In this document: positions 1-64,000 of the stretch, piece by piece
Layout of the letters: the number at the start of each line of letters is the position of its first letter
Numbering within the stretch: position 1 is the stretch's first letter
From: Pseudomonadota bacterium
Lineage (GTDB): Bacteria > Pseudomonadota > Alphaproteobacteria > 16-39-46
Assembly (NCBI GenBank): GCA_018242545.1
Contig: JAFEBT010000001.1
Span: forward strand, 23,180 to 87,179
Length of the DNA: 64,000 nt
Direction: 5' to 3'
Position numbers and translations under genes: made by a program
Notes under the pieces: model-generated
The model's database searches: none
What the model was told of the DNA's origin: nothing
Seen by the model: only the letters and a program-made list of their open reading frames with translations

Positions 1-1
1 A

Positions 2-505
2 GAAGTTTTTCATCCTGATCGACTTGCAAATCGTATTTTAGGTATGGGAGATGTTGTCAGCCTTGTAGAAAAGGCGATGGAGACCATTGATCAACAAGAA
101 GCTCAAGACCTTGCAAAAAAAATGCAGAAAGGTTCTTTTGACCTCAATGATATGGCTCTTCAATTAAAACAAATTTCAAAAATGGGGGGCATGTCAGGCG
201 TCATGAGTCTCCTCCCAGGAATTGGAAAAATGAAAGATAAAATTGAGACAGCAGGCTTAGATGATCGGTTTTTAAAACGGCAACTTGCAATTATTTCGTC
301 GATGACCCCCCAAGAAAAAAGAGATCCACGAATCTTAAACGCCTCTCGTAAACGCAGGGTTTCGTCGGGATCAGGAACAACAATTCAAGACATTAATAAG
401 CTTTTAAAGCAATATCGTGATATGGAAACCATGATGAAACGAATGGGGAAACTTGGTAAAAAAGGTTTTTTAAGACAAGGAATCGGGGGCCTTTTTTCCC
501 GATAA
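2..505 (+). CDS. ffh: Signal recognition particle protein Ffh, C-terminal (M-domain) part; 5' end lies before the window
   Basis: In-frame translation from position 2 reads EVFHPDRLANRILGMGDVVSLVEKA... This is the Met-rich M-domain typical of Ffh. It sits directly upstream of rpsP-rimM-trmD-rplS, the conserved gene order. Confidence 0.85.
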   Translation, partial: EVFHPDRLANRILGMGDVVSLVEKAMETIDQQEAQDLAKKMQKGSFDLNDMALQLKQISKMGGMSGVMSLLPGIGKMKDKIETAGLDDRFLKRQLAIISSMTPQEKRDPRILNASRKRRVSSGSGTTIQDINKLLKQYRDMETMMKRMGKLGKKGFLRQGIGGLFSR

Positions 506-639
506 ATGTGTTAAAAATCCCTTCTCTCTGTTTCGAGAAAAGAAACACAGAAAAGGGAATTTAAAGATATTTTTTTGTCTCTCCTTAAAGGAATTCAAAA
601 AATTTATGCTGTATAAATTGTTAAAGAAAGGATTTTAAA

Positions 640-1257
640 ATGGCTTTAAAAATTCGTCTTGCCCGTGGTGGTGCAAAACAACGTCCCTTTTATAGAATTG
701 TTGTCGCTGAAGCAGACGCTCCCCGTGATGGACGCTTCGTTGAAAAAGTTGGAACCTATAACCCAATGCTTGATAAAACAAATCCTGTTCGTGTTGTCTT
801 AGAAGTAGAACGTATCCAGCATTGGCTTTCTGTAGGAGCACAACCCACGGATCGTGTCGCACGCTTTTTAGGGGAAGCAAAGATTATTGCCGTTCCTGCT
901 CAAAAACAGAGCATTCAAAAAGCCCAGCCTAAGAAAAAAGCACAAGAACGTTTAAAGCAAGAAGCTGACCGTCTTCAAAGTATTGAAGATGAGAAGGCAA
1001 AAGCTGCTGCAGCTCCTGCTCCAGAAGTTTCTGAAGCCGCTCCTGCTGACGTTGTGTCCGAGACTACCGCCCCTGAAGAATCTCCTGCTGTTACGGAAGA
1101 AACACCTGCAGCTCCTGCTCCTGAAGAAGCTTCTGTTGAATCAATACCTTCAGAATCTTCTTCAGAAGAAACGCTTGCAGAACCTTCTGAGCCTATCGCA
1201 GAAGCACAAGCATCTGCTGCTCCCTCTGAAGACCCAGAAACAACACCTGCAGCTTAA
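640..1257 (+). CDS. rpsP: 30S ribosomal protein S16 with an ~110-aa Ala/Pro/Glu-rich C-terminal extension
   Basis: N-terminus [42 protein letters not shown] matches the S16 signature. The following genes are rimM, trmD and rplS. The low-complexity acidic tail ([14 protein letters not shown]...TTPAA) is read directly from the ORF. Confidence 0.9.
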
Positions 1258-1271
1258 AAAGAGATTTTTAA

Positions 1272-1841
1272 ATGACGCTTTCCTCCTCCCTCGATTCAGA
1301 ACTTGTTTATGTCGCTCAGATCGTGGGGGGGCATGGAATTCATGGCGCTTTCAAAATTCAATGTTTTCTAGATGATCCTTATGATTTTAAATTATATTCC
1401 CCTCTTTTCGACACGTCGAAAAAGGAATACTTTTTTGATGTCCTAAGTATAACGCCAAAACATATTCTTGCACGTCTTAAGGATGTTCATAACCGAACAG
1501 AAGCAGATGCTCTTAAGGGGCTTAAGCTTTATACGAAACGTCAAGCATTCAAATCTCTCTCAGAAGAAGAATATTATCAACGAGACCTTTTGGGATGCTC
1601 TATCTTAAATACAGAACGCACCCTTGTTGGAAAACTTCTTCACATCTATAATCATGGCGCTCAAGACATCCTTGATGTTTTACTTAATGATGGAACCTCC
1701 CTTCTTGTCCCCTTTCAGAAAGAAATTGTGCCTGAAGTTTCTCCAAATCCCAATCACCCTGAAGAAGGATTTTTGGTTATTGATAGCTTTTATCTAGCCT
1801 CAGCATTAGCACATCCTTCCAATTCTCCTAAAGACTCATGA
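1272..1841 (+). CDS. rimM: Ribosome maturation factor RimM
   Basis: Its position between rpsP and trmD is the conserved operon order. It has an RimM-like N-terminal barrel sequence (YVAQIVGGHGIHGAFKIQ). Its stop overlaps the trmD start (ATGA). Confidence 0.8.
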   Translation: MTLSSSLDSELVYVAQIVGGHGIHGAFKIQCFLDDPYDFKLYSPLFDTSKKEYFFDVLSITPKHILARLKDVHNRTEADALKGLKLYTKRQAFKSLSEEEYYQRDLLGCSILNTERTLVGKLLHIYNHGAQDILDVLLNDGTSLLVPFQKEIVPEVSPNPNHPEEGFLVIDSFYLASALAHPSNSPKDS

Positions 1842-2572
1842 CCTGGAACGTAACCGTCTTAACGCTTTTTCCTGAGATGTTCCCAGGAACATTAGGGTTT
1901 TCTTTAGCTCAAAAAGCCCTTTTAGCAGGGCATTGGTCTTTGAATGTTATCAATATTCGCGATTTTGCCTTTGATCGTCACCGAAGTGTCGACGATACCC
2001 CGTTCGGAGGCGGCGCAGGAATGGTATTAAGACCCGATGTTCTTGAAAATGCATTGGAATCTGTTTTAAAAAAAAACCAAAATCCAAATCCTCTTATTTT
2101 TTATCTATCTCCACGGGGGGATGTTTTTAAACAAGAAACAGCCCATACCTTTCTCAAGTCTTCTGAAATTATTTTTATTTGTGGACGCTACGAAGGAATT
2201 GACCAAAGATTCCTTGATTATTATAAAATTCAAGAACTTAGCATTGGAGACTATGTGCTTTTCGGAGGGGAGGTTGCGGTTCAAGTTGTATTAGAGACTT
2301 GCATTCGACTCATTCCTGGTGCTATAGGAACAGAAGATTCTTTATGTGAAGAAAGTTTTACAAAGGGCCTTTTGGAATATCCACATTACACAAGACCCTC
2401 TCTATGGAAAGGAATTTCTGTACCCGACGTTTTAACATCAGGCCATCATGAAGCCATTCGTTCTTGGCGGCGTCTTCAGTCTGAAGAGATTACGAACAAA
2501 AGAAGACCTGATTTAAAGTTTGTAAAAGAGTCTTCCACCCTTGACCCAATGAAGAAAAAGGGTGGTCCTTAA
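1838..2572 (+). CDS. trmD: tRNA (guanine37-N1)-methyltransferase TrmD
   Basis: MTWNVTVLTLFPEMFPG... and GGGAGMVLRPDV and ICGRYEGIDQR motifs are typical of TrmD (SPOUT family). Operon context supports it. Confidence 0.9.
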   Translation: MTWNVTVLTLFPEMFPGTLGFSLAQKALLAGHWSLNVINIRDFAFDRHRSVDDTPFGGGAGMVLRPDVLENALESVLKKNQNPNPLIFYLSPRGDVFKQETAHTFLKSSEIIFICGRYEGIDQRFLDYYKIQELSIGDYVLFGGEVAVQVVLETCIRLIPGAIGTEDSLCEESFTKGLLEYPHYTRPSLWKGISVPDVLTSGHHEAIRSWRRLQSEEITNKRRPDLKFVKESSTLDPMKKKGGP

Positions 2573-2620
2573 GCAACGTATAAACGGACGGATAAGAGAT
2601 TTAAATTTAAAGGTGAAAAT

Positions 2621-3091
2621 ATGAATATTATTGAACAACTTGAACAACGTACAATTGAAGACCTCACAAAAGATAAAAAAATTCCTGATTTTACACCAGG
2701 AGATACCCTTCGGGTTCTCGTAAACGTTATTGAAGGAGATCGCAAGCGCGTTCAAGCCTTTGAAGGAGTTTGTATTGGGCGTAAAAATTCAGCTCTCAAT
2801 TCTTCTTTTACGGTTCGGAAGCTTTCCTCTGGTGAAGGTGTTGAGCGTGTTTTTCCTCTCTATTCTCCTCTTATTAATATAGAAGTTGTAAGATTTGGAG
2901 ATGTTCGCCGGGCAAAGCTTTACTATCTCAGAGGACGCACTGGTAAGAGTGCACGCATTAAAGAACGCGCATACTGGCTTACACAGAATAAGCTTAAAGC
3001 ATCAGAAGCAACGACAGAATCTGCGGCTTCCTTTTCTTCTGTTGAAGTGCCTTCAGTAACTCCTGAGACGACATCTGATACACAAGCATAA
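2621..3091 (+). CDS. rplS: 50S ribosomal protein L19, with a short Ser/Thr/Glu-rich C-terminal tail
   Basis: [33 protein letters not shown] and [20 protein letters not shown] are classic L19 sequences. It sits downstream of trmD. Confidence 0.9.
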
Positions 3092-3119
3092 CGACGATTG
3101 ACTTTGTTATAGGTAAAAT

Positions 3120-4064
3120 ATGTCTTATCTTTATCCTCCTATTGAACCCTATGAATCTGGAATGCTGCCGGTCGATGATCTTCATACCATTTATTGGGAA
3201 CAATCCGGGAATCCGAATGGCGTTCCTGTTCTTTTTATTCATGGGGGCCCTGGAGGTGGGACATGTCCTAAACACCGTCAATATTTTGACCCAAGCTATT
3301 ATCGGATTATTTTATTTGATCAAAGAGGAGCTGGCCAATCTACGCCCATGGGCGAATTGCGTCAAAACACAACACCTCTGCTTGTCTCGGATATGGAAAA
3401 ACTCCGTCTTCTTTTAAACATCGACAAATGGCACCTTTTTGGAGGCTCATGGGGTGTTACACTCGCTCTTTCTTATGCCATAGAACATCCAGATCACGTC
3501 TTAAGCATGGTTCTAAGAGGTGTTTTTCTCTGTAGACCCGAAGAAATCAAGTGGTTTTACCAAGATGCAGGGATCATTTTTCCTGAAGCATTCCGAAAGC
3601 TTGCACATTACTTGCCTGAAGAAGAACGTCAGGATATTACAAAGGCCTATCACAAACGATTAACAAGTGGAAATAAAGAGCTTGAACTCGAAGCTGCAAA
3701 AATTTGGAGTTGCTATGAAGGAACCTGCTCGACACTCATGCCCAATCCAGATCTTGTAAAAACGTTTGAAGTCGATCATACCGCCATCTGCTTTGCGCGT
3801 ATTGAAACCCATTATTTCGTAAATAATGCTTTTCTTCCTCCAGAAGGACTCCTTGGACATATTGACAAAGTACGTCATATTCCAACCATCATTGTGCAAG
3901 GACGCTATGATATTGTTTGTCCCATTAAATCAGCTGATGATCTTGTTCAGGTCTTTCCTGAAGCTGAATACATTATTGTTCCCAATGCAGGGCATTCTGC
4001 TTTTGATCCTCCTCTGCAAGCTGAGCTTGTTAAAGCAACAGATAAAATGAAAACACTTAGATAA
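3120..4064 (+). CDS. pip: Proline iminopeptidase (alpha/beta hydrolase, S33 family)
   Basis: N-terminus YPPIEPYESGMLPVDDLHTIYWEQSGNPNGVPVLFIHGGPGGG and nucleophile elbow GGSWGVTLAL match the prolyl aminopeptidase family. Confidence 0.8.
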   Translation: MSYLYPPIEPYESGMLPVDDLHTIYWEQSGNPNGVPVLFIHGGPGGGTCPKHRQYFDPSYYRIILFDQRGAGQSTPMGELRQNTTPLLVSDMEKLRLLLNIDKWHLFGGSWGVTLALSYAIEHPDHVLSMVLRGVFLCRPEEIKWFYQDAGIIFPEAFRKLAHYLPEEERQDITKAYHKRLTSGNKELELEAAKIWSCYEGTCSTLMPNPDLVKTFEVDHTAICFARIETHYFVNNAFLPPEGLLGHIDKVRHIPTIIVQGRYDIVCPIKSADDLVQVFPEAEYIIVPNAGHSAFDPPLQAELVKATDKMKTLR

Positions 4065-4074
4065 AGGGTTAGAA

Positions 4075-4911
4075 ATGACGCACGAACAAACATTCCCAAC
4101 TTCAAACCTCATGGCTGGAAAAAAAGGGCTTATTATGGGGGTTGCCAATGATAAATCATTAGGATGGGGAATTGCTCAGGCGGTGTCGGCGGCAGGTGCT
4201 GAACTTGCTTTTACATACCAAGGCGAGGTTTTTGAAAAACGTGTGCGTCCCTTAGCTGAATCTTTGGGAGCGTCTTTTTTAATGCCCTGTGACGTGACCA
4301 ATGAAGATAGTCTCACTGAAACATTTGAAACCATCAAAAAAAAATGGGGAAACCTTGATTTTGTGGTTCATGCGATCGCTTATTCTGATAAAGAAGAACT
4401 CAAAGGTCTCTACCTTGATACAACACGACAAAATTTCTTAAATACGCTTGATGTTTCCTGTTATTCTTTTACAAGTGTTGCCCGTCATGCAGCTCCCCTT
4501 ATGAACGAAGGTGGCAGCCTCTTAACACTCACCTACTATGGCGCTGAACGCGTTATGCCCCATTACAACGTCATGGGTGTTGCCAAGGCTGCTTTAGAAG
4601 CTTCTGTTAGGTACCTCGCTGTCGATTTAGGAGGGCGCAATATACGTGTGAATGCTCTTTCAGCAGGCCCTGTTAAAACACTTGCAGCCTCTGGCATTGG
4701 AGATTTTCGTTATATCTTAAAGTGGAATCAATATAACGCACCTCTTAAAAGAAATGTCTCTCTTGATGATATTGGAGGCGCCGGCCTTTATCTTTTAAGC
4801 TCTCTCTCTTCAGGAGTCACTGGAGAAGTACATCATGTTGATAGCGGATATCATGTGGTTGGAATGAAATCCATTGATGCCCCTGATATGAGTATTATAA
4901 AAGACGAATAA
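4075..4911 (+). CDS. fabI: Enoyl-[acyl-carrier-protein] reductase (NADH) FabI
   Basis: GKKGLIMGVANDKSLGWGIAQA Rossmann motif, and a Y...K catalytic dyad region (TYYGAERVMPHYNVMGVAKAALE) typical of FabI short-chain dehydrogenases/reductases (SDRs). Confidence 0.85.
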   Translation: MTHEQTFPTSNLMAGKKGLIMGVANDKSLGWGIAQAVSAAGAELAFTYQGEVFEKRVRPLAESLGASFLMPCDVTNEDSLTETFETIKKKWGNLDFVVHAIAYSDKEELKGLYLDTTRQNFLNTLDVSCYSFTSVARHAAPLMNEGGSLLTLTYYGAERVMPHYNVMGVAKAALEASVRYLAVDLGGRNIRVNALSAGPVKTLAASGIGDFRYILKWNQYNAPLKRNVSLDDIGGAGLYLLSSLSSGVTGEVHHVDSGYHVVGMKSIDAPDMSIIKDE

Positions 4912-5540
4912 AAATCTCTCTTTAACCTTTTCTCTTTATTTGAAGAATTCAAATTTTAGAATTTGAAAAAGTTTCTCTTTATTAATATTCTTAATCCAAA
5001 AAAATTAAGCTTTTGCCAAGTATCCTTTATCGTACAATTTATACTAACGTGCACTCAATAAGAATATAAAACACACTTCCTTTTAAGTATGGAGGTGTTG
5101 GGATGGGAATGCATAAAAAGAAGCCATTAAGTTCTAAAGAACTAGAGGAAATATCTTTAAAAATTCAAGAGACGGCGTTTTATGGCTTGGCTATGTTGAG
5201 GAATCAACCTAAAAGATTAATGTTGCACGTTTCCAAGCATCATCATGCCCTAAAGTATCGCACTGATTGTTTCCTTTTTTTGCTAAGTGAAGGGAAAAAT
5301 TGCTCCAAATTTGAGAAATAAGGAGTTTTAGAGTGTTCATTTTGAAATCCTTTCATAGGGGTTTTTCAAAATTAGCTATTTCTCCTTATTTTTCAATCGC
5401 TTTTACGGGATCGTTGCAAACAAATGATAAAGAGTGATTTTAAAAAATTTCTGCTAGAGAGAAGATTTTTGGAGGCAAATCCATCCTTTTTTATAGGATA
5501 ATGGGCTAAAAAAAGCCTAAATCGCTTATTATAGACGCAA

Positions 5541-6512
5541 TTATCCTGTAACAGCTTTCAATTCAAGGAGAGAGAGAACCTGAAGTCTCTTCAAGTTAAA
5601 GCAAAGAGCTTGCATAAAAAGAGCAAACTGGTTTTTAGCAATTCCTTTGTATCTTACCCTTTTAGGATCTTGCGAGAAGACGCGTTCATAAGGGGCTCTT
5701 ATTTTAGAATACCAACGGTCTTGATCCACATTCTTAGTTTTCATATTATTCTTCCTAATTGCCGCTAGGTGACATCCTTTCTGAAGAGCAATCTCAGTTG
5801 CCGGAGAGGTGCAATATCATTTATCCGTATACACTGCTCCCTGAGAAGGACAAACATGTTTAAGCCCACGTGCATCCGTCACATTTGCGGCCGTAAGAGC
5901 AACTTTGTTAATAAGTCCAGACTGCATATCAACAGAGACATGCTTTTTATATCCATACCAATACTTGCTCTTTCCTATGCATCCAATCCGAGCTTGTTTA
6001 TCTGCAGCAACTTTAGGCAGTACTTTATTGTTTAATTTTTCATACTTTTCAGCAATTGCCTTATCTCTTCCTTCTCAAAGGCTTGCTTTTGAAATCAGAT
6101 GGCTCGCATCGACAAACGTATACACTTCGTTCATATACCCTTTTATTTTAAGCTCCTTACGCAATTGCTCAAAAAGTTTTGACAAAAGATTTGTTCCTAT
6201 TTTACTCCGTGTCCGTGTAAACACCGTCTGATCTGGCACGTCTTCCAATAAACCAAAACCACAGAACCACTTTCCAGCATTATTCTCTTTTAAAAACACT
6301 TCCAGTTCTCGATCACTCAGATCTTCTAAAAACTGCAGCAAGAGACATCTAAACAACCTCTCAATGCCATATCCTTCATGAGGGTTTTTCTTTTTAACAG
6401 TCCTCAGCATTCTATCAACGGTTTTAAAATCCCAGACTTTCATAAATCCTCGATAGCGATGGTTCTCTTCCACCATTTGGTCCAGGCTCACCATTTCTAC
6501 TTGATACATCAA
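5541..6512 (-). mobile_element. Decayed IS5-family (IS1182/IS5-like) transposase, split by at least two frameshifts/stops into three reading frames
   Basis: Minus-strand pieces: N-terminal segment MMYQ...LLQFLEDLSDRELEVFLKENNAGKWFCGF (6075-6512). Central DDE-core segment ARIGCIGKSKYWYGYKKHVSVDMQSGLINKVALTAANVTDARGL (my own translation of ~5800-6070). C-terminal segment VRYKGIAKNQFALFMQALCFNLKRL (5541-5744). All are hallmark IS5-family motifs but lie in different frames. Confidence 0.75.
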
Positions 6513-6690
6513 AAGTCTCCTTTTTTATAAACTCTCCTTCTTTTATCAAATTTTTATTCTTTTGTCAGATCTGTTCGCAACAGTCCCTTTACGTATTTGA
6601 GGGGTAAAGTGATCAAGTTTTAAAAAACTTTTAAAAAAAAGATGATACACAAAAGGAATATATAAATAATAATCAAATAGGAGAAATAAA

Positions 6691-6891
6691 ATGAAATTAC
6701 AAAAAATGGTTACACTATCGGCATCTGTTATGATTTGTGCAGCTGCTTTGCCAGGAATTTCAGCAGCCGATAATGCGTCACAATGCATGGCAAAACAAAA
6801 AGCCTTTGAGAAAACTCTTCATGACACCCAAGCCTTAGAAAAGAGTCTTTATGCTAACAAAATTAATGGCGGAGTCAGAGTAACTCCTTAA
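6691..6891 (+). CDS. Small hypothetical secreted protein (signal peptide)
   Basis: 66-aa ORF with an N-terminal hydrophobic signal-like segment (MVTLSASVMICAAALPGISAADN). There is an AAGGA-like purine-rich stretch upstream. No family recognised. Confidence 0.3.
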   Translation: MKLQKMVTLSASVMICAAALPGISAADNASQCMAKQKAFEKTLHDTQALEKSLYANKINGGVRVTP

Positions 6892-7284
6892 TATGAAGAA
6901 AAAATTAAATTACTCCAAAGAACATATAAAGGATATGTATCTTCCTGCAAACATGTTAAAGAATATACTCTCATTTCTCTAAATACTTTAATATTTTGAA
7001 AGCATCACTGAACATATCCTAAATACATTTAGAAAGCTTATTAACTTTTGTTATCCTATTCAGGAATGAAGAATTGAAGTTACCAAGTTACAAAAAGAAA
7101 AATAAACATCAAAAAAAATCTAAGCTCCAAAGATTAAAGATTAGTATCTGCTTGAAAGATATGATATAAAATTACATGAAAAGGTTCTCAGTACATCTAC
7201 AAGTTTTATCTTGAGTTGATAGACTAAAGAATCTTCTTAATCCGAACTCTATTGCTTTTTTACTCACGCTTGAAAGAATACCTT

Positions 7285-7956
7285 ATGAAAAAAATTATAA
7301 CCATTTCTGTCCTGAGCTTAGGAACTGCTTCTTTTGCGGCAGTATCTGCCAAAAATTTTACGGGTTCTTATGTAGGGCTCACCATGGGACCTAACTTTTT
7401 CCAATCAAAGGCTTACCAAACTTATTCCAATGAGTTTGCTGATTATAATGCAAGTTCTACCCTTTTTAACTATGGAGTTTATGGAGGGTATGGGGTTTTA
7501 TATGATCAACTTTATTTTGGAGGTGAGCTCCTAATATCTGCAAACTATGGTGACGCAAAATCTGTTCATCAAAATCATGCTGGGGCTATAACACCTTCTA
7601 TCTCTGTTAAGGAACCTTATTCTGTTATACCTGCTTTTCGTTTAGGAACTTTAATTCTGCCAAAATTTCTCGCATTTATAAAGCTGGGTATAACAGGAAG
7701 TCAATTTAAGGGAAGCGCAACTCCTTTAAATGGAACTGGAACAACAATCTACAAAAAAAATATGTGGGGCCCTTCTGTGGGTGTTGGAGGTGAAATCCTT
7801 CTCACTGAGACACTTTCAGCACGTGCCGAGTATATCTACACCACCTATCCTGCTTATAAATTTTCTGTTACAAGTTCTGCAGGTATATCTTCAGACCAAA
7901 TTAAGATAAAACCAAGAGACAATCGTTTACTTTTTGGACTAAGTTGGAACTTTTAG
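7285..7956 (+). CDS. Outer-membrane beta-barrel protein (OmpA-like TM barrel/OMP_b-brl family), signal peptide
   Basis: Signal peptide MKKIITISVLSLGTASFAAVSA. Alternating hydrophobic beta-strand pattern, Gly/Tyr-rich. C-terminal ...LFGLSWNF ends in an aromatic residue, as is typical for OMPs. Start taken at the second ATG (7285) of the ORF 7252..7956. Confidence 0.65.
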   Translation: MKKIITISVLSLGTASFAAVSAKNFTGSYVGLTMGPNFFQSKAYQTYSNEFADYNASSTLFNYGVYGGYGVLYDQLYFGGELLISANYGDAKSVHQNHAGAITPSISVKEPYSVIPAFRLGTLILPKFLAFIKLGITGSQFKGSATPLNGTGTTIYKKNMWGPSVGVGGEILLTETLSARAEYIYTTYPAYKFSVTSSAGISSDQIKIKPRDNRLLFGLSWNF

Positions 7957-7982
7957 CTTACTAAAAAATTTATAACATATTT

Positions 7983-8311
7983 TTAGAGTGCATCTCGGTT
8001 ATGGCAGCCTGATTGATTTCCATGTCTGCACGCATGGCTATAATACTCTTTTGCTTTTTTAAGATCTTGAGCAACACCCTCTCCGTTTGCATAGATCCTT
8101 CCAAGATGATTCGCAGCTTCCCCAGACCCTTGCTTGAGAGCTTCAAGATAATACTCTCTTGCTTTTTTATAATCTCTCTTTACGCCTACCCAAAATGATA
8201 AATTTCTCCTAACAAATTTAAAGCTTCTGCATCTGTTGTATTTTGCAGCATCTCGCGTGCCTCGTTATATCTTTTTTGAGCAATGTATTCTTTTGCTTTA
8301 AGGGCACCCAT
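7983..8311 (-). pseudogene. Small Sel1-repeat (TPR-like) protein, apparently frameshifted
   Basis: My minus-strand translation: MGALKAKEYIAQKRYNEAREMLQNTTDAEALNLLGEIYHFG then a frameshift, then VGVKRDYKKAREYYLEALKQGSGEAANHLGRIYANGEGVAQDLKKAKEYYSHACRHGNQSGC. These are Sel1-type repeats (G.GV..D...A..W). The expected Trp of the G-W-GV motif is lost at a frame break. Confidence 0.5.
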
Positions 8312-8494
8312 ACCTTTTTTAATTGGAGCCTGTATAATGTCTCCAAAAAAGAATAAGAAATGTACTTACAACACTTTAAAATATTCTTTTTTCATAAGAA
8401 AACCTCCTCTTTTAAAAAAACAATCCTGTAGAAAAACTCCTACAGGATTGCATAAATTTAACACTTAAGACAGATCTTATTTAAAAAAGACCAC

Positions 8495-9217
8495 TTATTT
8501 CCTATGATCTCCAAACAATTGAAGAAGCATTACAAACAAATTAACAAAATCAAGATAAAGCCTTAAAGCACCCATAATTGCTTTTTTGCCTGCTATATCC
8601 TGCGTATCAGAATTTGTATAGATCTCCTTGATTACTTGTGTATCATATGCCGTCAGTCCTGTAAAAATTAAAACCCCAATGACAGAGACAGCAAATTGAA
8701 GTGCTGAGCTTTGAAGAAAAATATTAACAACCATTGCAATGATGATACCCCAAAGCCCCATTGTTAAGAAAGAACCAAATCCTGTAAGGTCACGCTTCGT
8801 TGTATATCCATAAAGGCTCATAGATCCAAAAGTTCCCGCTGTAATAAAAAATACACGCGCAATACTTGTTCCTGTATAAACTAAAAAGACAGGAGTTAAG
8901 GCAAGTCCCATGAGTGCCGCATAAAGCCAAAACATCGTTTGAGCCATTTGAAGAGACATATCTTTAATTTTAAACTGCAGATACATCACCAATCCAAAAG
9001 GCAATAACATAAAGACAAATGCCAAGAGAGAGTTTGTATAAAAAGCTTCAATCAAAGAGGGTGTTTGCGTAATCATAAAAGAGATAAACCCTGTCAACGC
9101 AAGACCTAAGCCCATAAAATTATAAACTTTGAGCATATGGGCCCGAAGTCCCAAATCATATGTCATTTCTGAAGACGACGTGCGCCCACTGATATTCCGA
9201 TTAAAATTAGTTGCCAT
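8495..9217 (-). CDS. Bax inhibitor-1/YccA family inner-membrane protein
   Basis: 240 aa with about 7 TM segments. The sequence pattern is typical of BI-1/YccA (LKVYNFMGLGLALTGF..., C-terminal charged tail). It is encoded divergently from the next gene. Confidence 0.7.
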   Translation of the reverse strand: MATNFNRNISGRTSSSEMTYDLGLRAHMLKVYNFMGLGLALTGFISFMITQTPSLIEAFYTNSLLAFVFMLLPFGLVMYLQFKIKDMSLQMAQTMFWLYAALMGLALTPVFLVYTGTSIARVFFITAGTFGSMSLYGYTTKRDLTGFGSFLTMGLWGIIIAMVVNIFLQSSALQFAVSVIGVLIFTGLTAYDTQVIKEIYTNSDTQDIAGKKAIMGALRLYLDFVNLFVMLLQLFGDHRK

Positions 9218-9271
9218 TTTATAAACCTCACTTCCTTAAAAAAGATTTTATAGCTCATTATAATTCAGTTC

Positions 9272-9889
9272 TTGAAAAACTACAAGAAAAAGGCAATGTT
9301 TAAAACACTCTATAAACGACCTTTACGAAAGAATATAATGTCCCTCTTCAAAAGTCTTAAAAAAAAATCCATCTCACATCTCATAAAAGAATTTTTATGG
9401 CCCCAAATGGGATTCAAACGGCTTTTTCGGTATCTTTTCTTAAGGCTTCTGCGTCTTAAAGCTTCTCCCTATGCCATCGCTTTAGGACTTGCAATTGGCG
9501 TTGCAATCTCATTTACGCCTCTCTTAGGAGCACATATCATTCTTGCTGTCAGCCTCAGTTGGACTCTAAGAGCCAACAAAGTATCTGCCCTCTTAGGAAC
9601 ATTAATTGGCACGCCCTGGACGCTTCCTTTTATGCTTTTCTTAAGCTATAAAACAGGAATCCTCTGTACGCACTTTTTTCATAAGCTTTTTCCAACGATC
9701 CCTCTTCCCACTTCCCTTGTTGACGTGCCGATTTTTAACTTTAAAGACGTCTATACACATCCCACAACTTTCTTTATGCCCACCTTGCTTGGCTCTCTTC
9801 CTCTTGGAATATGTGTCGGCTTTTTTGCTTACATCACAATATTTATGCTTATTAAATCTTATCGCATACACCAAAGGACTCTAAAATGA
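9272..9889 (+). CDS. DUF2062-family membrane protein (start may be at the internal Met near 9338)
   Basis: SPYAIALGLAIGVAISFTPLLGAHIILAVSLSWTLRANKVSALLGTLIGTPWT is the characteristic DUF2062 core. Confidence 0.6.
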   Translation: MKNYKKKAMFKTLYKRPLRKNIMSLFKSLKKKSISHLIKEFLWPQMGFKRLFRYLFLRLLRLKASPYAIALGLAIGVAISFTPLLGAHIILAVSLSWTLRANKVSALLGTLIGTPWTLPFMLFLSYKTGILCTHFFHKLFPTIPLPTSLVDVPIFNFKDVYTHPTTFFMPTLLGSLPLGICVGFFAYITIFMLIKSYRIHQRTLK

Positions 9890-10287
9890 TATTAGGAATT
9901 GGAAGTGACCTTGTGGACACAAAACGCATCGAGTCTCTTTTAAAAACATTTAATCAACGGTTTAAAAATCGTGTTTTTACACCCCAAGAGCAAGCTTATT
10001 GTGAAGCCCAACATTATACAGCCTCAAGTTATGCCAAACGCTTTGCTGCAAAAGAAGCTTGTGCAAAAGCGCTCGGATTAGGATTTCAGAATGGCGTTCG
10101 TTGGATTGATATTGAAGTCCTCAACAACGCTCAAGGAAAGCCTTCTTTAACGCTTAAAGGAAAAGCTCTGCTTCATCTTACAGATCTTCTTAAAGATCTT
10201 CCAAAAGGAGCAAAACCACATCTTAATTTAAGTTTGTGTGATGAGGGTTTTCTTGCACACGCTTTTGTGGTTATATCGTATCAATGA
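9886..10287 (+). CDS. acpS: Holo-[acyl-carrier-protein] synthase
   Basis: MILGIGSDLVDTKRIE...FAAKEACAKALG matches the AcpS N-terminus and active-site region. It is upstream of lepB-rnc-era, the conserved context. Confidence 0.85.
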   Translation: MILGIGSDLVDTKRIESLLKTFNQRFKNRVFTPQEQAYCEAQHYTASSYAKRFAAKEACAKALGLGFQNGVRWIDIEVLNNAQGKPSLTLKGKALLHLTDLLKDLPKGAKPHLNLSLCDEGFLAHAFVVISYQ

Positions 10288-10302
10288 TGAAAGGAATATA
10301 AA

Positions 10303-11145
10303 ATGACCTCAAACTCTTCTCAACCTTCTTCTCCTCCCAAATCAGAATTTTGGAGCACCGTAAAAACCCTTTTTTTGGCCTTGTTTGTTGCCCTTGTTTT
10401 AAGGAGTTTTCTTTTTGAGCCTTTTAACATTCCCTCAGGCTCCATGATTCCCAACCTTCTCGTTGGAGATTTTCTATTTGTTTCTAAATGGTCTTATGGA
10501 TACAGTAAATATTCTTTTCCTTTTGGATTAGACCTTTTTTCAGGACGTTTTTTAGAATTTAAAACCCCTCAACAAGGTGAGGTTATCGTTTTTAAATATC
10601 CAAAAGATACCGAATTTCAATGGATCAAGCGCGTTGTTGGTTTGCCAGGAGATACAGTTCAAATGAAAGAAGGTATTCTCCACATTAATGGAGAGCCCGT
10701 TAAGCTTGAGCGTATTGAGGATTATTCTTATATTGATGAAGATGATCAAACCCTTCATGTTGCAGAGCAATATATTGAAACTTTTCCCAATGGCACACAA
10801 CATCGTATCTTAAAAGAAGTTCCTTTTGGAAAAGCAAGACTTGACAATACCCCTCTTTATGAGGTTCCACCAGGACATTATTTTGTAATGGGAGATAACA
10901 GAGATAATTCGGGTGACAGTCGTGTGATTAATAATCTTGGATTTGTTCCACGTGACTATGTTCTTGGAAAAGCGAGCCTTATATACTTCTCAGAAGAACA
11001 TTCTTATTGGCCTCAAAGCACTCTTCGTGTTCCGATGAATTGGTTTAGTCTTAAGGAGTGGTTCTCAGATCGATTTATTTGGTGGCAACCCTGGAAATGG
11101 TTCACGTCCATTCGATATAGCCGCCTTTTAAAGATTATTCATTAA
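10303..11145 (+). CDS. lepB: Signal peptidase I
   Basis: Catalytic Ser box IPSGSMIPNLLVGDFLFVSK, Lys box, and GDNRDNSGDSR motif. TM segment at the N-terminus. Confidence 0.9.
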   Translation: MTSNSSQPSSPPKSEFWSTVKTLFLALFVALVLRSFLFEPFNIPSGSMIPNLLVGDFLFVSKWSYGYSKYSFPFGLDLFSGRFLEFKTPQQGEVIVFKYPKDTEFQWIKRVVGLPGDTVQMKEGILHINGEPVKLERIEDYSYIDEDDQTLHVAEQYIETFPNGTQHRILKEVPFGKARLDNTPLYEVPPGHYFVMGDNRDNSGDSRVINNLGFVPRDYVLGKASLIYFSEEHSYWPQSTLRVPMNWFSLKEWFSDRFIWWQPWKWFTSIRYSRLLKIIH

Positions 11146-11147
11146 CA

Positions 11148-11858
11148 ATGTCAGCCCCTTCCTTATACCCTTATCAAAAACTTGAAGTTTTTCTTGGGCA
11201 TACCTTTAAAGACAAAACACTTTTGGAAGGGGCCTTAACGCATCCAAGTTATGCCCATCGCAAAAAATTATCTTCTTTTGAACGCCTTGAATTTTTAGGA
11301 GACCGTGTGCTCGGATGTATTATTGCGGAAGCTCTTTACATTACTTTTGAAACAGAAGAAGAAGGTAATTTGTCTCATCGGCTTGTGGATCTTGTTCGAA
11401 AAGAATGTATTGGAAAAGTCGTTCAGACTTGGCCCCTTCATCTTTATCTTCATCTTTCAAAATCCTTAGAACGCAATAATCTTCCTTTAAACGTCCTTGC
11501 AGATGCAGGAGAAGCAATTTTGGGAGCACTATTTCTAGATGCAGGGATTCTTAAAACACGTGATTTTATTTTAAAACATTGGACACCTTATTTGAAGAAC
11601 ACCTCTGAGAAAAATTTGAGAGATGCAAAATCAAGACTACAAGAATGGACACAAGCCCACGGGTTTTCACTTCCTATATATGACATTCTTGCTTCCGAGG
11701 GACCTGATCATGCGCCCCAATTTCATGTTCGTGTTAAAGTCATTAAAAAAAATGTGCCAACTTTCACGGAAGGATGGGGCCCATCTCGCAAACAGGCCGA
11801 GCAAACTGCTGCACACTCTCTTTTAGAACACCTATCCTCTAAGGAGCCTCTAAAATGA
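11148..11858 (+). CDS. rnc: Ribonuclease III
   Basis: RNase III signature ERLEFLGDRVLG, and a C-terminal dsRBD (double-stranded RNA-binding domain; ...GPSRKQAEQTAA). Confidence 0.9.
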   Translation: MSAPSLYPYQKLEVFLGHTFKDKTLLEGALTHPSYAHRKKLSSFERLEFLGDRVLGCIIAEALYITFETEEEGNLSHRLVDLVRKECIGKVVQTWPLHLYLHLSKSLERNNLPLNVLADAGEAILGALFLDAGILKTRDFILKHWTPYLKNTSEKNLRDAKSRLQEWTQAHGFSLPIYDILASEGPDHAPQFHVRVKVIKKNVPTFTEGWGPSRKQAEQTAAHSLLEHLSSKEPLK

Positions 11859-12754
11859 CATCAGAATTACGCTGTGGATTTATTTCTATTTTGGGACTTC
11901 CCAATGCTGGAAAATCAACTCTTATCAATCAGCTCGTCGGAGCAAAGATTTCAATTGTTACACATAAACCTCAAACGACCCGTTTTCGAATTCTTGGAAT
12001 TCGAAATGTGGACAAGACGCAACTTATTTTTATTGATACACCTGGCATTTTTTCTCCCAAGAAACGTCTGGATCACGCCATGGTCTCTTCTGTTTGGAAA
12101 GCTTATGATGATACAGACTTAACTCTTTTCATGATAGATGTTCAAAAAGGCTTATCTCCTTTCGTTCTAGAACTTCTTGAAAAATTAGTAAAAAAACCAA
12201 AGCAACTTATTGTTCTTCTTAATAAAGTTGATCTCGTCAAAAAAGAAGTTCTTTTAGAGATGTCACAGAAGCTTTCTGAAATGGGGTGTGAGACAATTTT
12301 TATGATTTCAGCTCTTACAGGAAGCGGGCTATCGGAACTTTTAGTCTATCTTGAAAATCATGCACCTCTTGGACCTTGGCACTATCCTAAAGACCAGCAA
12401 ACCGATTTAAATGAACGTTTGTGGGCAGCTGAAGTTACACGCGAAACTCTTTTTATAAAACTTCATGAAGAACTTCCTTATGGACTTACTGTTGAAACGA
12501 CATCCTTTGAACGGTTTGATAATGGAGATCTCAAAATTGATCAAACAATTTATGTTGAAAGAGACGCCCATCGCGCTATTATTTTAGGATCAAAAGGAAC
12601 TCAAATTAAAGAAATTGGCATGATAGCACGCAAAGAACTCAGCCTTCTTTTTAAGTGCTCTGTTCATTTGTTTCTTCATGTAAAAGTTGATGAAAAATGG
12701 CAAGAAAAGCGTTCTTATTATCAAGAACTCGGTCTCGATTTTCCAAAAAATTAA
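11855..12754 (+). CDS. era: GTPase Era
   Basis: G1 motif GLPNAGKSTL, G3 DTPG, G4 NKVD, C-terminal KH domain. Overlaps the rnc stop. Confidence 0.9.
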   Translation: MTSELRCGFISILGLPNAGKSTLINQLVGAKISIVTHKPQTTRFRILGIRNVDKTQLIFIDTPGIFSPKKRLDHAMVSSVWKAYDDTDLTLFMIDVQKGLSPFVLELLEKLVKKPKQLIVLLNKVDLVKKEVLLEMSQKLSEMGCETIFMISALTGSGLSELLVYLENHAPLGPWHYPKDQQTDLNERLWAAEVTRETLFIKLHEELPYGLTVETTSFERFDNGDLKIDQTIYVERDAHRAIILGSKGTQIKEIGMIARKELSLLFKCSVHLFLHVKVDEKWQEKRSYYQELGLDFPKN

Positions 12755-12780
12755 TCTTCATATTTTAGAAAAACATATTT

Positions 12781-13545
12781 ATGCAGTGGGAAGATACTGG
12801 AATTTTATTAAAAAAACATAAATTTGGGGAAACCCATCATATTTTAGTTTTCTTAACAAAAACATATGGGAAGCACGCGGGTCTTTATCGTGGGAAAATC
12901 TCTCTGCCTGAACCTGGCGAGCTCCTTAAAGTTTGCTGGAAAGGGCGTCTTCAAGATCATTTAGGAGAATGGCGCAATCTTGAAAAACAATATGCACCTT
13001 TTATTCATATTTTAGGGCATTCTGGAAAACTTTATGCTCTTTCTTCTGCACTTGCTTTAACAGAAAAAACACTTGCTGATCGAGATGTCCACCCCGCTCT
13101 TTACGAATATCTTCTGACGTTTATTAAAGATCTTCAAATGGAAGATCCCTTTTGGATTTTATCTTATATTTCCTATGAACTCTCTCTCTTAAGTGAGATC
13201 GGTTTTGGATTAGATCTTTCGAAATGTGCTGTTACAGGAAAGCACGAAAATTTAGCTTTTGTCTCCCCAAAAACTGGACATGCTGTCACACCTCAAGGAG
13301 GTGAAGGCTATCTTGATCGTCTTCTTCCTCTTCCTCCCTTTTTAATAAATCTTTCTCTTTCGAAAATTTCCTCTCCTTTTCCTGAACTTTCTCAGCTTCA
13401 AGAAGGATTGATGCTTACAAAATATTTTCTTGAAAAATCTCTTGCAGCTTGTAATGCATCTTCTCACAAAAGTTCTCTTCCTCCTTATCGTTCTCTTCTC
13501 GTGAATTGGACAGAAACATTAAAAAGCCAAAACAGTAATATTTAA
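12781..13545 (+). CDS. recO: DNA repair protein RecO
   Basis: Position after era is the conserved context. The N-terminal OB-fold-like region (GILLKKHKFGETHHILVFLTKTYGK) and overall length are consistent with RecO. Confidence 0.7.
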   Translation: MQWEDTGILLKKHKFGETHHILVFLTKTYGKHAGLYRGKISLPEPGELLKVCWKGRLQDHLGEWRNLEKQYAPFIHILGHSGKLYALSSALALTEKTLADRDVHPALYEYLLTFIKDLQMEDPFWILSYISYELSLLSEIGFGLDLSKCAVTGKHENLAFVSPKTGHAVTPQGGEGYLDRLLPLPPFLINLSLSKISSPFPELSQLQEGLMLTKYFLEKSLAACNASSHKSSLPPYRSLLVNWTETLKSQNSNI

Positions 13546-13726
13546 AAAGAACTTATTTATATAAAAATATAATAAATTATTATAATAAATTAAAATTAAT
13601 TGTTTATATTTTACGTAAAAATGAGTTGATTATTTATTTAAATACTATTATTCTTCTTGAATTATTTGAATTTAAAATAATTAAACTTAAACAATCCAAC
13701 TTTATTGTTTTTATAAAGATTCCACC

Positions 13727-15004
13727 ATGACAAAAAAAATCCTGCTCGCAAGTTGCATCGGCAGTATGCTTGAAATGTTTGATTTTTATATTTATGCAAC
13801 GTTCCTTAATGTCATGGCCTCTACTTTCTTTCCAACAGAAAATAAAATACTCAGCTTATTTATTAGTGTTGGAGGATGGGGAATTGCACTTATCGCGCAC
13901 CCCATAGGAGCTCTTATATTTGGATATTTTGGAGATATATTTGGACGTAAAAACACCTTCGCTTTTACTTTAATTTTCATGAGTTTTCCAACTATTATTA
14001 TTGGAATTCTTCCTTCTTATAATGAAATTGGAATTATAGCTCCTATTATCGTCATTACAGGAAGATTAATTCAAGGTATTTGTTATGGAGGAGAACTCAA
14101 TGGTGCTTTTATTTTTGCACTCGAACATATGCCCCAAAAACAAGGACTTGCTTCTGGCCTCATTATTTCTTCATGTGTGTGTGGAATTTTAAGTGCAACC
14201 GCTTTAAGTTATATTACCCAGCTTCCAGGCATGCCAAGTTGGGCTTGGAGAATTTCTTTTTGCTTAGGTGGATCTGTAGGATTCATTGGATATTTTATTC
14301 GAAAAAAGCTTATTGAGAGCGATGAATTTTTAAGAACATTTTCAAAAACAAAAATCCCACTTTTTACAATTATTCATAAACGTAAAACAGCTTGTTTTTT
14401 ATGTTTTTCTATTGGAGCTTTAATTGGAGGCTTTTTTTATATTGATTTTTGTTTTTTAAGTGTTTACCTCTCCCGATATTGCCATTTACCTTCAGAAACC
14501 ATTTGGAAATTAAACATATACTTAATATTATCAATTATGAGTGTTGGTCCATTATTTGGCGCTCTTTATGATCACCTTAAATCTCCCCTCTTTTTAAGAG
14601 TTATGTGTTATGGCCTTTTTTTTGGCACAATCCCTGTTTTTTGGCTCCTTTTATCACATCTGGCTTTTCTTTTTATATTAGGTGGCATCCTTTTAGGTAT
14701 TTGTACAGCAAGTATTTCAACCGTGGGATTTGTTATCATGCAAAATTTATTTCCTGTGAAAGAAAGATATAGTGGGATTTCCCTTTTTTACTGTCTTGGA
14801 ATATCAATTTATGGTGGAATCTCCCCTCTCTTTTATATAGAAGCTATTGAAATTCATAATGAAAGTTTGTTTTTTCCAGCCTATTGCCTTATGTGTCTCA
14901 TTAGTTTATTTTATGCTGCTTTAAAAATTAACAATGTCACGGAACAGAATGCACCAATAAGAAATGATCAAGTCTTTTTTGAAGATATAAAAAAAGCTGG
15001 ATAA
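13727..15004 (+). CDS. MFS transporter, metabolite:H+ symporter-like (ProP/KgtP-like)
   Basis: 12 predicted TM segments. Motif GYFGDIFGRKNTFAFTLIFMSF resembles the MFS/MHS signature G..GDR.GRK. Confidence 0.7.
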   Translation: MTKKILLASCIGSMLEMFDFYIYATFLNVMASTFFPTENKILSLFISVGGWGIALIAHPIGALIFGYFGDIFGRKNTFAFTLIFMSFPTIIIGILPSYNEIGIIAPIIVITGRLIQGICYGGELNGAFIFALEHMPQKQGLASGLIISSCVCGILSATALSYITQLPGMPSWAWRISFCLGGSVGFIGYFIRKKLIESDEFLRTFSKTKIPLFTIIHKRKTACFLCFSIGALIGGFFYIDFCFLSVYLSRYCHLPSETIWKLNIYLILSIMSVGPLFGALYDHLKSPLFLRVMCYGLFFGTIPVFWLLLSHLAFLFILGGILLGICTASISTVGFVIMQNLFPVKERYSGISLFYCLGISIYGGISPLFYIEAIEIHNESLFFPAYCLMCLISLFYAALKINNVTEQNAPIRNDQVFFEDIKKAG

Positions 15005-15039
15005 ATCAAAAAACTTTTGTGTAAAAAAGAGCCCGCTTT

Positions 15040-15090
15040 TTAAGCAAAGCGGGCCAAATATTCCCTAGCGCAGCGCAAGGGATTGGGAGA
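15040..15090 (-). terminator. Intrinsic terminator hairpins in the convergent gap (mainly serving the minus-strand gene)
   Basis: GCCCGCTTT-loop-AAAGCGGGC stem, followed on the minus strand by a T-run. A second hairpin, TCCCT-AGCGCAGCGCA-AGGGA, is adjacent. Confidence 0.5.
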
Positions 15091-15092
15091 AA

Positions 15093-15656
15093 TCATATAC
15101 CAACTGCTTGCGCATTCAGAGATGTTAAGAATGAAAAGTCCTTTTCATTAAACGCTTTGATATGCTTAGAAATTAAATTGTAACGTATATATCTTTGCTC
15201 TTCTCTCAAAAAAAGAATCATGCGATCCAAAACAACAAATAATCCTAAAATATCTTCAGGAAACAAAGGATCAAATTTTTTAAGGGGTAAGTTAAACATG
15301 GAAAAATCAATCGAATATAAAAGGTCCCAAGAGACTTTTAAATGCTCGTGATCAATACAATTTAAAAATTCCTTAAGAGACCCTAAAGAAAGATTCGTTT
15401 CTTCATTATCTTGAATTGCAAGATCTCTTACATCAATTAAATTACAAAGATTTTGGAGTTCTTTTTGAGTTTCTTCCTCATCCCAATAACTCGGATCTTT
15501 TTCAGAAAGTGTCAAGATTTTATTAAAACAAGCCCACCCTTTATCTGAAACAGAAGAGCAAAAATTAATTGCATAATCCAAGTTCTTTAAGTGTATTTCA
15601 ATTTCACTCACAAATCTTTTTTGAGTAAATTCTTCAAAACAGCATAGCGCACCCAT
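15093..15656 (-). CDS. Hypothetical protein (acidic, Leu-rich), no family recognised
   Basis: 187-aa ORF followed by terminator hairpins. No recognisable motif. Confidence 0.35.
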   Translation of the reverse strand: MGALCCFEEFTQKRFVSEIEIHLKNLDYAINFCSSVSDKGWACFNKILTLSEKDPSYWDEEETQKELQNLCNLIDVRDLAIQDNEETNLSLGSLKEFLNCIDHEHLKVSWDLLYSIDFSMFNLPLKKFDPLFPEDILGLFVVLDRMILFLREEQRYIRYNLISKHIKAFNEKDFSFLTSLNAQAVGI

Positions 15657-15991
15657 ATTTATTCCCTTCCCTTAAATTATATAGAAATTTAATTTTTATA
15701 CTTGGTATTTTTCGTAACGTATGGTACAAAATTATATACCACATTTATTGTGATATAAAATGAAGCTTACCTAATGTCAATATTATTTTTCACTATAGAC
15801 ATTTTTTCTTAAGATCTTGTAACCTAAGAAAAAAGATATAGTGGTTACTTTTAATGAAAAAGTAGAAAGGTTTGAATTGATTCTAAGTGTCCTTCTTAAA
15901 AATACTTCTCAAAGAATGAACCTTTTGATGAATTTTCAAGAGATGCGTTCCTTTTTTCATATAGAGTGTCTCTTTATTTAGGAAAAAAATT

Positions 15992-16444
15992 ATGTCTCAC
16001 CTTCAAAACTACATTCGAAAAAAACTTGAAGAAAAAAATATGTCTATTAATGCGCTTGAACGTGTTGCTGGACTCAAGACAAATGCTGTCCATAATATTC
16101 TTAAAGGAGCTTCAAAAAACCCTAAAAAGGAAACTCTTCTTGCAATTGCAACAACTTTTGAATGTTCTGTAAAAGATTTAACAGAAGGTATTGACGAAAC
16201 AGAAGGTTTGACTTCTTCCTCTTCTCAAGATAAAACTTCTCAAGAGGCTAACCCGACTTGGGACCCTGATCTTTATGCTAAGATAATAGAGATTCTAACG
16301 CCAATTCTTGCAAAAAGAACGACCCTTCCTCTCACAAAAAAAATTCATTCTCTAATTTGGGAAATTTATCTTTATTCTTTTTTCCATGAAGAGAAAAAAG
16401 TTGACCCGCGTTTTGTAGAATGGCTCATTAACAAATATTCTTAA
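15992..16444 (+). CDS. XRE-family HTH transcriptional regulator
   Basis: N-terminal HTH: IRKKLEEKNMSINALERVAGLKTNAVHNILKGASKNPKKETLLAIATTFECSVKDL (Cro/C1-type). Confidence 0.7.
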   Translation: MSHLQNYIRKKLEEKNMSINALERVAGLKTNAVHNILKGASKNPKKETLLAIATTFECSVKDLTEGIDETEGLTSSSSQDKTSQEANPTWDPDLYAKIIEILTPILAKRTTLPLTKKIHSLIWEIYLYSFFHEEKKVDPRFVEWLINKYS

Positions 16445-16497
16445 TCTCAAAGATCACTCTTTTTTATTTAGAAAATTTAGAGAAAATATAATTTTTC

Positions 16498-18093
16498 TTA
16501 TTTAGATTTGAAAAGATTTATAATATTAAGATTAGAATAATTTTTAGTCTCTGTCTCAAGAGAATTCTTAATAATAATTTCTGTTATATTAAAAGGTCCT
16601 TTCTTCTCTCCCCTGACAATTGACCAGCCAAGAGAGTGAGCTATTTTCATAAGATTTCCCTGTGCCGGATCAACCAAAAAATCTTTTTCATATCTAGAAG
16701 AAATTGAATCCAGCTCTTTCAAATAATTTTCAGATAAAATAAACCCATTATCTTCTATCATAAGCTTTGATATATTGAGGCGCGTTTCAAGTTTAAGCTT
16801 TATGAGACCGTTTGGAGGAACTCGCAAAATACATTCTTTTAAAATAAAATAAACAAGGTAATATAAAACTGACAATTCTCCATAAATTAAAAAATCTCTC
16901 CCTTTAATTGATATTTTAATATTATTTTCAGCAAGCTCTTCAGAAAAACTCATGATAACTTCTTGAACTGTTTTGCTGAATGAAAGTTTTACAAGGCGCG
17001 GATGAAGTTCTAATTGCTTTAAGGTCTCAGAAAATTTTCCAAGAGCTTCTTCAATTTCTTTATCTTTACATTTTATGATGAGTGCTTCTTGCAGAGGTTG
17101 CAGTCCTTTTAAAAACTCTTTTGAAAAAGGAAATATTTTCTTAAAAATGCGCTCCTTCCCCCTGTTGGAAGATTCTTGATCAGAATATTTTTTTTGTAGT
17201 ATTAGGTTTTCCTGTTGTAATTTTTCAACTTTTATATGCGATGCAGAGATTTTTTTTAACACCTCTTCATATTGGCTCCTATTCTTTTCATTAATTAATT
17301 TTGTTAATTTAAGAACATTCAATATAAAAGCCCCCAAGCCCACCCCAACAAAAAACAAGCAACAAAATAAAAATCCTAGTCGATTGCATAGAAAAAAATT
17401 GCCCCAAGAATCTGTATAGATTAAGTCCAAATAATTTAGAAATTCTCCTGGATCTACGACGAAAGAGTCCGACTTATTCTTAAGCCCTAAGTCAACATTT
17501 TTAAGCCCTGCATGCTTTACAAACTCTTTAAGATCCTGACTTATAAAAAGAATACAAGGTATATTCTCCTCATAAAAAAATCCTTTTGCAAAATATAATT
17601 TTTCATTTTTATAAAAAATCTTAAATTTATCAATTTCAAAGTAACACCTTTCAATAATTTCTTTTGGAACAAATTTTTCTTGAATAAGTCCATGTTTATT
17701 ATAAATATGTTTTTCTTTTCCAATAAGGAGAGCAATACAAAGAGAATGGGTATGGGGGTTAGATTTTATAAAAAAATTAAAATCTGAATTTTCATTCAAT
17801 TTAATTATGTTTTTTTTATCAAAGATCAATGTCCCAAAATTCAAAATACGCGCTAAATCCGAATCTATTAATTTTTCGAGCTCATTGATCTTGCTAAATA
17901 TAATGCGTTCGGCCTCTTTAAAATCGTCTTTTTTATTCTTCTCATAAGAAATAAAAGATTCCCCTAAAAAACAAATAACGATTGAAATTGCCAAAAACAA
18001 GGACCATAAAGACGCTTTCCATTTAATTTTGAGGGGGGTACTATCATTCATAATAATGTCTCTACAAAGAATTCGATCTTTTTGTATAAACAA
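16498..18093 (-). CDS. Sensor-histidine-kinase-like membrane protein with apparently degenerate H-box
   Basis: Two TM segments flank a ~200-aa putative periplasmic domain. A coiled-coil and a HATPase_c-like C-terminus follow (N-box-like YFILKECILRVPPNG, G1-like IEDNGFI). At the position where the H-box SHELRTPL is expected, the sequence reads SKEFLKGL, i.e. His appears replaced by Lys. Confidence 0.5.
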   Translation of the reverse strand: MFIQKDRILCRDIIMNDSTPLKIKWKASLWSLFLAISIVICFLGESFISYEKNKKDDFKEAERIIFSKINELEKLIDSDLARILNFGTLIFDKKNIIKLNENSDFNFFIKSNPHTHSLCIALLIGKEKHIYNKHGLIQEKFVPKEIIERCYFEIDKFKIFYKNEKLYFAKGFFYEENIPCILFISQDLKEFVKHAGLKNVDLGLKNKSDSFVVDPGEFLNYLDLIYTDSWGNFFLCNRLGFLFCCLFFVGVGLGAFILNVLKLTKLINEKNRSQYEEVLKKISASHIKVEKLQQENLILQKKYSDQESSNRGKERIFKKIFPFSKEFLKGLQPLQEALIIKCKDKEIEEALGKFSETLKQLELHPRLVKLSFSKTVQEVIMSFSEELAENNIKISIKGRDFLIYGELSVLYYLVYFILKECILRVPPNGLIKLKLETRLNISKLMIEDNGFILSENYLKELDSISSRYEKDFLVDPAQGNLMKIAHSLGWSIVRGEKKGPFNITEIIIKNSLETETKNYSNLNIINLFKSK

Positions 18094-18448
18094 ACAAAAT
18101 ATCCTTAATTTTTTCAGATTAAGGAAAAAACAAATTTTTAAGAAATATTCCTACTTTATCGAGGATGCCTCCATTCTAAATTTTCCTGATCAGAAGCCGT
18201 CTTCAACATAAATCTTCCTCTTTCGCCTAATTTGTCTGTTTCTCGATATTTCTTAAGTGTATTCTATTTATATTTAAAGTTAGCCTATTGTCAATAGACA
18301 TACTTTAGCTCACATTTTAATGATTTTAGACAAATTAAACTTTATTTTTCAAGGCCATAAAATTCTAAAGAAGATGTTTTTATTTTTTTTGATAATTTTA
18401 AGAGTTGCATTTATAAATCTTCCATAAAAATATTTTTATTTAAATTTT

Positions 18449-19372
18449 TTAATAGTCAGTTCCTTCATCGACAAATATTTTTAAAAGTCTTTGGAAGCCA
18501 GGATCTTTTTGATTTAATAGCTCAAGGTATTTTTTATAAGAAATCTTACCATTTTTAATATATCTTGCAGCCATCGTCACATCTAAAGGAAAATGGGGAA
18601 TGTGGTTTAAAAATTGCAAAGCTGCTTCTCTTTCTTGAAGGTCTAAAACGTTCGGAGAGAAGTCAAAGAGGATTGAAGAAAAAAGAGTTAAGGCCTCTTC
18701 TTTTTGAAGTTCTCCAACTTTAATAATATCCTCAGGCTTTAAATATTTATAATCTTTCAAATTTTCATCCCGTGTTACCAAAAGTACCTTCCCTGTTCCC
18801 CAAAGAGCTGTATCTTGAGGAAGATAATTTTCGATCTCAGAAAAATTTTTGATATTGTCATATATAAGAAGCCAATTCTTATGGTTTTTAAGAATCTTTT
18901 TTACAAAGGAAAGAAATGAGAGAGCTTGGGTCTCTAAATCTTCTATGTTTTCAATTTTTATAAGTTCTTCTTTCTCTATATGTGTCGTTGCTAAAGAGTA
19001 GGCAAAATCCTTAAAAGAGTGACTTAAGGTTTCTTTATTTTCCGCATTAAACTCCCATACAATTTTGTCATGTTGCGCATATCCATAATATCGCGCCAAA
19101 ACTGTTTTCCCGCTTCCCTTTTCTCCAACAAGCGCAATAACATCTATTCGATTTTCTTCCAGACCCTTACCTTTTTCCTCGATCTGAGAGACAAGCTGAG
19201 GACGCTTAAGAAGCGTGTTTTCTTTGGGAATAACCAACTCAGCTTTTACATTTCTAAGTGCATAATCTGGTTTATATATTTCCTTTGAAAAAAAGGCGAC
19301 AAGACTGAGAATAATCCCAATAAAAAAAAGAGTATAAATTTTTCTTTTTAACTGAATCGAATAAAAAAACAT
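18449..19372 (-). CDS. Truncated paralog of the LuxR-NB-ARC-TPR family: N-terminal TM helix plus NB-ARC/P-loop NTPase domain only
   Basis: 307 aa. Residues align closely with the NTPase portion of the 1143-aa neighbour: LLKRPQLVSQIEEK...IALVGEKGSGKTVLARYYGYAQHD...NWLLIYDNIKNFSEIENYLPQD...GKVLLVTRD...FPLDVTMAARYIKNGKISYKKYLEL versus LLKRFDLISKIDEK...GMGGVGKTTLARYYGHMQHD...NWVLIYDNVENFSEIKNYFPQD. Confidence 0.7.
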   Translation of the reverse strand: MFFYSIQLKRKIYTLFFIGIILSLVAFFSKEIYKPDYALRNVKAELVIPKENTLLKRPQLVSQIEEKGKGLEENRIDVIALVGEKGSGKTVLARYYGYAQHDKIVWEFNAENKETLSHSFKDFAYSLATTHIEKEELIKIENIEDLETQALSFLSFVKKILKNHKNWLLIYDNIKNFSEIENYLPQDTALWGTGKVLLVTRDENLKDYKYLKPEDIIKVGELQKEEALTLFSSILFDFSPNVLDLQEREAALQFLNHIPHFPLDVTMAARYIKNGKISYKKYLELLNQKDPGFQRLLKIFVDEGTDY

Positions 19373-19560
19373 TTTAAATCTCTTAAATCTTTCTTACTTT
19401 GTTAAAAGTCTCTGGCTTTTATAAGACGGAGACTCAAGAAAATATATATTTTCTAATTAATAATTATCTTTAAAATATCAAAAAGAAATTATATATCGAT
19501 TTTTATCAAATAACGTACCGTACCTAACAATTTTCTGATCTAATTTTTCTCAACACGCTT

Positions 19561-27877: not shown

Positions 27878-30034
27878 TTAACATATTTGCGTTCGAATAT
27901 TTTGAACAGGAGACATCTTCTCCCAAGAGCTAAAACTGACGTCCCCAGATGGAAGCTCTGTTCTAAGTCTCTTTTCAAGAAATGATGAATGATAGAGAAA
28001 AAACGGAAGGCCTGAACTTCCCCAAGGCGCTTTCTGCCGAGCCTCTCCACATCCAAGCCATTCCCCATCGAAACTTCCACTTGGCCAGTGAATGTCTTCT
28101 GTTGGTCTGTTTCCAGATTTCATATACCAAGAAGAAGATTTATGCTCATGCATCTCTTCATAAACTTTACAAAGATTTTTACTTTTTTCAGGAAGGGCTT
28201 TCCCAATAATTTCCTTGAAGAAAGTTCCATCTGGTCTTCGATATATTTGAACCTCATGTTGCGGAACAATTTTAAAACATCCTTCATAAAAGGCATTTTC
28301 CTCATCTGCTAAGACCTGTATATCTTCTGGAGTGTAAGCAATAGACGGTAAAGAAGCCTCCTGTTCTTTTGAGTTCTTGATGACAACACTACCGGCATAA
28401 GGAACATCAATATATATTTCTATCTGAGGCTGTGAAGATTTCGTCTCGTCATTATGAACATATCCGATAAGTCGCGTGTGATGTAAAAACACATGCTCTG
28501 AGGGTTCACAATCTGTGACAAAAATTCTTTGATCTCCGCTCTTATAAAAAAAACGAGAATATCCCTTTGATTGACCCGTTTCAAAATTATGATCAAATTT
28601 TTGGGAACAGCCTTCTGTTGTCTCTTCCAATTCTTGAGAAGGTCGACAACGTGTCAAAAATAAAGGTCCTTCTCGAGATTCAATCATAACACGAACTTGG
28701 ACAAACCTTTTTCCTGATTGAGGATCAACAATAGGGGGACATCCCAGAGTTGAACCCTGATGTGGAAGAGCTTCACCATCATCACGACAGGGTGTTATTC
28801 TTCTTTCATGACCTTTTATAAAGGTAACAATACGCGTTTGAGGAATCGATTTTTTCTCTTCAAAATTATGATGATATCCGCAAAAAATCTTTTCGAGACG
28901 CAGCTCTTCTTTTTTTGAATGAGGACGGCATTCTTCTATAACAATGCGTCTTTTTCGGTAATCTTTATAAATAAGGGTTGCCATTTGATGCGCTGTCATT
29001 TTCTTTAGATCGACGTCAAGGTCACATGCGTCCTCTTCTTCTAAAATCTCAAAAGTGATGTCTTCATCGGGTTTGCAAATCTCATCCACGCGATGTACTT
29101 CGCCTTTATCGTCTACCCAATAATGCTTATACTGGGGATGAACCCGTCCTTCCTCTTTTAATATATAATCTGGGCATTCTTCATAATGCTTTTTAAGTGG
29201 ATATCGCTCATTTGAATCAGAACAAGGCTCCTCCTTATATATTTTTCCATTTTTTCGAATAATAGATCGCGTTTGAATGATTGCACTTTCCTGCTTTTTA
29301 TCAATACGGACAGAGCATCCTTCCTTTAAAATATCGATCTCAAGGTTTTCGGGAATAAATCCAAGGGAATTTTCAGAAAAAGACCCTTTAACTTTTTTTT
29401 GTTTCTTTTTCTTTTTTTGAAAAGGCTGCAAAGAGAAGCCTTCTTGTCCAAGATATCTCTTTTCTTCAGAATTATAATTTCCTTTCGTAAAACTTTTCTC
29501 CACGCTTGAAATTTTTTCAGAAAACATACCTTTCTTTTTATCTTCTAAGGAAGGAGATTTATGGGAAAGAAGCCAATCTTTTTTGTAGATCTCTTGTATT
29601 TTTAGAAAAAAAGTATGCAAATCTCCTTTAACCTCAAGTTCTGTCCCTCTTGGAATAAAAGAACTTTTAACTTCAGAATACAATTTCTCTACTTGCATGC
29701 TTCTTGAAAAACTTTGCTCTCTTTTTACAAGTGCCTCCTTCCACACAATTAAAAACTTTTCTTTTCGAGATGAGTTCGATTTTTGTCTTCCTTTTTTATA
29801 AATACCTTTTAATATTCCTTTATAGCTTTGAGATTCATTTCGCCCTTTTATTCTAAAATGTACGGTTATTTTTCCACCTCGAGATGAAAGCGTTTGATTT
29901 TCAAAAGAATAAGCTTTGATCATTGGGAAATGAGCCTCTGTTTTCATCCCTGCACAATAAAAAAGCGCAATTACACTAAAAAAGAAAATCTTTTTTTCCC
30001 CTTTTTTCTTCCAAGACATACTTCTTAAAGTCAT
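27878..30034 (-). CDS. Large secreted Cys/Lys-rich protein of unknown family embedded in the T4SS operon (between virB10 and virB11)
   Basis: 718-aa ORF with an N-terminal signal peptide (KKIFFFSVIALFYCAGM). About 16-17 cysteines are spread over the length. There are poly-Lys tracts (QKKKKKQKKVK). No TM segments. Its start overlaps the virB10/trbI stop, suggesting translational coupling. No recognisable family motif. Confidence 0.6.
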   Translation of the reverse strand: MTLRSMSWKKKGEKKIFFFSVIALFYCAGMKTEAHFPMIKAYSFENQTLSSRGGKITVHFRIKGRNESQSYKGILKGIYKKGRQKSNSSRKEKFLIVWKEALVKREQSFSRSMQVEKLYSEVKSSFIPRGTELEVKGDLHTFFLKIQEIYKKDWLLSHKSPSLEDKKKGMFSEKISSVEKSFTKGNYNSEEKRYLGQEGFSLQPFQKKKKKQKKVKGSFSENSLGFIPENLEIDILKEGCSVRIDKKQESAIIQTRSIIRKNGKIYKEEPCSDSNERYPLKKHYEECPDYILKEEGRVHPQYKHYWVDDKGEVHRVDEICKPDEDITFEILEEEDACDLDVDLKKMTAHQMATLIYKDYRKRRIVIEECRPHSKKEELRLEKIFCGYHHNFEEKKSIPQTRIVTFIKGHERRITPCRDDGEALPHQGSTLGCPPIVDPQSGKRFVQVRVMIESREGPLFLTRCRPSQELEETTEGCSQKFDHNFETGQSKGYSRFFYKSGDQRIFVTDCEPSEHVFLHHTRLIGYVHNDETKSSQPQIEIYIDVPYAGSVVIKNSKEQEASLPSIAYTPEDIQVLADEENAFYEGCFKIVPQHEVQIYRRPDGTFFKEIIGKALPEKSKNLCKVYEEMHEHKSSSWYMKSGNRPTEDIHWPSGSFDGEWLGCGEARQKAPWGSSGLPFFLYHSSFLEKRLRTELPSGDVSFSSWEKMSPVQNIRTQIC

Positions 30035-31095
30035 TTGGAATTTCTTTCAGAAATTGAGGTTTCGTTTTCGATAGGTGAACGCAGCCAAATATCCGTCATG
30101 GGAATAATCTGAAGGCGCGATCCTGCAGCAACATTAACAATGGGAGCTAAATTAATATGTGAGTTAAGAAGCCCAGTTGTAATATTTCCAAGATTAACAC
30201 TCAAATTTCCAGCTGCTTGGCGAACAAGCGATGTCTCAGAAGTGTCAGCCCCCGCAGCTGCAAGGGCTGAAATCCCTGCAACAATAAAAGAAGAACTATA
30301 TTTTTCCCAAATACGATTATCGACCTTTCCGATAAGTCCTGTACGCGCCATTTGATCGGCCGCATAAGCATCTGTTAGAAGAACACTTGCCCCATCCGGC
30401 CTGATGGCTCTTCCACACACAGCATTCAAACGCGTATCACCCTCTTTAACAAGAGATTTATAAGAACAAATAATACGCGTTCCTTTTGGTAATAAGATAT
30501 TGCGCCCTTCATTTGCAAAAACATGCCTTTCAACAATAACAATAAACCGTCCTCCGAGTTGACTATTAATGGCATTCTCTAAAATAACAGGAATATAACG
30601 ATCTGCCGTAAGAACACGATCTCCTTTTACAGGAAATGTCGAGAGGTCTTCGCCAATACCTTTTAAGCGCGAAACATAATTTGAATCCGTTAAAATTAAA
30701 GAAGCTTTTTCTTCGGAAATATTTTCTCTCTCAAGAAAAGAGAATCCAGAACGCTGGTGAAGAGAATTTTTTCTCTCTCGGCTTACTTTATTTAAATACA
30801 AAGATTTTCTCTCTTTTTCAGGTTTTTGTGAATGGTTTTGGGCTTCAAGGAGAGCATGAAAAGCTGCTTTATTTTCTTTTTCCATATCACTTGTCTCTTC
30901 AAAAGAATCGACGTCGTCTATTGAGGAGATTTCTGAATCGAGAGAAATATGATCAAGATTATGTAAAAAGCTCGAAATTTCTGAATTAAAATTCAATCGA
31001 TTAAGAATCGTTTTGTTTTTTTCTTCTTGGCATCCTTCAAGACAACTCCAGGACAATCCCAAAAGGAAAAACCGAAACCCACGTTTAAAAAACAT
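30031..31095 (-). CDS. virB10: T4SS protein VirB10/TrbI
   Basis: The C-terminal domain has the conserved VirB10/TrbI pattern (...RIICSYKSLVKEGDTRLNAVCGRAIRPDGASVLLTDAYAADQMARTGLIGKVDNRIWEKYSSSFIVAGISALAAAG...). Pro/Ser-rich N-terminal region. Confidence 0.8.
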   Translation of the reverse strand: MFFKRGFRFFLLGLSWSCLEGCQEEKNKTILNRLNFNSEISSFLHNLDHISLDSEISSIDDVDSFEETSDMEKENKAAFHALLEAQNHSQKPEKERKSLYLNKVSRERKNSLHQRSGFSFLERENISEEKASLILTDSNYVSRLKGIGEDLSTFPVKGDRVLTADRYIPVILENAINSQLGGRFIVIVERHVFANEGRNILLPKGTRIICSYKSLVKEGDTRLNAVCGRAIRPDGASVLLTDAYAADQMARTGLIGKVDNRIWEKYSSSFIVAGISALAAAGADTSETSLVRQAAGNLSVNLGNITTGLLNSHINLAPIVNVAAGSRLQIIPMTDIWLRSPIENETSISERNSK

Positions 31096-31098
31096 TTT

Positions 31099-31947
31099 TT
31101 AAGATTCCATTTTTTCAATACAAATAACTTTCTGACCATTTTTAAGCGTCAAAGGTGGAAGACCATGAACAATTATTTTTGATCCCTCTATACATGTATT
31201 TACGGGCGTATCAACCTCATCTATCCGTTGATAGATTGCCGGCAAAGGCTTTCCATCCCATGCTTTTCCATAGTCAAGCCATGTCCATATACCATCCGAA
31301 TAGACTCTTTCTGGCGCAATATCCAGAGACGCTAAATCTTTTTGGAACATATTATAGGAGAAGATTAAATTTTCTGAAGAAAAAGGAACTTGTTGTAGGT
31401 AATCTATTTCTGCTTCTTTAAGGAAAACTTCTTGAAAAGGGCTTTCTCTTCCTCCTTTTACTTCTATATAAACAACGATATCTGGAACGTGAGAACTGTG
31501 AATTCCTAAAGAACGAATATAAAAAGGATAAATGTTTCCTGTTTTACCAATAAGAGTCAGGCTCGTATCACACCCTTCTTCTTTTGCTAAAATAGAAATT
31601 AAAGAAGGACCTTTCTTTTCAACCAAAAAAAAATGATCATCTCCCAAAATAACCTCTAAAATTTCTTCCCATTTAGGCAAGGAAATCGTTGTTGTCATAA
31701 AGGGACGCGTTTTAACACGAACAACATGATCTTTTTGATACCCGACCCTATAAACACCTGCCTGTGGAGGAGCAGCAGCCCAGGCTTCTTGAGCCTGCTC
31801 TAAAGGAACACTTTCAGGACGCACAAATGCCTCTAAATCTTCTTCTTTCTCTCTTTCAATTTTTAATAAATCTTGGGGTTTTTCTCCGTCCATAGCCCAA
31901 AGACATTTTGAAAAAAGAATCATACTTACCATGATATATTTCCTCAT
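31099..31947 (-). CDS. virB9: T4SS protein VirB9/TrbG
   Basis: Signal peptide. VirB9 beta-domain pattern YRVGYQKDHVVRVKTRPFMTTTISLPKWEEILEVILGDDHFFLV... and a C-terminal conserved region. Confidence 0.7.
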   Translation of the reverse strand: MRKYIMVSMILFSKCLWAMDGEKPQDLLKIEREKEEDLEAFVRPESVPLEQAQEAWAAAPPQAGVYRVGYQKDHVVRVKTRPFMTTTISLPKWEEILEVILGDDHFFLVEKKGPSLISILAKEEGCDTSLTLIGKTGNIYPFYIRSLGIHSSHVPDIVVYIEVKGGRESPFQEVFLKEAEIDYLQQVPFSSENLIFSYNMFQKDLASLDIAPERVYSDGIWTWLDYGKAWDGKPLPAIYQRIDEVDTPVNTCIEGSKIIVHGLPPLTLKNGQKVICIEKMES

Positions 31948-32684
31948 TCCTCTTTTTCCCCACCACTTTTTTCAGAAACGCCATATGCTGTAACAATAAA
32001 TCCAAGAGGATTCATATATCGATCTTCAAATTTTACGTTTTGTGATATATAAGTAATGCTTAAAGTTGATACCCAATTTTTTTTATAAATTTCCCCACCT
32101 TCTTGATAATCTTTTCCCTGCCATTCCACTTGAACAATTCGAGGATTTTTCGAAAGTGTCGAGACTGAAAGAAGGATAACATCTCGATAGAGTTTTTTCT
32201 CTTTTCGAGATTCATAAATTCCGCCCTGATCCTTATTCATGAGAGCTTTAAAATTCTCAAAAATTTCAAAAGAACTAAACCAAAAAACTTGTTTCCAGCG
32301 ATCTGCTTCTGTTTGAAAATCAAGTGTTTCTCGCAGACGAACATAATTTCGAGCAAGGCTTTCTGTCATTACATCAAATCCTTCTTCTTGGTCTTCTATG
32401 GGCTCGATTTTGACAATTTGCTCAGATTTAGGCATTAATGTAATAAAAAAGGGAACGATTGTTTTGAGAGGAAATAAATTTATCATTAAAACAGCACAAA
32501 CAATATTTATAAAAAGGGACATCAAAAAGCCAAATCCTAAAAAACGAGCGACCCAAATAAGCATACGATATACATGGCCCGTCTCAATAATCCGTCCTTC
32601 TGTTATTAGGGTTGTTTCATTGAAAGAAGAATAACTTTGAAATTTAAAGCCTTTTAGAAGCCTTAAGAGTTTTTGAATTGTCAT
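31944..32684 (-). CDS. virB8: T4SS protein VirB8/TrbF
   Basis: Bitopic topology: short cytoplasmic N-terminus, one TM (WVARFLGFGFLMSLFINIVCAVLMI), then a periplasmic NTF2-like domain. Position between the lipoprotein and virB9. Confidence 0.65.
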   Translation of the reverse strand: MTIQKLLRLLKGFKFQSYSSFNETTLITEGRIIETGHVYRMLIWVARFLGFGFLMSLFINIVCAVLMINLFPLKTIVPFFITLMPKSEQIVKIEPIEDQEEGFDVMTESLARNYVRLRETLDFQTEADRWKQVFWFSSFEIFENFKALMNKDQGGIYESRKEKKLYRDVILLSVSTLSKNPRIVQVEWQGKDYQEGGEIYKKNWVSTLSITYISQNVKFEDRYMNPLGFIVTAYGVSEKSGGEKEE

Positions 32685-32702
32685 TTTTAAAAACTCTCTT
32701 TT

Positions 32703-32867
32703 TCAAACAAGAAAACCATTTTGATAAAAAAGTGTTCCACAGGGACACGCAGACCTTTTTAAAGAATCTGCATCAGATCCGATACCGACGGGTTCTTCTT
32801 CAGATGTTGAGCATCCTGCTGTAAATCCCATAATAATTAAAAATACAAAATGTAATTTCATTTTCTT
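32703..32867 (-). CDS. Small lipoprotein at the VirB7 position
   Basis: MKLHFVFLIIMGFTAGC... has a lipobox (TAGC), followed by a short Cys-containing mature peptide. Located between the virB6-like and virB8-like genes. The upstream ATG at 32930 is probably not the real start. Confidence 0.45.
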   Translation of the reverse strand, partial: KKMKLHFVFLIIMGFTAGCSTSEEEPVGIGSDADSLKRSACPCGTLFYQNGFLV

Positions 32868-32901
32868 CCTTTCTGACATCAGCGTTGAAACATTAAAAAA
32901 A

Positions 32902-33843
32902 TCACCAAAATTTTCTGAGATTATTCCCAAAAAGCGAAAAGGTACTTTCAGTCATTGGGAAAGAAAGCCCTTCCTGATATGAAAAACAAGAAATTTGTTT
33001 TGCAAAATAGGAAGCTTTTAAATGAAAAAAGACTGATAGAAATCCTAAAATCCAAATAGCCCAATATTGAGAAGAAAATATAAAATCTGAAATCTCTTCT
33101 GAAGCACCTTCCGGTCCAATGGGAATTAAGGGAGAAAACTTATGAAAAATCTCAATTGTAAATCCCATAGCAATTGAAGAAAACAAGAGAGTCATAGCTC
33201 CATGTAATGTAATTCGTACAGCATTTAGAAGAATTGAATGCAAAGATTTAAAGCACATAATACTATAGAGAAGAGGACAAATAGCTGTAATAATGAGAAA
33301 TGCAAATATAAACTCCAATAAAAATGCTAAAAATATACAAATAACAAAAAGATAAGGAATAATTAAAATAAAAGCCGCCAGAATTGGTTTCCAAGAAAGC
33401 CATCCTCCTTCCCCAATGAGGATGTTCCAGATCTCAAAAATAGTTTTACTTAAAGATTGATCAACAGTTAAAAGCATTCCCCGGAATGTTGGATCGGATG
33501 GAGAAATTTTTCCCAAAGTTACAATTTTTTGAGCTAAGGCTGAAATAAGTTCTAAAAAGGGAGTATGAATAAAAACCCAAAAAAAATCTGATCCCTGTAA
33601 AAGACTTTCCACAAAAACAAAAAGCAAACTTTTTTTCAAAAAATACCCAAATCGAAAATCTCCTCGTAGAATTCCTTTAAAGACAATATACCATGCCACC
33701 CAAGCTGTCACATAAGCCGTAAATAATATACGTGAAGGGGGAAGTAATGCTTTATATATACTTTGCCCATATTGCATACCAAAATCATAAAAGGCAGAAA
33801 ACATATCGCATATATAACATCGATAAGAATGGGGTCCCTCCAT
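32902..33843 (-). CDS. virB6: T4SS protein VirB6/TrbL (polytopic inner-membrane)
   Basis: 313 aa, 6+ TM helices, including the characteristic central hydrophobic block with conserved Trp (WLSWKPILAAFILIIPYLFVICIFLAFLLEF). Operon position. Confidence 0.65.
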   Translation of the reverse strand: MEGPHSYRCYICDMFSAFYDFGMQYGQSIYKALLPPSRILFTAYVTAWVAWYIVFKGILRGDFRFGYFLKKSLLFVFVESLLQGSDFFWVFIHTPFLELISALAQKIVTLGKISPSDPTFRGMLLTVDQSLSKTIFEIWNILIGEGGWLSWKPILAAFILIIPYLFVICIFLAFLLEFIFAFLIITAICPLLYSIMCFKSLHSILLNAVRITLHGAMTLLFSSIAMGFTIEIFHKFSPLIPIGPEGASEEISDFIFSSQYWAIWILGFLSVFFHLKASYFAKQISCFSYQEGLSFPMTESTFSLFGNNLRKFW

Positions 33844-34619
33844 TACACAAGCTCCCTTTTCTTGGAAGAAGTTTTTTCAAGCACAATGGGAAGATTAAAT
33901 CCATCTTTCATGTTTTGAGTTTCTAAAAGTTGAATAAGGAGTGCACGGGTTAGAATGAGTTCATGGGCTATGAAACTTAAAAGTCTATTTGTTGTTGTTG
34001 TATCTGATCTTAAATTTGTCGCTAATTCTGCTTCTTTTAGAATGAGAGAAAGATCAAAAGAGGCGCTTTTTAATGTTTCTCTTTGATGCGCAACAAAAGC
34101 TAAGCCCGTTATGATTGATTCTTTAAAATGAGATTCACGAAATTTTAAAATCTCATCTTGACATTCTTTTGATATATATTTTTTACCCTTAAAAGATCCC
34201 ACCCAAAATTTTTCAAATAAATTGCGGTAAGATAGAAAATCAAAATTTTTTTCATCTTTTTTATAAGAGCTCCCACCTGCCGAAAAAGGAAGGAGAGAAA
34301 GTCTTTCTTTTTTGAGCATTGATTCTATTTCAGAAAAATTAAAAGCTTCTCCCTTCCCTAATATATTCTGCAAGGATTCAATACCAGAGTTCATCGCTTT
34401 CATTTTACGAGCAGATTCTCTAAAAACAGATAAAAGTTGATTTGTTAATCCATATGTTGATGAGTCAAAGACGCTCAAAACTGCGCTACATGTTAAAGGA
34501 AAAAAAAGAACAAGACCTATAATGTAACTTCCTTTCTTAAAATTTCCTGCCCATAAATTTTTTAAAAAATTTTTTTTTAATAAGCTTCTAAGTAATGATC
34601 TATCCATTTTTCTCCCCAT
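33843..34619 (-). CDS. T4SS protein VirB5/TrbJ-like (secreted coiled-coil minor pilus component)
   Basis: Signal anchor (GSYIIGLVLFFPLTCSAVLSVF) followed by an alpha-helical ~220-aa domain. Location between the VirB4-like and VirB6-like genes. Confidence 0.5.
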   Translation of the reverse strand: MGRKMDRSLLRSLLKKNFLKNLWAGNFKKGSYIIGLVLFFPLTCSAVLSVFDSSTYGLTNQLLSVFRESARKMKAMNSGIESLQNILGKGEAFNFSEIESMLKKERLSLLPFSAGGSSYKKDEKNFDFLSYRNLFEKFWVGSFKGKKYISKECQDEILKFRESHFKESIITGLAFVAHQRETLKSASFDLSLILKEAELATNLRSDTTTTNRLLSFIAHELILTRALLIQLLETQNMKDGFNLPIVLEKTSSKKRELV

Positions 34620-36931
34620 AATTCTTTTAACGATATCATTAAATTAATAGGCTCTGTGCCAGATCTATAAATTTTCATATATTTTCCAATATTCTCTATA
34701 TCTACGTCCATAAAAAGGGACTCTTGAGATCTTTTTAAAAGAACCCCACGTTTCAAATGTTTTGAAAAAGAACTAACACCTTTAATAAATTGCCATTCAG
34801 AGTCCGTAAGATTAAAAGGAGCATAATCTTCTATTTTTGCATTCACGTTTTGAAATAAAAAAAGCGTAGGGCAATGCGTCAAGATGGTTTCAGAAATCGG
34901 TAATTTTAAGAGCGTCTGAGCATCTTGGAAACAAAGATTAATCGAGCCACGCAACTTACGGTGTTCTCTCAAAAATGTTTGAACTTGATGAGAAAAAAAA
35001 GAATCTTCCAGCATCGGAGCAGCTTCATCGATAAAAATGAGATGCGCCGATGCCTCTTGGCGCACTTGGCTTCGGATGCGATGCAAAATATAATCTACAA
35101 GAACACTGGAAATATATGGATTCTTAAGAATCTCTGTCATCTCAAAAGAGATTAATCTTGATGACTTAAAATTCAAACAATCATAATCCCCATTTAGAAA
35201 AGAACTATATTGGCCACAAGCCCAAAGAAACAAAGATTCTTTTAATTTTGATCCTGTATCAAAACTAAATTCAAAAACGTTCTTCAAAATGCGATCTTGA
35301 AGAGGAAGCCTAAAAAGAATATCTAATGCACGTTCTGCCATTTCAAGGAACAGCGGATCATGACATTTCCCAAGTTTAAGAATAAATTGTGATAAAAAAA
35401 ACCTATTTTCATTACTATCTTCGCACTGAAAAGGATTCAATTTAAGATCCTGACTCGAATTAAGATCAATATAATCTCCTCCTAAAGCTTGTGTAAAAAT
35501 ACGCATTCCATTAAATCGATCAAAAATAAAAGTTTTAAGTTTTTTATGACGAAGTGCGCCTCCTATTAAATGTTGAAAAAAAGTTGTTTTTCCGGAGCCG
35601 CTTGGAGCAATTGTTAAACTATGAGCAAGTGATTCTTTCTGATCTGCGACATGAAGCTGCAATGCATACGCGTTTCCTTGACTGGTTTTAAAATAACGAA
35701 GAGGACCCATTCCCCAATCACATTTGAGCAGGCCTTCTTTACTTTCATCAAAAAAAAGAAAAGTCGCGAGGTTATTTGAAAATAAATTTCGAGGACGCGC
35801 AGCTTCATCATATCCTGGAAATTTTGAAAACCATAACCATTCAATAGCGTCCATTTCATGGACTGGCTTTATCCCATAATTTAATAAAATTTTTTCCAAC
35901 ACAGCAGTATTCTGCTCAAGCTGTTTTTCCGTCGTTCCTTTTATAAAAAAAGTAAGTTGATGCTCATAAAGCGCATGATGCCCGGCCTCTAAATGTTCAA
36001 TTGCATTTTCAAATTCTTTGATTTTAAAGTTATTTTTAAAAATAAGGTTTTCTTGGGCAAGACGATATCTTAATGTTGTTCGAGCATCGAGATTTTTAAG
36101 TCCTCTACAAAGATGTAATATTTCAAACTCCAATGAAAGAGAAAGAATTTCCTGTAGAATTTCAGAACCAGCCCATTCACCCCACCCTCGAATTCCAAGT
36201 ACTTTATAAAAACATGATCTTTCTCCTTCTTTTAGCTCAATTAACCCTTTCTTAAGATTAAAAAGAACTTCTGAGCATGTTAAAATTTCGGAAATATTTT
36301 CCTGCGTGTGGTATATTTTATGCTCTTGAAAATTAACCAATCCACTTAAAAAACTTAAAAGAGGACTCTCTAAAAAATCTTTTCCTTGAAAACTATTCTC
36401 GAGCAATTGAGGATTAAAAAATGAAAGATAGTCACAGACAATTTTTGATACTTCTTCTATTTCCTTCTCATTTGCTGCTTGCACAAATAAGTAATTTTTC
36501 GTTTGATAACATGCTTCAAACTGCTGGTTCCATTTATAATGAATTTCTTGAAGAATTTCGTTTTCAAAATCTGCAAAATCTTGAATTTGAAACCGTTCTC
36601 TCTTTGTAAAAAATCTAAAAGTTGCACCTCTTTCTGCCATAACATCAAAAAAAAATTGTTTACGCGCAACGAAAAAAGATTTTTCTTCCTCTGTTTTCAG
36701 ATTAAGATCAATGCCTTTTATCTTAAAAATACGACACAATTTTCCATCTCGACATTGAATCGTTTTATTATCAGTCAATATGCGATTAAAGGGTAAAAAG
36801 TCTGAAAGATACGTCTCTTTAAAAGTAGGAATAAGGGTTTTGAATATTTTAGGGATAAATATCATTCCAAGCCCTCCTAAAAGAAAGCTCAAAAGTATAA
36901 TCTCTAATCCTATTAAAAAAACCTTTTCCAT
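34577..36931 (-). CDS. virB4: T4SS ATPase VirB4/TrbE
   Basis: 784 aa. Walker A SGSGKTTFFQHLIGG, Walker B HLIFIDEAAPML, and N-terminal membrane-associated region. The size and motifs are typical of VirB4/TrbE/CagE. Confidence 0.85.
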   Translation of the reverse strand: MEKVFLIGLEIILLSFLLGGLGMIFIPKIFKTLIPTFKETYLSDFLPFNRILTDNKTIQCRDGKLCRIFKIKGIDLNLKTEEEKSFFVARKQFFFDVMAERGATFRFFTKRERFQIQDFADFENEILQEIHYKWNQQFEACYQTKNYLFVQAANEKEIEEVSKIVCDYLSFFNPQLLENSFQGKDFLESPLLSFLSGLVNFQEHKIYHTQENISEILTCSEVLFNLKKGLIELKEGERSCFYKVLGIRGWGEWAGSEILQEILSLSLEFEILHLCRGLKNLDARTTLRYRLAQENLIFKNNFKIKEFENAIEHLEAGHHALYEHQLTFFIKGTTEKQLEQNTAVLEKILLNYGIKPVHEMDAIEWLWFSKFPGYDEAARPRNLFSNNLATFLFFDESKEGLLKCDWGMGPLRYFKTSQGNAYALQLHVADQKESLAHSLTIAPSGSGKTTFFQHLIGGALRHKKLKTFIFDRFNGMRIFTQALGGDYIDLNSSQDLKLNPFQCEDSNENRFFLSQFILKLGKCHDPLFLEMAERALDILFRLPLQDRILKNVFEFSFDTGSKLKESLFLWACGQYSSFLNGDYDCLNFKSSRLISFEMTEILKNPYISSVLVDYILHRIRSQVRQEASAHLIFIDEAAPMLEDSFFSHQVQTFLREHRKLRGSINLCFQDAQTLLKLPISETILTHCPTLFLFQNVNAKIEDYAPFNLTDSEWQFIKGVSSFSKHLKRGVLLKRSQESLFMDVDIENIGKYMKIYRSGTEPINLMISLKELWGEKWIDHYLEAY

Positions 36932-36942
36932 ATGTTTGTCTT

Positions 36943-37239
36943 TTATGCTGTATATTTTTGATGTTCAGTTGGAATATAGTTTTTTGTTTTTCTAAAACGA
37001 TGTCGTGCTTTTTTAATCCTCAAAAAATCTTCGTCCAAAAAAGTTATGTAAAGAGATGTTCCAACACACCCTATAAGGAAAACAAAACCCCAAAATAATG
37101 GAGGATGATTAAAACTATGTGCAAGAACGCCACCTAAGAATGGAGAAGAAACCGAAACCATAAAAAGGGAAGGAATCATTCCTAAAATTCTTGTAGGCCT
37201 TAAAATAGCACTTAAAATTTGAGCATCTTTTTTTTCCAT
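36943..37239 (-). CDS. virB3: T4SS protein VirB3/TrbD
   Basis: 98 aa. LRPTRILGMIPSLF matches the VirB3 motif (L.RP..V.GVP), followed by TM segments. Immediately upstream of virB4. Confidence 0.7.
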   Translation of the reverse strand: MEKKDAQILSAILRPTRILGMIPSLFMVSVSSPFLGGVLAHSFNHPPLFWGFVFLIGCVGTSLYITFLDEDFLRIKKARHRFRKTKNYIPTEHQKYTA

Positions 37240-37241
37240 GC

Positions 37242-37532
37242 TTAATTCCCTGTCAAAAATCCGATAACATATTCAAAACTTGCAAGAAGAATGGAAGCTA
37301 TTACGAAAGAGATGCCCCATCTAAAATTAAATTTTCCAAAAACGGCTTGAAGAATAAGAAGGGCGCCAGCAAGGCCACATCCAACTGAACCTATTTTTAA
37401 AATTCCTTTGGTTGTATGACTTACCTTTTCTGCAACCACCGAAAATGGGTCCGCGCTAACATGATGAAAAAACAAGCAAAAAATTCCTAAAGCCAAAAGA
37501 TCCCAAAAAAAATTCCCTTTAAAAATCTTCAT
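37242..37532 (-). CDS. virB2: T4SS pilin VirB2/TrbC (likely start at the internal Met MKIFKGNFF...)
   Basis: Signal peptide MKIFKGNFFWDLLALGIFCLFFHHVSA, then two hydrophobic helices separated by a short loop (GILKIGSVGCGLAGALLILQAV...ISFVIASILLAS). This is the classic T-pilin organisation. First gene of the operon. The ORF-track upstream ATG (37589) would place the predicted -10 inside the CDS. Confidence 0.6.
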   Translation of the reverse strand: MKIFKGNFFWDLLALGIFCLFFHHVSADPFSVVAEKVSHTTKGILKIGSVGCGLAGALLILQAVFGKFNFRWGISFVIASILLASFEYVIGFLTGN

Positions 37533-37575
37533 AATAAATTCCTTCATATCCTTGCAAAATGATTGTTTATAAAAT

Positions 37576-37604
37576 TTTATATTTTGCACGCTTCACAAAA
37601 TCAA
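37576..37604 (-). promoter_or_regulatory. Candidate sigma70-type promoter for the T4SS operon
   Basis: On the minus strand: TTGATT -17 nt- TATAAA, then ~45 nt, GAAGGA RBS and the ATG of the pilin gene. Confidence 0.4.
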
Positions 37605-37658
37605 TTCGCATGGGCTAAAATTTAGGAACCCTTTAAAATCTTGAATTTTTTAAGGACC

Positions 37659-37688
37659 TTGACTCCTCTTTAAAGAGAAGTTTACAAT
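37659..37688 (+). promoter_or_regulatory. Candidate sigma70-type promoter for mogA, with a palindrome between -35 and -10
   Basis: TTGACT -18 nt- TACAAT. The spacer contains the perfect 12-bp palindrome CTCTTTAAAGAG (possible operator) in the divergent intergenic region shared with the T4SS operon. Confidence 0.35.
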
Positions 37689-37766
37689 GATTTTTATAAA
37701 AGGAGAAAAGGATTGAAATAAGCTTACTTTTATAAAAAATAAATCTTTTAATATGAGGTGTAATAA

Positions 37767-38423
37767 ATGTTATTTTCTTTTCTAAAATCATATGCCTCCA
37801 TAAAAACTTTTTTAATGTTTTTTGCTTTTTTTCTTCTTTTTGCTCACAAAAGTTTCGTTTATGGAAACAATTCTTCAACGCCAGTCCATGAGCTTCCTCA
37901 AAAATTCTTTCAAGAACGGGTAGAAGGTAAAAAAAATTGGGTTTCTCATGCCGTCATTGGCATTATAACAGCCTCTAATCGTTTAAGAGCTCAAAGTGAT
38001 CTCATTGCAGAAAGACTTTTAAAAACAAATGGTTACGAAGTTAAAAGCTCTCTCCTTATAAAAAATTTAGAGATTACCGACGCCTTAAACCAAATGTTAA
38101 TGGATCCTTCCATCAATGTAATTTTATGTATTGGAGGAACAGGGATTTCGTCGCAGGATGTAACGATTGAAGCTGTTAATCAATTTATTCAGAAACCCCT
38201 TCCCGGCTTTGGGGAACTTTTTCGCTCTCTTACGTACGAACAAACAAAGCATTTAACCTCTCAAATTGGGATTCTCTCTTTAGATACACGCGCAACAGCT
38301 GGTGTTTATAAAAATGTTTTAATTTTTGCAATTCCAGGTTCTCCCCATGCCACGACCCTTGCAATAGAAAAGATCATTATCCCGGGCTTGCCAACTCTTT
38401 TAAGACAATTAACAAAAGAATAG
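37767..38423 (+). CDS. mogA: Molybdenum cofactor biosynthesis protein MogA/MoaB family (true start uncertain; ORF has a hydrophobic N-terminal extension)
   Basis: ILCIGGTGISSQDVTIEAVNQFIQKPLPGFGELFRSL...AIPGSPHATTLAIEKII matches the MoaB/MogA GGTG motif and fold signature. Confidence 0.65.
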   Translation: MLFSFLKSYASIKTFLMFFAFFLLFAHKSFVYGNNSSTPVHELPQKFFQERVEGKKNWVSHAVIGIITASNRLRAQSDLIAERLLKTNGYEVKSSLLIKNLEITDALNQMLMDPSINVILCIGGTGISSQDVTIEAVNQFIQKPLPGFGELFRSLTYEQTKHLTSQIGILSLDTRATAGVYKNVLIFAIPGSPHATTLAIEKIIIPGLPTLLRQLTKE

Positions 38424-38449
38424 AAACCTTATACTGAGCTCCCTTTGTC

Positions 38450-39160
38450 ATGTACCCTCTTTTTCATCAAAACCAACCTTTCTCTCTTCTTCATACCCTC
38501 AACTTTAACCGTTTAAGAAAAAGAATGGTTGAAAATCAACTCTATCCTCATAATGTTACTGAGGAGCGTATTTTATATATGTTTAAAACAATTCCGCGTG
38601 AAAAATTTCTTCCAGCACCTTTTCATCCTATAGCTTATTCAGATGGCCTTCTTAAAATTCTTTCAGACACCTACATAATGCCTCCTTTTATGCTTGCCCG
38701 ACTTATTCAGGCTTTAAACCCACAAGATTCTGATTCAACGCTCGTTATAGGAGATGTAACAGGATACACTGCTGCCCTTCTTTCTGGACTTTCAGGGGGC
38801 GTCGTTTCTTTAATTCCAGACACGCTTCCTGACGCGCATCTTGAAGCCATGAAAGAAGCTTTAAATACATATTCTCCAAACCCCGTCATTTTAAAGCAAG
38901 GGTCACTTGAAAAAGGAGCTCCCCTCTATGCACCTTATACACATCTGTTTTTTGAGGGCTCTGTTCCATTCTTTCCAAAAAACCTTTTGGATTCTTTAAT
39001 GACAAAAGGCTCTGCTATTGCGATGCTTTGGAAAACACCTTATCTTACAAAAGCAACTCTTTATAAAAAAACAGAGTTCAGTTCCTCAGAACAAGCCTTA
39101 TTCGAAGGGTTTTTGCCGCCTCTTTCTGGATTTAAAAAAAAATCTTCTTTTTCTTTTTAA
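38450..39160 (+). CDS. pcm: Protein-L-isoaspartate O-methyltransferase family protein
   Basis: N-terminal region ...RILYMFKTIPREKFLP and SAM motif I-like STLVIGDVTGYTAALLSGL resemble the PIMT (protein-L-isoaspartate O-methyltransferase) family. Somewhat divergent. Confidence 0.5.
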   Translation: MYPLFHQNQPFSLLHTLNFNRLRKRMVENQLYPHNVTEERILYMFKTIPREKFLPAPFHPIAYSDGLLKILSDTYIMPPFMLARLIQALNPQDSDSTLVIGDVTGYTAALLSGLSGGVVSLIPDTLPDAHLEAMKEALNTYSPNPVILKQGSLEKGAPLYAPYTHLFFEGSVPFFPKNLLDSLMTKGSAIAMLWKTPYLTKATLYKKTEFSSSEQALFEGFLPPLSGFKKKSSFSF

Positions 39161-39169
39161 GGAATTTTT

Positions 39170-39490
39170 ATGAAAAATTTACAAATTACAGTAGATGATT
39201 TCGCAACCCTCCAAAAATTGAAGGAAGATTTTATCGTCATTGATGTTCGAGAATTATGGGAAGTTGAAAAAGCCCCTTTTAAAGGAGCTCTTCATATTCC
39301 TCTTGCAAATCTTGAGAGTCAGATTTCTCAAATTCCAAATTCTTCTCTTCTCATTACATTATGTCATCATGGGATAAGAAGTCTAAAAGCTGCTTATATT
39401 CTTAATCAGGCCCAAAGAAAATGTTTAAGTTTAAAAGGAGGCATTGAAGAATATGCCTGCCTTATTGATCCTGAAATCGTCCGTTATTAG
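39170..39490 (+). CDS. Rhodanese-domain protein (single-domain sulfurtransferase)
   Basis: FIVIDVRELWEVEKAPFKGALHIPL...ITLCHHGIRSLKAAYIL. The active-site Cys loop is CHHGIRS. Confidence 0.7.
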   Translation: MKNLQITVDDFATLQKLKEDFIVIDVRELWEVEKAPFKGALHIPLANLESQISQIPNSSLLITLCHHGIRSLKAAYILNQAQRKCLSLKGGIEEYACLIDPEIVRY

Positions 39491-39660
39491 GAGGCAAGAT
39501 TAAAAATAAGTAAAAAATTCTCTTATCTACTTTATCTACCCATGTGAACCCTCTCTTATTTTTTATCCAAAAATTTCTGGCAATATAATTTTTGATATTG
39601 ACAATAAACTTTTAACTTGTAGATTTAAAATCGCCTATAATCAAAAAAAGTGGGGATATC

Positions 39661-39987
39661 ATGAAAAAAACCATAATGTTAAAACAAACTCTCGCTGTAT
39701 GTTTTCTTATTTTATGCTCTTCCTTAAAAAGTACCGCTTTTAATAACGAAGACATAGCGGCATGTAATAAATGCCAAGCTCTCAATGCATGTCAAAAATG
39801 CAGAGCCATCTATCACTCTTATATCTCAGCCTTAAGTGATTGTCATAACACCAAAACAAATAATAAGGCAAATGCAGCTTGCCGTAAAGGTTGCGAAACG
39901 AAATATACTCAACTTTTTAATGCATGTATAAAAAAATCGGTCCCTCCAGAGTTTCAAGGGCAATGCACCTTTGTTAGCCCTGAATAA
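39661..39987 (+). CDS. Small secreted cysteine-rich protein (10 Cys), unknown function
   Basis: Signal peptide MKKTIMLKQTLAVCFLILCSSLKSTA, then paired-Cys motifs (CNKCQALNACQKC, CRKGC). Confidence 0.45.
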   Translation: MKKTIMLKQTLAVCFLILCSSLKSTAFNNEDIAACNKCQALNACQKCRAIYHSYISALSDCHNTKTNNKANAACRKGCETKYTQLFNACIKKSVPPEFQGQCTFVSPE

Positions 39988-40291
39988 TAATAAAAAACTG
40001 CTCTCTCTTCGATAGAGGACCTTTTAAACAGTATGTAAAAGTGAAAGACAAGTTCTGAATTTAGTTTCTAACTTAGTATAAGAGCTATATTCTGAACATG
40101 ATTTCGACAATTCTATTTCGGAAACTTTTTTAGAAAACTCTCACATTTTTATGAGGCTCAAAGAATTCTCTTCGGGAACTGCTGTTGTCTACTTGCCTCC
40201 TTTCTTAAAGTATGTCTATATAAAATAGAATTTAAGATTTATTTTGAACTCTCATAAATCATAAAAAGTTAAAGGTCTAAAAGGTTTCTCC

Positions 40292-41815
40292 ATGATTTTT
40301 ACATCCTCTTTGCGTTCTTTAAAAACAGGACTCTCTCTTCTTTTATTCTTCTTTGGAAGCTTAGGTTTTTATGAGCGTCTTTCTGCAGAGACTTTAAAAG
40401 AAGCAATTGCACTTGCTTATCAAACCAACCCAACTCTTGCCTCGGCTCAAGCGGGAACAAAAGCAACAGCTGAACTTCTCGCTCAAGCAAACGCAGGTTG
40501 GCGCCCTACAGCTCAACTCATCGGATCTGTTGATCAAGAGTATAAAGATACGGCCCATTCTTCTTTAGCCGGAAATTCAGGATTTACAAGAAGAGATGGA
40601 ACGAGAGCTGGACTTGAGATTGCTCAAAATGTTTATAGTGGAGGTGCAACAGAAGCCAACGTTCAAATGAGAAAAGCAGAAGTTCAAGCAACGATCGCAG
40701 GATACAGAAAAACAGAACAAGACCTCCTTCTTGCAGTTATTAAAGCTTATTTAGAAGTTTTAAGAAATCAAGCTATTCTCGATCAAACACAAAAACATCT
40801 TTTACGTTTAAAAAAAGAATTTGAACAAGGAAAAGCACGCTTCGACCTTCAAGATATTACTTTAACAGATCTTGCTCAAATAGAAGCAGACCTTGCACAG
40901 GCTCAATCTAATCTTATAAAAGCAGAGGGTGATCTTGAGTCTGCACAAGCTGAATACGTAGGTGTTGTTGGTAAAATGCCTGATCTTTTAATATTTCCAG
41001 AAGCCCCTCTTTTTCTTCCAAAGACAAAAGAAGAAGCGTTTGAAATTGCTCTGAATCAAAATCCTGATTATATCAAAAGTCAATTTGAAGAAGACTCTTA
41101 CAAAAATAATATTGATATTGCTCTTGCATCAATGCGTCCTTCTGTTGATGTAAAACTTGCGCTTACAAGAAACGAAAATAATGACAGCTTTGCAAAAAGA
41201 AGTCGTGTTTATGATGGTGTTGCAACAGCATCTGTGAAAGTTCCCTTGGATATTTCGGGAGACTCTCAATCAAAAGTCCGAAAAGCACGTCTTGAGGCTT
41301 CTCAAAAGCGTCTTACACGCAAAGCTATACGTGATAAGCTTTCAGCAACTGTTTCCCAAAAAATGGATACTTTAACAACCACACAATCTCAAATCATCCG
41401 CTTTAAAGAACTCGTAAAATTCAAAAAAATTGCAAGAGATGGTATGGCGCTGGAAGAAGAAGTTGGAGCCCGTACCGTTAACGACCGTCTAAAAGCTGAA
41501 GATGAATATTATGAAGCAGAAGTTGCCCTTATTGACGCACGCGTAAAAGAACTTATCTCTCATTTTGAGCTTCTCTCGGAAATGGGAGAACTTACACTCG
41601 CCCGTCTTGACGTTCCTGTCATGCCCTATAATCCTGATTCTTATGTCAATGAAGTATATTGGGCTCCTTATAATCTTTCTGTTGAAGATGACACGCATTC
41701 CCTAAAAGGCATTTCAGATGGGACAAAAAATCCTGAAAAAGAAAAAAAGATTGAGGAAATAAAAGATAAAGAAGAACAAGAAACAATATTGGAAGAGTTG
41801 GAAAAAATAAAATAG
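40292..41815 (+). CDS. tolC: TolC-family outer-membrane efflux/type I secretion protein, with a Lys/Glu-rich C-terminal tail
   Basis: Signal peptide. Two-repeat alpha-helical/beta-barrel pattern of TolC (LKEAIALAYQTNPTLASAQ..., LLAVIKAYLEVLRNQAIL..., second repeat DLESAQAEYV...). Tail KEKKIEEIKDKEEQETILEELEKIK. Confidence 0.8.
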   Translation: MIFTSSLRSLKTGLSLLLFFFGSLGFYERLSAETLKEAIALAYQTNPTLASAQAGTKATAELLAQANAGWRPTAQLIGSVDQEYKDTAHSSLAGNSGFTRRDGTRAGLEIAQNVYSGGATEANVQMRKAEVQATIAGYRKTEQDLLLAVIKAYLEVLRNQAILDQTQKHLLRLKKEFEQGKARFDLQDITLTDLAQIEADLAQAQSNLIKAEGDLESAQAEYVGVVGKMPDLLIFPEAPLFLPKTKEEAFEIALNQNPDYIKSQFEEDSYKNNIDIALASMRPSVDVKLALTRNENNDSFAKRSRVYDGVATASVKVPLDISGDSQSKVRKARLEASQKRLTRKAIRDKLSATVSQKMDTLTTTQSQIIRFKELVKFKKIARDGMALEEEVGARTVNDRLKAEDEYYEAEVALIDARVKELISHFELLSEMGELTLARLDVPVMPYNPDSYVNEVYWAPYNLSVEDDTHSLKGISDGTKNPEKEKKIEEIKDKEEQETILEELEKIK

Positions 41816-41847
41816 TGTGTTAAAATTCCTAAAAAAGGAAGGGTATC

Positions 41848-42324
41848 ATGCATAAAACTTTTAACGACCTCTCATTAAAAACACGGGAAAATTCTATTAA
41901 ACTCTTAAATAATCAACTTGCCGATAGTTTTGATCTCTATAGTCAAATCAAACAAGCCCATTGGACAGTTCGTGGTTCAGATTTTATAGCACTTCATGAA
42001 CTTTTTGACTCTGTTGCAAGCCATATTCTTGAAGCTGTTGATCTTATTGCTGAACGCATTCAACAATTAGGAGGTTCAGCAGAAGGAACCGTGCGCATCA
42101 GTGCTCAAAAATCATCCCTTCCAGAATATCCTTTAACAATTACCCACTCTCTCGATCATGTTCGTGCGGTCTCAAAAGCTCTTTCACATTTTGCAAAACG
42201 TGTTCGCCACGATATTGATTTGGTTTCTTCTCAAGATACCATCACGGCAGATATGCTCACTGAGATTATGCGAAACGTTGATAAAGATTTATGGTTTGTA
42301 GAATCTCATCTAGAGCAAGAATAA
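41848..42324 (+). CDS. dps: Dps (DNA protection during starvation, ferritin-like)
   Basis: LLNNQLADSFDLYSQIKQAHWTVRGSDFIALHELFD is the Dps ferroxidase-site signature. Confidence 0.85.
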   Translation: MHKTFNDLSLKTRENSIKLLNNQLADSFDLYSQIKQAHWTVRGSDFIALHELFDSVASHILEAVDLIAERIQQLGGSAEGTVRISAQKSSLPEYPLTITHSLDHVRAVSKALSHFAKRVRHDIDLVSSQDTITADMLTEIMRNVDKDLWFVESHLEQE

Positions 42325-42537
42325 AAAATATTGCGTTTTATTTTTTGAAAAAGTCTCCCTCTTTTAAAAAATAATTTTTTCAATTCATTTCAAAAACAAG
42401 AGAAATTCAATGCTTTTTCACTGAGAATTTTTGTTTACAGGAACTTTAGTTTGGCGTAAAGTTTCCCTTTCTTCAAACACGATACGCCTCGAAACAGCTT
42501 TTGGGATGTATTTTTATGGATATTGAAAGAGACGAAC

Positions 42538-43011
42538 ATGGAAAAAATCCCCATGACCCCAACAGGGTTCGATGTTTTAAAAAAAGAATTAAAACGTCTA
42601 AAAACGATTGAAAGACCTGCTGTGATTCAAGCAATTTCTGAAGCACGCGAACTTGGAGATCTTTCTGAAAACGCGGAGTATCATGCTGCACGCGAACGAC
42701 AAGGCTTCATTGAAGGACGTATTGCAGATCTTGAAGATAAAATTGCACGTGCAGACGTCATTGATCTTTCGAAGCTTTCAGGAGACATTGTGAAGTTTGG
42801 CGCTTTCGTCACGCTTATTGATGAAGAAACAGAAGAAAAAGTGACCTACCAGATCGTTGGTGCGGATGAGTCTGATATTAAAGCAGCCCGATTGTCAATT
42901 GCGTCTCCTCTTGCAAGAGCTCTTATTGGAAAGAAAAAGGGAGACAGCATAGAATTTGCAACGCCTAAAAGCAAAAAATTTTATGAAATAACAGCGGTAA
43001 AATTTTCTTAA
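42538..43011 (+). CDS. greA: Transcription elongation factor GreA
   Basis: [23 protein letters not shown]...[37 protein letters not shown] is nearly canonical GreA. Start chosen at MEKIP, five codons into the ORF-track ORF 42523..43011. Confidence 0.9.
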
Positions 43012-43023
43012 CAGAAAACCTTC

Positions 43024-43623
43024 ATGACGTCATCTATTCCTTATTATAATGAAAATGCACAGGAATTTTTTAATCGGACTGTCCATGTCGATCTTTTTCC
43101 GTTTTATCAGAAATTTTTATCCCTCCTGCCTCCTAAGCCTTATATTTTAGATCTTGGATGCGGATCTGGACGCGATACTCTTTATTTTAAATCTCAAAAC
43201 TTAAAAATAATGGCTCTTGATGCTTCAAAAGAGCTCGCCAAACTCGCATCAGATCATATAGGTCAAGAGGTTGTTGTTATGGATTTTAAAGACATGATGT
43301 TTCAAGATATGTTTGACGGTGTTTGGGCCAATGCTTCACTCTTGCATATCCCCTATGAAAATTTAAATTCCATTTTCAAAAAAATTCATGTCTCTTTAAA
43401 AGAAGGCGGAATTTTGTATGCTTCTTTCAAATATGGAGGAGAAAAAAGAACCGTTGGAGCACGGGACTTTTACGATATGAATGAACATCTCATAAAGCCT
43501 TTTCTTGATCCTTTCTTTGATCTTATTGCAACTGAAAAAGAAACAGATACAAGATCTCAAGTTGCGCCAAGTTCAGAAAATGCATGGCTCCATATTTGGT
43601 GCAAAAAAAATTATACCTCCTAA
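43024..43623 (+). CDS. Class I SAM-dependent methyltransferase
   Basis: Motif I YILDLGCGSGRDTLYF, and post-I acidic residue ALDAS (Methyltransf_11/25-like). Confidence 0.7.
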   Translation: MTSSIPYYNENAQEFFNRTVHVDLFPFYQKFLSLLPPKPYILDLGCGSGRDTLYFKSQNLKIMALDASKELAKLASDHIGQEVVVMDFKDMMFQDMFDGVWANASLLHIPYENLNSIFKKIHVSLKEGGILYASFKYGGEKRTVGARDFYDMNEHLIKPFLDPFFDLIATEKETDTRSQVAPSSENAWLHIWCKKNYTS

Positions 43624-43829
43624 TTTTTTTCTCCAGATATCGTAAGATATGAATACTGATTCTTAGAAAATTCTATAGAATACAATTGCATAAATGTATC
43701 AAATTTTTGTATGAATATTTCCAAAAATTTATATAAAAAAAGACTATCCAATCAGCCCATGGGGAGCTCTTGATTAAACATCAAAATTTACTAATGTAGC
43801 TTTATTAAAGTCATACACATAATAAAAAA

Positions 43830-43866
43830 CCCTTCATTTTGTTTTTATGACAAAATGAAAGGCTTT
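43830..43866. terminator. Bidirectional intrinsic terminator
   Basis: A-run, stem CCTTCATTTTG / CAAAATGAAAGG (one-base bulge), T-run. Lies between the convergent genes. Confidence 0.6.
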
Positions 43867-43879
43867 TTATTATTATTCT

Positions 43880-44440
43880 TTATCTTAACGTTATTCCAAA
43901 AAAAGTTTCTTGAAAAGTTATTTCTACTTCTGATGTTTGAAAATTCAGATGCTTAGAAAATACCGTTCTAGGTAAAGAAAACTGTTTATATTCACCTTTG
44001 ATTACATAGGTATTATATAACGTAAATTTATCAAGGTTATATATCTCAAAATCTCCAGGTCTCAAAATTCCAAGAAATTTTGTACGTTCTGGCTGATACT
44101 GATCAAAAAGAGAGAGTTTCAGAGATTTTGTACTCTTATTATTGATTGTAAGAGTATTAAAAGAAACATTTTCTTTTATCAAAGTAAAAAAAGTTGATAA
44201 ATTCCCACTATTCGCAATAGCCTTAATTCCTTTATTTTCTCTTATCTGATCAAGTTGCTCTTTTCTTATTTGCAATCTCTTGAGTTTTTCAGCTGCTCCT
44301 AGATCTGGATAATCAAATTTAATGATCTGTGCTTGAGAAAAAGTTGTTGAGAATGCACTTAAACATAAAGAAATCGTAAGATTTTTTATGACATTTTTAA
44401 GGTGAAAAGAAATTTTTACTTGTGAACTAAAGTACGTCAT
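43880..44440 (-). CDS. Hypothetical secreted protein
   Basis: 186 aa with a signal-like N-terminus (LTISLCLSAFSTTFSQAQ). No family recognised. Confidence 0.35.
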   Translation of the reverse strand: MTYFSSQVKISFHLKNVIKNLTISLCLSAFSTTFSQAQIIKFDYPDLGAAEKLKRLQIRKEQLDQIRENKGIKAIANSGNLSTFFTLIKENVSFNTLTINNKSTKSLKLSLFDQYQPERTKFLGILRPGDFEIYNLDKFTLYNTYVIKGEYKQFSLPRTVFSKHLNFQTSEVEITFQETFFGITLR

Positions 44441-44996
44441 TTTATAATCTCCTTGGATAGCGTATAATTCATAAAACTTAAAAAAGGTTGCAGCCTTTTT
44501 TAAGAAACTAAGGAGAGAATCTTTCTTAAAAGGTTCTCTTTTTTATTACGAGAAGATGCATTTTTTAGATGCGCATTTTTCCGCGTAACAACTTAAAGCT
44601 ATGGAAAAAAAAACGACTTCTCTATTCAGGAAATAACCGTAAGAAGACCCCTTAAGGGAAATACACGTAGATATTTGAACAAAATATGAATTTTAAAAAT
44701 GTTGAAAAATTGTATAAATTAGGTGATTGTTTTAAAACTCAATTGCTTTACATTAAAAATAAAGTAAATAATAATTTCTAAAATAGGGTATTTTAAAAAG
44801 AAAAATGTTAATTGACCATGTTCATTTAGTGCCGTTTTCGAGTAAAAAAATTGATACTATTTCAATTTTTTTTATAAAATTTTTTTTAAAAAAATTATTA
44901 ATTTTTAAAGTCTAGAGGAATAAAACAACAATATTTCTGTAAAATTGAAAAATTTTTATCTAGACAGTAATAATCATTTTAAATTATGTATTAATA

Positions 44997-45509
44997 ATGT
45001 TTAAAAAAGTAACATTTCAAATACTTATGACAATATTAATTCTTTGGCATAGCACATCTATGATCATAGCACCCTCTCCATCAAGTCAGTTAACGGATGG
45101 CCTTTATTCTGTTTTTGGAGGATATATAGAAACTTTTGGATTATTTTTAAAGTGGGGTTTTTTTGCTCCCAACCCAGGGAAAATGAAAACTATTGATTTT
45201 ATAATAATAGATAAATTAAACAAAGAACATAAGGTGAATCCGTTAAAAATTCTTAAACAATCTGATTCTACGTATTTTAGACATATGGATCTCATGAGAA
45301 ATAGCGCTCGATATATTCACTTGTACGGACCTGCACTCACCCAATATGTTTGTAAAACTTATCCAAGTAATTACCCCAAAAAAATAAAAATTCAAGTAGC
45401 TATACAATCTCAGATCCCTCCTAAAAAATATACAAGCAAAATAAATCTTTTAGATCAAAAAGAGAATTTTAACACTTATACATATTCTTGCAGTACGTTA
45501 GAAAAATGA
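44997..45509 (+). CDS. Hypothetical membrane-anchored protein upstream of/overlapping the HTTM gene
   Basis: 170 aa with an N-terminal TM/signal anchor (FQILMTILILWHSTSMIIAPS). Its stop overlaps the next gene's start, suggesting an operon. Confidence 0.4.
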   Translation: MFKKVTFQILMTILILWHSTSMIIAPSPSSQLTDGLYSVFGGYIETFGLFLKWGFFAPNPGKMKTIDFIIIDKLNKEHKVNPLKILKQSDSTYFRHMDLMRNSARYIHLYGPALTQYVCKTYPSNYPKKIKIQVAIQSQIPPKKYTSKINLLDQKENFNTYTYSCSTLEK

Positions 45510-46834
45510 TGGCACAACATAAACCTTTTTTTAGGTGGATTCATTCTGGTACAACTATTTGGCAACAGTGCTGGTTTTATGGATCGGACACACTTTCCTT
45601 AGAAGTTATTCGCATTGGGTTAGCTTTTATTTTGTTTATTAATTACACATCTTTTAGTTTAGAAGAGTTAAAGTTTTTTTATACGGATATGGGAATTCTC
45701 CCCATAAATTTTAATGAAAATTATTTAATTTTAGGAAGATTTTCACTATTATATTATACAACATCTCTTTGGCAATTTTATTTGTTTTATAGCGTTTTTC
45801 TCTTTGCCTGTTTTTGTTTGATAATTGGATGGCATACTTCTCTTGTAAAATGGCTCGTTTTAGCAGGGCAAATTAGCTTTCTCTACCGATGCCCTTTGAT
45901 CTATTATGGACTTGATTGCCTTTCCTGTAATCTTTTATTAATTTTATGTTTTGCTCCTATTGGAACCTCCTTAAGTCTTGATCGTGCAAGATATCTTCGG
46001 CGTCTTAAACATAAATATGGTATTGAATCTTGGCAGCCTCCTCCTAAAGGCCCTTGGACATCAGCTTGTATTCGACTCATGCAACTACAAATGGCAATTG
46101 CTTTTTTCTATGCCGGTATTTATAAAATACAAGGAGTTGCATGGGGAAGCGGAGAGGCTGTTTGGTTAGCTTTAACACACGCTGAATTTAATAATATTTC
46201 TCTCATTTTATTTTCTAAATATTTTTGGATTGTTAATTTATTAACTTATTATACATTATTCCTAGAATTATCATACCCATTCCTTATTTGGGAAAGAAAG
46301 ACACGTCCTTTCTATTTAATAGGAGCTATTTTACTTCATTTAGGGATCGCAACAATGATGGGTCTTTATCTTTTTTCAGGAATGATGATTTTTGGGCATT
46401 TATCTTTTGTTCCGAGACAATGGTATAGATCTTTAAAATTAAAGTATAAAAATTTAATTTTACCAATTGAAATTATTTATGATGGACACTGCAATTTTTG
46501 TTTACATTCAATGATTTTTCTTCTTTCTTTTGATGGATTTAATCAATGTTGTTATAGAAACTATAGAACAAATCCTTCTCCTTTATTAAAGGAGGAAGAT
46601 CAAGATAAAGAGATACATATCATTTCTAATAATGCTATTTTATCAGGATTTGATGCTTATCGGTATCTTGTATTACATATTCCAGGCTTATGGTGGCTTG
46701 TGCCTGCTTTTTATATTCCTTTTTTAAGTAAGTTTGTGGGCCGACCTTTATATAGATGGATTGCTTCTCGGCGTGCTTCTATATCGGTATGTTTTATAAA
46801 CCATTCTCTGATAAAAGAACAGGATATTGAGTGA
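45488..46834 (+). CDS. HTTM-domain (vitamin K-dependent gamma-carboxylase-like) membrane protein fused to a C-terminal DCC-family (DUF393) thiol-disulfide oxidoreductase domain
   Basis: Multiple TM helices with an HTTM-like N-terminal half (LEVIRIGLAFILFINY...). C-terminal IIYDGHCNFCLHSMIFLL...YRYLVLHIPGLWWLVPAFYIPFLSKFVGRPLYRWIASRR matches the DCC1-like YDG.C..C family. Confidence 0.55.
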   Translation: MQYVRKMMAQHKPFFRWIHSGTTIWQQCWFYGSDTLSLEVIRIGLAFILFINYTSFSLEELKFFYTDMGILPINFNENYLILGRFSLLYYTTSLWQFYLFYSVFLFACFCLIIGWHTSLVKWLVLAGQISFLYRCPLIYYGLDCLSCNLLLILCFAPIGTSLSLDRARYLRRLKHKYGIESWQPPPKGPWTSACIRLMQLQMAIAFFYAGIYKIQGVAWGSGEAVWLALTHAEFNNISLILFSKYFWIVNLLTYYTLFLELSYPFLIWERKTRPFYLIGAILLHLGIATMMGLYLFSGMMIFGHLSFVPRQWYRSLKLKYKNLILPIEIIYDGHCNFCLHSMIFLLSFDGFNQCCYRNYRTNPSPLLKEEDQDKEIHIISNNAILSGFDAYRYLVLHIPGLWWLVPAFYIPFLSKFVGRPLYRWIASRRASISVCFINHSLIKEQDIE

Positions 46835-46843
46835 AATAAGATT

Positions 46844-49800
46844 ATGTCACTAGAAAATAATAAATTTTTTGATTATGATAAAAATATAGAAGTAATAAAT
46901 CATATAAAATTTACGCCTCGTGAAATAGATATTATAGCATGTATTTTATGTGGAAGAACAGCTAAAAAAGATATTGCTTTTATTTTATCTATTCAGCCGC
47001 GAACTGCTGAAACCCATACCCGAAATATTATGCATAAAATAAGGTGTAATGGATGGGGAGGCATCAGAGACTTTATAGAAAAAACTGGATATAGTGATCT
47101 TATAAGACATCACTATACCTCTCTTCTTCTTCAAAAAGAATTTAATCATTGTTTAAGACAAATTTTCTTACTCATAAAAAAAGAAGAAAATATATTAGAT
47201 CTGCAATTTTTTTCAGACATAAAAAATTCAGATGGTTTATTTTTTAGAATCTTGAAAGATCTAAGAGATATGGGTATTAATGTTCATGTGAGAGAAGATA
47301 AGAATTCTTTTGATATCCATAATTATAGTGTTTTTTTTATTACTGCTGGGACTATAAAAAAAATATGTATGCTCCTTCAAGATCCAACGTTTTTATCAAA
47401 AAATCATATTTTTATCCTTTGGGATAAAAGTCTAATCTTAGAAGATTTTCCTGATTTAAAAAATATTTCTTATTTAGATTTTAAAAGCCAAAATTATTAT
47501 TTTTCTTTTTTCTATTTTTTAGAAAAATTTATATCTCCTTCTGTCGTAGAGAATATATTTTTTGAGTTTAAAAGAGAGTATAAAAAATTTTTCAATTCCT
47601 CTGAATGTGCTCAGTTTAATTTTTCTTCCGAAGAACACATACATAAAAAAAAAGAAATTTCAGACAACATTTATATGGATGCTGTTAAAAATAAAAAAAA
47701 TTATTTTATGATTTTATTTTTGTGCATGATTATTTTAAGCGTATTTCTTTTTATTTTTACGCAAAATAATCAAAAAATAAAAATTAGCCCCTTATCAAAA
47801 AAAGATTTGTCTATGAGATCTGAATTGATTGTTCCAATAGAAAGTGTTTTTCTAAAGCGTTATGACTTAATCAAAAAAATGAATGAAGCGTTAAAAAGTC
47901 AACATAAAATACGTATAATTGCCCTTGTTGGAATGGGAGGGGTTGGAAAAACCACGATCGCACGTTATTTTGGAAAAACTGATCAAAGCTCTATTGTATA
48001 TGAGCTAAATGCTGAAACAAAAAAAAATCTTATTAATTCATTTGAAGAATTAGCTTACAAGATAGCCAAGACTCCGGATAAGAAAAAAGAACTAGAGATC
48101 ATTCAAAAAATTCAAAATATAGAATTAAAAGAAAAAAAATTGATTTATTTTGTGCAAGAACAGTTAAGAGAACACCCCAATTGGCTTCTCATTTTTGATA
48201 ATGTTCAGACTATATCAAACATTAAAAAGAATTATCTTCCTCAAGATTCAGAAATATGGGGGTCTGGAAAAATAATTATCACAACACGTGATAGTACAAT
48301 AAAAAATACAAATTACATAGAACCTCAAAATATTATTGAAATTGGAGAATTAAATAAAGAAGAATCTTTAATGCTTTTTAGTAAAATATTTTTCAACAAG
48401 GAATCAAATAAATTAACATTAGATCAAAGAGAAAAATGTTTAGAATTTCTTAAAAATATTCCTCCTTTTCCTTTAGATATTTCTATTGCTGCTTATTATA
48501 TTAAAAATGAACAGTTAACTTATGATCAGTACATACATAGAATTAACCAATACACTAAATTTTTTGATAAAACTCAAGAAAATCTCTTAAAAGAGATAAG
48601 CGACTCCACAAAAACACGCTTTGGAATAATTACATCTTCCCTTGAAAAATTTATAAATATAAATCCAGATTTCAAAGAGCTCTTATTATTTATTGTACTT
48701 TTAGATTCACAAAATATTCCTAAAAATTTAATAGCACTCTATAAAGATGAGCCAAGTATTGAGCAGCTTTTATATTATTTAAGAAAAAATGGTTTTATCA
48801 CCAAGGTATCTTCTATTGAAAATGGAGAAGAAGCTCCTCTATTCTCCATTCATCGATCATCACAAGAGATTATTTTAGCTTCTCTTAAAAATATACTAAC
48901 AGAAGATGAAAGAAAGAGATGTTTATGTCAAGTAATAGAAGCTATAAAAATTTATCATAAGATGTATTTAAAAAAGAATTGCAGAAATATTATTTTACTT
49001 ATTCCTCACATAGAAAAATTGCAGCAAAATTTAAATAAAATTTTAATATCATCTAAAGATATAGAGCTTTGTAAAATAGAAACTTTAATAGCGCTTGGAA
49101 ATTCTCATCGATATTGTACCCAAAATTGTGAAGCCGTTAGAAGTTATTTTTTAGAAATTTTAGAAATAAAAGATATCAAGAAAAAAATTTCTTCTTATAC
49201 TTTATTAACAATCTTTGCAGACTTGGGATGGGCTTCTTATATTTTAGGTCTTTTCGATCAAGCCATTTTCTATTGTCAAGAAAGCATAAAATTGTGCAAA
49301 CGAAACTTAGAATCTGAAGAAATGGAGGCGCAAAACCTTTTAAACACGGCAATTTCTTACTACCAGAAAAATGAAAAAGAGAGCTTTGAAAAAAGTTGTT
49401 CATATTATAAAAAAGCTCTTTCTATAGCATTGAAAATAAAGGATGAGAATCTTAAAAACTCGTTTATTGTAACTATATACAATGATCTTTCATTTTTATA
49501 TAGAACCACGTACCTCCATAAAAAAGAAACATTGATTGGTAAAAAATATGTGCAGAAGGCATTAGATTTATTAAAGTCTAATGAGCTTTTTCATCTAACC
49601 TATAAAAAACTTCCAGAAGAAAAAATTAAAGATATTTTGAAAGCACGTTATGCAATGGGGCAAGTTTATTGTAGACTTGGACAATATGAAAAAGCTTTGA
49701 AAGAAGGATGCATAGAAGAGCAATATATCATTAATTTTATTGAATCTACTGGGAATAAAATTAGTCTTACCATAGAAAAGCCTCTACTCGCTGAGAGTTT

Positions 49801-50317
49801 TGGAGAGTCTTTTTTAAGGCTTAATCGTCTTGAAGAAGCTGAGCTCCAATTAACGCAAGCTATAAAAGCTTTTGAAGATTTGTGGGGACCTCGTGTTATT
49901 GCTCCACGTGTTTATAGAGCTGAGATTTATATTAGAAAAGGACAATTTAAAGAAGCTTATGAAGATTGCTTAGTTGTTTTTAAAACGCAAAGAAAATCAA
50001 AAAACAATTATATAAACCTAATGTTTTTTATTAATTATTATCATGCCGCTATTATAAAATATAAAGAAAAAGATTTTTTTCAGTCCTCAGAATATTTTAG
50101 AGATTTTTTTAAAAATATAAGAGTATTTTGTAAGATGTTCTTAGATAAAAACCAGTATAAATTCCTTGAATCAGAGAAAGTTTTTGAAGACATTACATTT
50201 GATAAAAATAAAGCAGAAAAAGACATAAAAGACTATCTTAAAAGAAGTGTTAAGATTTTTTCAGAAATTTATGGGCCTTCACATTCTTTTATAACTGATT
50301 ACGTTACAAAAAATTAA
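46844..50317 (+). CDS. Second full-length LuxR-HTH / hydrophobic helix / NB-ARC / TPR STAND protein (paralog of 19561..22992)
   Basis: LuxR HTH FTPREIDIIACILCGRTAKKDIAFILSIQPRTAETHTRNIMHKIRCNG. Hydrophobic helix FMILFLCMIILSVFLFIFT. Walker A ALVGMGGVGKTTIARYFG. WLLIFDNVQT. ITTRD. FPLDISIAAYYIKNEQLTYDQY. C-terminal TPR-like units (ALGNSHRYCTQNCEAVRSYF, DLGWASYILGLFDQAIFYCQESIKL). Confidence 0.8.
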   Translation: MSLENNKFFDYDKNIEVINHIKFTPREIDIIACILCGRTAKKDIAFILSIQPRTAETHTRNIMHKIRCNGWGGIRDFIEKTGYSDLIRHHYTSLLLQKEFNHCLRQIFLLIKKEENILDLQFFSDIKNSDGLFFRILKDLRDMGINVHVREDKNSFDIHNYSVFFITAGTIKKICMLLQDPTFLSKNHIFILWDKSLILEDFPDLKNISYLDFKSQNYYFSFFYFLEKFISPSVVENIFFEFKREYKKFFNSSECAQFNFSSEEHIHKKKEISDNIYMDAVKNKKNYFMILFLCMIILSVFLFIFTQNNQKIKISPLSKKDLSMRSELIVPIESVFLKRYDLIKKMNEALKSQHKIRIIALVGMGGVGKTTIARYFGKTDQSSIVYELNAETKKNLINSFEELAYKIAKTPDKKKELEIIQKIQNIELKEKKLIYFVQEQLREHPNWLLIFDNVQTISNIKKNYLPQDSEIWGSGKIIITTRDSTIKNTNYIEPQNIIEIGELNKEESLMLFSKIFFNKESNKLTLDQREKCLEFLKNIPPFPLDISIAAYYIKNEQLTYDQYIHRINQYTKFFDKTQENLLKEISDSTKTRFGIITSSLEKFININPDFKELLLFIVLLDSQNIPKNLIALYKDEPSIEQLLYYLRKNGFITKVSSIENGEEAPLFSIHRSSQEIILASLKNILTEDERKRCLCQVIEAIKIYHKMYLKKNCRNIILLIPHIEKLQQNLNKILISSKDIELCKIETLIALGNSHRYCTQNCEAVRSYFLEILEIKDIKKKISSYTLLTIFADLGWASYILGLFDQAIFYCQESIKLCKRNLESEEMEAQNLLNTAISYYQKNEKESFEKSCSYYKKALSIALKIKDENLKNSFIVTIYNDLSFLYRTTYLHKKETLIGKKYVQKALDLLKSNELFHLTYKKLPEEKIKDILKARYAMGQVYCRLGQYEKALKEGCIEEQYIINFIESTGNKISLTIEKPLLAESFGESFLRLNRLEEAELQLTQAIKAFEDLWGPRVIAPRVYRAEIYIRKGQFKEAYEDCLVVFKTQRKSKNNYINLMFFINYYHAAIIKYKEKDFFQSSEYFRDFFKNIRVFCKMFLDKNQYKFLESEKVFEDITFDKNKAEKDIKDYLKRSVKIFSEIYGPSHSFITDYVTKN

Positions 50318-50504
50318 AAAGTATTTATCAAAAAAATGGCTTTTTTTATAAACCATTTCTATAATACATTTTTTTAATAATAAGGTAAAATTGGGACCTA
50401 ATATATTTATTATAAAGCTTGAGATCTTCCATATTTTATAATAAAAACACTAAGCTCATTTCTAAAAGAAACGAGAAACCCATTTTTCTTTAAAAAAAAC
50501 CTAC

Positions 50505-50666
50505 TTATCTGCTCCCACCAGACTCACCTTCTGACATGGAGTTGGTTCCTAAAGTTCCACGACTATATTCTTTTTCAGAAGAGTCATTACCAGCTATAGA
50601 TGATGAAGACATAAAAAAGCTTACGGATATCAAACCAAAAACAAAAGTAATTATTAGATTTTTCAT
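50505..50666 (-). CDS. Candidate 53-aa secreted peptide (not in the ORF track)
   Basis: My translation: MKNLIITFVFGLISVSFFMSSSSIAGNDSSEKEYSRGTLGTNSMSEGESGGSR. AAAGGAAAA RBS-like stretch 5 nt upstream. Hydrophobic N-terminus. Confidence 0.25.
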   Translation of the reverse strand: MKNLIITFVFGLISVSFFMSSSSIAGNDSSEKEYSRGTLGTNSMSEGESGGSR

Positions 50667-50981
50667 AAAATTTTCCTTTCATATGTCATAATTTATTTTT
50701 TTCATACTATATTTATAAATATTTTTTTAAAGAAAGTAAAGAGAGTGTATAAGAGTTACTAATTCCTTATTAATTATCAAAATTTAAAAAATTTCTTTCA
50801 TTTTTTTGTATTTTTATTTAGTTTTATTATTTTTTTGATCATAACTTATTTTTTTCATTTTTTAGAATTCTTGAAATTTTCTTAACTAAATTATTATCTA
50901 AAAAGAAAGAGCGTCTTTAATTATCCCTCCCCGAAAAGATGCTATACCATGAAAATGTGTAAGAATTTTTCTATGCAAAAT

Positions 50982-52331
50982 TTAAGAATTATTTCTTGCA
51001 TGTTCGCGCATCACCAAAACCGTTAAAATAATCAACCCTGGAACCGCAGCTCCAAGCGTTACTTCAAAATAAGTTGTCCAATCAAGATGATCTGCCAGAA
51101 AGCCTCCAAAAGCACCTAAATTTGTAGAAAGATACCAAAGAGCTGAGAGAAGGGCATATTGTGTCCCCGTAAAGGATTTATGACAGAGGCTTGAAAGATA
51201 TGTTACAAAAGCCGTTGTACTCATGCCGCCCGTTACATTCTCAAGAGCAATAGCAATATAAAAAAGATCAACTTGAGCACCACATTGAGAAATAACAATA
51301 AACATTATGTTAGAAAGCGTATGAAGAATTCCCGCAATTAAAAGGCCTCTCAAGAATCCAACATGGCTTGATAAAACGCCTCCGACAACACCTCCAATAA
51401 TGGTCGCAAATACGCCAAAAAATTTTGTGACATTCGCAATTTCAATAACTGTAAATCCAACATTTAAATAAAACACGTTAGCCATGTTATTGATAAGATT
51501 ATCTCCTAACCGAAATACTAAAATTAAACAAACGATCAGAATCCAATCTTTTCGACGGGTGAATTCACTAAACGGACCAATAACGGCCCCATAAATCCAT
51601 GCGATAATCTTAGAAAAAAATCCTTGTATATTCCGAACTTCCATATAATAAAGCGCTTTTTCTTGACGCTCTTTCATTAAATCTGATGTAATGGGCGATG
51701 GCTCGGGGTTTAAAAGAATAACAATGCTTGACAAAAAAATACAAAAAACCATCCCGGCATAGGCAAAAAACCATCCATAAAAAGCGCCTATATAAAGAGC
51801 CCCAGCCCCACCCATAATTGTTCCAAGCCGATATCCAAGAACATTTGACGTAACGCCTACGCCATATTCATTTGGGTTTAAAATTTCAATACGATACGCA
51901 TCTAAAACAATTTCTTGGCTGGCTCCAAAAAAAGAAACAAGGGTTAAGCAAAAAATCATATTTCCTAAATTTTGTGCAGGAGAACTTAAGCCGAGTCCGA
52001 GGAGAGAAAGCATCAATCCGACTTGAAAAAAAATAGCCCAACTCCGCCTGCGACCTAAAATCTTTCCTAAAATAGGAAACTGAATATGGTCAATCAAAGG
52101 AGCCCATAAGAATTTTAGAGCATTTGGCATTGCTGCAAAAGCAAAAAGACCAATCGTTGTTTTACTTAAACCTGCCTCAGTTAACCAAATTTGCATCGTT
52201 GACATAATAAGTACAAACAAAAGCCCTGGCGGCATTCCAAGAATTCCAACGGATAAAATACGGGTGTTCATAAAACGTGAAAGATTCATAGAGAAATTGT
52301 TCTTTCCTTTAAAAGCATTATTTATGCACAC
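50982..52331 (-). CDS. ampG: MFS transporter, AmpG/PAT-like
   Basis: 12 TM segments. ALKFLWAPLIDH resembles the AmpG-family motif (KFLW.P..D). Confidence 0.55.
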   Translation of the reverse strand: MCINNAFKGKNNFSMNLSRFMNTRILSVGILGMPPGLLFVLIMSTMQIWLTEAGLSKTTIGLFAFAAMPNALKFLWAPLIDHIQFPILGKILGRRRSWAIFFQVGLMLSLLGLGLSSPAQNLGNMIFCLTLVSFFGASQEIVLDAYRIEILNPNEYGVGVTSNVLGYRLGTIMGGAGALYIGAFYGWFFAYAGMVFCIFLSSIVILLNPEPSPITSDLMKERQEKALYYMEVRNIQGFFSKIIAWIYGAVIGPFSEFTRRKDWILIVCLILVFRLGDNLINNMANVFYLNVGFTVIEIANVTKFFGVFATIIGGVVGGVLSSHVGFLRGLLIAGILHTLSNIMFIVISQCGAQVDLFYIAIALENVTGGMSTTAFVTYLSSLCHKSFTGTQYALLSALWYLSTNLGAFGGFLADHLDWTTYFEVTLGAAVPGLIILTVLVMREHARNNS

Positions 52332-52408
52332 AAAATGTCTCTTGCCAAAGAATTTTCAATTCTAGAAGAGCATCCTCCTTTGAACAAGAGACAAAATTTT
52401 AAACGTTT

Positions 52409-53647
52409 CTAAACTTTATTTTTTCTTTCAGAAAGAACAATAATCATAAATCCAAAACCGCCGATAAAAAGTCCTAAAGGAATAAGAGAGATGGCAGCTA
52501 CAAATGCATCTTTTCCATATCTTCCAATATCTCCACAGGCACTTCCGTTCTCTCCTAAGAAATTCATGACTTCTCCAATTGCCGTATGATATACGTATCC
52601 AAAAGGCATTATAATCATATTTGCAATCGCTGTACTTAAACCAACGAGATTCGATTTTACGTAAGTTGTTGCTTTATAAATCACCAAAATTTGATAAGCA
52701 CATAAAACACCTATGCTCCAAAAAACAAAAGAAAGTGTAAATATTGTCCCGCGTCCCATCAGCAAAAATATAAAATCAAAGGCCATTCCAAAAGCACACA
52801 AAATGATAAGTGCATAATAGGCTTTTGTTTTATCCGCCACATAACTTAAAAGAGGAGAGCCAACTAACATCCCAAAAAAGATGCAATCGGGAAGCGCAGA
52901 AGCTACTTCTTTTGTAAAGCCATAATAATTTAACAAAAAAGAACTTCCCCAGACATCCGCAAATCCTTCTAAAGGACCTACCATCAATCCTCCCAAAAGA
53001 CAAATTGACAAAAGTTTTTTATTCCCAAAAACAGACTTAATATCTGAAAATAAAGTCTTTTCAGATGCCTTTGATGCTGATTTTAAGGAAGGAATGAGCA
53101 TAAAAAAGAGAAGGGCGAGAATTCCTCCAACAGCAATAAGCAAAAATAGCACTTGCTCTAATCCTAAATATTCCCGAAGTTTATGGATGGGCCATCCCCC
53201 ATAAATTCCCCCCACAAGTCCAATTGCAACAGAAATTCCGAGCATTCTTGTAAAATGATCTTCTTTAAAATTCATACGGATGATTTTAAAAACACCCAAA
53301 ATGGCCCCAGAAGATCCCATTCCGATTAGGATACGTCCAAGTCCTGGATAAAGCCAAAAATCTGCATAAATAAGAGGAAGAAGACCGAGCATTGTCATTC
53401 CAATGCAAAGAGGGAGGATAATTTTAGGCCCAACGCGATCAAGGAGAATTCCAAGAGGAATATGCATAAGAACATAACCTAAATAGTAAAAGCCTGAAAA
53501 TTGACCAAAAATAGCCGCATCAATTTGGAACTTCTGCATAATGTCTGGCATTAAAACGCGGGGAATAACCCGTAATACATATTGGTATGCATAAAAAAAC
53601 GATGCTAAAAACCATGTCATCCATTGTGTTAATCGATAAAACGTCAT
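52409..53647 (-). CDS. MFS transporter (substrate unknown)
   Basis: 412 aa, 12 TM segments, MFS loop 2-3 motif GILLDRVGPK. Confidence 0.6.
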   Translation of the reverse strand: MTFYRLTQWMTWFLASFFYAYQYVLRVIPRVLMPDIMQKFQIDAAIFGQFSGFYYLGYVLMHIPLGILLDRVGPKIILPLCIGMTMLGLLPLIYADFWLYPGLGRILIGMGSSGAILGVFKIIRMNFKEDHFTRMLGISVAIGLVGGIYGGWPIHKLREYLGLEQVLFLLIAVGGILALLFFMLIPSLKSASKASEKTLFSDIKSVFGNKKLLSICLLGGLMVGPLEGFADVWGSSFLLNYYGFTKEVASALPDCIFFGMLVGSPLLSYVADKTKAYYALIILCAFGMAFDFIFLLMGRGTIFTLSFVFWSIGVLCAYQILVIYKATTYVKSNLVGLSTAIANMIIMPFGYVYHTAIGEVMNFLGENGSACGDIGRYGKDAFVAAISLIPLGLFIGGFGFMIIVLSERKNKV

Positions 53648-53729
53648 CTTTCAAAATCCTCTAAAAAGGCTCCACTACTTTTGGAGCGTTTTTCTAAAAT
53701 CAACATAAATTTGGGGAAAATATAATTAA

Positions 53730-54240
53730 AGGGCAGCACGTGCTGCCAGGAGATTAAGATTAACAAAAAGAGAAACGAAAGAGGTTTTCATCATAAGAGT
53801 TATTTTTACCCCCCCCTCTTTTAAACGTCAACAAAAAAAGAGCGTTTTCTTCTCTTCTCTTAATCTTTTCTATATATGAAAGTGGGGGCATTCTGTTGCC
53901 CGGTGCCCCCTAACCGCGAAGTGCTTAACGCTTAAGCAGCTGCAGCAACTGCAGGTGCATTGTCGTTCATAGCTTCTACTCCAAATGCATTATCATTGTC
54001 TGCATTTACAAATTAGCCCGTTTCGGCGGATACCATACCGAGCGAAAGATAAGCCTTTACCACGTACGTCGATCCTATTTCACCCCCAAAGAAACTTAAG
54101 AATCCTTAAGATTTATTAACCAGCTAAAAACTTAGCAAGTCATTTCCGATTTGGTGGAGGTGCCGGGTACCGCCCCCGGGTCCGTCCCGCTTATTCTACT
54201 AACCGTTTATCGCCATAGTTGGTTAACCCAACACCTTTAA
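53730..54240 (-). ncRNA. ssrA: tmRNA (ssrA), circularly permuted two-piece alphaproteobacterial type: acceptor piece upstream, coding piece downstream
   Basis: Minus strand 5'->3': ...GGACGGACCCGGGGGCGGTACCCGGCACCTCCACCA (T-arm, acceptor 3' strand, CCA; 3' end at 54152). A ~64-nt intervening segment follows. Then GGGGGTGAAATAGGATCGACG (canonical tmRNA 5' end, starts 54087). The acceptor stem GGGGGTG/CACCTCC contains the G3·U wobble pair that AlaRS requires. A tag ORF ends ...AMNDNAPAVAAAA-TAA (stop at 53932-53934). A GC hairpin follows, and a palindromic terminator GGCAGCACGTGCTGCC sits at 53731-53750. Outer boundaries are approximate. Confidence 0.8.
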
Positions 54241-54368
54241 TATAAGCCTTCTTTCTCTAAATTTAAAGGGAAATCATAAAAAATTTTTTATAAAAAAATA
54301 TCGACATAAAGCAATTTTCTTTCTATCTTAATGTAAAAAAATAATTTTTAGAAATGGTTTAAGGAAAA

Positions 54369-54771
54369 ATGGATTCATTAACGATTACAAAAGCAAAATC
54401 ACTTATCTTAGAATTTTGTAATGCATACAGCAACCAAGATCTTGAAACACTTTCAAGAATATTTTCTAATAAGGCATCAATGTGGAGCGCATGCTCTGAG
54501 CATGCACATAATGGTTTTCAAGAAATTGAAAAAGAGTTCCTTTTGAACTGGAATGGTGCAGAAAGCAGAACACTTGAGGTGATTGCCTGACCGTTTTCTA
54601 CTTTTGAAGAATCTTTATGGCTATCGGCTTTATGTAAGGCGTCAATTAAAATAGAAGGTGTTTGGCATATTTCCTCTAATCTACGTATAACGTTCACCTT
54701 TATAGAAGAAGATGGAAACTGGAAAATCATCCATCTCCATGCGTCTTTTCCAACTTTAGATTAGAGAATCA
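54369..54771 (+). pseudogene. NTF2-like/SnoaL-like (DUF4440-type) protein with an in-frame TGA
   Basis: ORF MDSLTITKAKSLILEFCNAYSNQDLETL...RTLEVIA stops at TGA (54588-54590). The same frame continues: PFSTFEESLWLSALCKASIKIEGVWHISSNLRITFTFIEEDGNWKIIHLHASFP, which is the typical NTF2-like C-terminus (G.W.I.H.H.S). Confidence 0.5.
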
Positions 54772-54892
54772 AACCTTTATGTTTTATGAAAATCGATTCT
54801 TTTATTAAAAAAAGCTTTCCTATATTTTTTGACTCTCAAAATATATTAAAAACATAAGAAAAGGCACATTAAATTTGGAATGGAAAAACAAA

Positions 54893-55153
54893 ATGAATAT
54901 ATCTATTTCTTATCCTGAAATTAAAAAGCACCTGAAAAAGAATTTTGATCGCGTATGTAATGATCATATCCCTCTTCTTGTTACACGAAAAAAAGGAAAA
55001 AATGTTATTGTGATTTCTGAAGGTGAGTATAGATCCCTGCAAGAAACTATTTATCTCTGCCAATCTCCAAAGAATCTTTCGAGACTTCTTGAAGCTCTTC
55101 ATCGGACAAATGGGCGTTCTTTCGAAGAGGTTAAAACAGAACTTAAAATTTAA
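54893..55153 (+). CDS. yefM: Phd/YefM-family antitoxin (no adjacent toxin gene)
   Basis: MNISISYPEIKKHLKKNFDRVCNDHIPLLVTRKKGKNVIVISEGEYRSLQETIYLCQSPKNLSRLLEAL aligns along its length with E. coli YefM (ISYSEARQNL...[41 protein letters not shown]). Confidence 0.8.
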   Translation: MNISISYPEIKKHLKKNFDRVCNDHIPLLVTRKKGKNVIVISEGEYRSLQETIYLCQSPKNLSRLLEALHRTNGRSFEEVKTELKI

Positions 55154-56250
55154 TGGACCGTGGGCTCAGAACATGCTTTCAATTTACTCTTAGACTGACG
55201 CATGCTTTCTGATTTTAATTGCCCACATGCTGCAAGAATGTCCTGTCCTCGTGTCTTTCTAAGCGGGGCTGCATAACCATGATGTTTAAGGATTTCTGAG
55301 AACTTCTCCATTGTTTGAAGATTAGAGCATTCATAAGAAGTACCAGGCCAAGGATTAAAGGGAATAAGGTTTATTTTTGAAGGAATACCTCGAATAAGAC
55401 GCGCCAATTCTTTTGCGTCTTTTTCGGAGTCATTGATATTCTTGAGCATCACATATTCAAACGTTACATAATCTGTTTTAGAAATCTCAGGATAAGCGCG
55501 CACAATCTCTATTAAATCTTTAAGAGGATATTTTTTATTAAGAGGAACAATTACATCCCGAATATCATCCCGTACTGCATGAAGGGAGACGGCAAGACGC
55601 ACGCCAAGCTCGCGTCCACAGACTTCAATTTGAGGGATAACACCAGATGTAGAAAGCGTTATTTTCTGCCTTGAAAACCGCAGCCCTTGAGGATCCATTA
55701 AAATCTTTAGGGCCTTCGATACATTCTCATAATTATAAAGGGGCTCGCCCATTCCCATAAAGACAAGATGAGAAACATGCCTTTTCCCATCAGGCGAAGG
55801 CCATTCTCCGAAAACATCCCGCGCCACAAAAACTTGCCCTAAAATTTCACCCGGTTCAAGATTTCGAACCCAAGTCTGAGTTCCCGTATGACAGAATTTA
55901 CATGTTAAGGTACATCCCACTTGTGAAGAAACACAAAGGGTACCACGGGTCAATTCAGGAATATGAACAGTCTCAATTTCATGAGCATCATGAAGTTTTA
56001 AAAGCCATTTTTGTGTTCCATCAGAAGAAATTTGAGCCTTTGAAACAAGAGGCCGCTCAAGATTAAACGCTTCTGATAATGCTTGCCGCAGTGATTTTGG
56101 CAAAGAGCTCATTGTCTCAAAGTTAGAACTTCCTTTTTCATAAATCCATGAAAAAAGTTGCCGAATACGATAAGGTTCCCAGGTCTTTAAAATCGTTTGA
56201 AGTGTTTCTCGGCTCTCTCCAATAAGAGACTTTGATGAATTACGCGTCAT
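55150..56250 (-). CDS. rlmN: 23S rRNA m2A2503 / tRNA m2A37 methyltransferase RlmN (radical SAM)
   Basis: Radical-SAM cluster motif CTLTCKFCHTG, then MGMGEPLYN. Overall length 366 aa. Confidence 0.85.
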   Translation of the reverse strand: MTRNSSKSLIGESRETLQTILKTWEPYRIRQLFSWIYEKGSSNFETMSSLPKSLRQALSEAFNLERPLVSKAQISSDGTQKWLLKLHDAHEIETVHIPELTRGTLCVSSQVGCTLTCKFCHTGTQTWVRNLEPGEILGQVFVARDVFGEWPSPDGKRHVSHLVFMGMGEPLYNYENVSKALKILMDPQGLRFSRQKITLSTSGVIPQIEVCGRELGVRLAVSLHAVRDDIRDVIVPLNKKYPLKDLIEIVRAYPEISKTDYVTFEYVMLKNINDSEKDAKELARLIRGIPSKINLIPFNPWPGTSYECSNLQTMEKFSEILKHHGYAAPLRKTRGQDILAACGQLKSESMRQSKSKLKACSEPTVH

Positions 56251-56789
56251 GATTTTTTAGGCAAGCTTTCAAGCTCTTGAAGAGCAGCTGTAAATCCTTT
56301 AAGCAAATAAGTATCCGTTGAAAGCGTTCCTTTCTGACTGATACCTTCCGCAATAAGACTCTCTCCTTTCTTCATGGCCTGTATAAGCTCTTTATCCATT
56401 TTATCATCAACGGCCCAAGCCATATCATCTTGCGTAAAGAGCTCAAATTCTTTCAATTTCTTTTTATCTTTACTAAAAATAGAAATTTTTACAAAACTTC
56501 CTTCTTTGTAAGGATATCCTGCTTTGAGACTAAAAACATTAAAGCTTTTTTGATCTGGCCGCGTGGTAATACTTATATAAGTCTGAGCTCTCTTTTTAAA
56601 ATTTCCCGTTTGAGCCTCTGGAAGACTTGTTATATAAAAAACTTTATTTTTATCTTTTGTAAACGCTCTTACCTGCCATGCATCATAAACGCCTGACTCG
56701 TTTGCGCTCAGATTTAATACCGTAAAGCTTAAAAATAAAAACCCTAAAGACACCAATGATATATATCTTTTCATAATATTTACTGTCAT
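56247..56789 (-). CDS. Invasion-associated locus B (IalB)-like periplasmic protein
   Basis: Signal peptide. ~160-aa mature domain with a pattern resembling the IalB family (DAWQVRAF...VFYITSLP...; alphaproteobacterial). Overlaps the rlmN start by 4 nt. Confidence 0.45.
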   Translation of the reverse strand: MTVNIMKRYISLVSLGFLFLSFTVLNLSANESGVYDAWQVRAFTKDKNKVFYITSLPEAQTGNFKKRAQTYISITTRPDQKSFNVFSLKAGYPYKEGSFVKISIFSKDKKKLKEFELFTQDDMAWAVDDKMDKELIQAMKKGESLIAEGISQKGTLSTDTYLLKGFTAALQELESLPKKS

Positions 56790-56872
56790 CCTTTCTTTTT
56801 TTAATAAAAAATATTCCTTTTTTTAATTCTAGAGTTTATAGTCCATTTGGTGAATCTCAAAAACCTTCTTAT

Positions 56873-57436
56873 TTGGAGAATTTTTATGATTGTAGTTGGT
56901 GTTGTCTTTGCTGGATTAATTCTATATTGGGTATCTTAAAGATTTTCAAAAAATTTCCTTTCCTTTTTCTTTGGTTAGGAGTGGGAATGTTTGCATTACT
57001 CGGATGCAAAGAAGATTCTAAAAATACCATTCTTACATACCCCTATTTTGCGTCCCTTAAAGCTTCTAAAATTAATGCACGCTGTGGGCCTGGCATGTCT
57101 TACCCAATTGAATGGGTTTATATAAAGTCAGATATTCCTGTGCAAGTTTTAGAAGAATATGAACATTGGCGTAAAATTAAAGACTTTAAAGGAGACGAGG
57201 CTTGGATTAACAAAACAATGCTTAAAAAGAAAAGAACAGGCCTTGTTCAAACCAAAATCCTTTCCCTTTATAGCAAACCTGATCTAAAAAGCAACCTTTT
57301 AGCCCATCTTGAAAGAGGCGTCCTCGTGGAAATTAAAAATTGCGATGGCATTTGGTGCTTTATCAACGCACAAGATTTTAAAGGATATGTTCAAGAAAAT
57401 GGGCTTTTTGGCGTTCGGCAAGGCGAACAATTCTAA
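56873..57436 (+). CDS. Bacterial SH3-domain (SH3b) protein, probably a lipoprotein; start uncertain
   Basis: Two SH3b-like units (NARCGPGMSYPIEWVYIKSDIPVQVLEEYEHWRKI..., LYSKPDLKSNLLAHLERGVLVEIKNCDGIWCFI...). Lipobox-like LLGC precedes them. Confidence 0.55.
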   Translation: MENFYDCSWCCLCWINSILGILKIFKKFPFLFLWLGVGMFALLGCKEDSKNTILTYPYFASLKASKINARCGPGMSYPIEWVYIKSDIPVQVLEEYEHWRKIKDFKGDEAWINKTMLKKKRTGLVQTKILSLYSKPDLKSNLLAHLERGVLVEIKNCDGIWCFINAQDFKGYVQENGLFGVRQGEQF

Positions 57437-57459
57437 AAATAATCTCTTAATTTTTATTC

Positions 57460-57747
57460 TTAGATCATTCCAAGCGCATGCTTATAAAGATCAAGGAGCT
57501 CTTCTTGTTCTGCCAAAGTTTCCGCATCTTGTTTTCGAAGTTTCAAGATTTGACGAATGACCTTAACATCAAAGCCAGCTGATTTTGCTTCATCAAAAAC
57601 ATCTTTTACAAAATCCTGTAATTGAGCCTTTTCAACTTCGAGACGTTCGAGACGTTCAATAAAGCTTTTCAAACGATCTGCTGCAATACCCCCGACTTGA
57701 GGCTTCAAAGGATCGGAAGAAGAAGGAGACGACTCTGTCATGGACAT
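57460..57747 (-). CDS. gapR: GapR/DUF2312 nucleoid-associated protein (alphaproteobacteria-specific)
   Basis: LKSFIERLERLEVEKAQLQDFVKDVFDEAKSAGFDVKVIRQILKLRKQDAETLAEQEELLDLYKHALG is a close match to Caulobacter GapR (QLKSIIDRVERLEVEKAEI...GFDVKVLKKVVRIRKQD...ILDLY). Confidence 0.85.
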   Translation of the reverse strand: MSMTESSPSSSDPLKPQVGGIAADRLKSFIERLERLEVEKAQLQDFVKDVFDEAKSAGFDVKVIRQILKLRKQDAETLAEQEELLDLYKHALGMI

Positions 57748-57852
57748 AATTTAATTCCTCATAAGATAAAAACTACTGGTCTTTATCATTTTTATGAAAT
57801 TTAAGCAAGAAGAGATCTATAAGAAAAAAATAAAATAGAAGCTTTTCAAATA

Positions 57853-58117
57853 TCAATCAGAAGCACAATTTATCTCTTTACAACCAGCAGAAAAGCAATG
57901 ACCGCTAACACCCACACACACTGCTGGACCCCACGTTCCTGCTAAAGTCTTTTCGCAGAGGTTTTTTAAGTCAATAGTAGACGGATACAGATTTTCTAGG
58001 CTACATATTCTTCCACTCGATAAATTACAACATTTATGTTCATACACATCCCAAGCAAGTCCAATCGCTTATACACACAATTTTACATCCAAGTACGAAT
58101 AATTTTTTAGAAATCAT
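57853..58117 (-). pseudogene. Small secreted Cys-rich peptide, paralog 1 (signal peptide and Cys-rich body in different frames)
   Basis: MISKKLFVLGCKIVCISDWTCLGCV-stop (58117 downward), followed in another frame by ...YEHKCCNLSSGRICSLENLYPSTIDLKNLCEKTLAGTWGPAVCVGVSGHCFSAGCKEINCASD (ORF 57853..58047). The leader is near-identical to paralog 2. Confidence 0.45.
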
Positions 58118-58373
58118 TTTTTTCTCTTTTTTGAATCATCAAATTTCTTAAAGCAATATCTGCTTTTAGTGAATTATTTCTTTATCGCTTAATTTAATTT
58201 TTCCTTAAGAAAAATAACTCTTCTTTTTAAGCAACAACCCCCGATAACATTCTTTTAAAATCTCTTGAACCTCTGAAATTTCATAAAAAAAGTTTACAAA
58301 AAACATTTCCTGAAGGTGGGTCTCGTCTTGCTTTAGCCACGTCATCTAAAATTGCTACTTTTTAAGATAAAGA

Positions 58374-58598
58374 CTAGAAGGATTCCCCAGTCCAATCATT
58401 ATAACAACCCACATCTTGACACTGACCAGCTCCGCTTCCTCCATGGGCGTTACAGCTCTTCTCTGATTCAGCAACACAAGACCCGTTATAGAAACTTGGT
58501 AAAGAATTAGGCCCATCACAACAATAAGATGCTAAAACATTTCCAACTGGTCCAATGATGGCTAGACATCCAAGTACCAGTAATTTTTTAGAAATCAT
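58374..58598 (-). CDS. Small secreted Cys-rich peptide, paralog 2
   Basis: MISKKLLVLGCLAIIGPVGNVLA|SYCCDGPNSLPSFYNGSCVAESEKSCNAHGGSGAGQCQDVGCYNDWTGESF. AAGGAG RBS upstream. 5' region similar to that of paralog 1. Confidence 0.5.
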   Translation of the reverse strand: MISKKLLVLGCLAIIGPVGNVLASYCCDGPNSLPSFYNGSCVAESEKSCNAHGGSGAGQCQDVGCYNDWTGESF

Positions 58599-59207
58599 TT
58601 TTTTTCTCCTTTTTTGGTCATCAATCTTTTGAAATGACAATTGTTTTCTTACCAGGCTTTATATTTTTACCTTTCTTCTTTATTAACCCTATATGTTACT
58701 CTTATATTTAAGAATAGCAAGTGTAGTTTTAGTTTTAAAGGGTTTAAATTCACCACTCGACAAGATAAATAAAGAACCATAATTTAAAAATGGGAACAAG
58801 AGCCTATGCTTGTTCTGTAAGCACTTCTGCAATCTCAGGAACCCTCTCTCATCCCATAGAAAGATTTAATAAAGGGATTTGAAAGGAGCCTACTAATCTA
58901 ACACTCTTTGGATTTTTCATCTCTCGTTCTTCCTGGCAAAATTGATATCCAGTCCCACTCTTAACATCCTGATAGACTTAAACGGTTGCTGCTTAATCTG
59001 CTATTCCTTCAATATGCGCTTTATGTAATCCTATCTCTCGTTTTTTTAGGTCTTCTTCAATCACTCCAGAAACATGCGCAACTCCCCTCTTTAATTCTCT
59101 CATTCTTTCTTTCCTTTTCTTTCACAGGGAGGGGTTTTATCTTTTTTCAATTATTTTCTTTATTCTGTCGAGTGTTGGACCTCTGGGTATGTCTTTTCAT
59201 AAAATTC

Positions 59208-59723
59208 TTATCTTTCTAGGGTGATTGCAACGCTCGTAACTCCATTGTGATCATTTAAAAGCATGCTATTGTTTAAATTATCCATAGAATTCAAAAACGT
59301 TTCCCAATCCTCTGATTTAAAATTATTAGCCGTTAAAACAGCCTGCCCTTCATCGGCTATATTAACTTGGGTTTTTAAGCCGTCTATTATTTCAAATTCT
59401 TTTAGGAGCCGATCACAGGTATGGGGATCGGCTGTAATATCTACCCTTTTTATTTTTGTATTTTTTAGCTCGGTATCCTTGTGAATAGCGTCCCAATCAA
59501 TTTTAGCCAATGTATAAACACAGCCACCAACACAAGATTTTTTATAAATAATTTTTTTATCTCCATTTGATGCAATTGTTGTTAAACGCAAAAGAGATAA
59601 GGTCCTTAAAGTTTCTGCTTTTGGTTCCATCTCATCATGTGCTTTCACGTGAGAAGCCAAGTATGAAAAAGAGACTCCCATGAGGACGCCTACAAAAAAG
59701 ATCTTCCGTGATATCTGGATCAT
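59208..59723 (-). CDS. Hypothetical secreted protein with CxxC-like motif (SCVGGC)
   Basis: Signal peptide (IFFVGVLMGVSFSYLASHVKA). No confident family assignment. Confidence 0.35.
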   Translation of the reverse strand: MIQISRKIFFVGVLMGVSFSYLASHVKAHDEMEPKAETLRTLSLLRLTTIASNGDKKIIYKKSCVGGCVYTLAKIDWDAIHKDTELKNTKIKRVDITADPHTCDRLLKEFEIIDGLKTQVNIADEGQAVLTANNFKSEDWETFLNSMDNLNNSMLLNDHNGVTSVAITLER

Positions 59724-60167
59724 TATATTTCCCCCATTTTAAAAGTAGTTTTTTATAGAGTTTATACTTATCTTTCTTTCCTTCTAAAATGAAATATTAT
59801 TCTTATATTTGAAAAAAGTAAATCTATCTTAAAGAATCAAAAATATATGTGACGCTCTCATTAAAAAGACCTGTAAAATCTTTACATATCATATTTATTT
59901 TCTTGCATTCTCCCTTAATCCTCATAAAAAAAGCCCATCTCTCTTTTCATTCTTTCCTTTTTAAGATATAAAAATGAGACTCATCTTAAAAGTTATTTTT
60001 GAGAAATTGCTTTTTCTTGTTTTTTCTCAAAAAAATATTAAGAGTATAAAAGAACTTTTTGGGACTATGTCCTGAGGTTCTTCTAAATTTTTTAAAACAA
60101 TGTCTGGATCTTTGTTAATTTCTACTTTTTTGTTTCTTTGAACACTAACTTTATCTCAGAGACTTTT

Positions 60168-60707
60168 ATGAAAAAATTTCTTCCTCTTTTTGCACTTGTT
60201 CTTCTCATGATTGGATGTGAGGGGCCTCCCCTTCCTTCCCATGAAATGTCACCTATGCTTGGAATTTATAGTCAGCTCCCCGTGAATTCTGATTTTGAGC
60301 AAAACATACAATTAGGAAATGTTCAAATTGCGCCGAATGCAGAACATAAAGCAGCTCCTGTTAAAGTTCCCCAATATACAGAAGCTCTTCAACAAGCCCT
60401 TTTAGGTGCAAATTTCGCAAGTCGTGCACACATGTCTCCTAAATACATCTTGGATGCGATACTCCTCCAGCTTGATATTCCAAGCTTCACATTTAGCTTG
60501 GATGTCATTGCAAAAGCACGTTATCAGCTTAAACGGGCCGATACAAAGCAAGTTGTCTTAGATGAGATCATCTCGCTTTCTTCTCACGTTCCTTTTTCTC
60601 TTTTTTCTGACTCTAACTTTCGGATACGCGCCGCCGCCACAAAAGCAATCCAAGAAAACATTACCCATCTTATTCGTCTCTTAGCTTCAAAATCTGTAAC
60701 ACATTAA
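60168..60707 (+). CDS. Hypothetical lipoprotein
   Basis: MKKFLPLFALVLLMIGC lipobox. Start taken at the internal Met (60168) of the ORF 60138..60707. No family recognised. Confidence 0.45.
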   Translation: MKKFLPLFALVLLMIGCEGPPLPSHEMSPMLGIYSQLPVNSDFEQNIQLGNVQIAPNAEHKAAPVKVPQYTEALQQALLGANFASRAHMSPKYILDAILLQLDIPSFTFSLDVIAKARYQLKRADTKQVVLDEIISLSSHVPFSLFSDSNFRIRAAATKAIQENITHLIRLLASKSVTH

Positions 60708-60727
60708 TTCTTTTAAGGAGATATTTC

Positions 60728-61237
60728 ATGAAAACAAAACTGCTTTTATCTTGTCTAATCATTGCAAGCTTATCTGGTTGTACAAAGCCAAGCCAAAACC
60801 AGTATAGCCACAAAGATGTCGGGCAAAGCATCCTCGTTGAATTTGGAACAGTTCTTGCTGTTCGCAACGTTGACATTATTGGAGAAAATACAGGTGCTGG
60901 AGCTCTCATAGGGGCTGGCACTGGAGCGGGTGCAGGCTCTTATATTGGCGGCGGCACAGGGAATGTTTGGGCCATCGCGGGCGGTGCCTTAATTGGTGCA
61001 GCAGCAGGTGCCTTCGCAGAACAAGGGATTTCCGATGGTCCTGGTGTAGAATATGCCATTATTAAAGAAAATGGGCAAACTGTTATAATCGTTCAAAACA
61101 AAAAGGAAGGCGATGTTATTTGCCCTGTCGGAAGCCGTGTTCTTGTCCAGATTTCTGGAAGTTATCAACGTGTTTTGCCTGCAGACAATCTACCAGAATA
61201 TGCCCAACGCCCAAAAGGAATTAAGGTCGTTGATTAA
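60728..61237 (+). CDS. Outer-membrane lipoprotein with glycine-zipper domain (SlyB / rickettsial 17-kDa-antigen-like)
   Basis: Lipobox LSGC, then GAGALIGAGTGAGAGSYIGGGTGNVWAIAGGALIGAAAGA, a Gly-zipper 2TM-type segment. Confidence 0.6.
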   Translation: MKTKLLLSCLIIASLSGCTKPSQNQYSHKDVGQSILVEFGTVLAVRNVDIIGENTGAGALIGAGTGAGAGSYIGGGTGNVWAIAGGALIGAAAGAFAEQGISDGPGVEYAIIKENGQTVIIVQNKKEGDVICPVGSRVLVQISGSYQRVLPADNLPEYAQRPKGIKVVD

Positions 61238-61456
61238 TTAAATTCTAAAATAAAAGAGCTCTGGCACTTTTATATTTTATCACGAGGCGCTCGAAAACGC
61301 TTTTCTTTAGGGGAGCGATGAGAGCGCCAATTTTAAAGCAAGGAATTGTTCTTTAAAGTTTAGTTTTAAAATCTTTCTTTTAATATTATTGCCCTTATTT
61401 GAAATTTTACGATTTAGTGTCTTTTCCATCCTTAAGCAATATGGTAGGTTTTTGCT

Positions 61457-62233
61457 ATGTTGAACTTTCTACGAACCATTGGCCGTTATTTTTTAGCATT
61501 TTTAAATGCAACAGGAGCATTTTTTCTGTTTGCCTTTATTTCGATTAGCCATTGTTTTAGACCGCCATTCTTTTTCCGGCAATGGGGCCGACAATTCTTT
61601 GAAATTGGATATCTTTCTCTTCCGGTGGTAGGTCTCACAGCAATTTTTACTGGAATGGTTTTAGTTCTCCAAAGTTATACTGGGTTTTCCCGTTTTTCAG
61701 CAGAAAGCTCGATTGCAACCGTTGTTATCCTCTCGATGACACGTGAATTAGGACCAGTCCTTGCTGGCCTTATGGTCGCAGGCCGTATTGGAGCTTCTAT
61801 TGCAGCTGAAATCGGAACCATGCGTGTGACAGAACAAATTGATGCTCTGTCTACACTTTCAACCAATCCGTATAAATACCTTATTGTTCCCCGTCTTTGG
61901 GCGGGTGTTCTCATGCTTCCTCTCCTTGTTCTCACCGCAGATGCCATTGGCGTTTTTGGAGGATATTTGGTTGCAACCTACAAACTTGGATTTAATGCAG
62001 CGCTTTATATCAATCAAACTTTTACATATTTGAAAGCAGAAGACGTCAATTCTGGACTTATTAAGGCCGCTGTTTTCGGATTTATCATTACGCTTTCAGG
62101 ATGTTATGCTGGCTTTAATTCCAAAGGAGGTGCTCAAGGTGTTGGCGCTGCAACAACGAGCGCCGTTGTCTCTGCATCCATCCTTATCTTAATTTGTAAT
62201 TACCTTTTAACAGCCATTCTTTTTGGAACATAG
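61457..62233 (+). CDS. mlaE: Phospholipid ABC transporter permease MlaE
   Basis: 258 aa, 5-6 TM segments, conserved MlaE region ELGPVLAGLMVAGRIGASIAAEIGTMRVTEQIDAL. Confidence 0.8.
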   Translation: MLNFLRTIGRYFLAFLNATGAFFLFAFISISHCFRPPFFFRQWGRQFFEIGYLSLPVVGLTAIFTGMVLVLQSYTGFSRFSAESSIATVVILSMTRELGPVLAGLMVAGRIGASIAAEIGTMRVTEQIDALSTLSTNPYKYLIVPRLWAGVLMLPLLVLTADAIGVFGGYLVATYKLGFNAALYINQTFTYLKAEDVNSGLIKAAVFGFIITLSGCYAGFNSKGGAQGVGAATTSAVVSASILILICNYLLTAILFGT

Positions 62234-63029
62234 GACCTCAATGTCTCAAAAATCATCTTCTCCCCATGAAAAAATTAGACTTAAAGGTCTTGAAAAGGCT
62301 TTTGGTGAAAAAAAAGTTCTAACAGGCGTTGATCTTTCTTTAAACCAAGGAGAATCTCTCGTTGTAATTGGAGGATCAGGCTCAGGAAAATCAGTTCTCT
62401 TAAAATGCATTCTAGGCCTTCTTAAGCCAACATCAGGAAAAATTTTTATTGATGGAAAAGATGTCTTTTCTCTTAATGGCTCAGAAAAAGAAGAAATTAT
62501 TAGCCAAATTGGAATGCTCTTTCAAGGAGGTGCTCTCTTTGATAGCCTTACAGTTTGGCAAAATGTTGCTTTTGGCTTGAGACAACGTTTCAGGACTCCT
62601 GCAAAAGAAGCGCGTGAAATTGCTCTTGAAAAATTAAACGCCGTTGGACTTTCTGACTCTGTTGCAGATTTAATGCCTTCTGAACTTTCTGGAGGTATGC
62701 AAAAGCGTGTTGGCCTGGCACGCGCTATTGCCACAAATCCAGCTATTTTATTTTTTGATGAGCCCACAACTGGTTTAGATCCCATTATGAGAACAGTTAT
62801 TGATAGTTTAATTGTTAAATGCGTAAAAGATCTCGGGGCTGCCGCCATTACAATCACACATGACTTAATAAGTGCCCACCATATTGCAGATAAAATTGCC
62901 ATGTTGTATGAAGGTAAAATCATTTGGCTTGGAGATTCTAAAAGTATTGAAAAAAGCAAAAACCCCTATCTTAATCAATTTATTCATGGACGTATGGAGG
63001 GTCCAATCCCCGTCAATATTAAAGCATAA
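62223..63029 (+). CDS. mlaF: Phospholipid ABC transporter ATP-binding protein MlaF
   Basis: Walker A GGSGSGKS, ABC signature LSGGMQKRVGLARA, Walker B ILFFDEPTTGLD. Overlaps the mlaE stop. Confidence 0.85.
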   Translation: MEHRTSMSQKSSSPHEKIRLKGLEKAFGEKKVLTGVDLSLNQGESLVVIGGSGSGKSVLLKCILGLLKPTSGKIFIDGKDVFSLNGSEKEEIISQIGMLFQGGALFDSLTVWQNVAFGLRQRFRTPAKEAREIALEKLNAVGLSDSVADLMPSELSGGMQKRVGLARAIATNPAILFFDEPTTGLDPIMRTVIDSLIVKCVKDLGAAAITITHDLISAHHIADKIAMLYEGKIIWLGDSKSIEKSKNPYLNQFIHGRMEGPIPVNIKA

Positions 63030-63062
63030 TTTAATCACATCAAAATCGTTCAGGTTTCTTTC

Positions 63063-64000
63063 GTGTCAAAACTTCTTATACGTTATGTTTGCCAATCTTG
63101 CGGGACATCCCATTCCAAATGGAGCGGAAAGTGTACGGGTTGCGATGAATGGAATACGCTTTTAGAAGACGTCATTTCATCTCATCATCTCACTGAAAAG
63201 AAAAAAGCTTCTAAGTTTTCTGTTCCTCTCGAATTTTCATCTCTTCTTTCTCAAGAATCTCCACCTGAACGCATTAAAACAGGAATTTCAGAATTTGATC
63301 GCGTCATTGGAGGAGGACTTGTCCCTGGATCCGTCCTTCTTGTCGGAGGGGATCCTGGCATTGGAAAATCTACGCTTCTTCTCCAAGTCGCCGCCCTCAT
63401 AAGTCAATTTCCCCACGGATGTGCTTATATTTCGGGAGAAGAAGGGTTGGAGCAAATACGACTGAGAGCAAAACGTCTTGGCCTTGAAAATTGTCCTGTT
63501 CTTCTCGCCACCGAAACTCAAACTCAAAAAATTATTTCTCATTTTAAAACAGACAATCCTCCCTCATTTTTTATTTTAGATTCAATTCAAACGCTTTATG
63601 TCGAAGGCATTGATGCCGCTCCCGGAACAGTAACACAAGTTCGTGCGGCAACTCATGAAATTATTCGCGCAGCAAAAGAACATAATATTACTGTTTTTTT
63701 AATTGGTCATGTTACAAAAGAAGGAACACTTGCAGGTCCGCGTTTACTAGAGCATATGGTGGATACAGTTCTTTATTTTGAAGGAGAGCGTTCCCATCAC
63801 TTTAGAATATTACGAACTATTAAGAATCGCTTTGGTCCCACAAATGAAATTGGTGTCTTTGACATGACGGATCGAGGTCTTCAAGAAGTTTCAAATCCTT
63901 CTCAACTTTTTATTGGAAACCACGAAAAAAATATAAGTGGTATGAGCATTTTTGCAGGTCTTGAAGGAACACGGCCCCTGCTTGTCGAAATTCAAGCCCT
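63063..64000 (+). CDS. radA: DNA repair protein RadA (Sms), N-terminal part; likely GTG start; 3' end beyond the window
   Basis: Zinc finger YVCQSCGTSHSKWSGKCTGCDEWNT, then Walker A LLVGGDPGIGKSTLLLQVA and the RadA KNRFG motif (ILRTIKNRFGPTNEIGVF). Confidence 0.85.
   Translation, partial: MSKLLIRYVCQSCGTSHSKWSGKCTGCDEWNTLLEDVISSHHLTEKKKASKFSVPLEFSSLLSQESPPERIKTGISEFDRVIGGGLVPGSVLLVGGDPGIGKSTLLLQVAALISQFPHGCAYISGEEGLEQIRLRAKRLGLENCPVLLATETQTQKIISHFKTDNPPSFFILDSIQTLYVEGIDAAPGTVTQVRAATHEIIRAAKEHNITVFLIGHVTKEGTLAGPRLLEHMVDTVLYFEGERSHHFRILRTIKNRFGPTNEIGVFDMTDRGLQEVSNPSQLFIGNHEKNISGMSIFAGLEGTRPLLVEIQA

Follow-up and report, generated by a model that had tools for sequence, protein, structure and literature searches.

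A probable membrane pseudo-histidine kinase encoded beside an XRE-family regulator in uncultured Alphaproteobacteria

In a 64,000-nucleotide stretch of an alphaproteobacterial genome (the “window”), we identified a 531-aa protein that is probably a membrane pseudo-histidine kinase of HisKA descent, signalling by conformational change to a partner, for which an XRE-family repressor is the best supported candidate. The histidine kinase fold is kept, the phospho-acceptor His and the N and G2 motifs are lost, and no response regulator was found nearby. These results support the pseudo-kinase interpretation proposed earlier from the DNA letters (the “sequence-only reading”). As that reading stated, the gene is flanked by an XRE gene and a short NB-ARC gene (Table 1). 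Comparative genomics indicates the XRE regulator most strongly as the partner, ahead of the STAND proteins. An identical protein is present in NCBI as an entry from a Proteobacteria MAG, labelled hypothetical protein.

The open reading frame begins at a TTG codon at 18093, with an AAGGA Shine-Dalgarno sequence 8 nt 5′ of it. An ATG at 18051 (M15) is an alternative start, and alignments with homologs begin at about residue 10. The GC content around the locus is low (~30%). A promoter-like site lies in the 355-bp gap 5′ of the gene, although such sites were no more numerous in the consensus scan than in shuffled sequence. The order of transmembrane segment, loop, transmembrane segment, helix and C-terminal domain agrees with the sequence-only reading, except that the loop is ~183 aa instead of the claimed ~200 aa. 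Pfam and PDB sequence searches with this extracytoplasmic domain returned no relative, and the domain is confined to a long-form subclade of the family. Its secondary structure has a PDC/Cache-like look, which is an impression only.

Table 1. Features of the pseudo-kinase locus (positions in the window)
Feature	Position	Strand	Basis
Conserved 187-aa protein gene, divergent from the XRE gene	15093..15656	-	Homologs beside XRE in other loci
Conserved palindrome TATGGTACA-N6-TATACCACA, candidate XRE operator	15720..15743	.	Block in alignment of four orthologous intergenic regions
XRE-family HTH regulator, 150 aa	15992..16444	+	Pfam HTH_26/HTH_3; ortholog alignment
Pseudo-kinase gene, 531 aa	16498..18093	-	ORF
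C-terminal tail, residues 510-531, predicted disordered	16501..16566	-	pLDDT <50
CA-like (HATPase_c/Bergerat fold) domain, residues 367-509, degenerate ATP site	16567..16995	-	Fold and motif alignments
Signalling helix and DHp-like helical hairpin, residues 263-360	17014..17307	-	AF2 model pLDDT 74-89; Foldseek; HMMER
TM helix 2, ~residues 233-262	17308..17397	-	Kyte-Doolittle hydrophobicity
Extracytoplasmic domain, residues 50-232 (~183-aa loop), mixed alpha/beta	17398..17946	-	Between both TM segments; secondary structure from low-confidence full-length model
TM helix 1, ~residues 27-49	17947..18015	-	Kyte-Doolittle window >1.6
Promoter-like site TTGAAA-18-TAAAAT, 5′ of the pseudo-kinase gene	18323..18352	-	Consensus scan, 10/12 match
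Short membrane-anchored NB-ARC protein, 307 aa, no TPR	18449..19372	-	Pfam NB-ARC
LuxR-HTH / hydrophobic helix / NB-ARC / TPR STAND regulator, 1143 aa	19561..22992	-	Pfam GerE, NB-ARC, TPR_12
Third STAND gene, LuxR-STAND copy	46844..50317		

In an AF2 model of residues 262-531 (pLDDT 79.7, pTM 0.70), for which the alignment comprised just 14 sequences, the second transmembrane helix is followed by a long helix (263-320), a helical hairpin and an alpha/beta domain. The top Foldseek matches of this model are DivL, HK853, WalK and KinB (E-values down to 3.5e-11), and the alignments to DHp+CA structures span 204-246 columns. A full-length AF2 run based on four sequences had a pLDDT of 51.5, and its use was limited to secondary structure and a coarse Foldseek comparison, in which the full-length WalK model was the top match. 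The DHp helical hairpin followed by a CA domain is the architecture of sensor histidine kinases, and the Bergerat fold of the CA domain is that of the GHKL ATPase superfamily. The HATPase-like C-terminus suggested previously is thus borne out by the model and by Foldseek. Sequence-based matches were faint: the best PDB match of the family profile was the CA domain of ThkA (E = 0.0086), and phmmer and a four-sequence profile retrieved only coiled-coil noise from PDB sequences. The full protein had no Pfam match even at E = 10 (HisKA and HATPase_c included), and its NCBIfam matches to histidine kinases had E-values of 0.003-0.04, the best scoring 16.8 bits against a cut-off of 550.

Within the DHp-like region, the first helix (alpha1, 263-320) carries a conserved Ser309 and is joined by the turn F321-P322-F323 to alpha2 (324-360). 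No conserved phospho-acceptor His (H-box H-E/D-x-x-T/N-P) was found in alpha1 in the family alignments. There is no His among the invariant columns of the four closest homologs, and in the wider family His is sporadic and at differing positions. H286, the only His in alpha1 of the window protein, is not conserved even at 77% identity. HMMER aligns the His of a genuine histidine kinase with Ser309, a column occupied by S in 9 of 11 members, by H in one and by A in one; P0008 has His-Asp at this position. The register differs among methods, as hhalign leaves alpha1 unaligned and MAFFT gives another register. The absence of a conserved His is robust in every register, whereas the assignment of the exact His-equivalent residue is not. 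The sequence-only reading had correctly proposed that the His was replaced, since the homolog and family alignments contain no conserved His in the dimerisation helices or elsewhere, but it misplaced the H-box at SKEFLKGL. Those residues (324-331) lie beyond the hairpin turn in the model, at the start of alpha2, and the stretch around Ser309 is the likelier equivalent of the His site.

The ATP site is also degenerate, as had been suspected for the N-box Asn and the G2 box. The first N-box Asn position is Phe (F416 in the window protein), and hhalign against the genuine kinase (probability 97.1%) places Glu420 at the Mg-binding Asn position. Across the family this position is E, N or K: Asn is kept in four members (P0003, P0004, P0010 and P0014) and Lys is present in six (five in the alignment plus the member from locus L012). 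The G1 box reads D448-N-G450-F-I452, in which D448 and G450 are nearly invariant across the family and the second Gly position is I, V, L, S, F or A. The G2 box reads A485-H-S-L-G489-W490 (AHSLGW) in place of the canonical GxGLG; only L-G(-W) is conserved across the family, with G489 nearly invariant. The alignments and the model thus revealed neither a conserved His elsewhere combined with intact N, G1 and G2 boxes nor a fold other than HATPase. Given the loss of the His, the Asn and the ATP lid, we infer that the protein is catalytically dead, most likely unable to autophosphorylate or to feed a response regulator. Some family members may still bind nucleotide, as D448, G450 and G489 are nearly invariant and four members keep the Asn. 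Motifs that are specific to the family and foreign to kinases are conserved, namely a KIFP turn, YYxxYFxxK, LGW, FNxTEI and a C-terminal SN[IV]IxLFK. The last, in the form S/L-N-[IV]-I-x-L-F-K, is common to 10 members, including a soluble 246-aa protein encoded next to the XRE gene in L012, which is itself a member of the family.

Homolog searches retrieved the identical NCBI protein and three close homologs. The close homologs are 56-77% identical to the pseudo-kinase, compared with 75-80% for the neighbouring XRE protein. A word-indexed search with the 14-sequence alignment added nothing to the four known close homologs, and a profile search of genome contigs with the close-homolog alignment found one locus. 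A profile search of 1.84 billion representatives returned 12 proteins, one of which is a genuine HAMP-HisKA-HATPase_c kinase (E = 4.5e-6) that the family profile matches with an hhalign probability of 97.1%. The pseudo-kinase ORF is intact in all 12 loci. Comparisons with orthologs gave dN/dS values of 0.11-0.21 overall and 0.07-0.35 for individual domains; the CA domain had ~0.16-0.20 in the same comparisons and 0.35 against the most distant ortholog (L011). With a histidine kinase fold kept, the catalytic His absent and selection maintained, the protein shows the structural, sequence and selection features expected of a pseudo-histidine kinase.

The XRE protein consists of an N-terminal Cro/C1 HTH (SinR-like) and a conserved C-terminal domain of ~65 aa, in which W90, Y95, W123-E124, Y126, D138, F141 and W144 are conserved; NCBIfam gave a faint match to TrbA (E = 0.008). 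Its gene is convergent with the pseudo-kinase gene in the window; the two stop codons are 53 bp apart, and no terminator-like hairpin was found in this gap. An orthologous XRE gene (140-150 aa) is convergent with the pseudo-kinase gene at a distance of 3-186 bp in 11 of the 12 loci, a count that is inflated by shared ancestry because a single group of uncultured Alphaproteobacteria is the source of every locus. In nine loci the stop codons are 3-27 bp apart. The pairing is kept across family members that are just ~20% identical, and the outer flanks vary by locus among housekeeping genes, type IV secretion system (T4SS) genes and plasmid-like ParAB. Because convergent genes do not form an operon, the pseudo-kinase and XRE genes could be linked by regulation, through antisense effects or transcriptional interference, instead of by physical contact between their products. 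The search for XRE orthologs yielded 22. Distant XRE homologs occur without a pseudo-kinase in L013 and L014, and beside a genuine histidine kinase-response regulator pair in L016. We considered the SSF-HisKA-HATPase_c kinase and response regulator of L016 as ancestors of the family and rejected them, as the family profile scores below 0 for both; given that it matches neither, we treat their adjacency as coincidental.

Divergent from the XRE gene is a gene for a 187-aa protein, whose homologs beside XRE are 77-88% identical in L001, L002 and L005 and 39% identical in L007. It had no match in Pfam, and its N-terminus (MGALCC) resembles a eukaryotic myristoylation/palmitoylation signal. The conserved palindrome between the two genes has the consensus TGTGGTACA-N6-TGTACCACA across the four orthologous intergenic regions, and it overlaps the -10 element of a promoter-like site for the 187-aa gene (15759..15731). 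The palindrome occurs once in the window (0 expected by chance), so there is no evidence of XRE binding 5′ of the pseudo-kinase, STAND or T4SS genes.

Of the three STAND genes in the window, the short NB-ARC gene and a LuxR-STAND gene are directly 5′ of the pseudo-kinase gene, as they are in L005. The short protein has an N-terminal hydrophobic segment (10-33) and is 56% identical to its long paralog. The sequence-only reading called it a truncated STAND; however, it is conserved full-length in an L005 relative (74% identity) and its Walker A motif (GEKGSGKT) is intact. For the same reasons we rejected the possibility of a pseudogene with a broken P-loop. The adjacent LuxR-STAND has a hydrophobic segment at 289-316 and an ortholog in L005; the third gene is a further LuxR-STAND copy, distant from any pseudo-kinase. 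In L001 and L011, an NB-ARC-TPR gene begins 4 nt past, or overlaps, the pseudo-kinase stop codon, an arrangement of translational coupling. STAND genes are linked to the pseudo-kinase in the long-form subclade only, and the short-form loci (L006-L010, L015) have an XRE gene and no adjoining STAND gene. Membrane-anchored NB-ARC(/TPR) STAND NTPases are likely further partners in the long-form subclade.

The sequence-only reading noted that no response-regulator gene is adjacent. The window has 53 listed ORFs of 120 aa or more; a Response_reg scan of 50 of them gave no match, and the other three are all within a type IV secretion cluster. In the 11 other loci, the called genes on the flanks of the pair likewise included no response regulator. 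T4SS genes are located 1-9 kb from the pair in the window, L001, L007 and L012, and the XRE gene is near virB genes in four loci. In L006, L009 and L015 the pair is present and no T4SS genes were found in the ~4-8 kb of sequenced flanks on either side. No defence-system protein model in PADLOC matched the pseudo-kinase, the 187-aa protein, the short NB-ARC protein or the STAND of L001.

We propose that an ancestral HisKA-type sensor kinase gave rise to a protein that would have kept the scaffold (the outside domain between the transmembrane helices, the signalling helix, the DHp-like hairpin and the CA-like Bergerat domain) but not the phospho-acceptor His, the Asn that binds Mg or the glycine-rich ATP lid. 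Signals from the envelope or from outside the cytoplasm would then probably reach a partner protein through a change of conformation, for which DivL with DivK/CckA and NifL with NifA provide precedents. Conserved synteny suggests that the partner is the tail-to-tail XRE-family repressor, which the pseudo-kinase might, as a guess, bind or release, using either the DHp/CA surface or the conserved tail at its C-terminus. The outcome would be control of the divergent 187-aa MG..CC gene with its operator-like palindrome, and possibly of neighbouring type IV secretion genes. A bolder version, which we regard as possible but doubtful, is that the two proteins form an undescribed module, in which a phosphorylation-free sensor derived from a histidine kinase directly binds XRE through SN[IV]IxLFK or the Ser309 face and, in Alphaproteobacteria associated with protists or hosts, switches on T4SS or effector genes in response to a cue from the envelope or the host.

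Other explanations can be weighed against the conformational relay to XRE. The non-canonical signalling arrangement envisaged in the sequence-only reading fits as regards a dead kinase scaffold. Its choice of STAND regulators as partners fares less well, as XRE is convergent in 11 of 12 loci and STANDs accompany the long form only. A stronger form of that choice, in which the pseudo-kinase is a sensor or scaffold for membrane-anchored STAND NTPases with LuxR-HTH as the output and XRE adjacency is incidental or regulatory, is in our view unlikely. The coupling in L001 and L011 and the shared 5′ gene order of the window and L005 favour it. So does the hydrophobic helix just ahead of NB-ARC in all these STANDs, which suggests that they are membrane-associated like the pseudo-kinase. 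However, the short-form members have XRE and no STAND beside them, LuxR-STAND is multi-copy with one copy far from the pseudo-kinase, and the side on which the STAND gene lies differs by lineage. The tail-to-tail arrangement could instead act at the RNA level through overlapping or interfering transcripts, with the pseudo-kinase having an unrelated membrane or structural role, for example as a T4SS accessory. The short gaps, the missing hairpin and the four loci with nearby T4SS genes agree with this, yet retention of one specific neighbour at ~20% identity amid changing flanks is more typical of functional partners, and the pair persists in three loci without T4SS genes in the flanks. We therefore consider an RNA-level explanation quite improbable.

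Two further alternatives concern the protein itself. Proteins of the same fold that phosphorylate residues other than His include PDK/BCKDK, SpoIIAB/RsbW and plant phytochromes, and the retained G1 Asp and Gly could serve an atypical kinase or ATPase acting on Ser309 or on a Ser/Thr of XRE or STAND. The near invariance of D448, G450 and G489, the prevalence of Ser309 in the column that HMMER aligns with the kinase His, and the four members with Asn at the Mg position are in line with such an activity. Against it, the protein has neither N-box Asn, its G1 box lacks the second Gly and its G2 box lacks the GxG. At the Mg position the window protein carries Glu and six members carry Lys, which is incapable of Mg coordination. 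Close orthologs differ by E versus N at this key position, which indicates relaxed constraint, and in EnvZ-type kinases mutation of the N-box Asn or of G2 abolishes ATP binding. Overall, an atypical kinase appears rather improbable. The loss of all catalytic motifs, the fast evolution relative to XRE and the low local GC would also be expected of a functionless, decaying histidine-kinase remnant on its way to a pseudogene, but the intact ORFs, the low dN/dS and the conserved non-kinase motifs speak against decay, and the selection analysis effectively refutes it.

Among known systems, DivL of Caulobacter crescentus (PDB 4q20) is likewise alphaproteobacterial and combines the DHp+CA kinase fold with the lack of a His that could be phosphorylated. 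In DivL a conserved Tyr takes the place of the His, the H, N, G1, F and G2 boxes are kept and there are multiple PAS domains; the protein has no kinase or phosphatase activity and acts by binding DivK~P (PMC4211667). In contrast, the His site of the pseudo-kinase is not conserved (Ser309 region) and has no Tyr, the N, G1 and G2 boxes are degenerate, and instead of cytoplasmic PAS sensing and a DivK~P partner there is an outside domain flanked by transmembrane helices, no PAS domain and an XRE neighbour. Without the Tyr and the PAS domains, and with degenerate boxes, it does not fit the DivL orthologs, which are further marked by a DivK partner. PsmA, a hybrid histidine pseudokinase of Streptomyces venezuelae, is similar in having lost its ATP-binding motifs as well as the H-box His; it has no autokinase activity in vitro, the residue at its His position varies among orthologs, and it works through protein-protein interaction (PMC12963549). 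PsmA, a cytoplasmic protein that binds DivIVA at hyphal tips, carries PAS domains, a receiver domain and a long disordered linker, whereas the pseudo-kinase is a membrane sensor with two TM helices, lacks a receiver domain and comes from another phylum. No sequence relationship between the two was found.

NifL is a histidine kinase-like sensor that directly binds NifA, a transcription factor that is not a response regulator. It is soluble, senses through PAS/FAD and binds ADP in its GHKL domain, and its partner is a sigma54 activator whose gene shares its operon; the candidate partner here is a repressor-type XRE protein that is convergently encoded, and nucleotide binding is doubtful. Classical HisKA membrane kinases (the EnvZ/PhoR/VanS/QseC/WalK class) share the order of TM, outside domain, TM, helix, DHp and CA, but the pseudo-kinase has no His, N-box Asn, G2 glycines or HAMP, its G1 box is incomplete, and no cognate response regulator was found. 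On the regulator side, the XRE-type proteins EcxR, ApxR and wBmxR1-2 (93-121 aa) control T4SS genes in Anaplasmataceae, in an account that does not mention histidine kinases (PMC3518464). These proteins and TrbA of IncP plasmids resemble the XRE protein in being small XRE-type HTH regulators of T4SS genes from Alphaproteobacteria or plasmids; the protein reported here differs in its added conserved C-terminal domain, and T4SS linkage is missing in several loci.

To our knowledge, few pseudo-histidine kinases have been studied, and those cases (DivL and PsmA) are cytoplasmic or polar scaffolds tied to two-component proteins or cytoskeletal factors. The proteins described here are by contrast a whole family of transmembrane sensor kinases without the His and ATP site, under purifying selection, with an XRE protein and not a response regulator as genomic partner. 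Pfam and NCBIfam both miss the family, whose members are annotated as “hypothetical”; thus, degenerate sensors are likely to be under-counted in reduced, host-associated genomes. In such genomes few regulators are left and these have the greatest importance, in the present case possibly for type IV secretion. If the physical link to XRE is true, a kinase transmitter scaffold would have taken on a new use, in which it relays conformational change alone to another class of transcription factor.

The pseudo-kinase gene encodes a protein of 531 aa; an identical protein, annotated as hypothetical, is deposited from a Proteobacteria MAG. It starts with TTG, preceded by AAGGA at a spacing of 8 nt. 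An in-frame ATG (M15, 18051) is an alternative start, and the N-termini of homologs (“M-x-R-D-P-L-K-I-K”) lie ~10 residues downstream of the TTG. Hydropathy indicated TM segments at residues ~27-49 and 233-262, enclosing a 183-aa loop, and their Lys-rich flanks place the two termini in the cytoplasm. For the full protein Pfam returned no match at E ≤ 10, NCBIfam gave only 13-17-bit matches to histidine kinase models (residues 362-494), and PDB sequence searches with the single protein or a four-sequence profile gave only noise. A profile search among 1.84 billion representatives recovered 12 proteins. One of them, P0015 (E = 4.5e-6), is a genuine kinase with the architecture HAMP-HisKA-HATPase_c; the other eleven are relatives without Pfam matches and comprise long forms (~515-535 aa), short forms (~320-396 aa) and fragments. 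Using hhalign, the family matched P0015 with 97.1% probability from helix alpha2 through the G1 box, and the top-ranked PDB matches to a 14-sequence family profile were the catalytic (CA) domain of ThkA (E = 0.0086) and KinB. Given the P0015 match, the hhalign result and this ranking, the assignment of a histidine kinase fold to the cytoplasmic part is solid. The protein is thus a remote homolog of HisKA kinases, with the EnvZ/PhoR/VanS type as its nearest class.

The sequence-only reading took SKEFLKGL (residues 324-331) as the H-box. The structural model has helix alpha1 extending from TM2 as far as residue 320, followed by a hairpin turn at F321-P322-F323 and by alpha2 (324-360). SKEFLKGL therefore starts alpha2, whereas the phospho-acceptor belongs to alpha1. 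HMMER aligned the His of P0015 to Ser309, 12-13 residues ahead of the hairpin turn, which is roughly the location of the phospho-acceptor His in the HK853 and EnvZ structures. However, hhalign leaves alpha1 unaligned and MAFFT gives a different register from HMMER, so the exact His-equivalent residue is uncertain. Whichever register is used, no His is conserved. None is found among the invariant columns of the four closest homologs (56-77% identity), and H286, the sole alpha1 His of the window protein, is absent from the 77%-identical ortholog. The proposed replacement of the phospho-acceptor thus holds, although not at the motif first suggested.

The ATP site is altered as well, as the same reading had noted for the N-box Asn and G2. 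Where the alignment is of high confidence, F416 and E420 stand opposite the two N-box Asn of P0015, and across the family the Mg-binding position is occupied by E, N or K. G1 (DxGxG) reads D448-N-G450-F-I452; its Asp and first Gly are nearly invariant in the family and its second Gly is lost. G2 (GxGLG) reads A-H-S-L-G489-W490, of which only LGW is conserved. Judged by their residues, the N and G2 boxes are degenerate and G1 is partly so, and the protein is probably catalytically inert, without kinase activity. Other conserved motifs are not those of kinases: a (K/E)KI(F/Y)P turn, YYxxYFxxK within the N-box helix, LGW itself, and FNxTEI in the last strands. The C-terminal motif S-N-[IV]-I-x-L-F-K ends a tail left disordered by AlphaFold (pLDDT <50) and recurs in a soluble 246-aa family member from another MAG. 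Conservation of so short a motif within disordered sequence suggests a docking peptide. Overall, the identity of the protein as a pseudo-histidine kinase is well supported computationally.

Features of the window around the pseudo-kinase gene
Feature	Positions	Strand	Remarks
145-aa ORF	6075-6512	-	DUF772 transposase domain
187-aa gene	15093-15656	-	Divergent from XRE gene at every occurrence
Palindrome	15720-15743		Candidate operator
XRE gene	15992-16444	+	Convergent with pseudo-kinase gene, 53 bp stop-to-stop
Pseudo-kinase gene	16498-18093	-	
Short membrane-anchored NB-ARC gene	18449-19372	-	Upstream of pseudo-kinase gene
LuxR-HTH/NB-ARC/TPR gene	19561-22992	-	Upstream of pseudo-kinase gene
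567-aa ORF	23988-25691	-	N-terminal hydrophobic segment; between STAND genes and T4SS cluster
virB/trb-type T4SS cluster	26925-36931	-	VirB11-like ATPase, TrbI/VirB10, VirB4, others; ~9 kb from pseudo-kinase
STAND gene	46844-50317	+	
tmRNA, alpha-type, two-piece (permuted)	53881-54271	-	236 bits

Family members were compared across 12 independent loci: the window and, from other contigs, L001, L002 (with copies L003 and L004), L005-L011, L012 and L015. Eleven of these loci carry an XRE ortholog oriented convergently to the pseudo-kinase gene; the remaining one, L011, stops within an NB-ARC-TPR gene overlapping the stop codon of its pseudo-kinase gene. The XRE orthologs (138-150 aa, 33-80% identical) share a conserved C-terminal domain, and their HTH resembles SinR and prophage repressors. 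Eight loci have 5-27 bp between the two genes, the window has 53 bp and L012 has 186 bp; in L001 an NB-ARC-TPR gene is inserted, with the XRE gene 3 bp beyond it. Outer flanks are wholly unlike (GAPDH/transketolase/BipA; UvrD/RmuC/Map; ParAB, a DnaA_N protein and virB; virB11/HU), and only the pair is kept between loci, even at ~20-25% pseudo-kinase identity. The XRE gene is thus a conserved convergent partner. T4SS genes occur at 1-9 kb in four loci, with clusters beside the pair in L001, L007 and L012 as in the window. Distant XRE homologs (28-32% identity) lack this partner. In L013/L014 (6001-10930), a 32%-identical homolog on a plasmid-like ParA/ParB/RepA_C contig, seen on at least 24 contigs, is followed by ~1.6 kb of apparently non-coding DNA at the expected pseudo-kinase position. 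In L016 (6001-9965), the most distant homolog, P0037, convergently overlaps by 6 nt the gene of a 283-aa receiver-domain protein, which is preceded by that of an 885-aa SSF-HisKA-HATPase_c kinase, a genuine two-component operon tail-to-tail with the XRE gene. This kinase has no specific relation to the pseudo-kinase family.

The intergenic region on the other side of the XRE gene contains a conserved palindrome, TGTGGTACA-N6-TGTACCACA (also given as TATGGTACA-N6-TATACCACA), within a block common to four orthologous intergenic regions. It has no second occurrence in the 64 kb (0 expected by chance). Because it also coincides in part with the -10 of a promoter-like site for the divergent 187-aa gene, it probably serves as operator for the XRE protein. 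No second copy was found at the virB genes. L007 has another perfect palindrome, AGGACATATGTC-N11-GACATATGTCCT (7553-7587), at the equivalent place. The 187-aa protein has no Pfam match and is 77-88% identical in L001, L002 and L005 and 39% in L007. Its N-terminus, MGALCC (M1-G2 invariant, Cys5 and Cys6 in close orthologs), is reminiscent of the N-myristoylation/palmitoylation signals of eukaryotes, and given the nearby virB T4SS the protein could be a secreted effector.

The setting is chromosomal, with ffh-rpsP-rimM-trmD-rplS and lepB-rnc-era-recO in the window. The ribosomal-protein genes at 1-6 kb have a GC content of 0.39-0.41, but over 14000-24000 (MFS, 187-aa, XRE, pseudo-kinase and STAND genes) it is 0.30-0.34, and this low-GC segment could be an acquired or fast-evolving island. 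The transposase ORF, probably an IS fragment, lies in a low-GC stretch amid housekeeping genes. The 567-aa ORF had no Pfam match at E ≤ 1e-4. The absence of an adjacent response regulator was borne out: none of 50 scanned ORFs has a receiver domain (of 53 listed with ≥120 aa; the other three lie in the T4SS cluster). The tmRNA type confirms placement of the organism in the Alphaproteobacteria, and among GTDB genomes an ortholog is present in one, “Alphaproteobacteria bacterium 16-39-46.”

We propose, from synteny alone, that the pseudo-kinase is wired to the XRE and STAND proteins. A signal received by the outside domain would travel along the TM2-alpha1 helix and reach the dimerisation (DHp)/CA surface, and this surface or the C-terminal tail would bind a partner, for which we favor the XRE protein. 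The latter probably acts on the palindrome at the promoter-like site of the 187-aa gene. As XRE-type regulators control T4SS genes in Anaplasmataceae (PMC3518464), T4SS or effector control is a reasonable guess, although the virB genes carry no copy of the palindrome. Alternatively, the link between pseudo-kinase and XRE could exist at the RNA level only; no terminator-like hairpin was found in the 53-bp gap. The protein could also be an atypical Ser-directed kinase: column 309 is Ser in nine of 11 members, Ala in one and His-Asp in one (P0008). A decaying gene is effectively excluded by dN/dS (Nei-Gojobori, versus orthologs) of 0.11-0.21 overall and 0.07-0.35 per domain; the gene is maintained by purifying selection.

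A further alternative is a complex centered on the STAND proteins. STAND linkage is confined to the long-form subclade, and the position varies: L001 and L011 have the STAND gene downstream and translationally coupled, whereas it lies upstream in L005 and the window. The short NB-ARC gene, previously called truncated, should not be taken for a pseudogene, because it is 74% identical in a relative and has a valid Walker A. A hydrophobic TM-like helix directly precedes NB-ARC in all the STANDs (three in the window; L001, 11543-13858; L011, 7809-10016). In the two LuxR-type STANDs, which are multi-copy in this genome, the helix separates the N-terminal HTH from the NTPase, and a single membrane pass would leave the DNA-binding domain on one side of the membrane and the ATPase domain on the other.

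Pseudo-histidine kinases are already a known kind. PsmA, which shows the same pattern of lost motifs, has no autokinase activity in vitro (PMC12963549). DivL keeps all the boxes (PMC4211667), and the loss described here goes further. The mode of working proposed for the pseudo-kinase is that of DivL and NifL, with an output protein of a new kind. Literature searches found no description of the family. It is an unannotated family of transmembrane pseudo-histidine kinases, found only in uncultured Alphaproteobacteria, in which the phosphorylation chemistry is apparently wholly lost and an XRE partner is conserved.

Follow-up and report, generated by a model that had tools for sequence, protein, structure and literature searches.

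Does the VirB/D4-type T4SS, commonly viewed as a fixed 12-protein 'minimal' machine, hold a further part in some bacteria, and could such a part bear on how these systems recognise and hold their target cells, which to our knowledge is poorly understood? The question is raised by a 718 AA ORF, for which we use the shorthand X, lying between virB10 and virB11 of a chromosomal T4SS in a genome that is probably of the protist-symbiont type. The window, by which we mean the whole 64,000-nucleotide stretch of DNA analysed, carries the genes below, all on one strand; those beyond virB10 span 31099-37589 on the minus strand and were assigned with Pfam and NCBIfam, with small ORFs added.

26925-27848, minus strand: virB11 ATPase, 307 AA, downstream of X (TIGR02788, 1.6e-47)
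27878-30034, minus strand: X, predicted exported Cys-repeat protein, 718 AA (from the ORF listing; intact, ATG start, stop codon at 27878-27880)
30031-31095, minus strand: virB10, 354 AA (Pfam TrbI, 3.9e-37; NCBIfam VirB10/ComB10)
31099-31947, minus strand: virB9
31944-32684, minus strand: virB8
about 32703-32879, minus strand: VirB7-like lipoprotein (by position, size and sequence features; no Pfam match)
32902-33843, minus strand: virB6
33843-34619, minus strand: ORF of 258 AA in the VirB5 position (by position, size and sequence features; no Pfam match)
34577-36931, minus strand: virB4
36943-37239, minus strand: VirB3-like (by position, size and sequence features; no Pfam match)
37242-37589, minus strand: VirB2-like (by position, size and sequence features; no Pfam match)

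VirD4, VirB1 and a relaxase were not found in the 64-kb window by tblastn. In place of a TM anchor, the window's VirB10 appears to begin with a lipoprotein signal (..CLEGC); a strict tie of X to lipoprotein-type VirB10 was considered and rejected, as distant X-bearing systems have a TM VirB10.

The ATG of X overlaps the virB10 stop codon by 4 nt (AAATGA), as the sequence-only reading had described, and 29 nt separate X from virB11. That reading had also noted about 16 cysteines, which agrees with the mature protein (16 beyond the signal region, 17 in total), as well as a signal peptide, poly-Lys tracts and no TM segment, and these too were borne out: the N-terminus is signal-like, Lys runs occupy residues 9-11, 166-168 and 207-211 of a protein rich in Lys (11.1%) and Glu (10.4%), and the sole hydrophobic 19-residue window covers residues ~12-34, with no segment of TM-level hydrophobicity elsewhere when hydropathy was computed in 19-residue windows over the whole protein. 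The cysteines are periodic rather than scattered, with spacings from C240 to C509 of 31/16/33/17/32/16/31/16/31/13/33. With eight homologues at 41-100% identity, conserved cysteines and 465 profile matches, X is not a chance ORF.

The profile search defined a family of 465 clusters whose members share a signal peptide, tandem Cys-pair units of ~48 AA and the motifs EGCxPRID, CxDS and YxRPDGT; X has all of these and scores 1186 bits against the family profile. A homologue lies between virB10 and virB11 in each of the 23 T4SS loci that were inspected (about 17 of them distinct), and the gene order B9-B10-X-B11 holds in 22 of 22 loci and additionally in Roseibium. The synteny that had been proposed as a check is thus universal among these loci, and the suggestion that X was inserted here falls, as does that of a recent insertion or mobile element. 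X-bearing plasmids occur in Alpha-, Beta- and Gammaproteobacteria and in Desulfovibrio (for example Magnetospirillum pMSR-1 and plasmids of Ca. Paracaedimonas, Microbulbifer, Nitrosospira, Desulfovibrio and Azospirillum), many of the X-bearing loci with VirD4 and some with relaxases. When the window's VirB11 is compared with plasmids, its top matches are precisely the VirB11s encoded on plasmids that bear X, so that X travels with its machine; in the nearest VirB11 system that lacks X, on a Rhizobium plasmid, virB10 directly overlaps virB11. Homologues range from 379 to 2143 AA through multiplication of the repeat region, and the giant ones (P0010 and P0018) are found at the same place, though separated from virB11 by an SSB gene. 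Apart from a copy truncated close to the end of its contig and a MAG gene that may be split, all relatives are intact. The outcomes named beforehand as refuting the sequence-only reading (related loci without the gene, homology to an unrelated or mobile family, disrupted relatives) were therefore not seen, the family searches being scans against Pfam, NCBIfam and PHROGs. Genome searches with a closer alignment of X found three MAG species only, and a scan of GTDB genomes with VirB11 as a single protein gave no match.

The protein was called novel from its sequence, and we agree: scans of X against Pfam, NCBIfam and PHROGs and of 10 distant relatives against Pfam gave no match, no family member carries a Pfam or NCBIfam name, and literature searches, including one review that was checked, turned up no description of the family. 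Based on these data, we concluded that X has long been a fixed part of a T4SS lineage spanning several bacterial classes and is no local symbiont novelty. A whole lineage, found on plasmids in bacteria from the sea, from soil and from symbioses, thus has an extra, strongly conserved, unannotated exported protein and putative envelope part. The six-fold 48 AA repeat, the 379-2143 AA length range and a putative VirB10-like fold in one domain, described below, are new beyond the sequence-only reading.

To describe its architecture we used an AF2 model built from a 76-sequence family alignment (mean pLDDT 85.4), in which X is nearly all β and falls into five parts; the pTM of 0.47 makes the relative arrangement of the domains unreliable.

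29933-30034, minus strand: probable Sec signal peptide, residues 1-34 (hydropathy; model helix 11-28)
29561-29932, minus strand: N-terminal β domain of ~125 AA, residues 35-158 (six β-strands and one 20-residue helix; pLDDT ~90-96)
29348-29560, minus strand: disordered Lys/Ser/Glu-rich linker with poly-Lys tracts, residues 159-229 (pLDDT <50 over 160-228)
28475-29338, minus strand: six tandem ~48 AA β-hairpin repeats, U1-U6, residues 233-520 (Cys spacing, hhalign)
27881-28474, minus strand: C-terminal β-rich domain, residues 521-718 (pLDDT ~80-98 except residues 644-651)

The signal region consists of a basic N-terminus (KKKGEKK), a hydrophobic core of 14 residues and then ..TEA|H, where cleavage is predicted from the sequence pattern; a comparable N-terminal hydrophobic region is present in 138 of 145 full-length family members. 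The N-terminal domain reached its high pLDDT only in the 76-sequence model, an earlier model having left it unfolded. Among close relatives it is the least conserved part of X, and a short Azospirillum homologue is apparently without it. The linker varies strongly in length among relatives, with large indels in alignment A1. The repeats are mutually homologous (pairwise hhalign probabilities 81-99%), each with one Cys pair 31-33 residues apart (C240/C271, C287/C320, C337/C369, C385/C416, C432/C463 and C476/C509). Across the 76 sequences the cysteines are invariant or at least 97% conserved, with the exception of C320 (71%), and C385 and C416 are lost together. The C-terminal domain holds the family motif Y-x-R-P-D-G-T and the cysteines C586/C622, C662 and C718, of which C586 and C622 are lost jointly in four of four cases. 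We infer that disulfides would form within X, one per β-hairpin unit.

Structure-model matches to VirB10 arose only with the 76-sequence model. Among known systems the nearest is the VirB10/TrbI family, with pKM101 TraF (3JQO), R388 TrwE (7O3J), H. pylori ComB10 (2BHV) and Xanthomonas VirB10 (6GYB), and the part of X modelled as resembling the C-terminal barrel of VirB10 is most likely residues 35-158. This N-terminal domain runs through six strands into a helix and has the collinear patterns S..GG[KR]I.V and V.W..[VIL]; when hhalign aligns it with the C-terminal domain of VirB10, over about the initial two thirds of the latter, the alignment is collinear, which is suggestive, and non-significant. 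No match of X to TrbI (PF03743) or to a VirB10 sequence model was found in Pfam or NCBIfam, hhalign of profiles for full-length X or its single domains with alignments of VirB10 gave probabilities of at most 3% (not significant), and 35 isolated N-terminal domains searched against Pfam at E<=10 returned scattered noise with TrbI absent. Sequence searches of the PDB with profiles A1 and A2 found nothing, and Foldseek against the PDB returned just spurious β-propeller matches (TM ~0.06). Where VirB10 has a cytoplasmic tail, a TM helix and a Pro-rich region, X has a Sec signal; no antenna helices are recognisable and the model contains no helix-loop-helix, the sole predicted helices past the signal being 139-158 and 662-668; the Cys repeats and β domain, which add ~490 residues, lack any equivalent in VirB10; and a canonical VirB10 is encoded next door. 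In the cag T4SS of Helicobacter pylori, CagY is itself the VirB10 of its system, with a C-terminal VirB10 domain and a TM segment, whereas X occurs in addition to an ordinary VirB10 and probably has its VirB10-like part at the N-terminus. Between X and CagY no similarity in sequence was detected, the CagY repeats lying outside the direct comparison.

The reading that we tentatively favour, at somewhat short of an even chance, is that X serves a subclass of VirB/D4-type (MPF_T) T4SSs as an accessory structural subunit specific to their lineage, docked on the core with its stalk directed toward the target. That X is a T4SS part is supported by its fixed slot in a structural operon, the overlap with virB10, the export signal and the repeat and Cys architecture. 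X would be made together with VirB10 through the translationally coupled start and exported by Sec, after which periplasmic oxidation would give about eight disulfides. A small β-barrel module, most probably residues 35-158 and similar to the C-terminal domain of VirB10, would dock on the VirB7/9/10 outer-membrane core complex. Beyond it, the flexible Lys-rich linker would lead to a rigid stalk of 48 AA hairpins stapled by disulfides and to the conserved C-terminal β domain. The stalk may then extend outward from the machine, in the direction of the cell surface or through it, where it would touch the target cell, in adhesion or mating-pair stabilisation, or serve as a spacer; a repeat-driven length range of 379-2143 AA is typical of distance-setting stalks. 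Docking, surface exposure and contact are all putative functions, and two observations sit uneasily with them. There is no obvious route through the outer membrane (no β-barrel signal; C-terminus ...QIC), and the low conservation of the N-terminal domain and its apparent absence from the short Azospirillum homologue are more easily reconciled with a variable end that faces the target than with a module for docking, so that the model may have its polarity the wrong way round. The component reading made from sequence, a new structural subunit and/or surface adhesin, survives against that of a selfish insertion; its premise of a local insertion does not.

Among the alternatives, an adhesin or mating-pair stabiliser that stands by itself on the surface and works like F-type TraN, anchored in or on the outer membrane independently of the core and binding a receptor on the recipient or host, seems unlikely to us. 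Like F-type TraN, X is a large, Cys-rich, exported β protein from a transfer operon, and a functional analogy in contact with the partner cell is possible; the variable N-terminal region and linker on a conserved stalk and the widely variable repeat number also suit an adhesin. The proposed remote homology to TraN, however, was not found: Pfam TraN matched neither X nor 10 relatives, hhalign of X against F TraN gave a probability of 0.4%, and no TraN fold similarity was found for the X model. Unlike TraN, X has its cysteines in periodic pairs within 48 AA repeats, and the two differ in system class (MPF_T for X, MPF_F for TraN) and gene neighbourhood. X also has no recognisable outer-membrane anchor, and its putative VirB10-like domain and coupling to virB10 point to a physical link with the machine. 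The adhesin reading overlaps with our preferred one, the main difference being whether X lies within the core complex. VirB5/TrbJ pilus-tip adhesins are helical bundles of about 220 AA, and the comparison with VirB5 that had been suggested fails on the almost entirely β fold of X; X as a substitute for VirB5 was rejected for this reason and because a separate gene occupies the VirB5 position.

Less probable still is a periplasmic exclusion or self-protection factor. Made in cells that themselves carry the system, it would capture pilus-tip or VirB5-like subunits as they arrive and so block redundant transfer or self-intoxication. Its precedent is XAC2611 of the Xanthomonas X-T4SS, a Cys-rich periplasmic protein from the virB locus that prevents delivery and has VirB5 as its binding partner (bioRxiv 10.64898/2026.05.09.723464). 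X resembles XAC2611/DUF4189 in being Cys-rich, signal-peptide-bearing, non-lipoprotein and encoded within a virB locus; it is exported without a membrane anchor, and its N-terminus diverges fast among close relatives, as a specificity determinant would. XAC2611, however, has 164 AA in a single domain and a different place in the locus, and neither DUF4189 (Pfam, E<=0.01) nor any other exclusion family matched X, which is 4-13 times the size of known exclusion proteins. Exclusion genes usually adjoin virB5/virB6, a place already taken by a small opposite-strand ORF in pMSR-1 and Microbulbifer, and the strict retention of X in a chromosomal system without nearby VirD4 or relaxase runs against what exclusion predicts. 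That same setting, a chromosomal system in a genome probably of the protist-symbiont type with no coupling protein within 64 kb, together with a signal peptide and no anchor, would suit a Sec-dependent substrate released from the periplasm as an effector or toxin, in the manner of pertussis toxin and Ptl. We consider this very unlikely, since the same gene fills the same slot in plain conjugative plasmids of free-living bacteria of several classes, no enzymatic or toxin domain was found in X, and the repeat-stalk architecture and putative VirB10-like fold suggest a structural role. Least credible of all is a degenerate VirB10 paralogue from a tandem duplication, with little or no function. Its position directly after virB10 and a putative VirB10-like fold with undetectable sequence similarity would fit, but an intact ORF is preserved at essentially every locus, fourteen cysteines are (nearly) invariant over 76 sequences with ~20% identity, the family runs to 465 clusters and the family alignment yields a confident AF2 model, which together indicate strong purifying selection on X.

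A stronger form of the preferred subunit reading, which we regard as rather doubtful, makes X a thirteenth subunit that defines a new architectural VirB/D4 subclass, with a VirB10-derived dock and a disulfide-stapled, length-tuned contact fibre. The dock would join or stack on the outer-membrane core complex, repeat number would set fibre length from 6 to more than 40 units, and the fibre would make the contact with target cells, either in addition to the pilus tip or in its place. If true, this would cover hundreds of conjugative elements as well as the chromosomal T4SSs of protist-symbiont-like Alphaproteobacteria. Should X lie in the core complex or a contact device, it would add a new type of subunit to the T4SS parts list, a candidate for mating-pair formation in P-type systems and possibly, after CagY, a second case in which a VirB10-type fold is combined with Cys-repeat arrays. 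The X family deserves a Pfam or NCBIfam model, and the arrangement B10-X-B11 is a practical marker for classifying the elements that bear it.

The type IV secretion system (T4SS) of the window is ordinary, and what sets its lineage apart as a variant is an extra subunit, here called X, a 718-aa Cys-repeat protein that is a real, conserved, and uncharacterised feature. The operon reads as follows:

37242-37589, minus strand, VirB2-like
36943-37239, minus strand, VirB3-like
34577-36931, minus strand, VirB4
33843-34619, minus strand, VirB5-position ORF
32902-33843, minus strand, VirB6
within 32703-32930, minus strand, VirB7-like lipoprotein
31944-32684, minus strand, VirB8
31099-31947, minus strand, VirB9
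30031-31095, minus strand, VirB10
27878-30034, minus strand, X (718-aa ORF)
26925-27848, minus strand, VirB11

The virB10 stop shares bases with the ATG of X (AAATGA). The N-terminus of X is basic and leads into a hydrophobic core of 14 residues, with no hydrophobic segment in the remainder, and the protein contains 17 cysteines (16 outside the signal region), 11% Lys with three Lys runs, and 10% Glu. The sequence-only reading had described a secreted-looking, Cys/Lys-rich protein at the virB10/virB11 junction, and ORF, overlap, and composition were all confirmed; beyond what that reading could see, the cysteines were periodic, with spacings from C240 to C509 alternating between about 32 and about 16 residues.

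A word-indexed search with X returned only eight relatives, all from alphaproteobacterial MAGs. Profile searching of 1.84 billion cluster representatives recovered 465 proteins with E-values of at most 1e-3, of which 228 were at E≤1e-30, mostly 700-850 aa long, with about one-fifth of listed members exceeding 1000 aa and the longest reaching 2143 aa. None of ten sampled members contained a Pfam domain, and all named members were annotated 'hypothetical protein'; a literature search with incomplete journal coverage found no description of the family, so an earlier mention is possible. Among 72,556 plasmids searched by tblastn, 17 carried the family, their hosts being Roseibium, Thalassospira, Magnetospirillum gryphiswaldense (pMSR-1), Magnetospira, Azospirillum, Ca. 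Paracaedimonas acanthamoebae (Holosporales), Microbulbifer (Gammaproteobacteria), Nitrosospira (Betaproteobacteria), and Desulfovibrio ferrophilus. Many long homologues (profile matches P0012-P0040, none from the window) end in ...(A/E/Q)LGW, possibly a signal for sorting or anchoring at the C-terminus; W was the commonest last residue in the family (29/145), and X of the window ends in ...TQIC, without LGW.

The order VirB9-VirB10-X-VirB11 was found in all T4SS loci examined, comprising metagenomic and MAG loci and seven plasmids (22 of 22 loci in the tblastn summary), and the earlier proposal that X had been inserted here must be set aside, with X occupying the same slot in every one. VirD4 came next in many loci, and VirB1-type transglycosylases and relaxases were present in some, which indicates that these are ordinary conjugative elements. 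Giant homologues of 1935 aa (P0010) and 2143 aa (P0018) also followed VirB10 and were succeeded by SSB, VirB11, and VirD4, the SSB gene lying at 13851-14219 in element L024 and 6932-7393 in L025. The best plasmid matches of the window VirB11 were X-bearing (Paracaedimonas, 48%, 2e-80; pMSR-1, 3e-49; Roseibium, 6e-46), and in the nearest X-less system, a Rhizobium plasmid, virB10 passes directly into virB11. We concluded that X has long belonged to a single T4SS lineage and has been inherited vertically along with it.

An AF2 model of X from eight sequences was poor (pLDDT 58), and one from 76 diverse family members reached a mean of 85.4, with 497 residues at pLDDT ≥90 and a pTM of 0.47, as would be expected of an elongated multi-domain protein. 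The model comprised:

residues 1-34, signal region
residues 35-158, compact domain of six strands and a 20-residue helix (N-domain)
residues 160-228, disordered Lys/Ser/Glu linker with poly-Lys tracts and large indels among relatives
residues 233-520, six β-hairpin units of about 48 aa
residues 521-718, further β-rich domain (C-domain)

Profile-profile comparison gave probabilities of 81-99% for every pair of the six units, which are thus true repeats, and detected no homology between them and the C586/C622 unit. Across the 76 sequences (about 20% identical), C240, C271, C337, C369, C432, C476, and C509 were invariant and C287, C385, C416, C463, C586, and C622 were at least 95% conserved. Where the family loses cysteines it does so by intra-unit pair (C385+C416, C586+C622), and this joint loss suggests that each hairpin holds a single disulfide, for about eight overall. 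Long homologues contain multiple copies of the repeat region (profile positions ~260-490), with as many as about 14 stretches matching. The outlier P0056 (locus L026, 8001-10385) is built from a 48-aa unit in eight copies, which match the profile only at positions ~600-650, and shares just this sub-repeat with X; its neighbourhood consists of small unknown genes without a T4SS, and the hairpin unit is therefore not restricted to T4SS loci.

In fold comparison, all seven matches of X were VirB10 C-terminal domains, with moderate scores: pKM101 TraF (3jqo_A, 8.6), Xanthomonas VirB10 (6gyb_c, 8.4), CagY (8cb2, 7.9; 6odi, 7.3), F TraB (7okn_A, 7.4), ComB10 (2bhv_A, 7.1; 101 residues at 3.5 Å), and R388 TrwE (7o3j_A, 6.6). 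Foldseek found nothing with the model, and none of the sequence methods connected X to VirB10. No VirB10 match came from the earlier model, although its residues 380-718 already stood at pLDDT ~80 and had the same secondary structure; the N-domain was folded only in the second. This domain (124 residues, six strands then a helix) fits the first two thirds of the VirB10 C-terminal domain. Global and permissive-local hhalign produced the same collinear, non-significant alignment of 112-114 columns (pairwise E 0.014-0.07), in which SSRGGKITV is set against SQLGGRFIV, IVWKEAL against the v.W.r.i strand of VirB10, and G-D and its helix against G.VD and its helix. Provisionally, the modelled N-domain, residues 35-158, appears to be the VirB10-like part.

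The likeliest reading of X is as a structural accessory subunit of the T4SS. After export by Sec it would be oxidised in the periplasm and joined to the VirB7/9/10 core complex through a VirB10-like module, and a stalk stapled by disulfides and adjustable in length would present the conserved β domain toward the target cell; no mechanism for crossing the outer membrane was evident. Its fixed place amid structural genes, its translational coupling to virB10, and the fact that plain conjugative plasmids of free-living bacteria keep it all favour a piece of the structure over cargo. Lengths of 379-2143 aa at the same position in the locus speak for a projecting fibre and against a ring component of fixed geometry. 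Among close relatives, conservation is lowest in the N-domain, which the Azospirillum homologue apparently lacks, and the polarity could therefore be reversed, with the conserved repeats and C-domain binding the machine and a variable N-domain facing the target.

That X is instead a Sec-dependent secreted substrate is very improbable. By sequence criteria X belonged to none of VirB10/TrbI, TraN, VirB5, or DUF4189. It may act like TraN, by contact or stabilisation, without being a member of that family, and a free TraN-like adhesin is an unlikely identity; it may likewise be built like CagY (VirB10-type fold plus Cys repeats), again without membership. An exclusion or protection factor has a precedent in XAC2611 and seems rather doubtful here, and a decaying paralogue is scarcely credible.

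Several further observations concern the machine and its surroundings. Entry-exclusion genes usually lie between the VirB5-position gene and virB6, where pMSR-1 (L010, 4082-4615, minus) and the Microbulbifer plasmid (L012, 4229-4894, minus) carry a small opposite-strand ORF. Canonical VirB10 begins with a cytoplasmic tail and inner-membrane helix. VirB10 of the window (30031-31095, minus) and of closer relatives (L001, L003, L004, L005, L010, L011) starts with a lipoprotein-type signal (..CLEGC, LSGC, LLAGC, SGAC, then acidic residues), and the more distant X-bearing systems of Nitrosospira, Desulfovibrio, and Azospirillum retain the TM helix. Lipid-anchored VirB10, if true, would alter how the machine links inner and outer membranes.

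The window T4SS (26925-37589) is chromosomal, with housekeeping genes (FabI, LepB, Era, RlmN, MlaE) on both sides, and the 64 kb contain neither VirD4 nor a VirB1-type transglycosylase nor a relaxase. On its MoCF/PCMT/TolC side the region shares synteny with the MAG 'Alphaproteobacteria bacterium 16-39-46', which also has a second, transposase-adjacent T4SS copy. Three STAND-type proteins flank the region (19561-22992, minus; 18449-19372, minus; 46844-50317, plus), built of LuxR HTH, NB-ARC, and TPR except for one with NB-ARC only, and locus L004 has a comparable NB-ARC/TPR gene near its T4SS. An HU-type DNA-binding protein gene (26598-26864, plus) converges on virB11, as in L001 and L004. Just past both lies a 567-aa protein (23988-25691, minus) without Pfam match whose N-terminus resembles a signal and which could be secreted or of effector type; L004 has a 512-aa ORF without Pfam match at the corresponding position. 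At 45488-46834 (plus), not linked to the T4SS operon, an HTTM domain is fused to a DCC1-like thiol-disulfide oxidoreductase, a fusion that might play into the oxidative folding of envelope proteins rich in Cys.

Follow-up and report, generated by a model that had tools for sequence, protein, structure and literature searches.

Small, cysteine-rich peptides that Gram-negative bacteria export have a precedent in Escherichia coli STb, which leaves the cytoplasm via Sec and is oxidized by DsbA (PMC6356903). STb and STa are both made as precursors of ca. 71 to 72 residues with an N-terminal Sec signal, mature STb comprises 48 amino acids (ca. 5.2 kDa), and their disulfides are formed by DsbA in the periplasm without any dedicated neighboring gene (PMC6356903). 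The intact member of the gene pair described here, copy A, is similar in precursor size and predicted N-terminal signal and likewise has no linked partner. The toxic core of STa begins with Y-C-C-E, and the S-Y-C-C-D of copy A resembles it. Nevertheless, there is no detectable sequence or profile similarity between copy A and either toxin and no Pfam or NCBIfam match at E <= 1, and the Cys frameworks differ (CC-CC-C-C within ca. 13 residues in STa and four Cys in STb compared to CC-x13-C-x7-C-x10-C-x4-C in the mature part of copy A). The genes for the ST toxins reside on plasmids or transposons of an enteric pathogen, and STa has a pro-region; the toxins pass the outer membrane via TolC.

Two further groups invite comparison. 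Class II bacteriocins such as enterocin P and defensin-like bacteriocins such as laterosporulin are small, ribosomally made and stabilized by disulfides, bear either a Sec leader or no leader at all and can occur as paralogs. Their producers are Gram-positive, and the peptides are cationic, contain motifs such as YGNGV and are encoded next to an immunity gene; none of these latter four traits is found at the peptide locus. Conotoxins, plant NCR peptides and defensins combine a conserved 5'/signal module with differing mature sequences and Cys frameworks, and the CC-C-C-C-C arrangement of copy A is that of conotoxin framework IV, though as a pattern only and with no homology found. These are large eukaryotic families, often with propeptides and introns, whereas the bacterial locus here has just two members, of which one is broken.

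Our preferred reading, to which we assign a probability of roughly 60%, is that copy A is a real, lineage-restricted gene for an exported, disulfide-bonded mini-protein, while copy B would be a decaying, non-orthologous paralog whose leader was homogenized with that of copy A. The two minus-strand genes lie 481 to 482 nt apart (Table 1) in the window, i.e., the whole stretch of 64 kb that was analyzed; the family size given here is read from these 64 kb of the organism's genome. They share a leader of 11 codons (ATGATTTCTAAAAAATTA..GTACTTGGATGT, translated as MISKKL[L/F]VLGC), and a search with its 33-nt pattern gave exactly two sites in the window and none in 100 shuffles. A 39-nt block of one copy recurs in the other, 481 nt away, with 95% identity, and an A-rich Shine-Dalgarno block upstream is also common to both, so that the pair of adjacent copies with a common leader and ribosome binding site, as the first-pass annotation had described it, is borne out by sequence and open reading frames. 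What might be a third copy of the UTR (59135-59154) is not followed by any leader and was discarded.

Table 1. Features of the peptide locus and its flanks (positions within the window).
Feature	Position	Strand	Basis or remark
gapR (DUF2312/GapR_DNA-bd)	57460..57747	-	conserved downstream anchor
Copy B body, +1 frame, 71 open codons, 8 Cys	57853..58068	-	
Copy B leader-frame ORF, 25 codons, MISKKLFVLGCKIVCISDWTCLGCV then stop	58040..58117	-	
Copy B frame-disrupting segment, 19 nt	58066..58084	-	alignment, frames
Copy B 5' block, weakened Shine-Dalgarno	58118..58152	-	
A-B spacer, not conserved	58159..58373	-	no similarity to the sister-species locus (L002) or other loci
Copy A, intact gene, 74-aa precursor	58374..58598	-	ORF list and sequence, NCBI record, ortholog, dN/dS
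Copy A predicted mature peptide, 51 aa, 5.3 kDa, pI 4.05, six Cys	58377..58529	-	
Copy A predicted Sec/SPase I signal peptide, residues 1-23	58530..58598	-	rule-based
Copy A conserved 5' block, Shine-Dalgarno and ca. 40 nt upstream	58599..58638	-	
p171, orphan 171-aa protein with signal peptide (JSS34_00420)	59208..59723	-	upstream neighbor

Copy A runs on the minus strand from an ATG at 58598 to a stop codon at 58374-58376, and its product, MISKKLLVLGCLAIIGPVGNVLASYCCDGPNSLPSFYNGSCVAESEKSCNAHGGSGAGQCQDVGCYNDWTGESF, is annotated at NCBI as "hypothetical protein" (MBS0184812.1, JSS34_00415). Its translation start is preceded by a well-placed Shine-Dalgarno sequence (TTGATGACCAAAAAAGGAG-N8-ATG), and the 5' block is 80% identical over 97 nt to the sister-species locus (L002:9497-9592); no meaningful Rfam match was found at the peptide locus, this block included. 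The leader can be divided by rules into MISKK, a hydrophobic stretch (LLVLGCLAIIGPVG) and NVLA with a predicted cut at VLA|S; the n-region has a charge of +2, ca. 14 to 18 hydrophobic residues follow, and small residues occupy -3 and -1. The same rules recover a charged n-region, an h-region of at least seven residues and small uncharged residues at -3/-1 in the ortholog introduced below, where MTYKK is followed by LLIIGCVAVIGPVG and (SASAG)n ASA|F and the predicted cut falls at the equivalent place. The Sec-type leader ahead of a Cys-rich core that had been noticed at first inspection is thus borne out by these rule-based signal-peptide features, and its count of seven to nine cysteines including a CC doublet needs adjustment: the mature parts hold six (copy A) and eight (copy B), and the higher numbers had included Cys11 of the leader. 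From these features, we infer that the precursor of copy A would leave the cytoplasm via Sec, that signal peptidase I would cleave it behind VLA(23), and that the acidic 5.3-kDa peptide would fold outside the cytoplasm with three disulfides formed from its six conserved Cys. The product would work as a stand-alone factor that is extracytoplasmic, periplasmic and possibly released. An AlphaFold2 model of the mature peptide from a two-sequence alignment reached a pLDDT of 52, is unusable and does not show a compact disulfide fold; a Foldseek search of the PDB with this model came back empty.

In Alphaproteobacteria bacterium 16-39-46, a protein with 58% identity to copy A (P0002; E = 4e-11 against 1.84e9 proteins) is encoded at the syntenic position just upstream of gapR and is identical in five independent assemblies (one SRA assembly and four NCBI MAGs, GCA_002257235.1, GCA_035428145.1, GCA_027312435.1 and GCA_027308845.1). 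This ortholog retains the six Cys of the mature part as well as YCC.GPN, NGSC, SE.SC, GG.G.G.C and C[YW]ND..GESF as conserved motifs, but it also has a seventh, unpaired Cys. Comparison of the two coding sequences gave dN = 0.34, dS = 1.07 and dN/dS = 0.31, as befits a coding gene under purifying selection, and the same comparison gave dN = 0.037 and dN/dS = 0.025 for gapR. As judged from its sequence, copy A is a genuine gene because it has a conserved syntenic ortholog that is identical in five assemblies and a dN/dS of ca. 0.3, and the lack of conservation that had been named as a possible refutation was not observed once related genomes were searched for similar peptides.

Beyond this pair of species, the family seems to be an orphan. 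A phmmer search of 1.84 billion representative proteins with copy A returned itself, the ortholog and one spurious match to a repetitive protein of 1905 aa. Neither peptide has a meaningful match in Pfam, NCBIfam or PDB sequences, where two hits stayed below threshold (E ca. 4). We found no exact copy A sequence in the public assemblies searched, no occurrence of the fully degenerate MISKKLxVLGC DNA pattern in GTDB species genomes or JGI metagenome contigs, and no tblastn match of copy A among 72,556 plasmids. A profile of copy A and its ortholog produced 34 pattern matches in metagenome contigs, of which 0 were confirmed, and literature searches brought up nothing relevant on Cys-rich peptides in Holosporales or on the sister MAG. 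If the peptide is indeed exported and disulfide-bonded, it would found a new two-species orphan family among the few small Cys-rich peptides exported by Gram-negative bacteria, though on present evidence its product is a hypothetical protein, of practical use only as a candidate for work on peptide chemistry or symbiosis.

The first alternative to be weighed is that copy A encodes a housekeeping-type mini-protein of the periplasm or envelope, e.g., for stress, metal or envelope homeostasis, that is retained through its neighborhood of envelope genes and has no role in interactions. The locus does lie among envelope-related genes (two lipoproteins, MlaEF, and IalB-like and SH3 proteins), and synteny is kept in the sister species. 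In a third lineage of the clade, however, a reverse-transcriptase-like element precedes gapR, and the ca. 450 nt of upstream sequence read there contain no peptide gene; the gene is also absent from the other genomes and metagenomes searched. Copy number is variable, with only the A type in the sister species, and copy A evolves fast relative to its neighbors, which makes a housekeeping role rather unlikely. By our reading, the gene would evolve ca. 10 times faster than its housekeeping neighbor and be gained or lost between close relatives; from this combination, we infer that, whatever its biological role, an envelope or interaction factor fits better than a core component, and the peptides may have a role in host interaction.

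Comparison with bacteriocin or defensin-like loci had been part of the first-pass annotation, and a reading of both products as Sec-dependent, disulfide-stabilized bacteriocins or antimicrobial peptides against competing bacteria would account for small, exported, Cys-rich peptides, for one leader with different cores and for fast turnover between strains. Sec-dependent bacteriocins exist. Yet no Pfam or NCBIfam bacteriocin model matches, the mature peptides are anionic (pI 4.0 to 5.5) while most such toxins are cationic, and the CxxxC/CxC spacings of CS-alpha-beta defensins are absent from copy A, copy B and the ortholog. There is no double-glycine leader, and Sec alone would take a peptide of a diderm no further than the periplasm. 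No conserved gene for immunity, transport/export (including ABC exporters), processing or modification accompanies the peptide genes in either species (window and loci L027-L031). A candidate for an immunity gene, an ORF of 46 aa in the spacer between the copies (58205-58345), has no ribosome binding site, is not conserved, matches no Pfam family and is probably spurious; the same spacer holds a weak terminator-like hairpin (58371-58393, from a terminator scan) that overlaps the stop codon of copy A. We therefore regard the suggested family membership as unsupported and give bacteriocins little credence.

A small lipoprotein appears similarly doubtful. In this alternative, L-[VI]-[LI]-G-C (residues 7-11) would be a lipobox with signal peptidase II cutting before Cys11, and the Cys-rich domain would be tethered to a membrane by a linker, which in the ortholog would be (GSASA)x3. 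An L/I-x-G-C is conserved in copy A, copy B and the ortholog, the lipobox-like L-x-x-G-C recalls bacterial lipoproteins, and the Ser/Ala/Gly-rich repeat that follows in the ortholog resembles such a tether. Measured against the lipobox pattern [LVI][ASTVI][GAS]C, the I-I-G-C of the ortholog fits and the V-L-G-C of copies A and B is atypical at -2. The PROSITE PS51257 rule places the lipobox Cys at positions 15-35. Here, by contrast, only 10 residues with a hydrophobic stretch of five precede Cys11, short of this length and of the required h-region of at least seven, and the hydrophobic region runs on for 12 residues to end at a canonical -3/-1 site, so that a full SPase I-type signal follows the supposed lipobox. 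Starting translation at an in-frame upstream TTG would add nothing but charged residues.

Copy B, which on our preferred reading is the decaying partner of copy A, starts with an ATG at 58117 and runs into a stop codon at 58040-58042. Over codons 1 to 11, it is 94% identical to copy A at the DNA level (31/33), and its Shine-Dalgarno sequence is weakened (AAGAG versus AAGGAG; AAAAAAGAG versus AAAAAAGGAG). Exactly at the end of this high-identity block, the sequences part: between GGATGT and ATTGGAC, copy B has 19 nt (AAAATTGTGTGTATAAGCG) and copy A has 9 nt (CTAGCCATC), a difference that corresponds either to an insertion of 10 nt or to one of 9 nt combined with a 1-nt indel. One copy is indeed frame-broken, as had been seen at once, but the break does not lie between signal and body; it falls inside the hydrophobic core of the signal, right after codon 11. 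The body that continues in the +1 frame (AIGLAWDVYEHKCCNLSS...NCASD*) is directly preceded by a TAA at 58069-58071 and has a different Cys pattern, CC-x7-C-x15-C-x12-C-x6-C-x4-C-x4-C. Because this frame is open for 71 codons (P ca. 0.004 to 0.006 per frame) and has 8 Cys where 2.9 are expected, copy B would have been coding until recently. We found no homolog of the body by word-index search or by tblastn against the 72,556 plasmids.

How the copies came to share a leader is less simple than the tandem duplication that had been proposed. Similarity does extend over the 5' ca. 120 nt from the UTR to the CC doublet, but this is the only alignable part: scores as high as those observed were reached by 452 of 1,000 shuffles for the body, 457 of 1,000 for the 5' flank and 36 of 1,000 for the 3' flank, i.e., at or near chance. 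The sister species carries only the A type, relative to which the copy B unit and p171 are insertions. Within the alignable part, copy A is closer to copy B than to its ortholog over codons 1 to 11 (31/33 versus 25/33 identical positions) and closer to the ortholog over the UTR from -40 to -1 (33/40 versus 27/40 with copy B). The counts are small (33 and 40 nt), but such a mosaic suggests a conversion-like tract of short length with its end at the frame-breaking indel. We propose that either short-tract gene conversion or an illegitimate recombination event recently homogenized the first ca. 35 to 40 nt of the copy B coding sequence with those of copy A, that the junction of this tract coincides with the indel and that copy B keeps its different 8-Cys core out of frame.

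A bolder version would see in the locus a system of conserved leaders and exchangeable Cys-rich cores, in which short-tract recombination copies a module of 5' UTR and signal onto unrelated cores and thereby diversifies the exported repertoire. We consider this a long shot. Were it true, the mini-proteins would be directed against competitors or a eukaryotic host, and the system would be the counterpart among prokaryotes to conotoxin- or NCR-type families. More cores sharing the leader would then be expected elsewhere in the genome and in related ones, with the strain-variable site ahead of gapR as their hot spot. A conserved leader with unrelated cores at a strain-variable site may offer a small example of how such peptides diversify.

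It is very unlikely that copy B is made in full length by programmed +1 frameshifting or that an error in sequencing or assembly produced its break, although its body frame is open and Cys-rich and the source is a MAG in which consensus errors are possible. A frameshift site, for which a check had been suggested, was looked for in 58040-58068, the stretch where the shift must occur, but its nine leader-frame codons (AGC GAT TGG ACT TGC TTG GGA TGT GTA) are all unable to re-pair in the +1 frame, and it has no stimulator. The body-frame TAA is followed by neither a prfB-like CUU-UGA nor an A-rich slippery run, and the one AAAA run lies upstream of it. The site of the break has no homopolymer, and a repaired leader would carry a Lys in its hydrophobic core behind the weakened Shine-Dalgarno sequence. 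Since exact runs common to both copies are no longer than 24 nt and copy-specific substitutions lie between these runs and the junction, a repeat-induced mis-join is disfavored as well. Overall, copy B is out of frame and probably decaying, in line with the initial impression, but the frame break could still be an artefact of MAG assembly or consensus calling. That the ORFs are no genes at all and only chance open frames in AT-rich intergenic DNA, as the lack of family matches and of a structure and the restriction to two species might suggest, is hardly credible in view of the strong, correctly spaced Shine-Dalgarno sequence of copy A and its syntenic ortholog, which has the same Cys framework, a dN/dS of 0.31 against copy A and an identical sequence in five independent assemblies.

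Some minor observations concern the surroundings. On the downstream side, gapR has its own conserved upstream region, which begins at 57841, and the site ahead of gapR is one at which contigs from short reads break repeatedly. On the upstream side, p171 is absent from the same site in the sister species, and a homology search found no relatives; its AlphaFold2 model has a pLDDT of 61, and we treated its Foldseek matches, all with TM < 0.32, as meaningless. An internal part of p171 (59537-59586) resembles the peptide leader and UTR over 52 nt (E = 7e-4), which was judged to be chance similarity of AT-rich DNA. The host organism, an uncultured, low-GC alphaproteobacterium, has a VirB type IV secretion system as well as NB-ARC/TPR proteins, and this content of VirB-type secretion genes and NB-ARC/TPR regulators hints at an association with another organism.

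Two minus-strand ORFs in the window begin with nearly identical DNA: copy A, which is intact, and copy B, a paralog whose leader and cysteine-rich body stand in different frames (see the table). Together they form a locus with a real, conserved and narrowly distributed gene for a small peptide, predicted to be exported and disulfide-rich, and a broken paralog that shares its leader. Within the 64-kb window there are exactly two occurrences of the 33-nt leader, against no match in 100 shuffles, a 39-nt block 481 nt apart is 95% identical between the copies, and both carry an A-rich Shine-Dalgarno block upstream of the leader (AAAAAAGGAG-N8-ATG in copy A), so that the first-pass annotation was accurate in describing two adjacent leader-sharing genes of which one is frame-broken.

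Coordinates of features in the window and in related loci
Feature	Position	Strand	Remarks
Copy A	ATG 58598, stop 58374-58376	minus	74 aa, MISKKLLVLGCLAIIGPVGNVLASYCCDGPNSLPSFYNGSCVAESEKSCNAHGGSGAGQCQDVGCYNDWTGESF
Copy B leader ORF	start 58117, TGA 58040-58042	minus	begins MISKKLFVLGC; frame closed after 25 codons
Copy B cysteine-rich body	57853-58068	minus, +1 frame	AIGLAWDVYEHKCCNLSSGRICSLENLYPSTIDLKNLCEKTLAGTWGPAVCVGVSGHCFSAGCKEINCASD; directly behind TAA 58069-58071
Shift zone needed in copy B	58040-58068		AGC GAT TGG ACT TGC TTG GGA TGT GTA, then TGA
B unit	58358-57841		extra DNA relative to L002
p171 (JSS34_00420)	59208-59723	minus	171 aa, signal peptide
UTR/leader-like stretch in p171	59537-59586	minus	52 nt, 77% to L002, E = 7e-4
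A-rich UTR-like motif	59135-59154	minus	20 nt, just downstream of p171
VirB-type type IV secretion cluster	26925-36931	minus	VirB4/CagE-like, TrbL/VirB6, VirB8, VirB9/CagX, VirB10/TrbI, VirB11-like ATPase
Lipoprotein ORF in VirB7 position	32703-32861		52 aa
LuxR/GerE HTH + NB-ARC ATPase + TPR protein	19561-22992	minus	>1100 aa
LuxR/GerE HTH + NB-ARC ATPase + TPR protein	46844-50317	plus	>1100 aa
HTTM-DCC1-like fusion	45488-46834	plus	thiol-disulfide oxidoreductase domain
Further cysteine-rich ORF	39661-39987	plus	108 aa, signal peptide
TolC-like OEP gene	40292-41815		
Two-piece (permuted) alphaproteobacterial tmRNA	53881-54271	minus	Rfam RF01849, 236 bits
Phd/YefM-family antitoxin	54875-55153	plus	4-nt overlap at rlmN 3' end
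Sister-species c-region repeat	L002:9590-9640 (also L027-L031)		15 nt x3
AAA-ATPase-like/PD-(D/E)XK protein	L002:6017-7810	minus	597 aa
Contig ends upstream of gapR	L032:1-218, L033:1-226, L035:1-132, L036:1-92, L037:1-196, L001:1-199		short-read contigs, related strains
Contig continuing upstream of gapR	L034:1-1035		RVT_1-like ORF

Copy A is a real gene, deposited as NCBI MBS0184812.1 (JSS34_00415, "hypothetical protein") from a MAG labelled Proteobacteria bacterium. The proposed search for similar peptides in related genomes was fruitful: a scan of GTDB species genomes that used the adjacent GapR protein as query recovered locus L002 of the sister species Alphaproteobacteria bacterium 16-39-46, where an 84-aa ORF directly upstream of gapR (MTYKKLLIIGCVAVIGPVGSASAGSASAGSASAFYCCWGPNQDCFNGSCKAQSEESCKAKGGKGSGNCSSESQSCWNDLKGESF) is 58% identical to copy A. 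All six cysteines of the mature part are conserved in this ortholog, as are the motifs YCC.GPN, NGSC, SE.SC, GG.G.G.C and C[YW]ND..GESF, and its protein recurs, identical and syntenic, in five assemblies, four of them NCBI MAGs and one from SRA. Nei-Gojobori estimates for the pair (dN = 0.34, dS = 1.07, dN/dS = 0.31), compared with gapR of the same two genomes (dN = 0.037, dN/dS = 0.025), indicate a peptide that is under constraint yet evolves about 10-fold faster than its neighbour. The c-region of the ortholog's signal peptide contains a perfect tandem repeat encoding (GSASA)x3, which is identical in five assemblies and missing in copy A.

The N-termini of copy A and its ortholog show the tripartite layout of a Sec/SPase I signal, i.e., two lysines, ca. 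14 to 18 hydrophobic residues and a cut site read as VLA/S in copy A and ASA/F in the ortholog. Residues 7 to 11 form a conserved, lipobox-like L-x-x-G-C, but only five hydrophobic residues precede it, fewer than a lipoprotein signal needs, so that processing by SPase I seems preferable to lipoprotein processing. The predicted mature products of copy A and the ortholog have 51 aa, are acidic (pI 4.05 and 5.06) and share six conserved cysteines, which would form three disulfides outside the cytoplasm; we infer their export, cleavage and oxidation. An AlphaFold2 model of the peptide from a two-sequence alignment reached a pLDDT of 52, too low for a fold claim, and Foldseek returned nothing for it.

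The similarity between the copies is limited to their 5' part. Beyond the CC doublet, the bodies are no closer than shuffled controls (452 of 1000 shuffles attain the observed score for DNA and 707 of 2000 for protein, with a BLASTP E of 0.2) and the cysteine frameworks read CC-x13-C-x7-C-x10-C-x4-C in copy A and CC-x7-C-x15-C-x12-C-x6-C-x4-C-x4-C in copy B. The upstream flanks are unrelated and the 3' flanks marginally similar (36/1000 shuffles). What stands of the proposed tandem duplication is therefore two adjacent copies with a common leader module, while bodies and flanks lie at or near chance, and nucleotide alignment defines a common unit for the 5' part only. Within this region identity is mosaic: codons 1 to 11 of copy A match copy B at 31/33 positions and the sister-species ortholog at 25/33, whereas the UTR from -40 to -1 matches copy B at 27/40 and the ortholog at 33/40; from the indel to the CC doublet, A-B identity is ca. 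64% by manual count on the nucleotide alignment. These steps, together with an indel right where the high-identity block stops, suggest from small counts that copy B is an older and distinct paralog whose 5' end was overwritten from A in a short conversion or recombination tract, and an imprecise end of this tract would have broken the frame. Conotoxin and NCR families likewise join a conserved signal to a divergent cysteine-rich core, a pattern seen here in just two copies; it is improbable, though, that the locus belongs to a wider system in which a conserved UTR and signal module is copied by recombination onto unrelated cores.

In the nucleotide alignment, the frame break lies between two common anchors, GGATGT (codons 10 to 11) and ATTGGAC..., the latter encoding Ile-Gly in the frames of both copy A and the copy B body. 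They are separated by 9 nt in copy A and 19 nt in copy B, a disruption within the signal peptide's hydrophobic core that corresponds either to a 10-nt insertion or to three additional codons combined with a 1-nt indel. Copy B is likeliest a recently inactivated gene: its Shine-Dalgarno has lost one G (AAGAG vs AAGGAG), and its body frame is open for 71 codons (P of ca. 0.004 to 0.006 for a given frame; 3.7% of segment shuffles had an equally long frame in any of three) and encodes 8 cysteines where composition predicts 2.9. An error in the MAG consensus is the less probable account; the break site lacks a homopolymer, and exact runs common to both copies reach at most 24 nt with copy-specific substitutions between them and the junction, which argues against a repeat-induced mis-join. 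A programmed frameshift finds no support, with neither +1 re-pairing codons nor a prfB-like context in the shift zone and the sole nearby AAAA run preceding the body-frame TAA.

For copy A, phmmer run exhaustively against 1.84 billion representative proteins returned only itself, the ortholog and one spurious repetitive protein. Neither GTDB genomes nor JGI metagenomes matched degenerate versions of the leader, and there was no match to a profile in metagenome contigs, by tblastn against plasmids, in Pfam and NCBIfam for the peptides or in Rfam for the locus; a PDB sequence search gave just two sub-threshold matches (E ~4), and homology searches found no relative of the copy B body. The copy A product defines a sequence family that is new, though its general kind is familiar. 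Its nearest functional precedent, by analogy, is the heat-stable enterotoxins of E. coli, small cysteine-rich peptides made as 71-72-aa Sec-signal precursors, oxidised by DsbA and released via TolC (PMC6356903). They share the predicted layout of a small cysteine-rich peptide behind a Sec signal but neither sequence nor cysteine framework, so that the comparison is one of analogy and not membership. The earlier bacteriocin- or defensin-like interpretation is unsupported, as either membership fails on profiles, charge, motifs and linked genes; no linked transporter, immunity, protease or modification gene lies in either species' locus, where the conserved neighbours are two lipoproteins, MlaEF, GapR, an SH3 protein, an IalB-like protein and RlmN.

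DNA comparison with L002 identifies copy A as the sequence ortholog of the sister species' single gene, and the B unit and a 1.28-kb stretch with p171 as extra DNA of the window genome. In a third lineage (~81% nt identity over gapR-rlmN), contigs repeatedly end 90 to 230 nt upstream of gapR; L034 alone continues, into a reverse-transcriptase-like ORF (possibly of a group II intron), and the ~450 nt that it offers upstream of gapR lack a peptide gene. The pattern suggests that the peptide site carries a repeated mobile element or is heterogeneous among strains. Strain L001, a closer relative (90% nt identity), has yet another sequence on the upstream side of the gapR promoter. Because content upstream of gapR differs in L002, the third lineage and L001, this site is variable between strains, and the peptide gene is accessory and subject to turnover.

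The protein encoded by p171, upstream of copy A, is an orphan without homologs in 5.8 billion clusters and has no counterpart at the corresponding position of the sister species; its single-sequence AF2 model (pLDDT 61) has an alpha/beta fold and no credible PDB match. The leader-like stretch within p171 and the A-rich motif near it were judged to be AT-rich chance similarities. The 597-aa protein gene of L002, between mlaE and a glycine-zipper lipoprotein gene, is missing from the window. Another small, predicted secreted ORF, unrelated to A and B and without a Pfam match, lies just upstream of the TolC-like gene and has 9 cysteines in its mature part, including CNKCQALNACQKC. The HTTM-DCC1-like fusion, ~11 kb away from copies A and B, is the sole protein of thiol-redox type seen in the window. 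Both LuxR-NB-ARC-TPR genes lie in stretches of very low GC (~0.28-0.34); they and the VirB-type system are compatible with a host-associated lifestyle without tying the peptides to it. Beyond the tmRNA gene, an antitoxin gene is convergent with rlmN, with no partner toxin seen among ORFs of at least 90 aa; the sister species instead carries a TacA/acetyltransferase pair at another point within the syntenic block.
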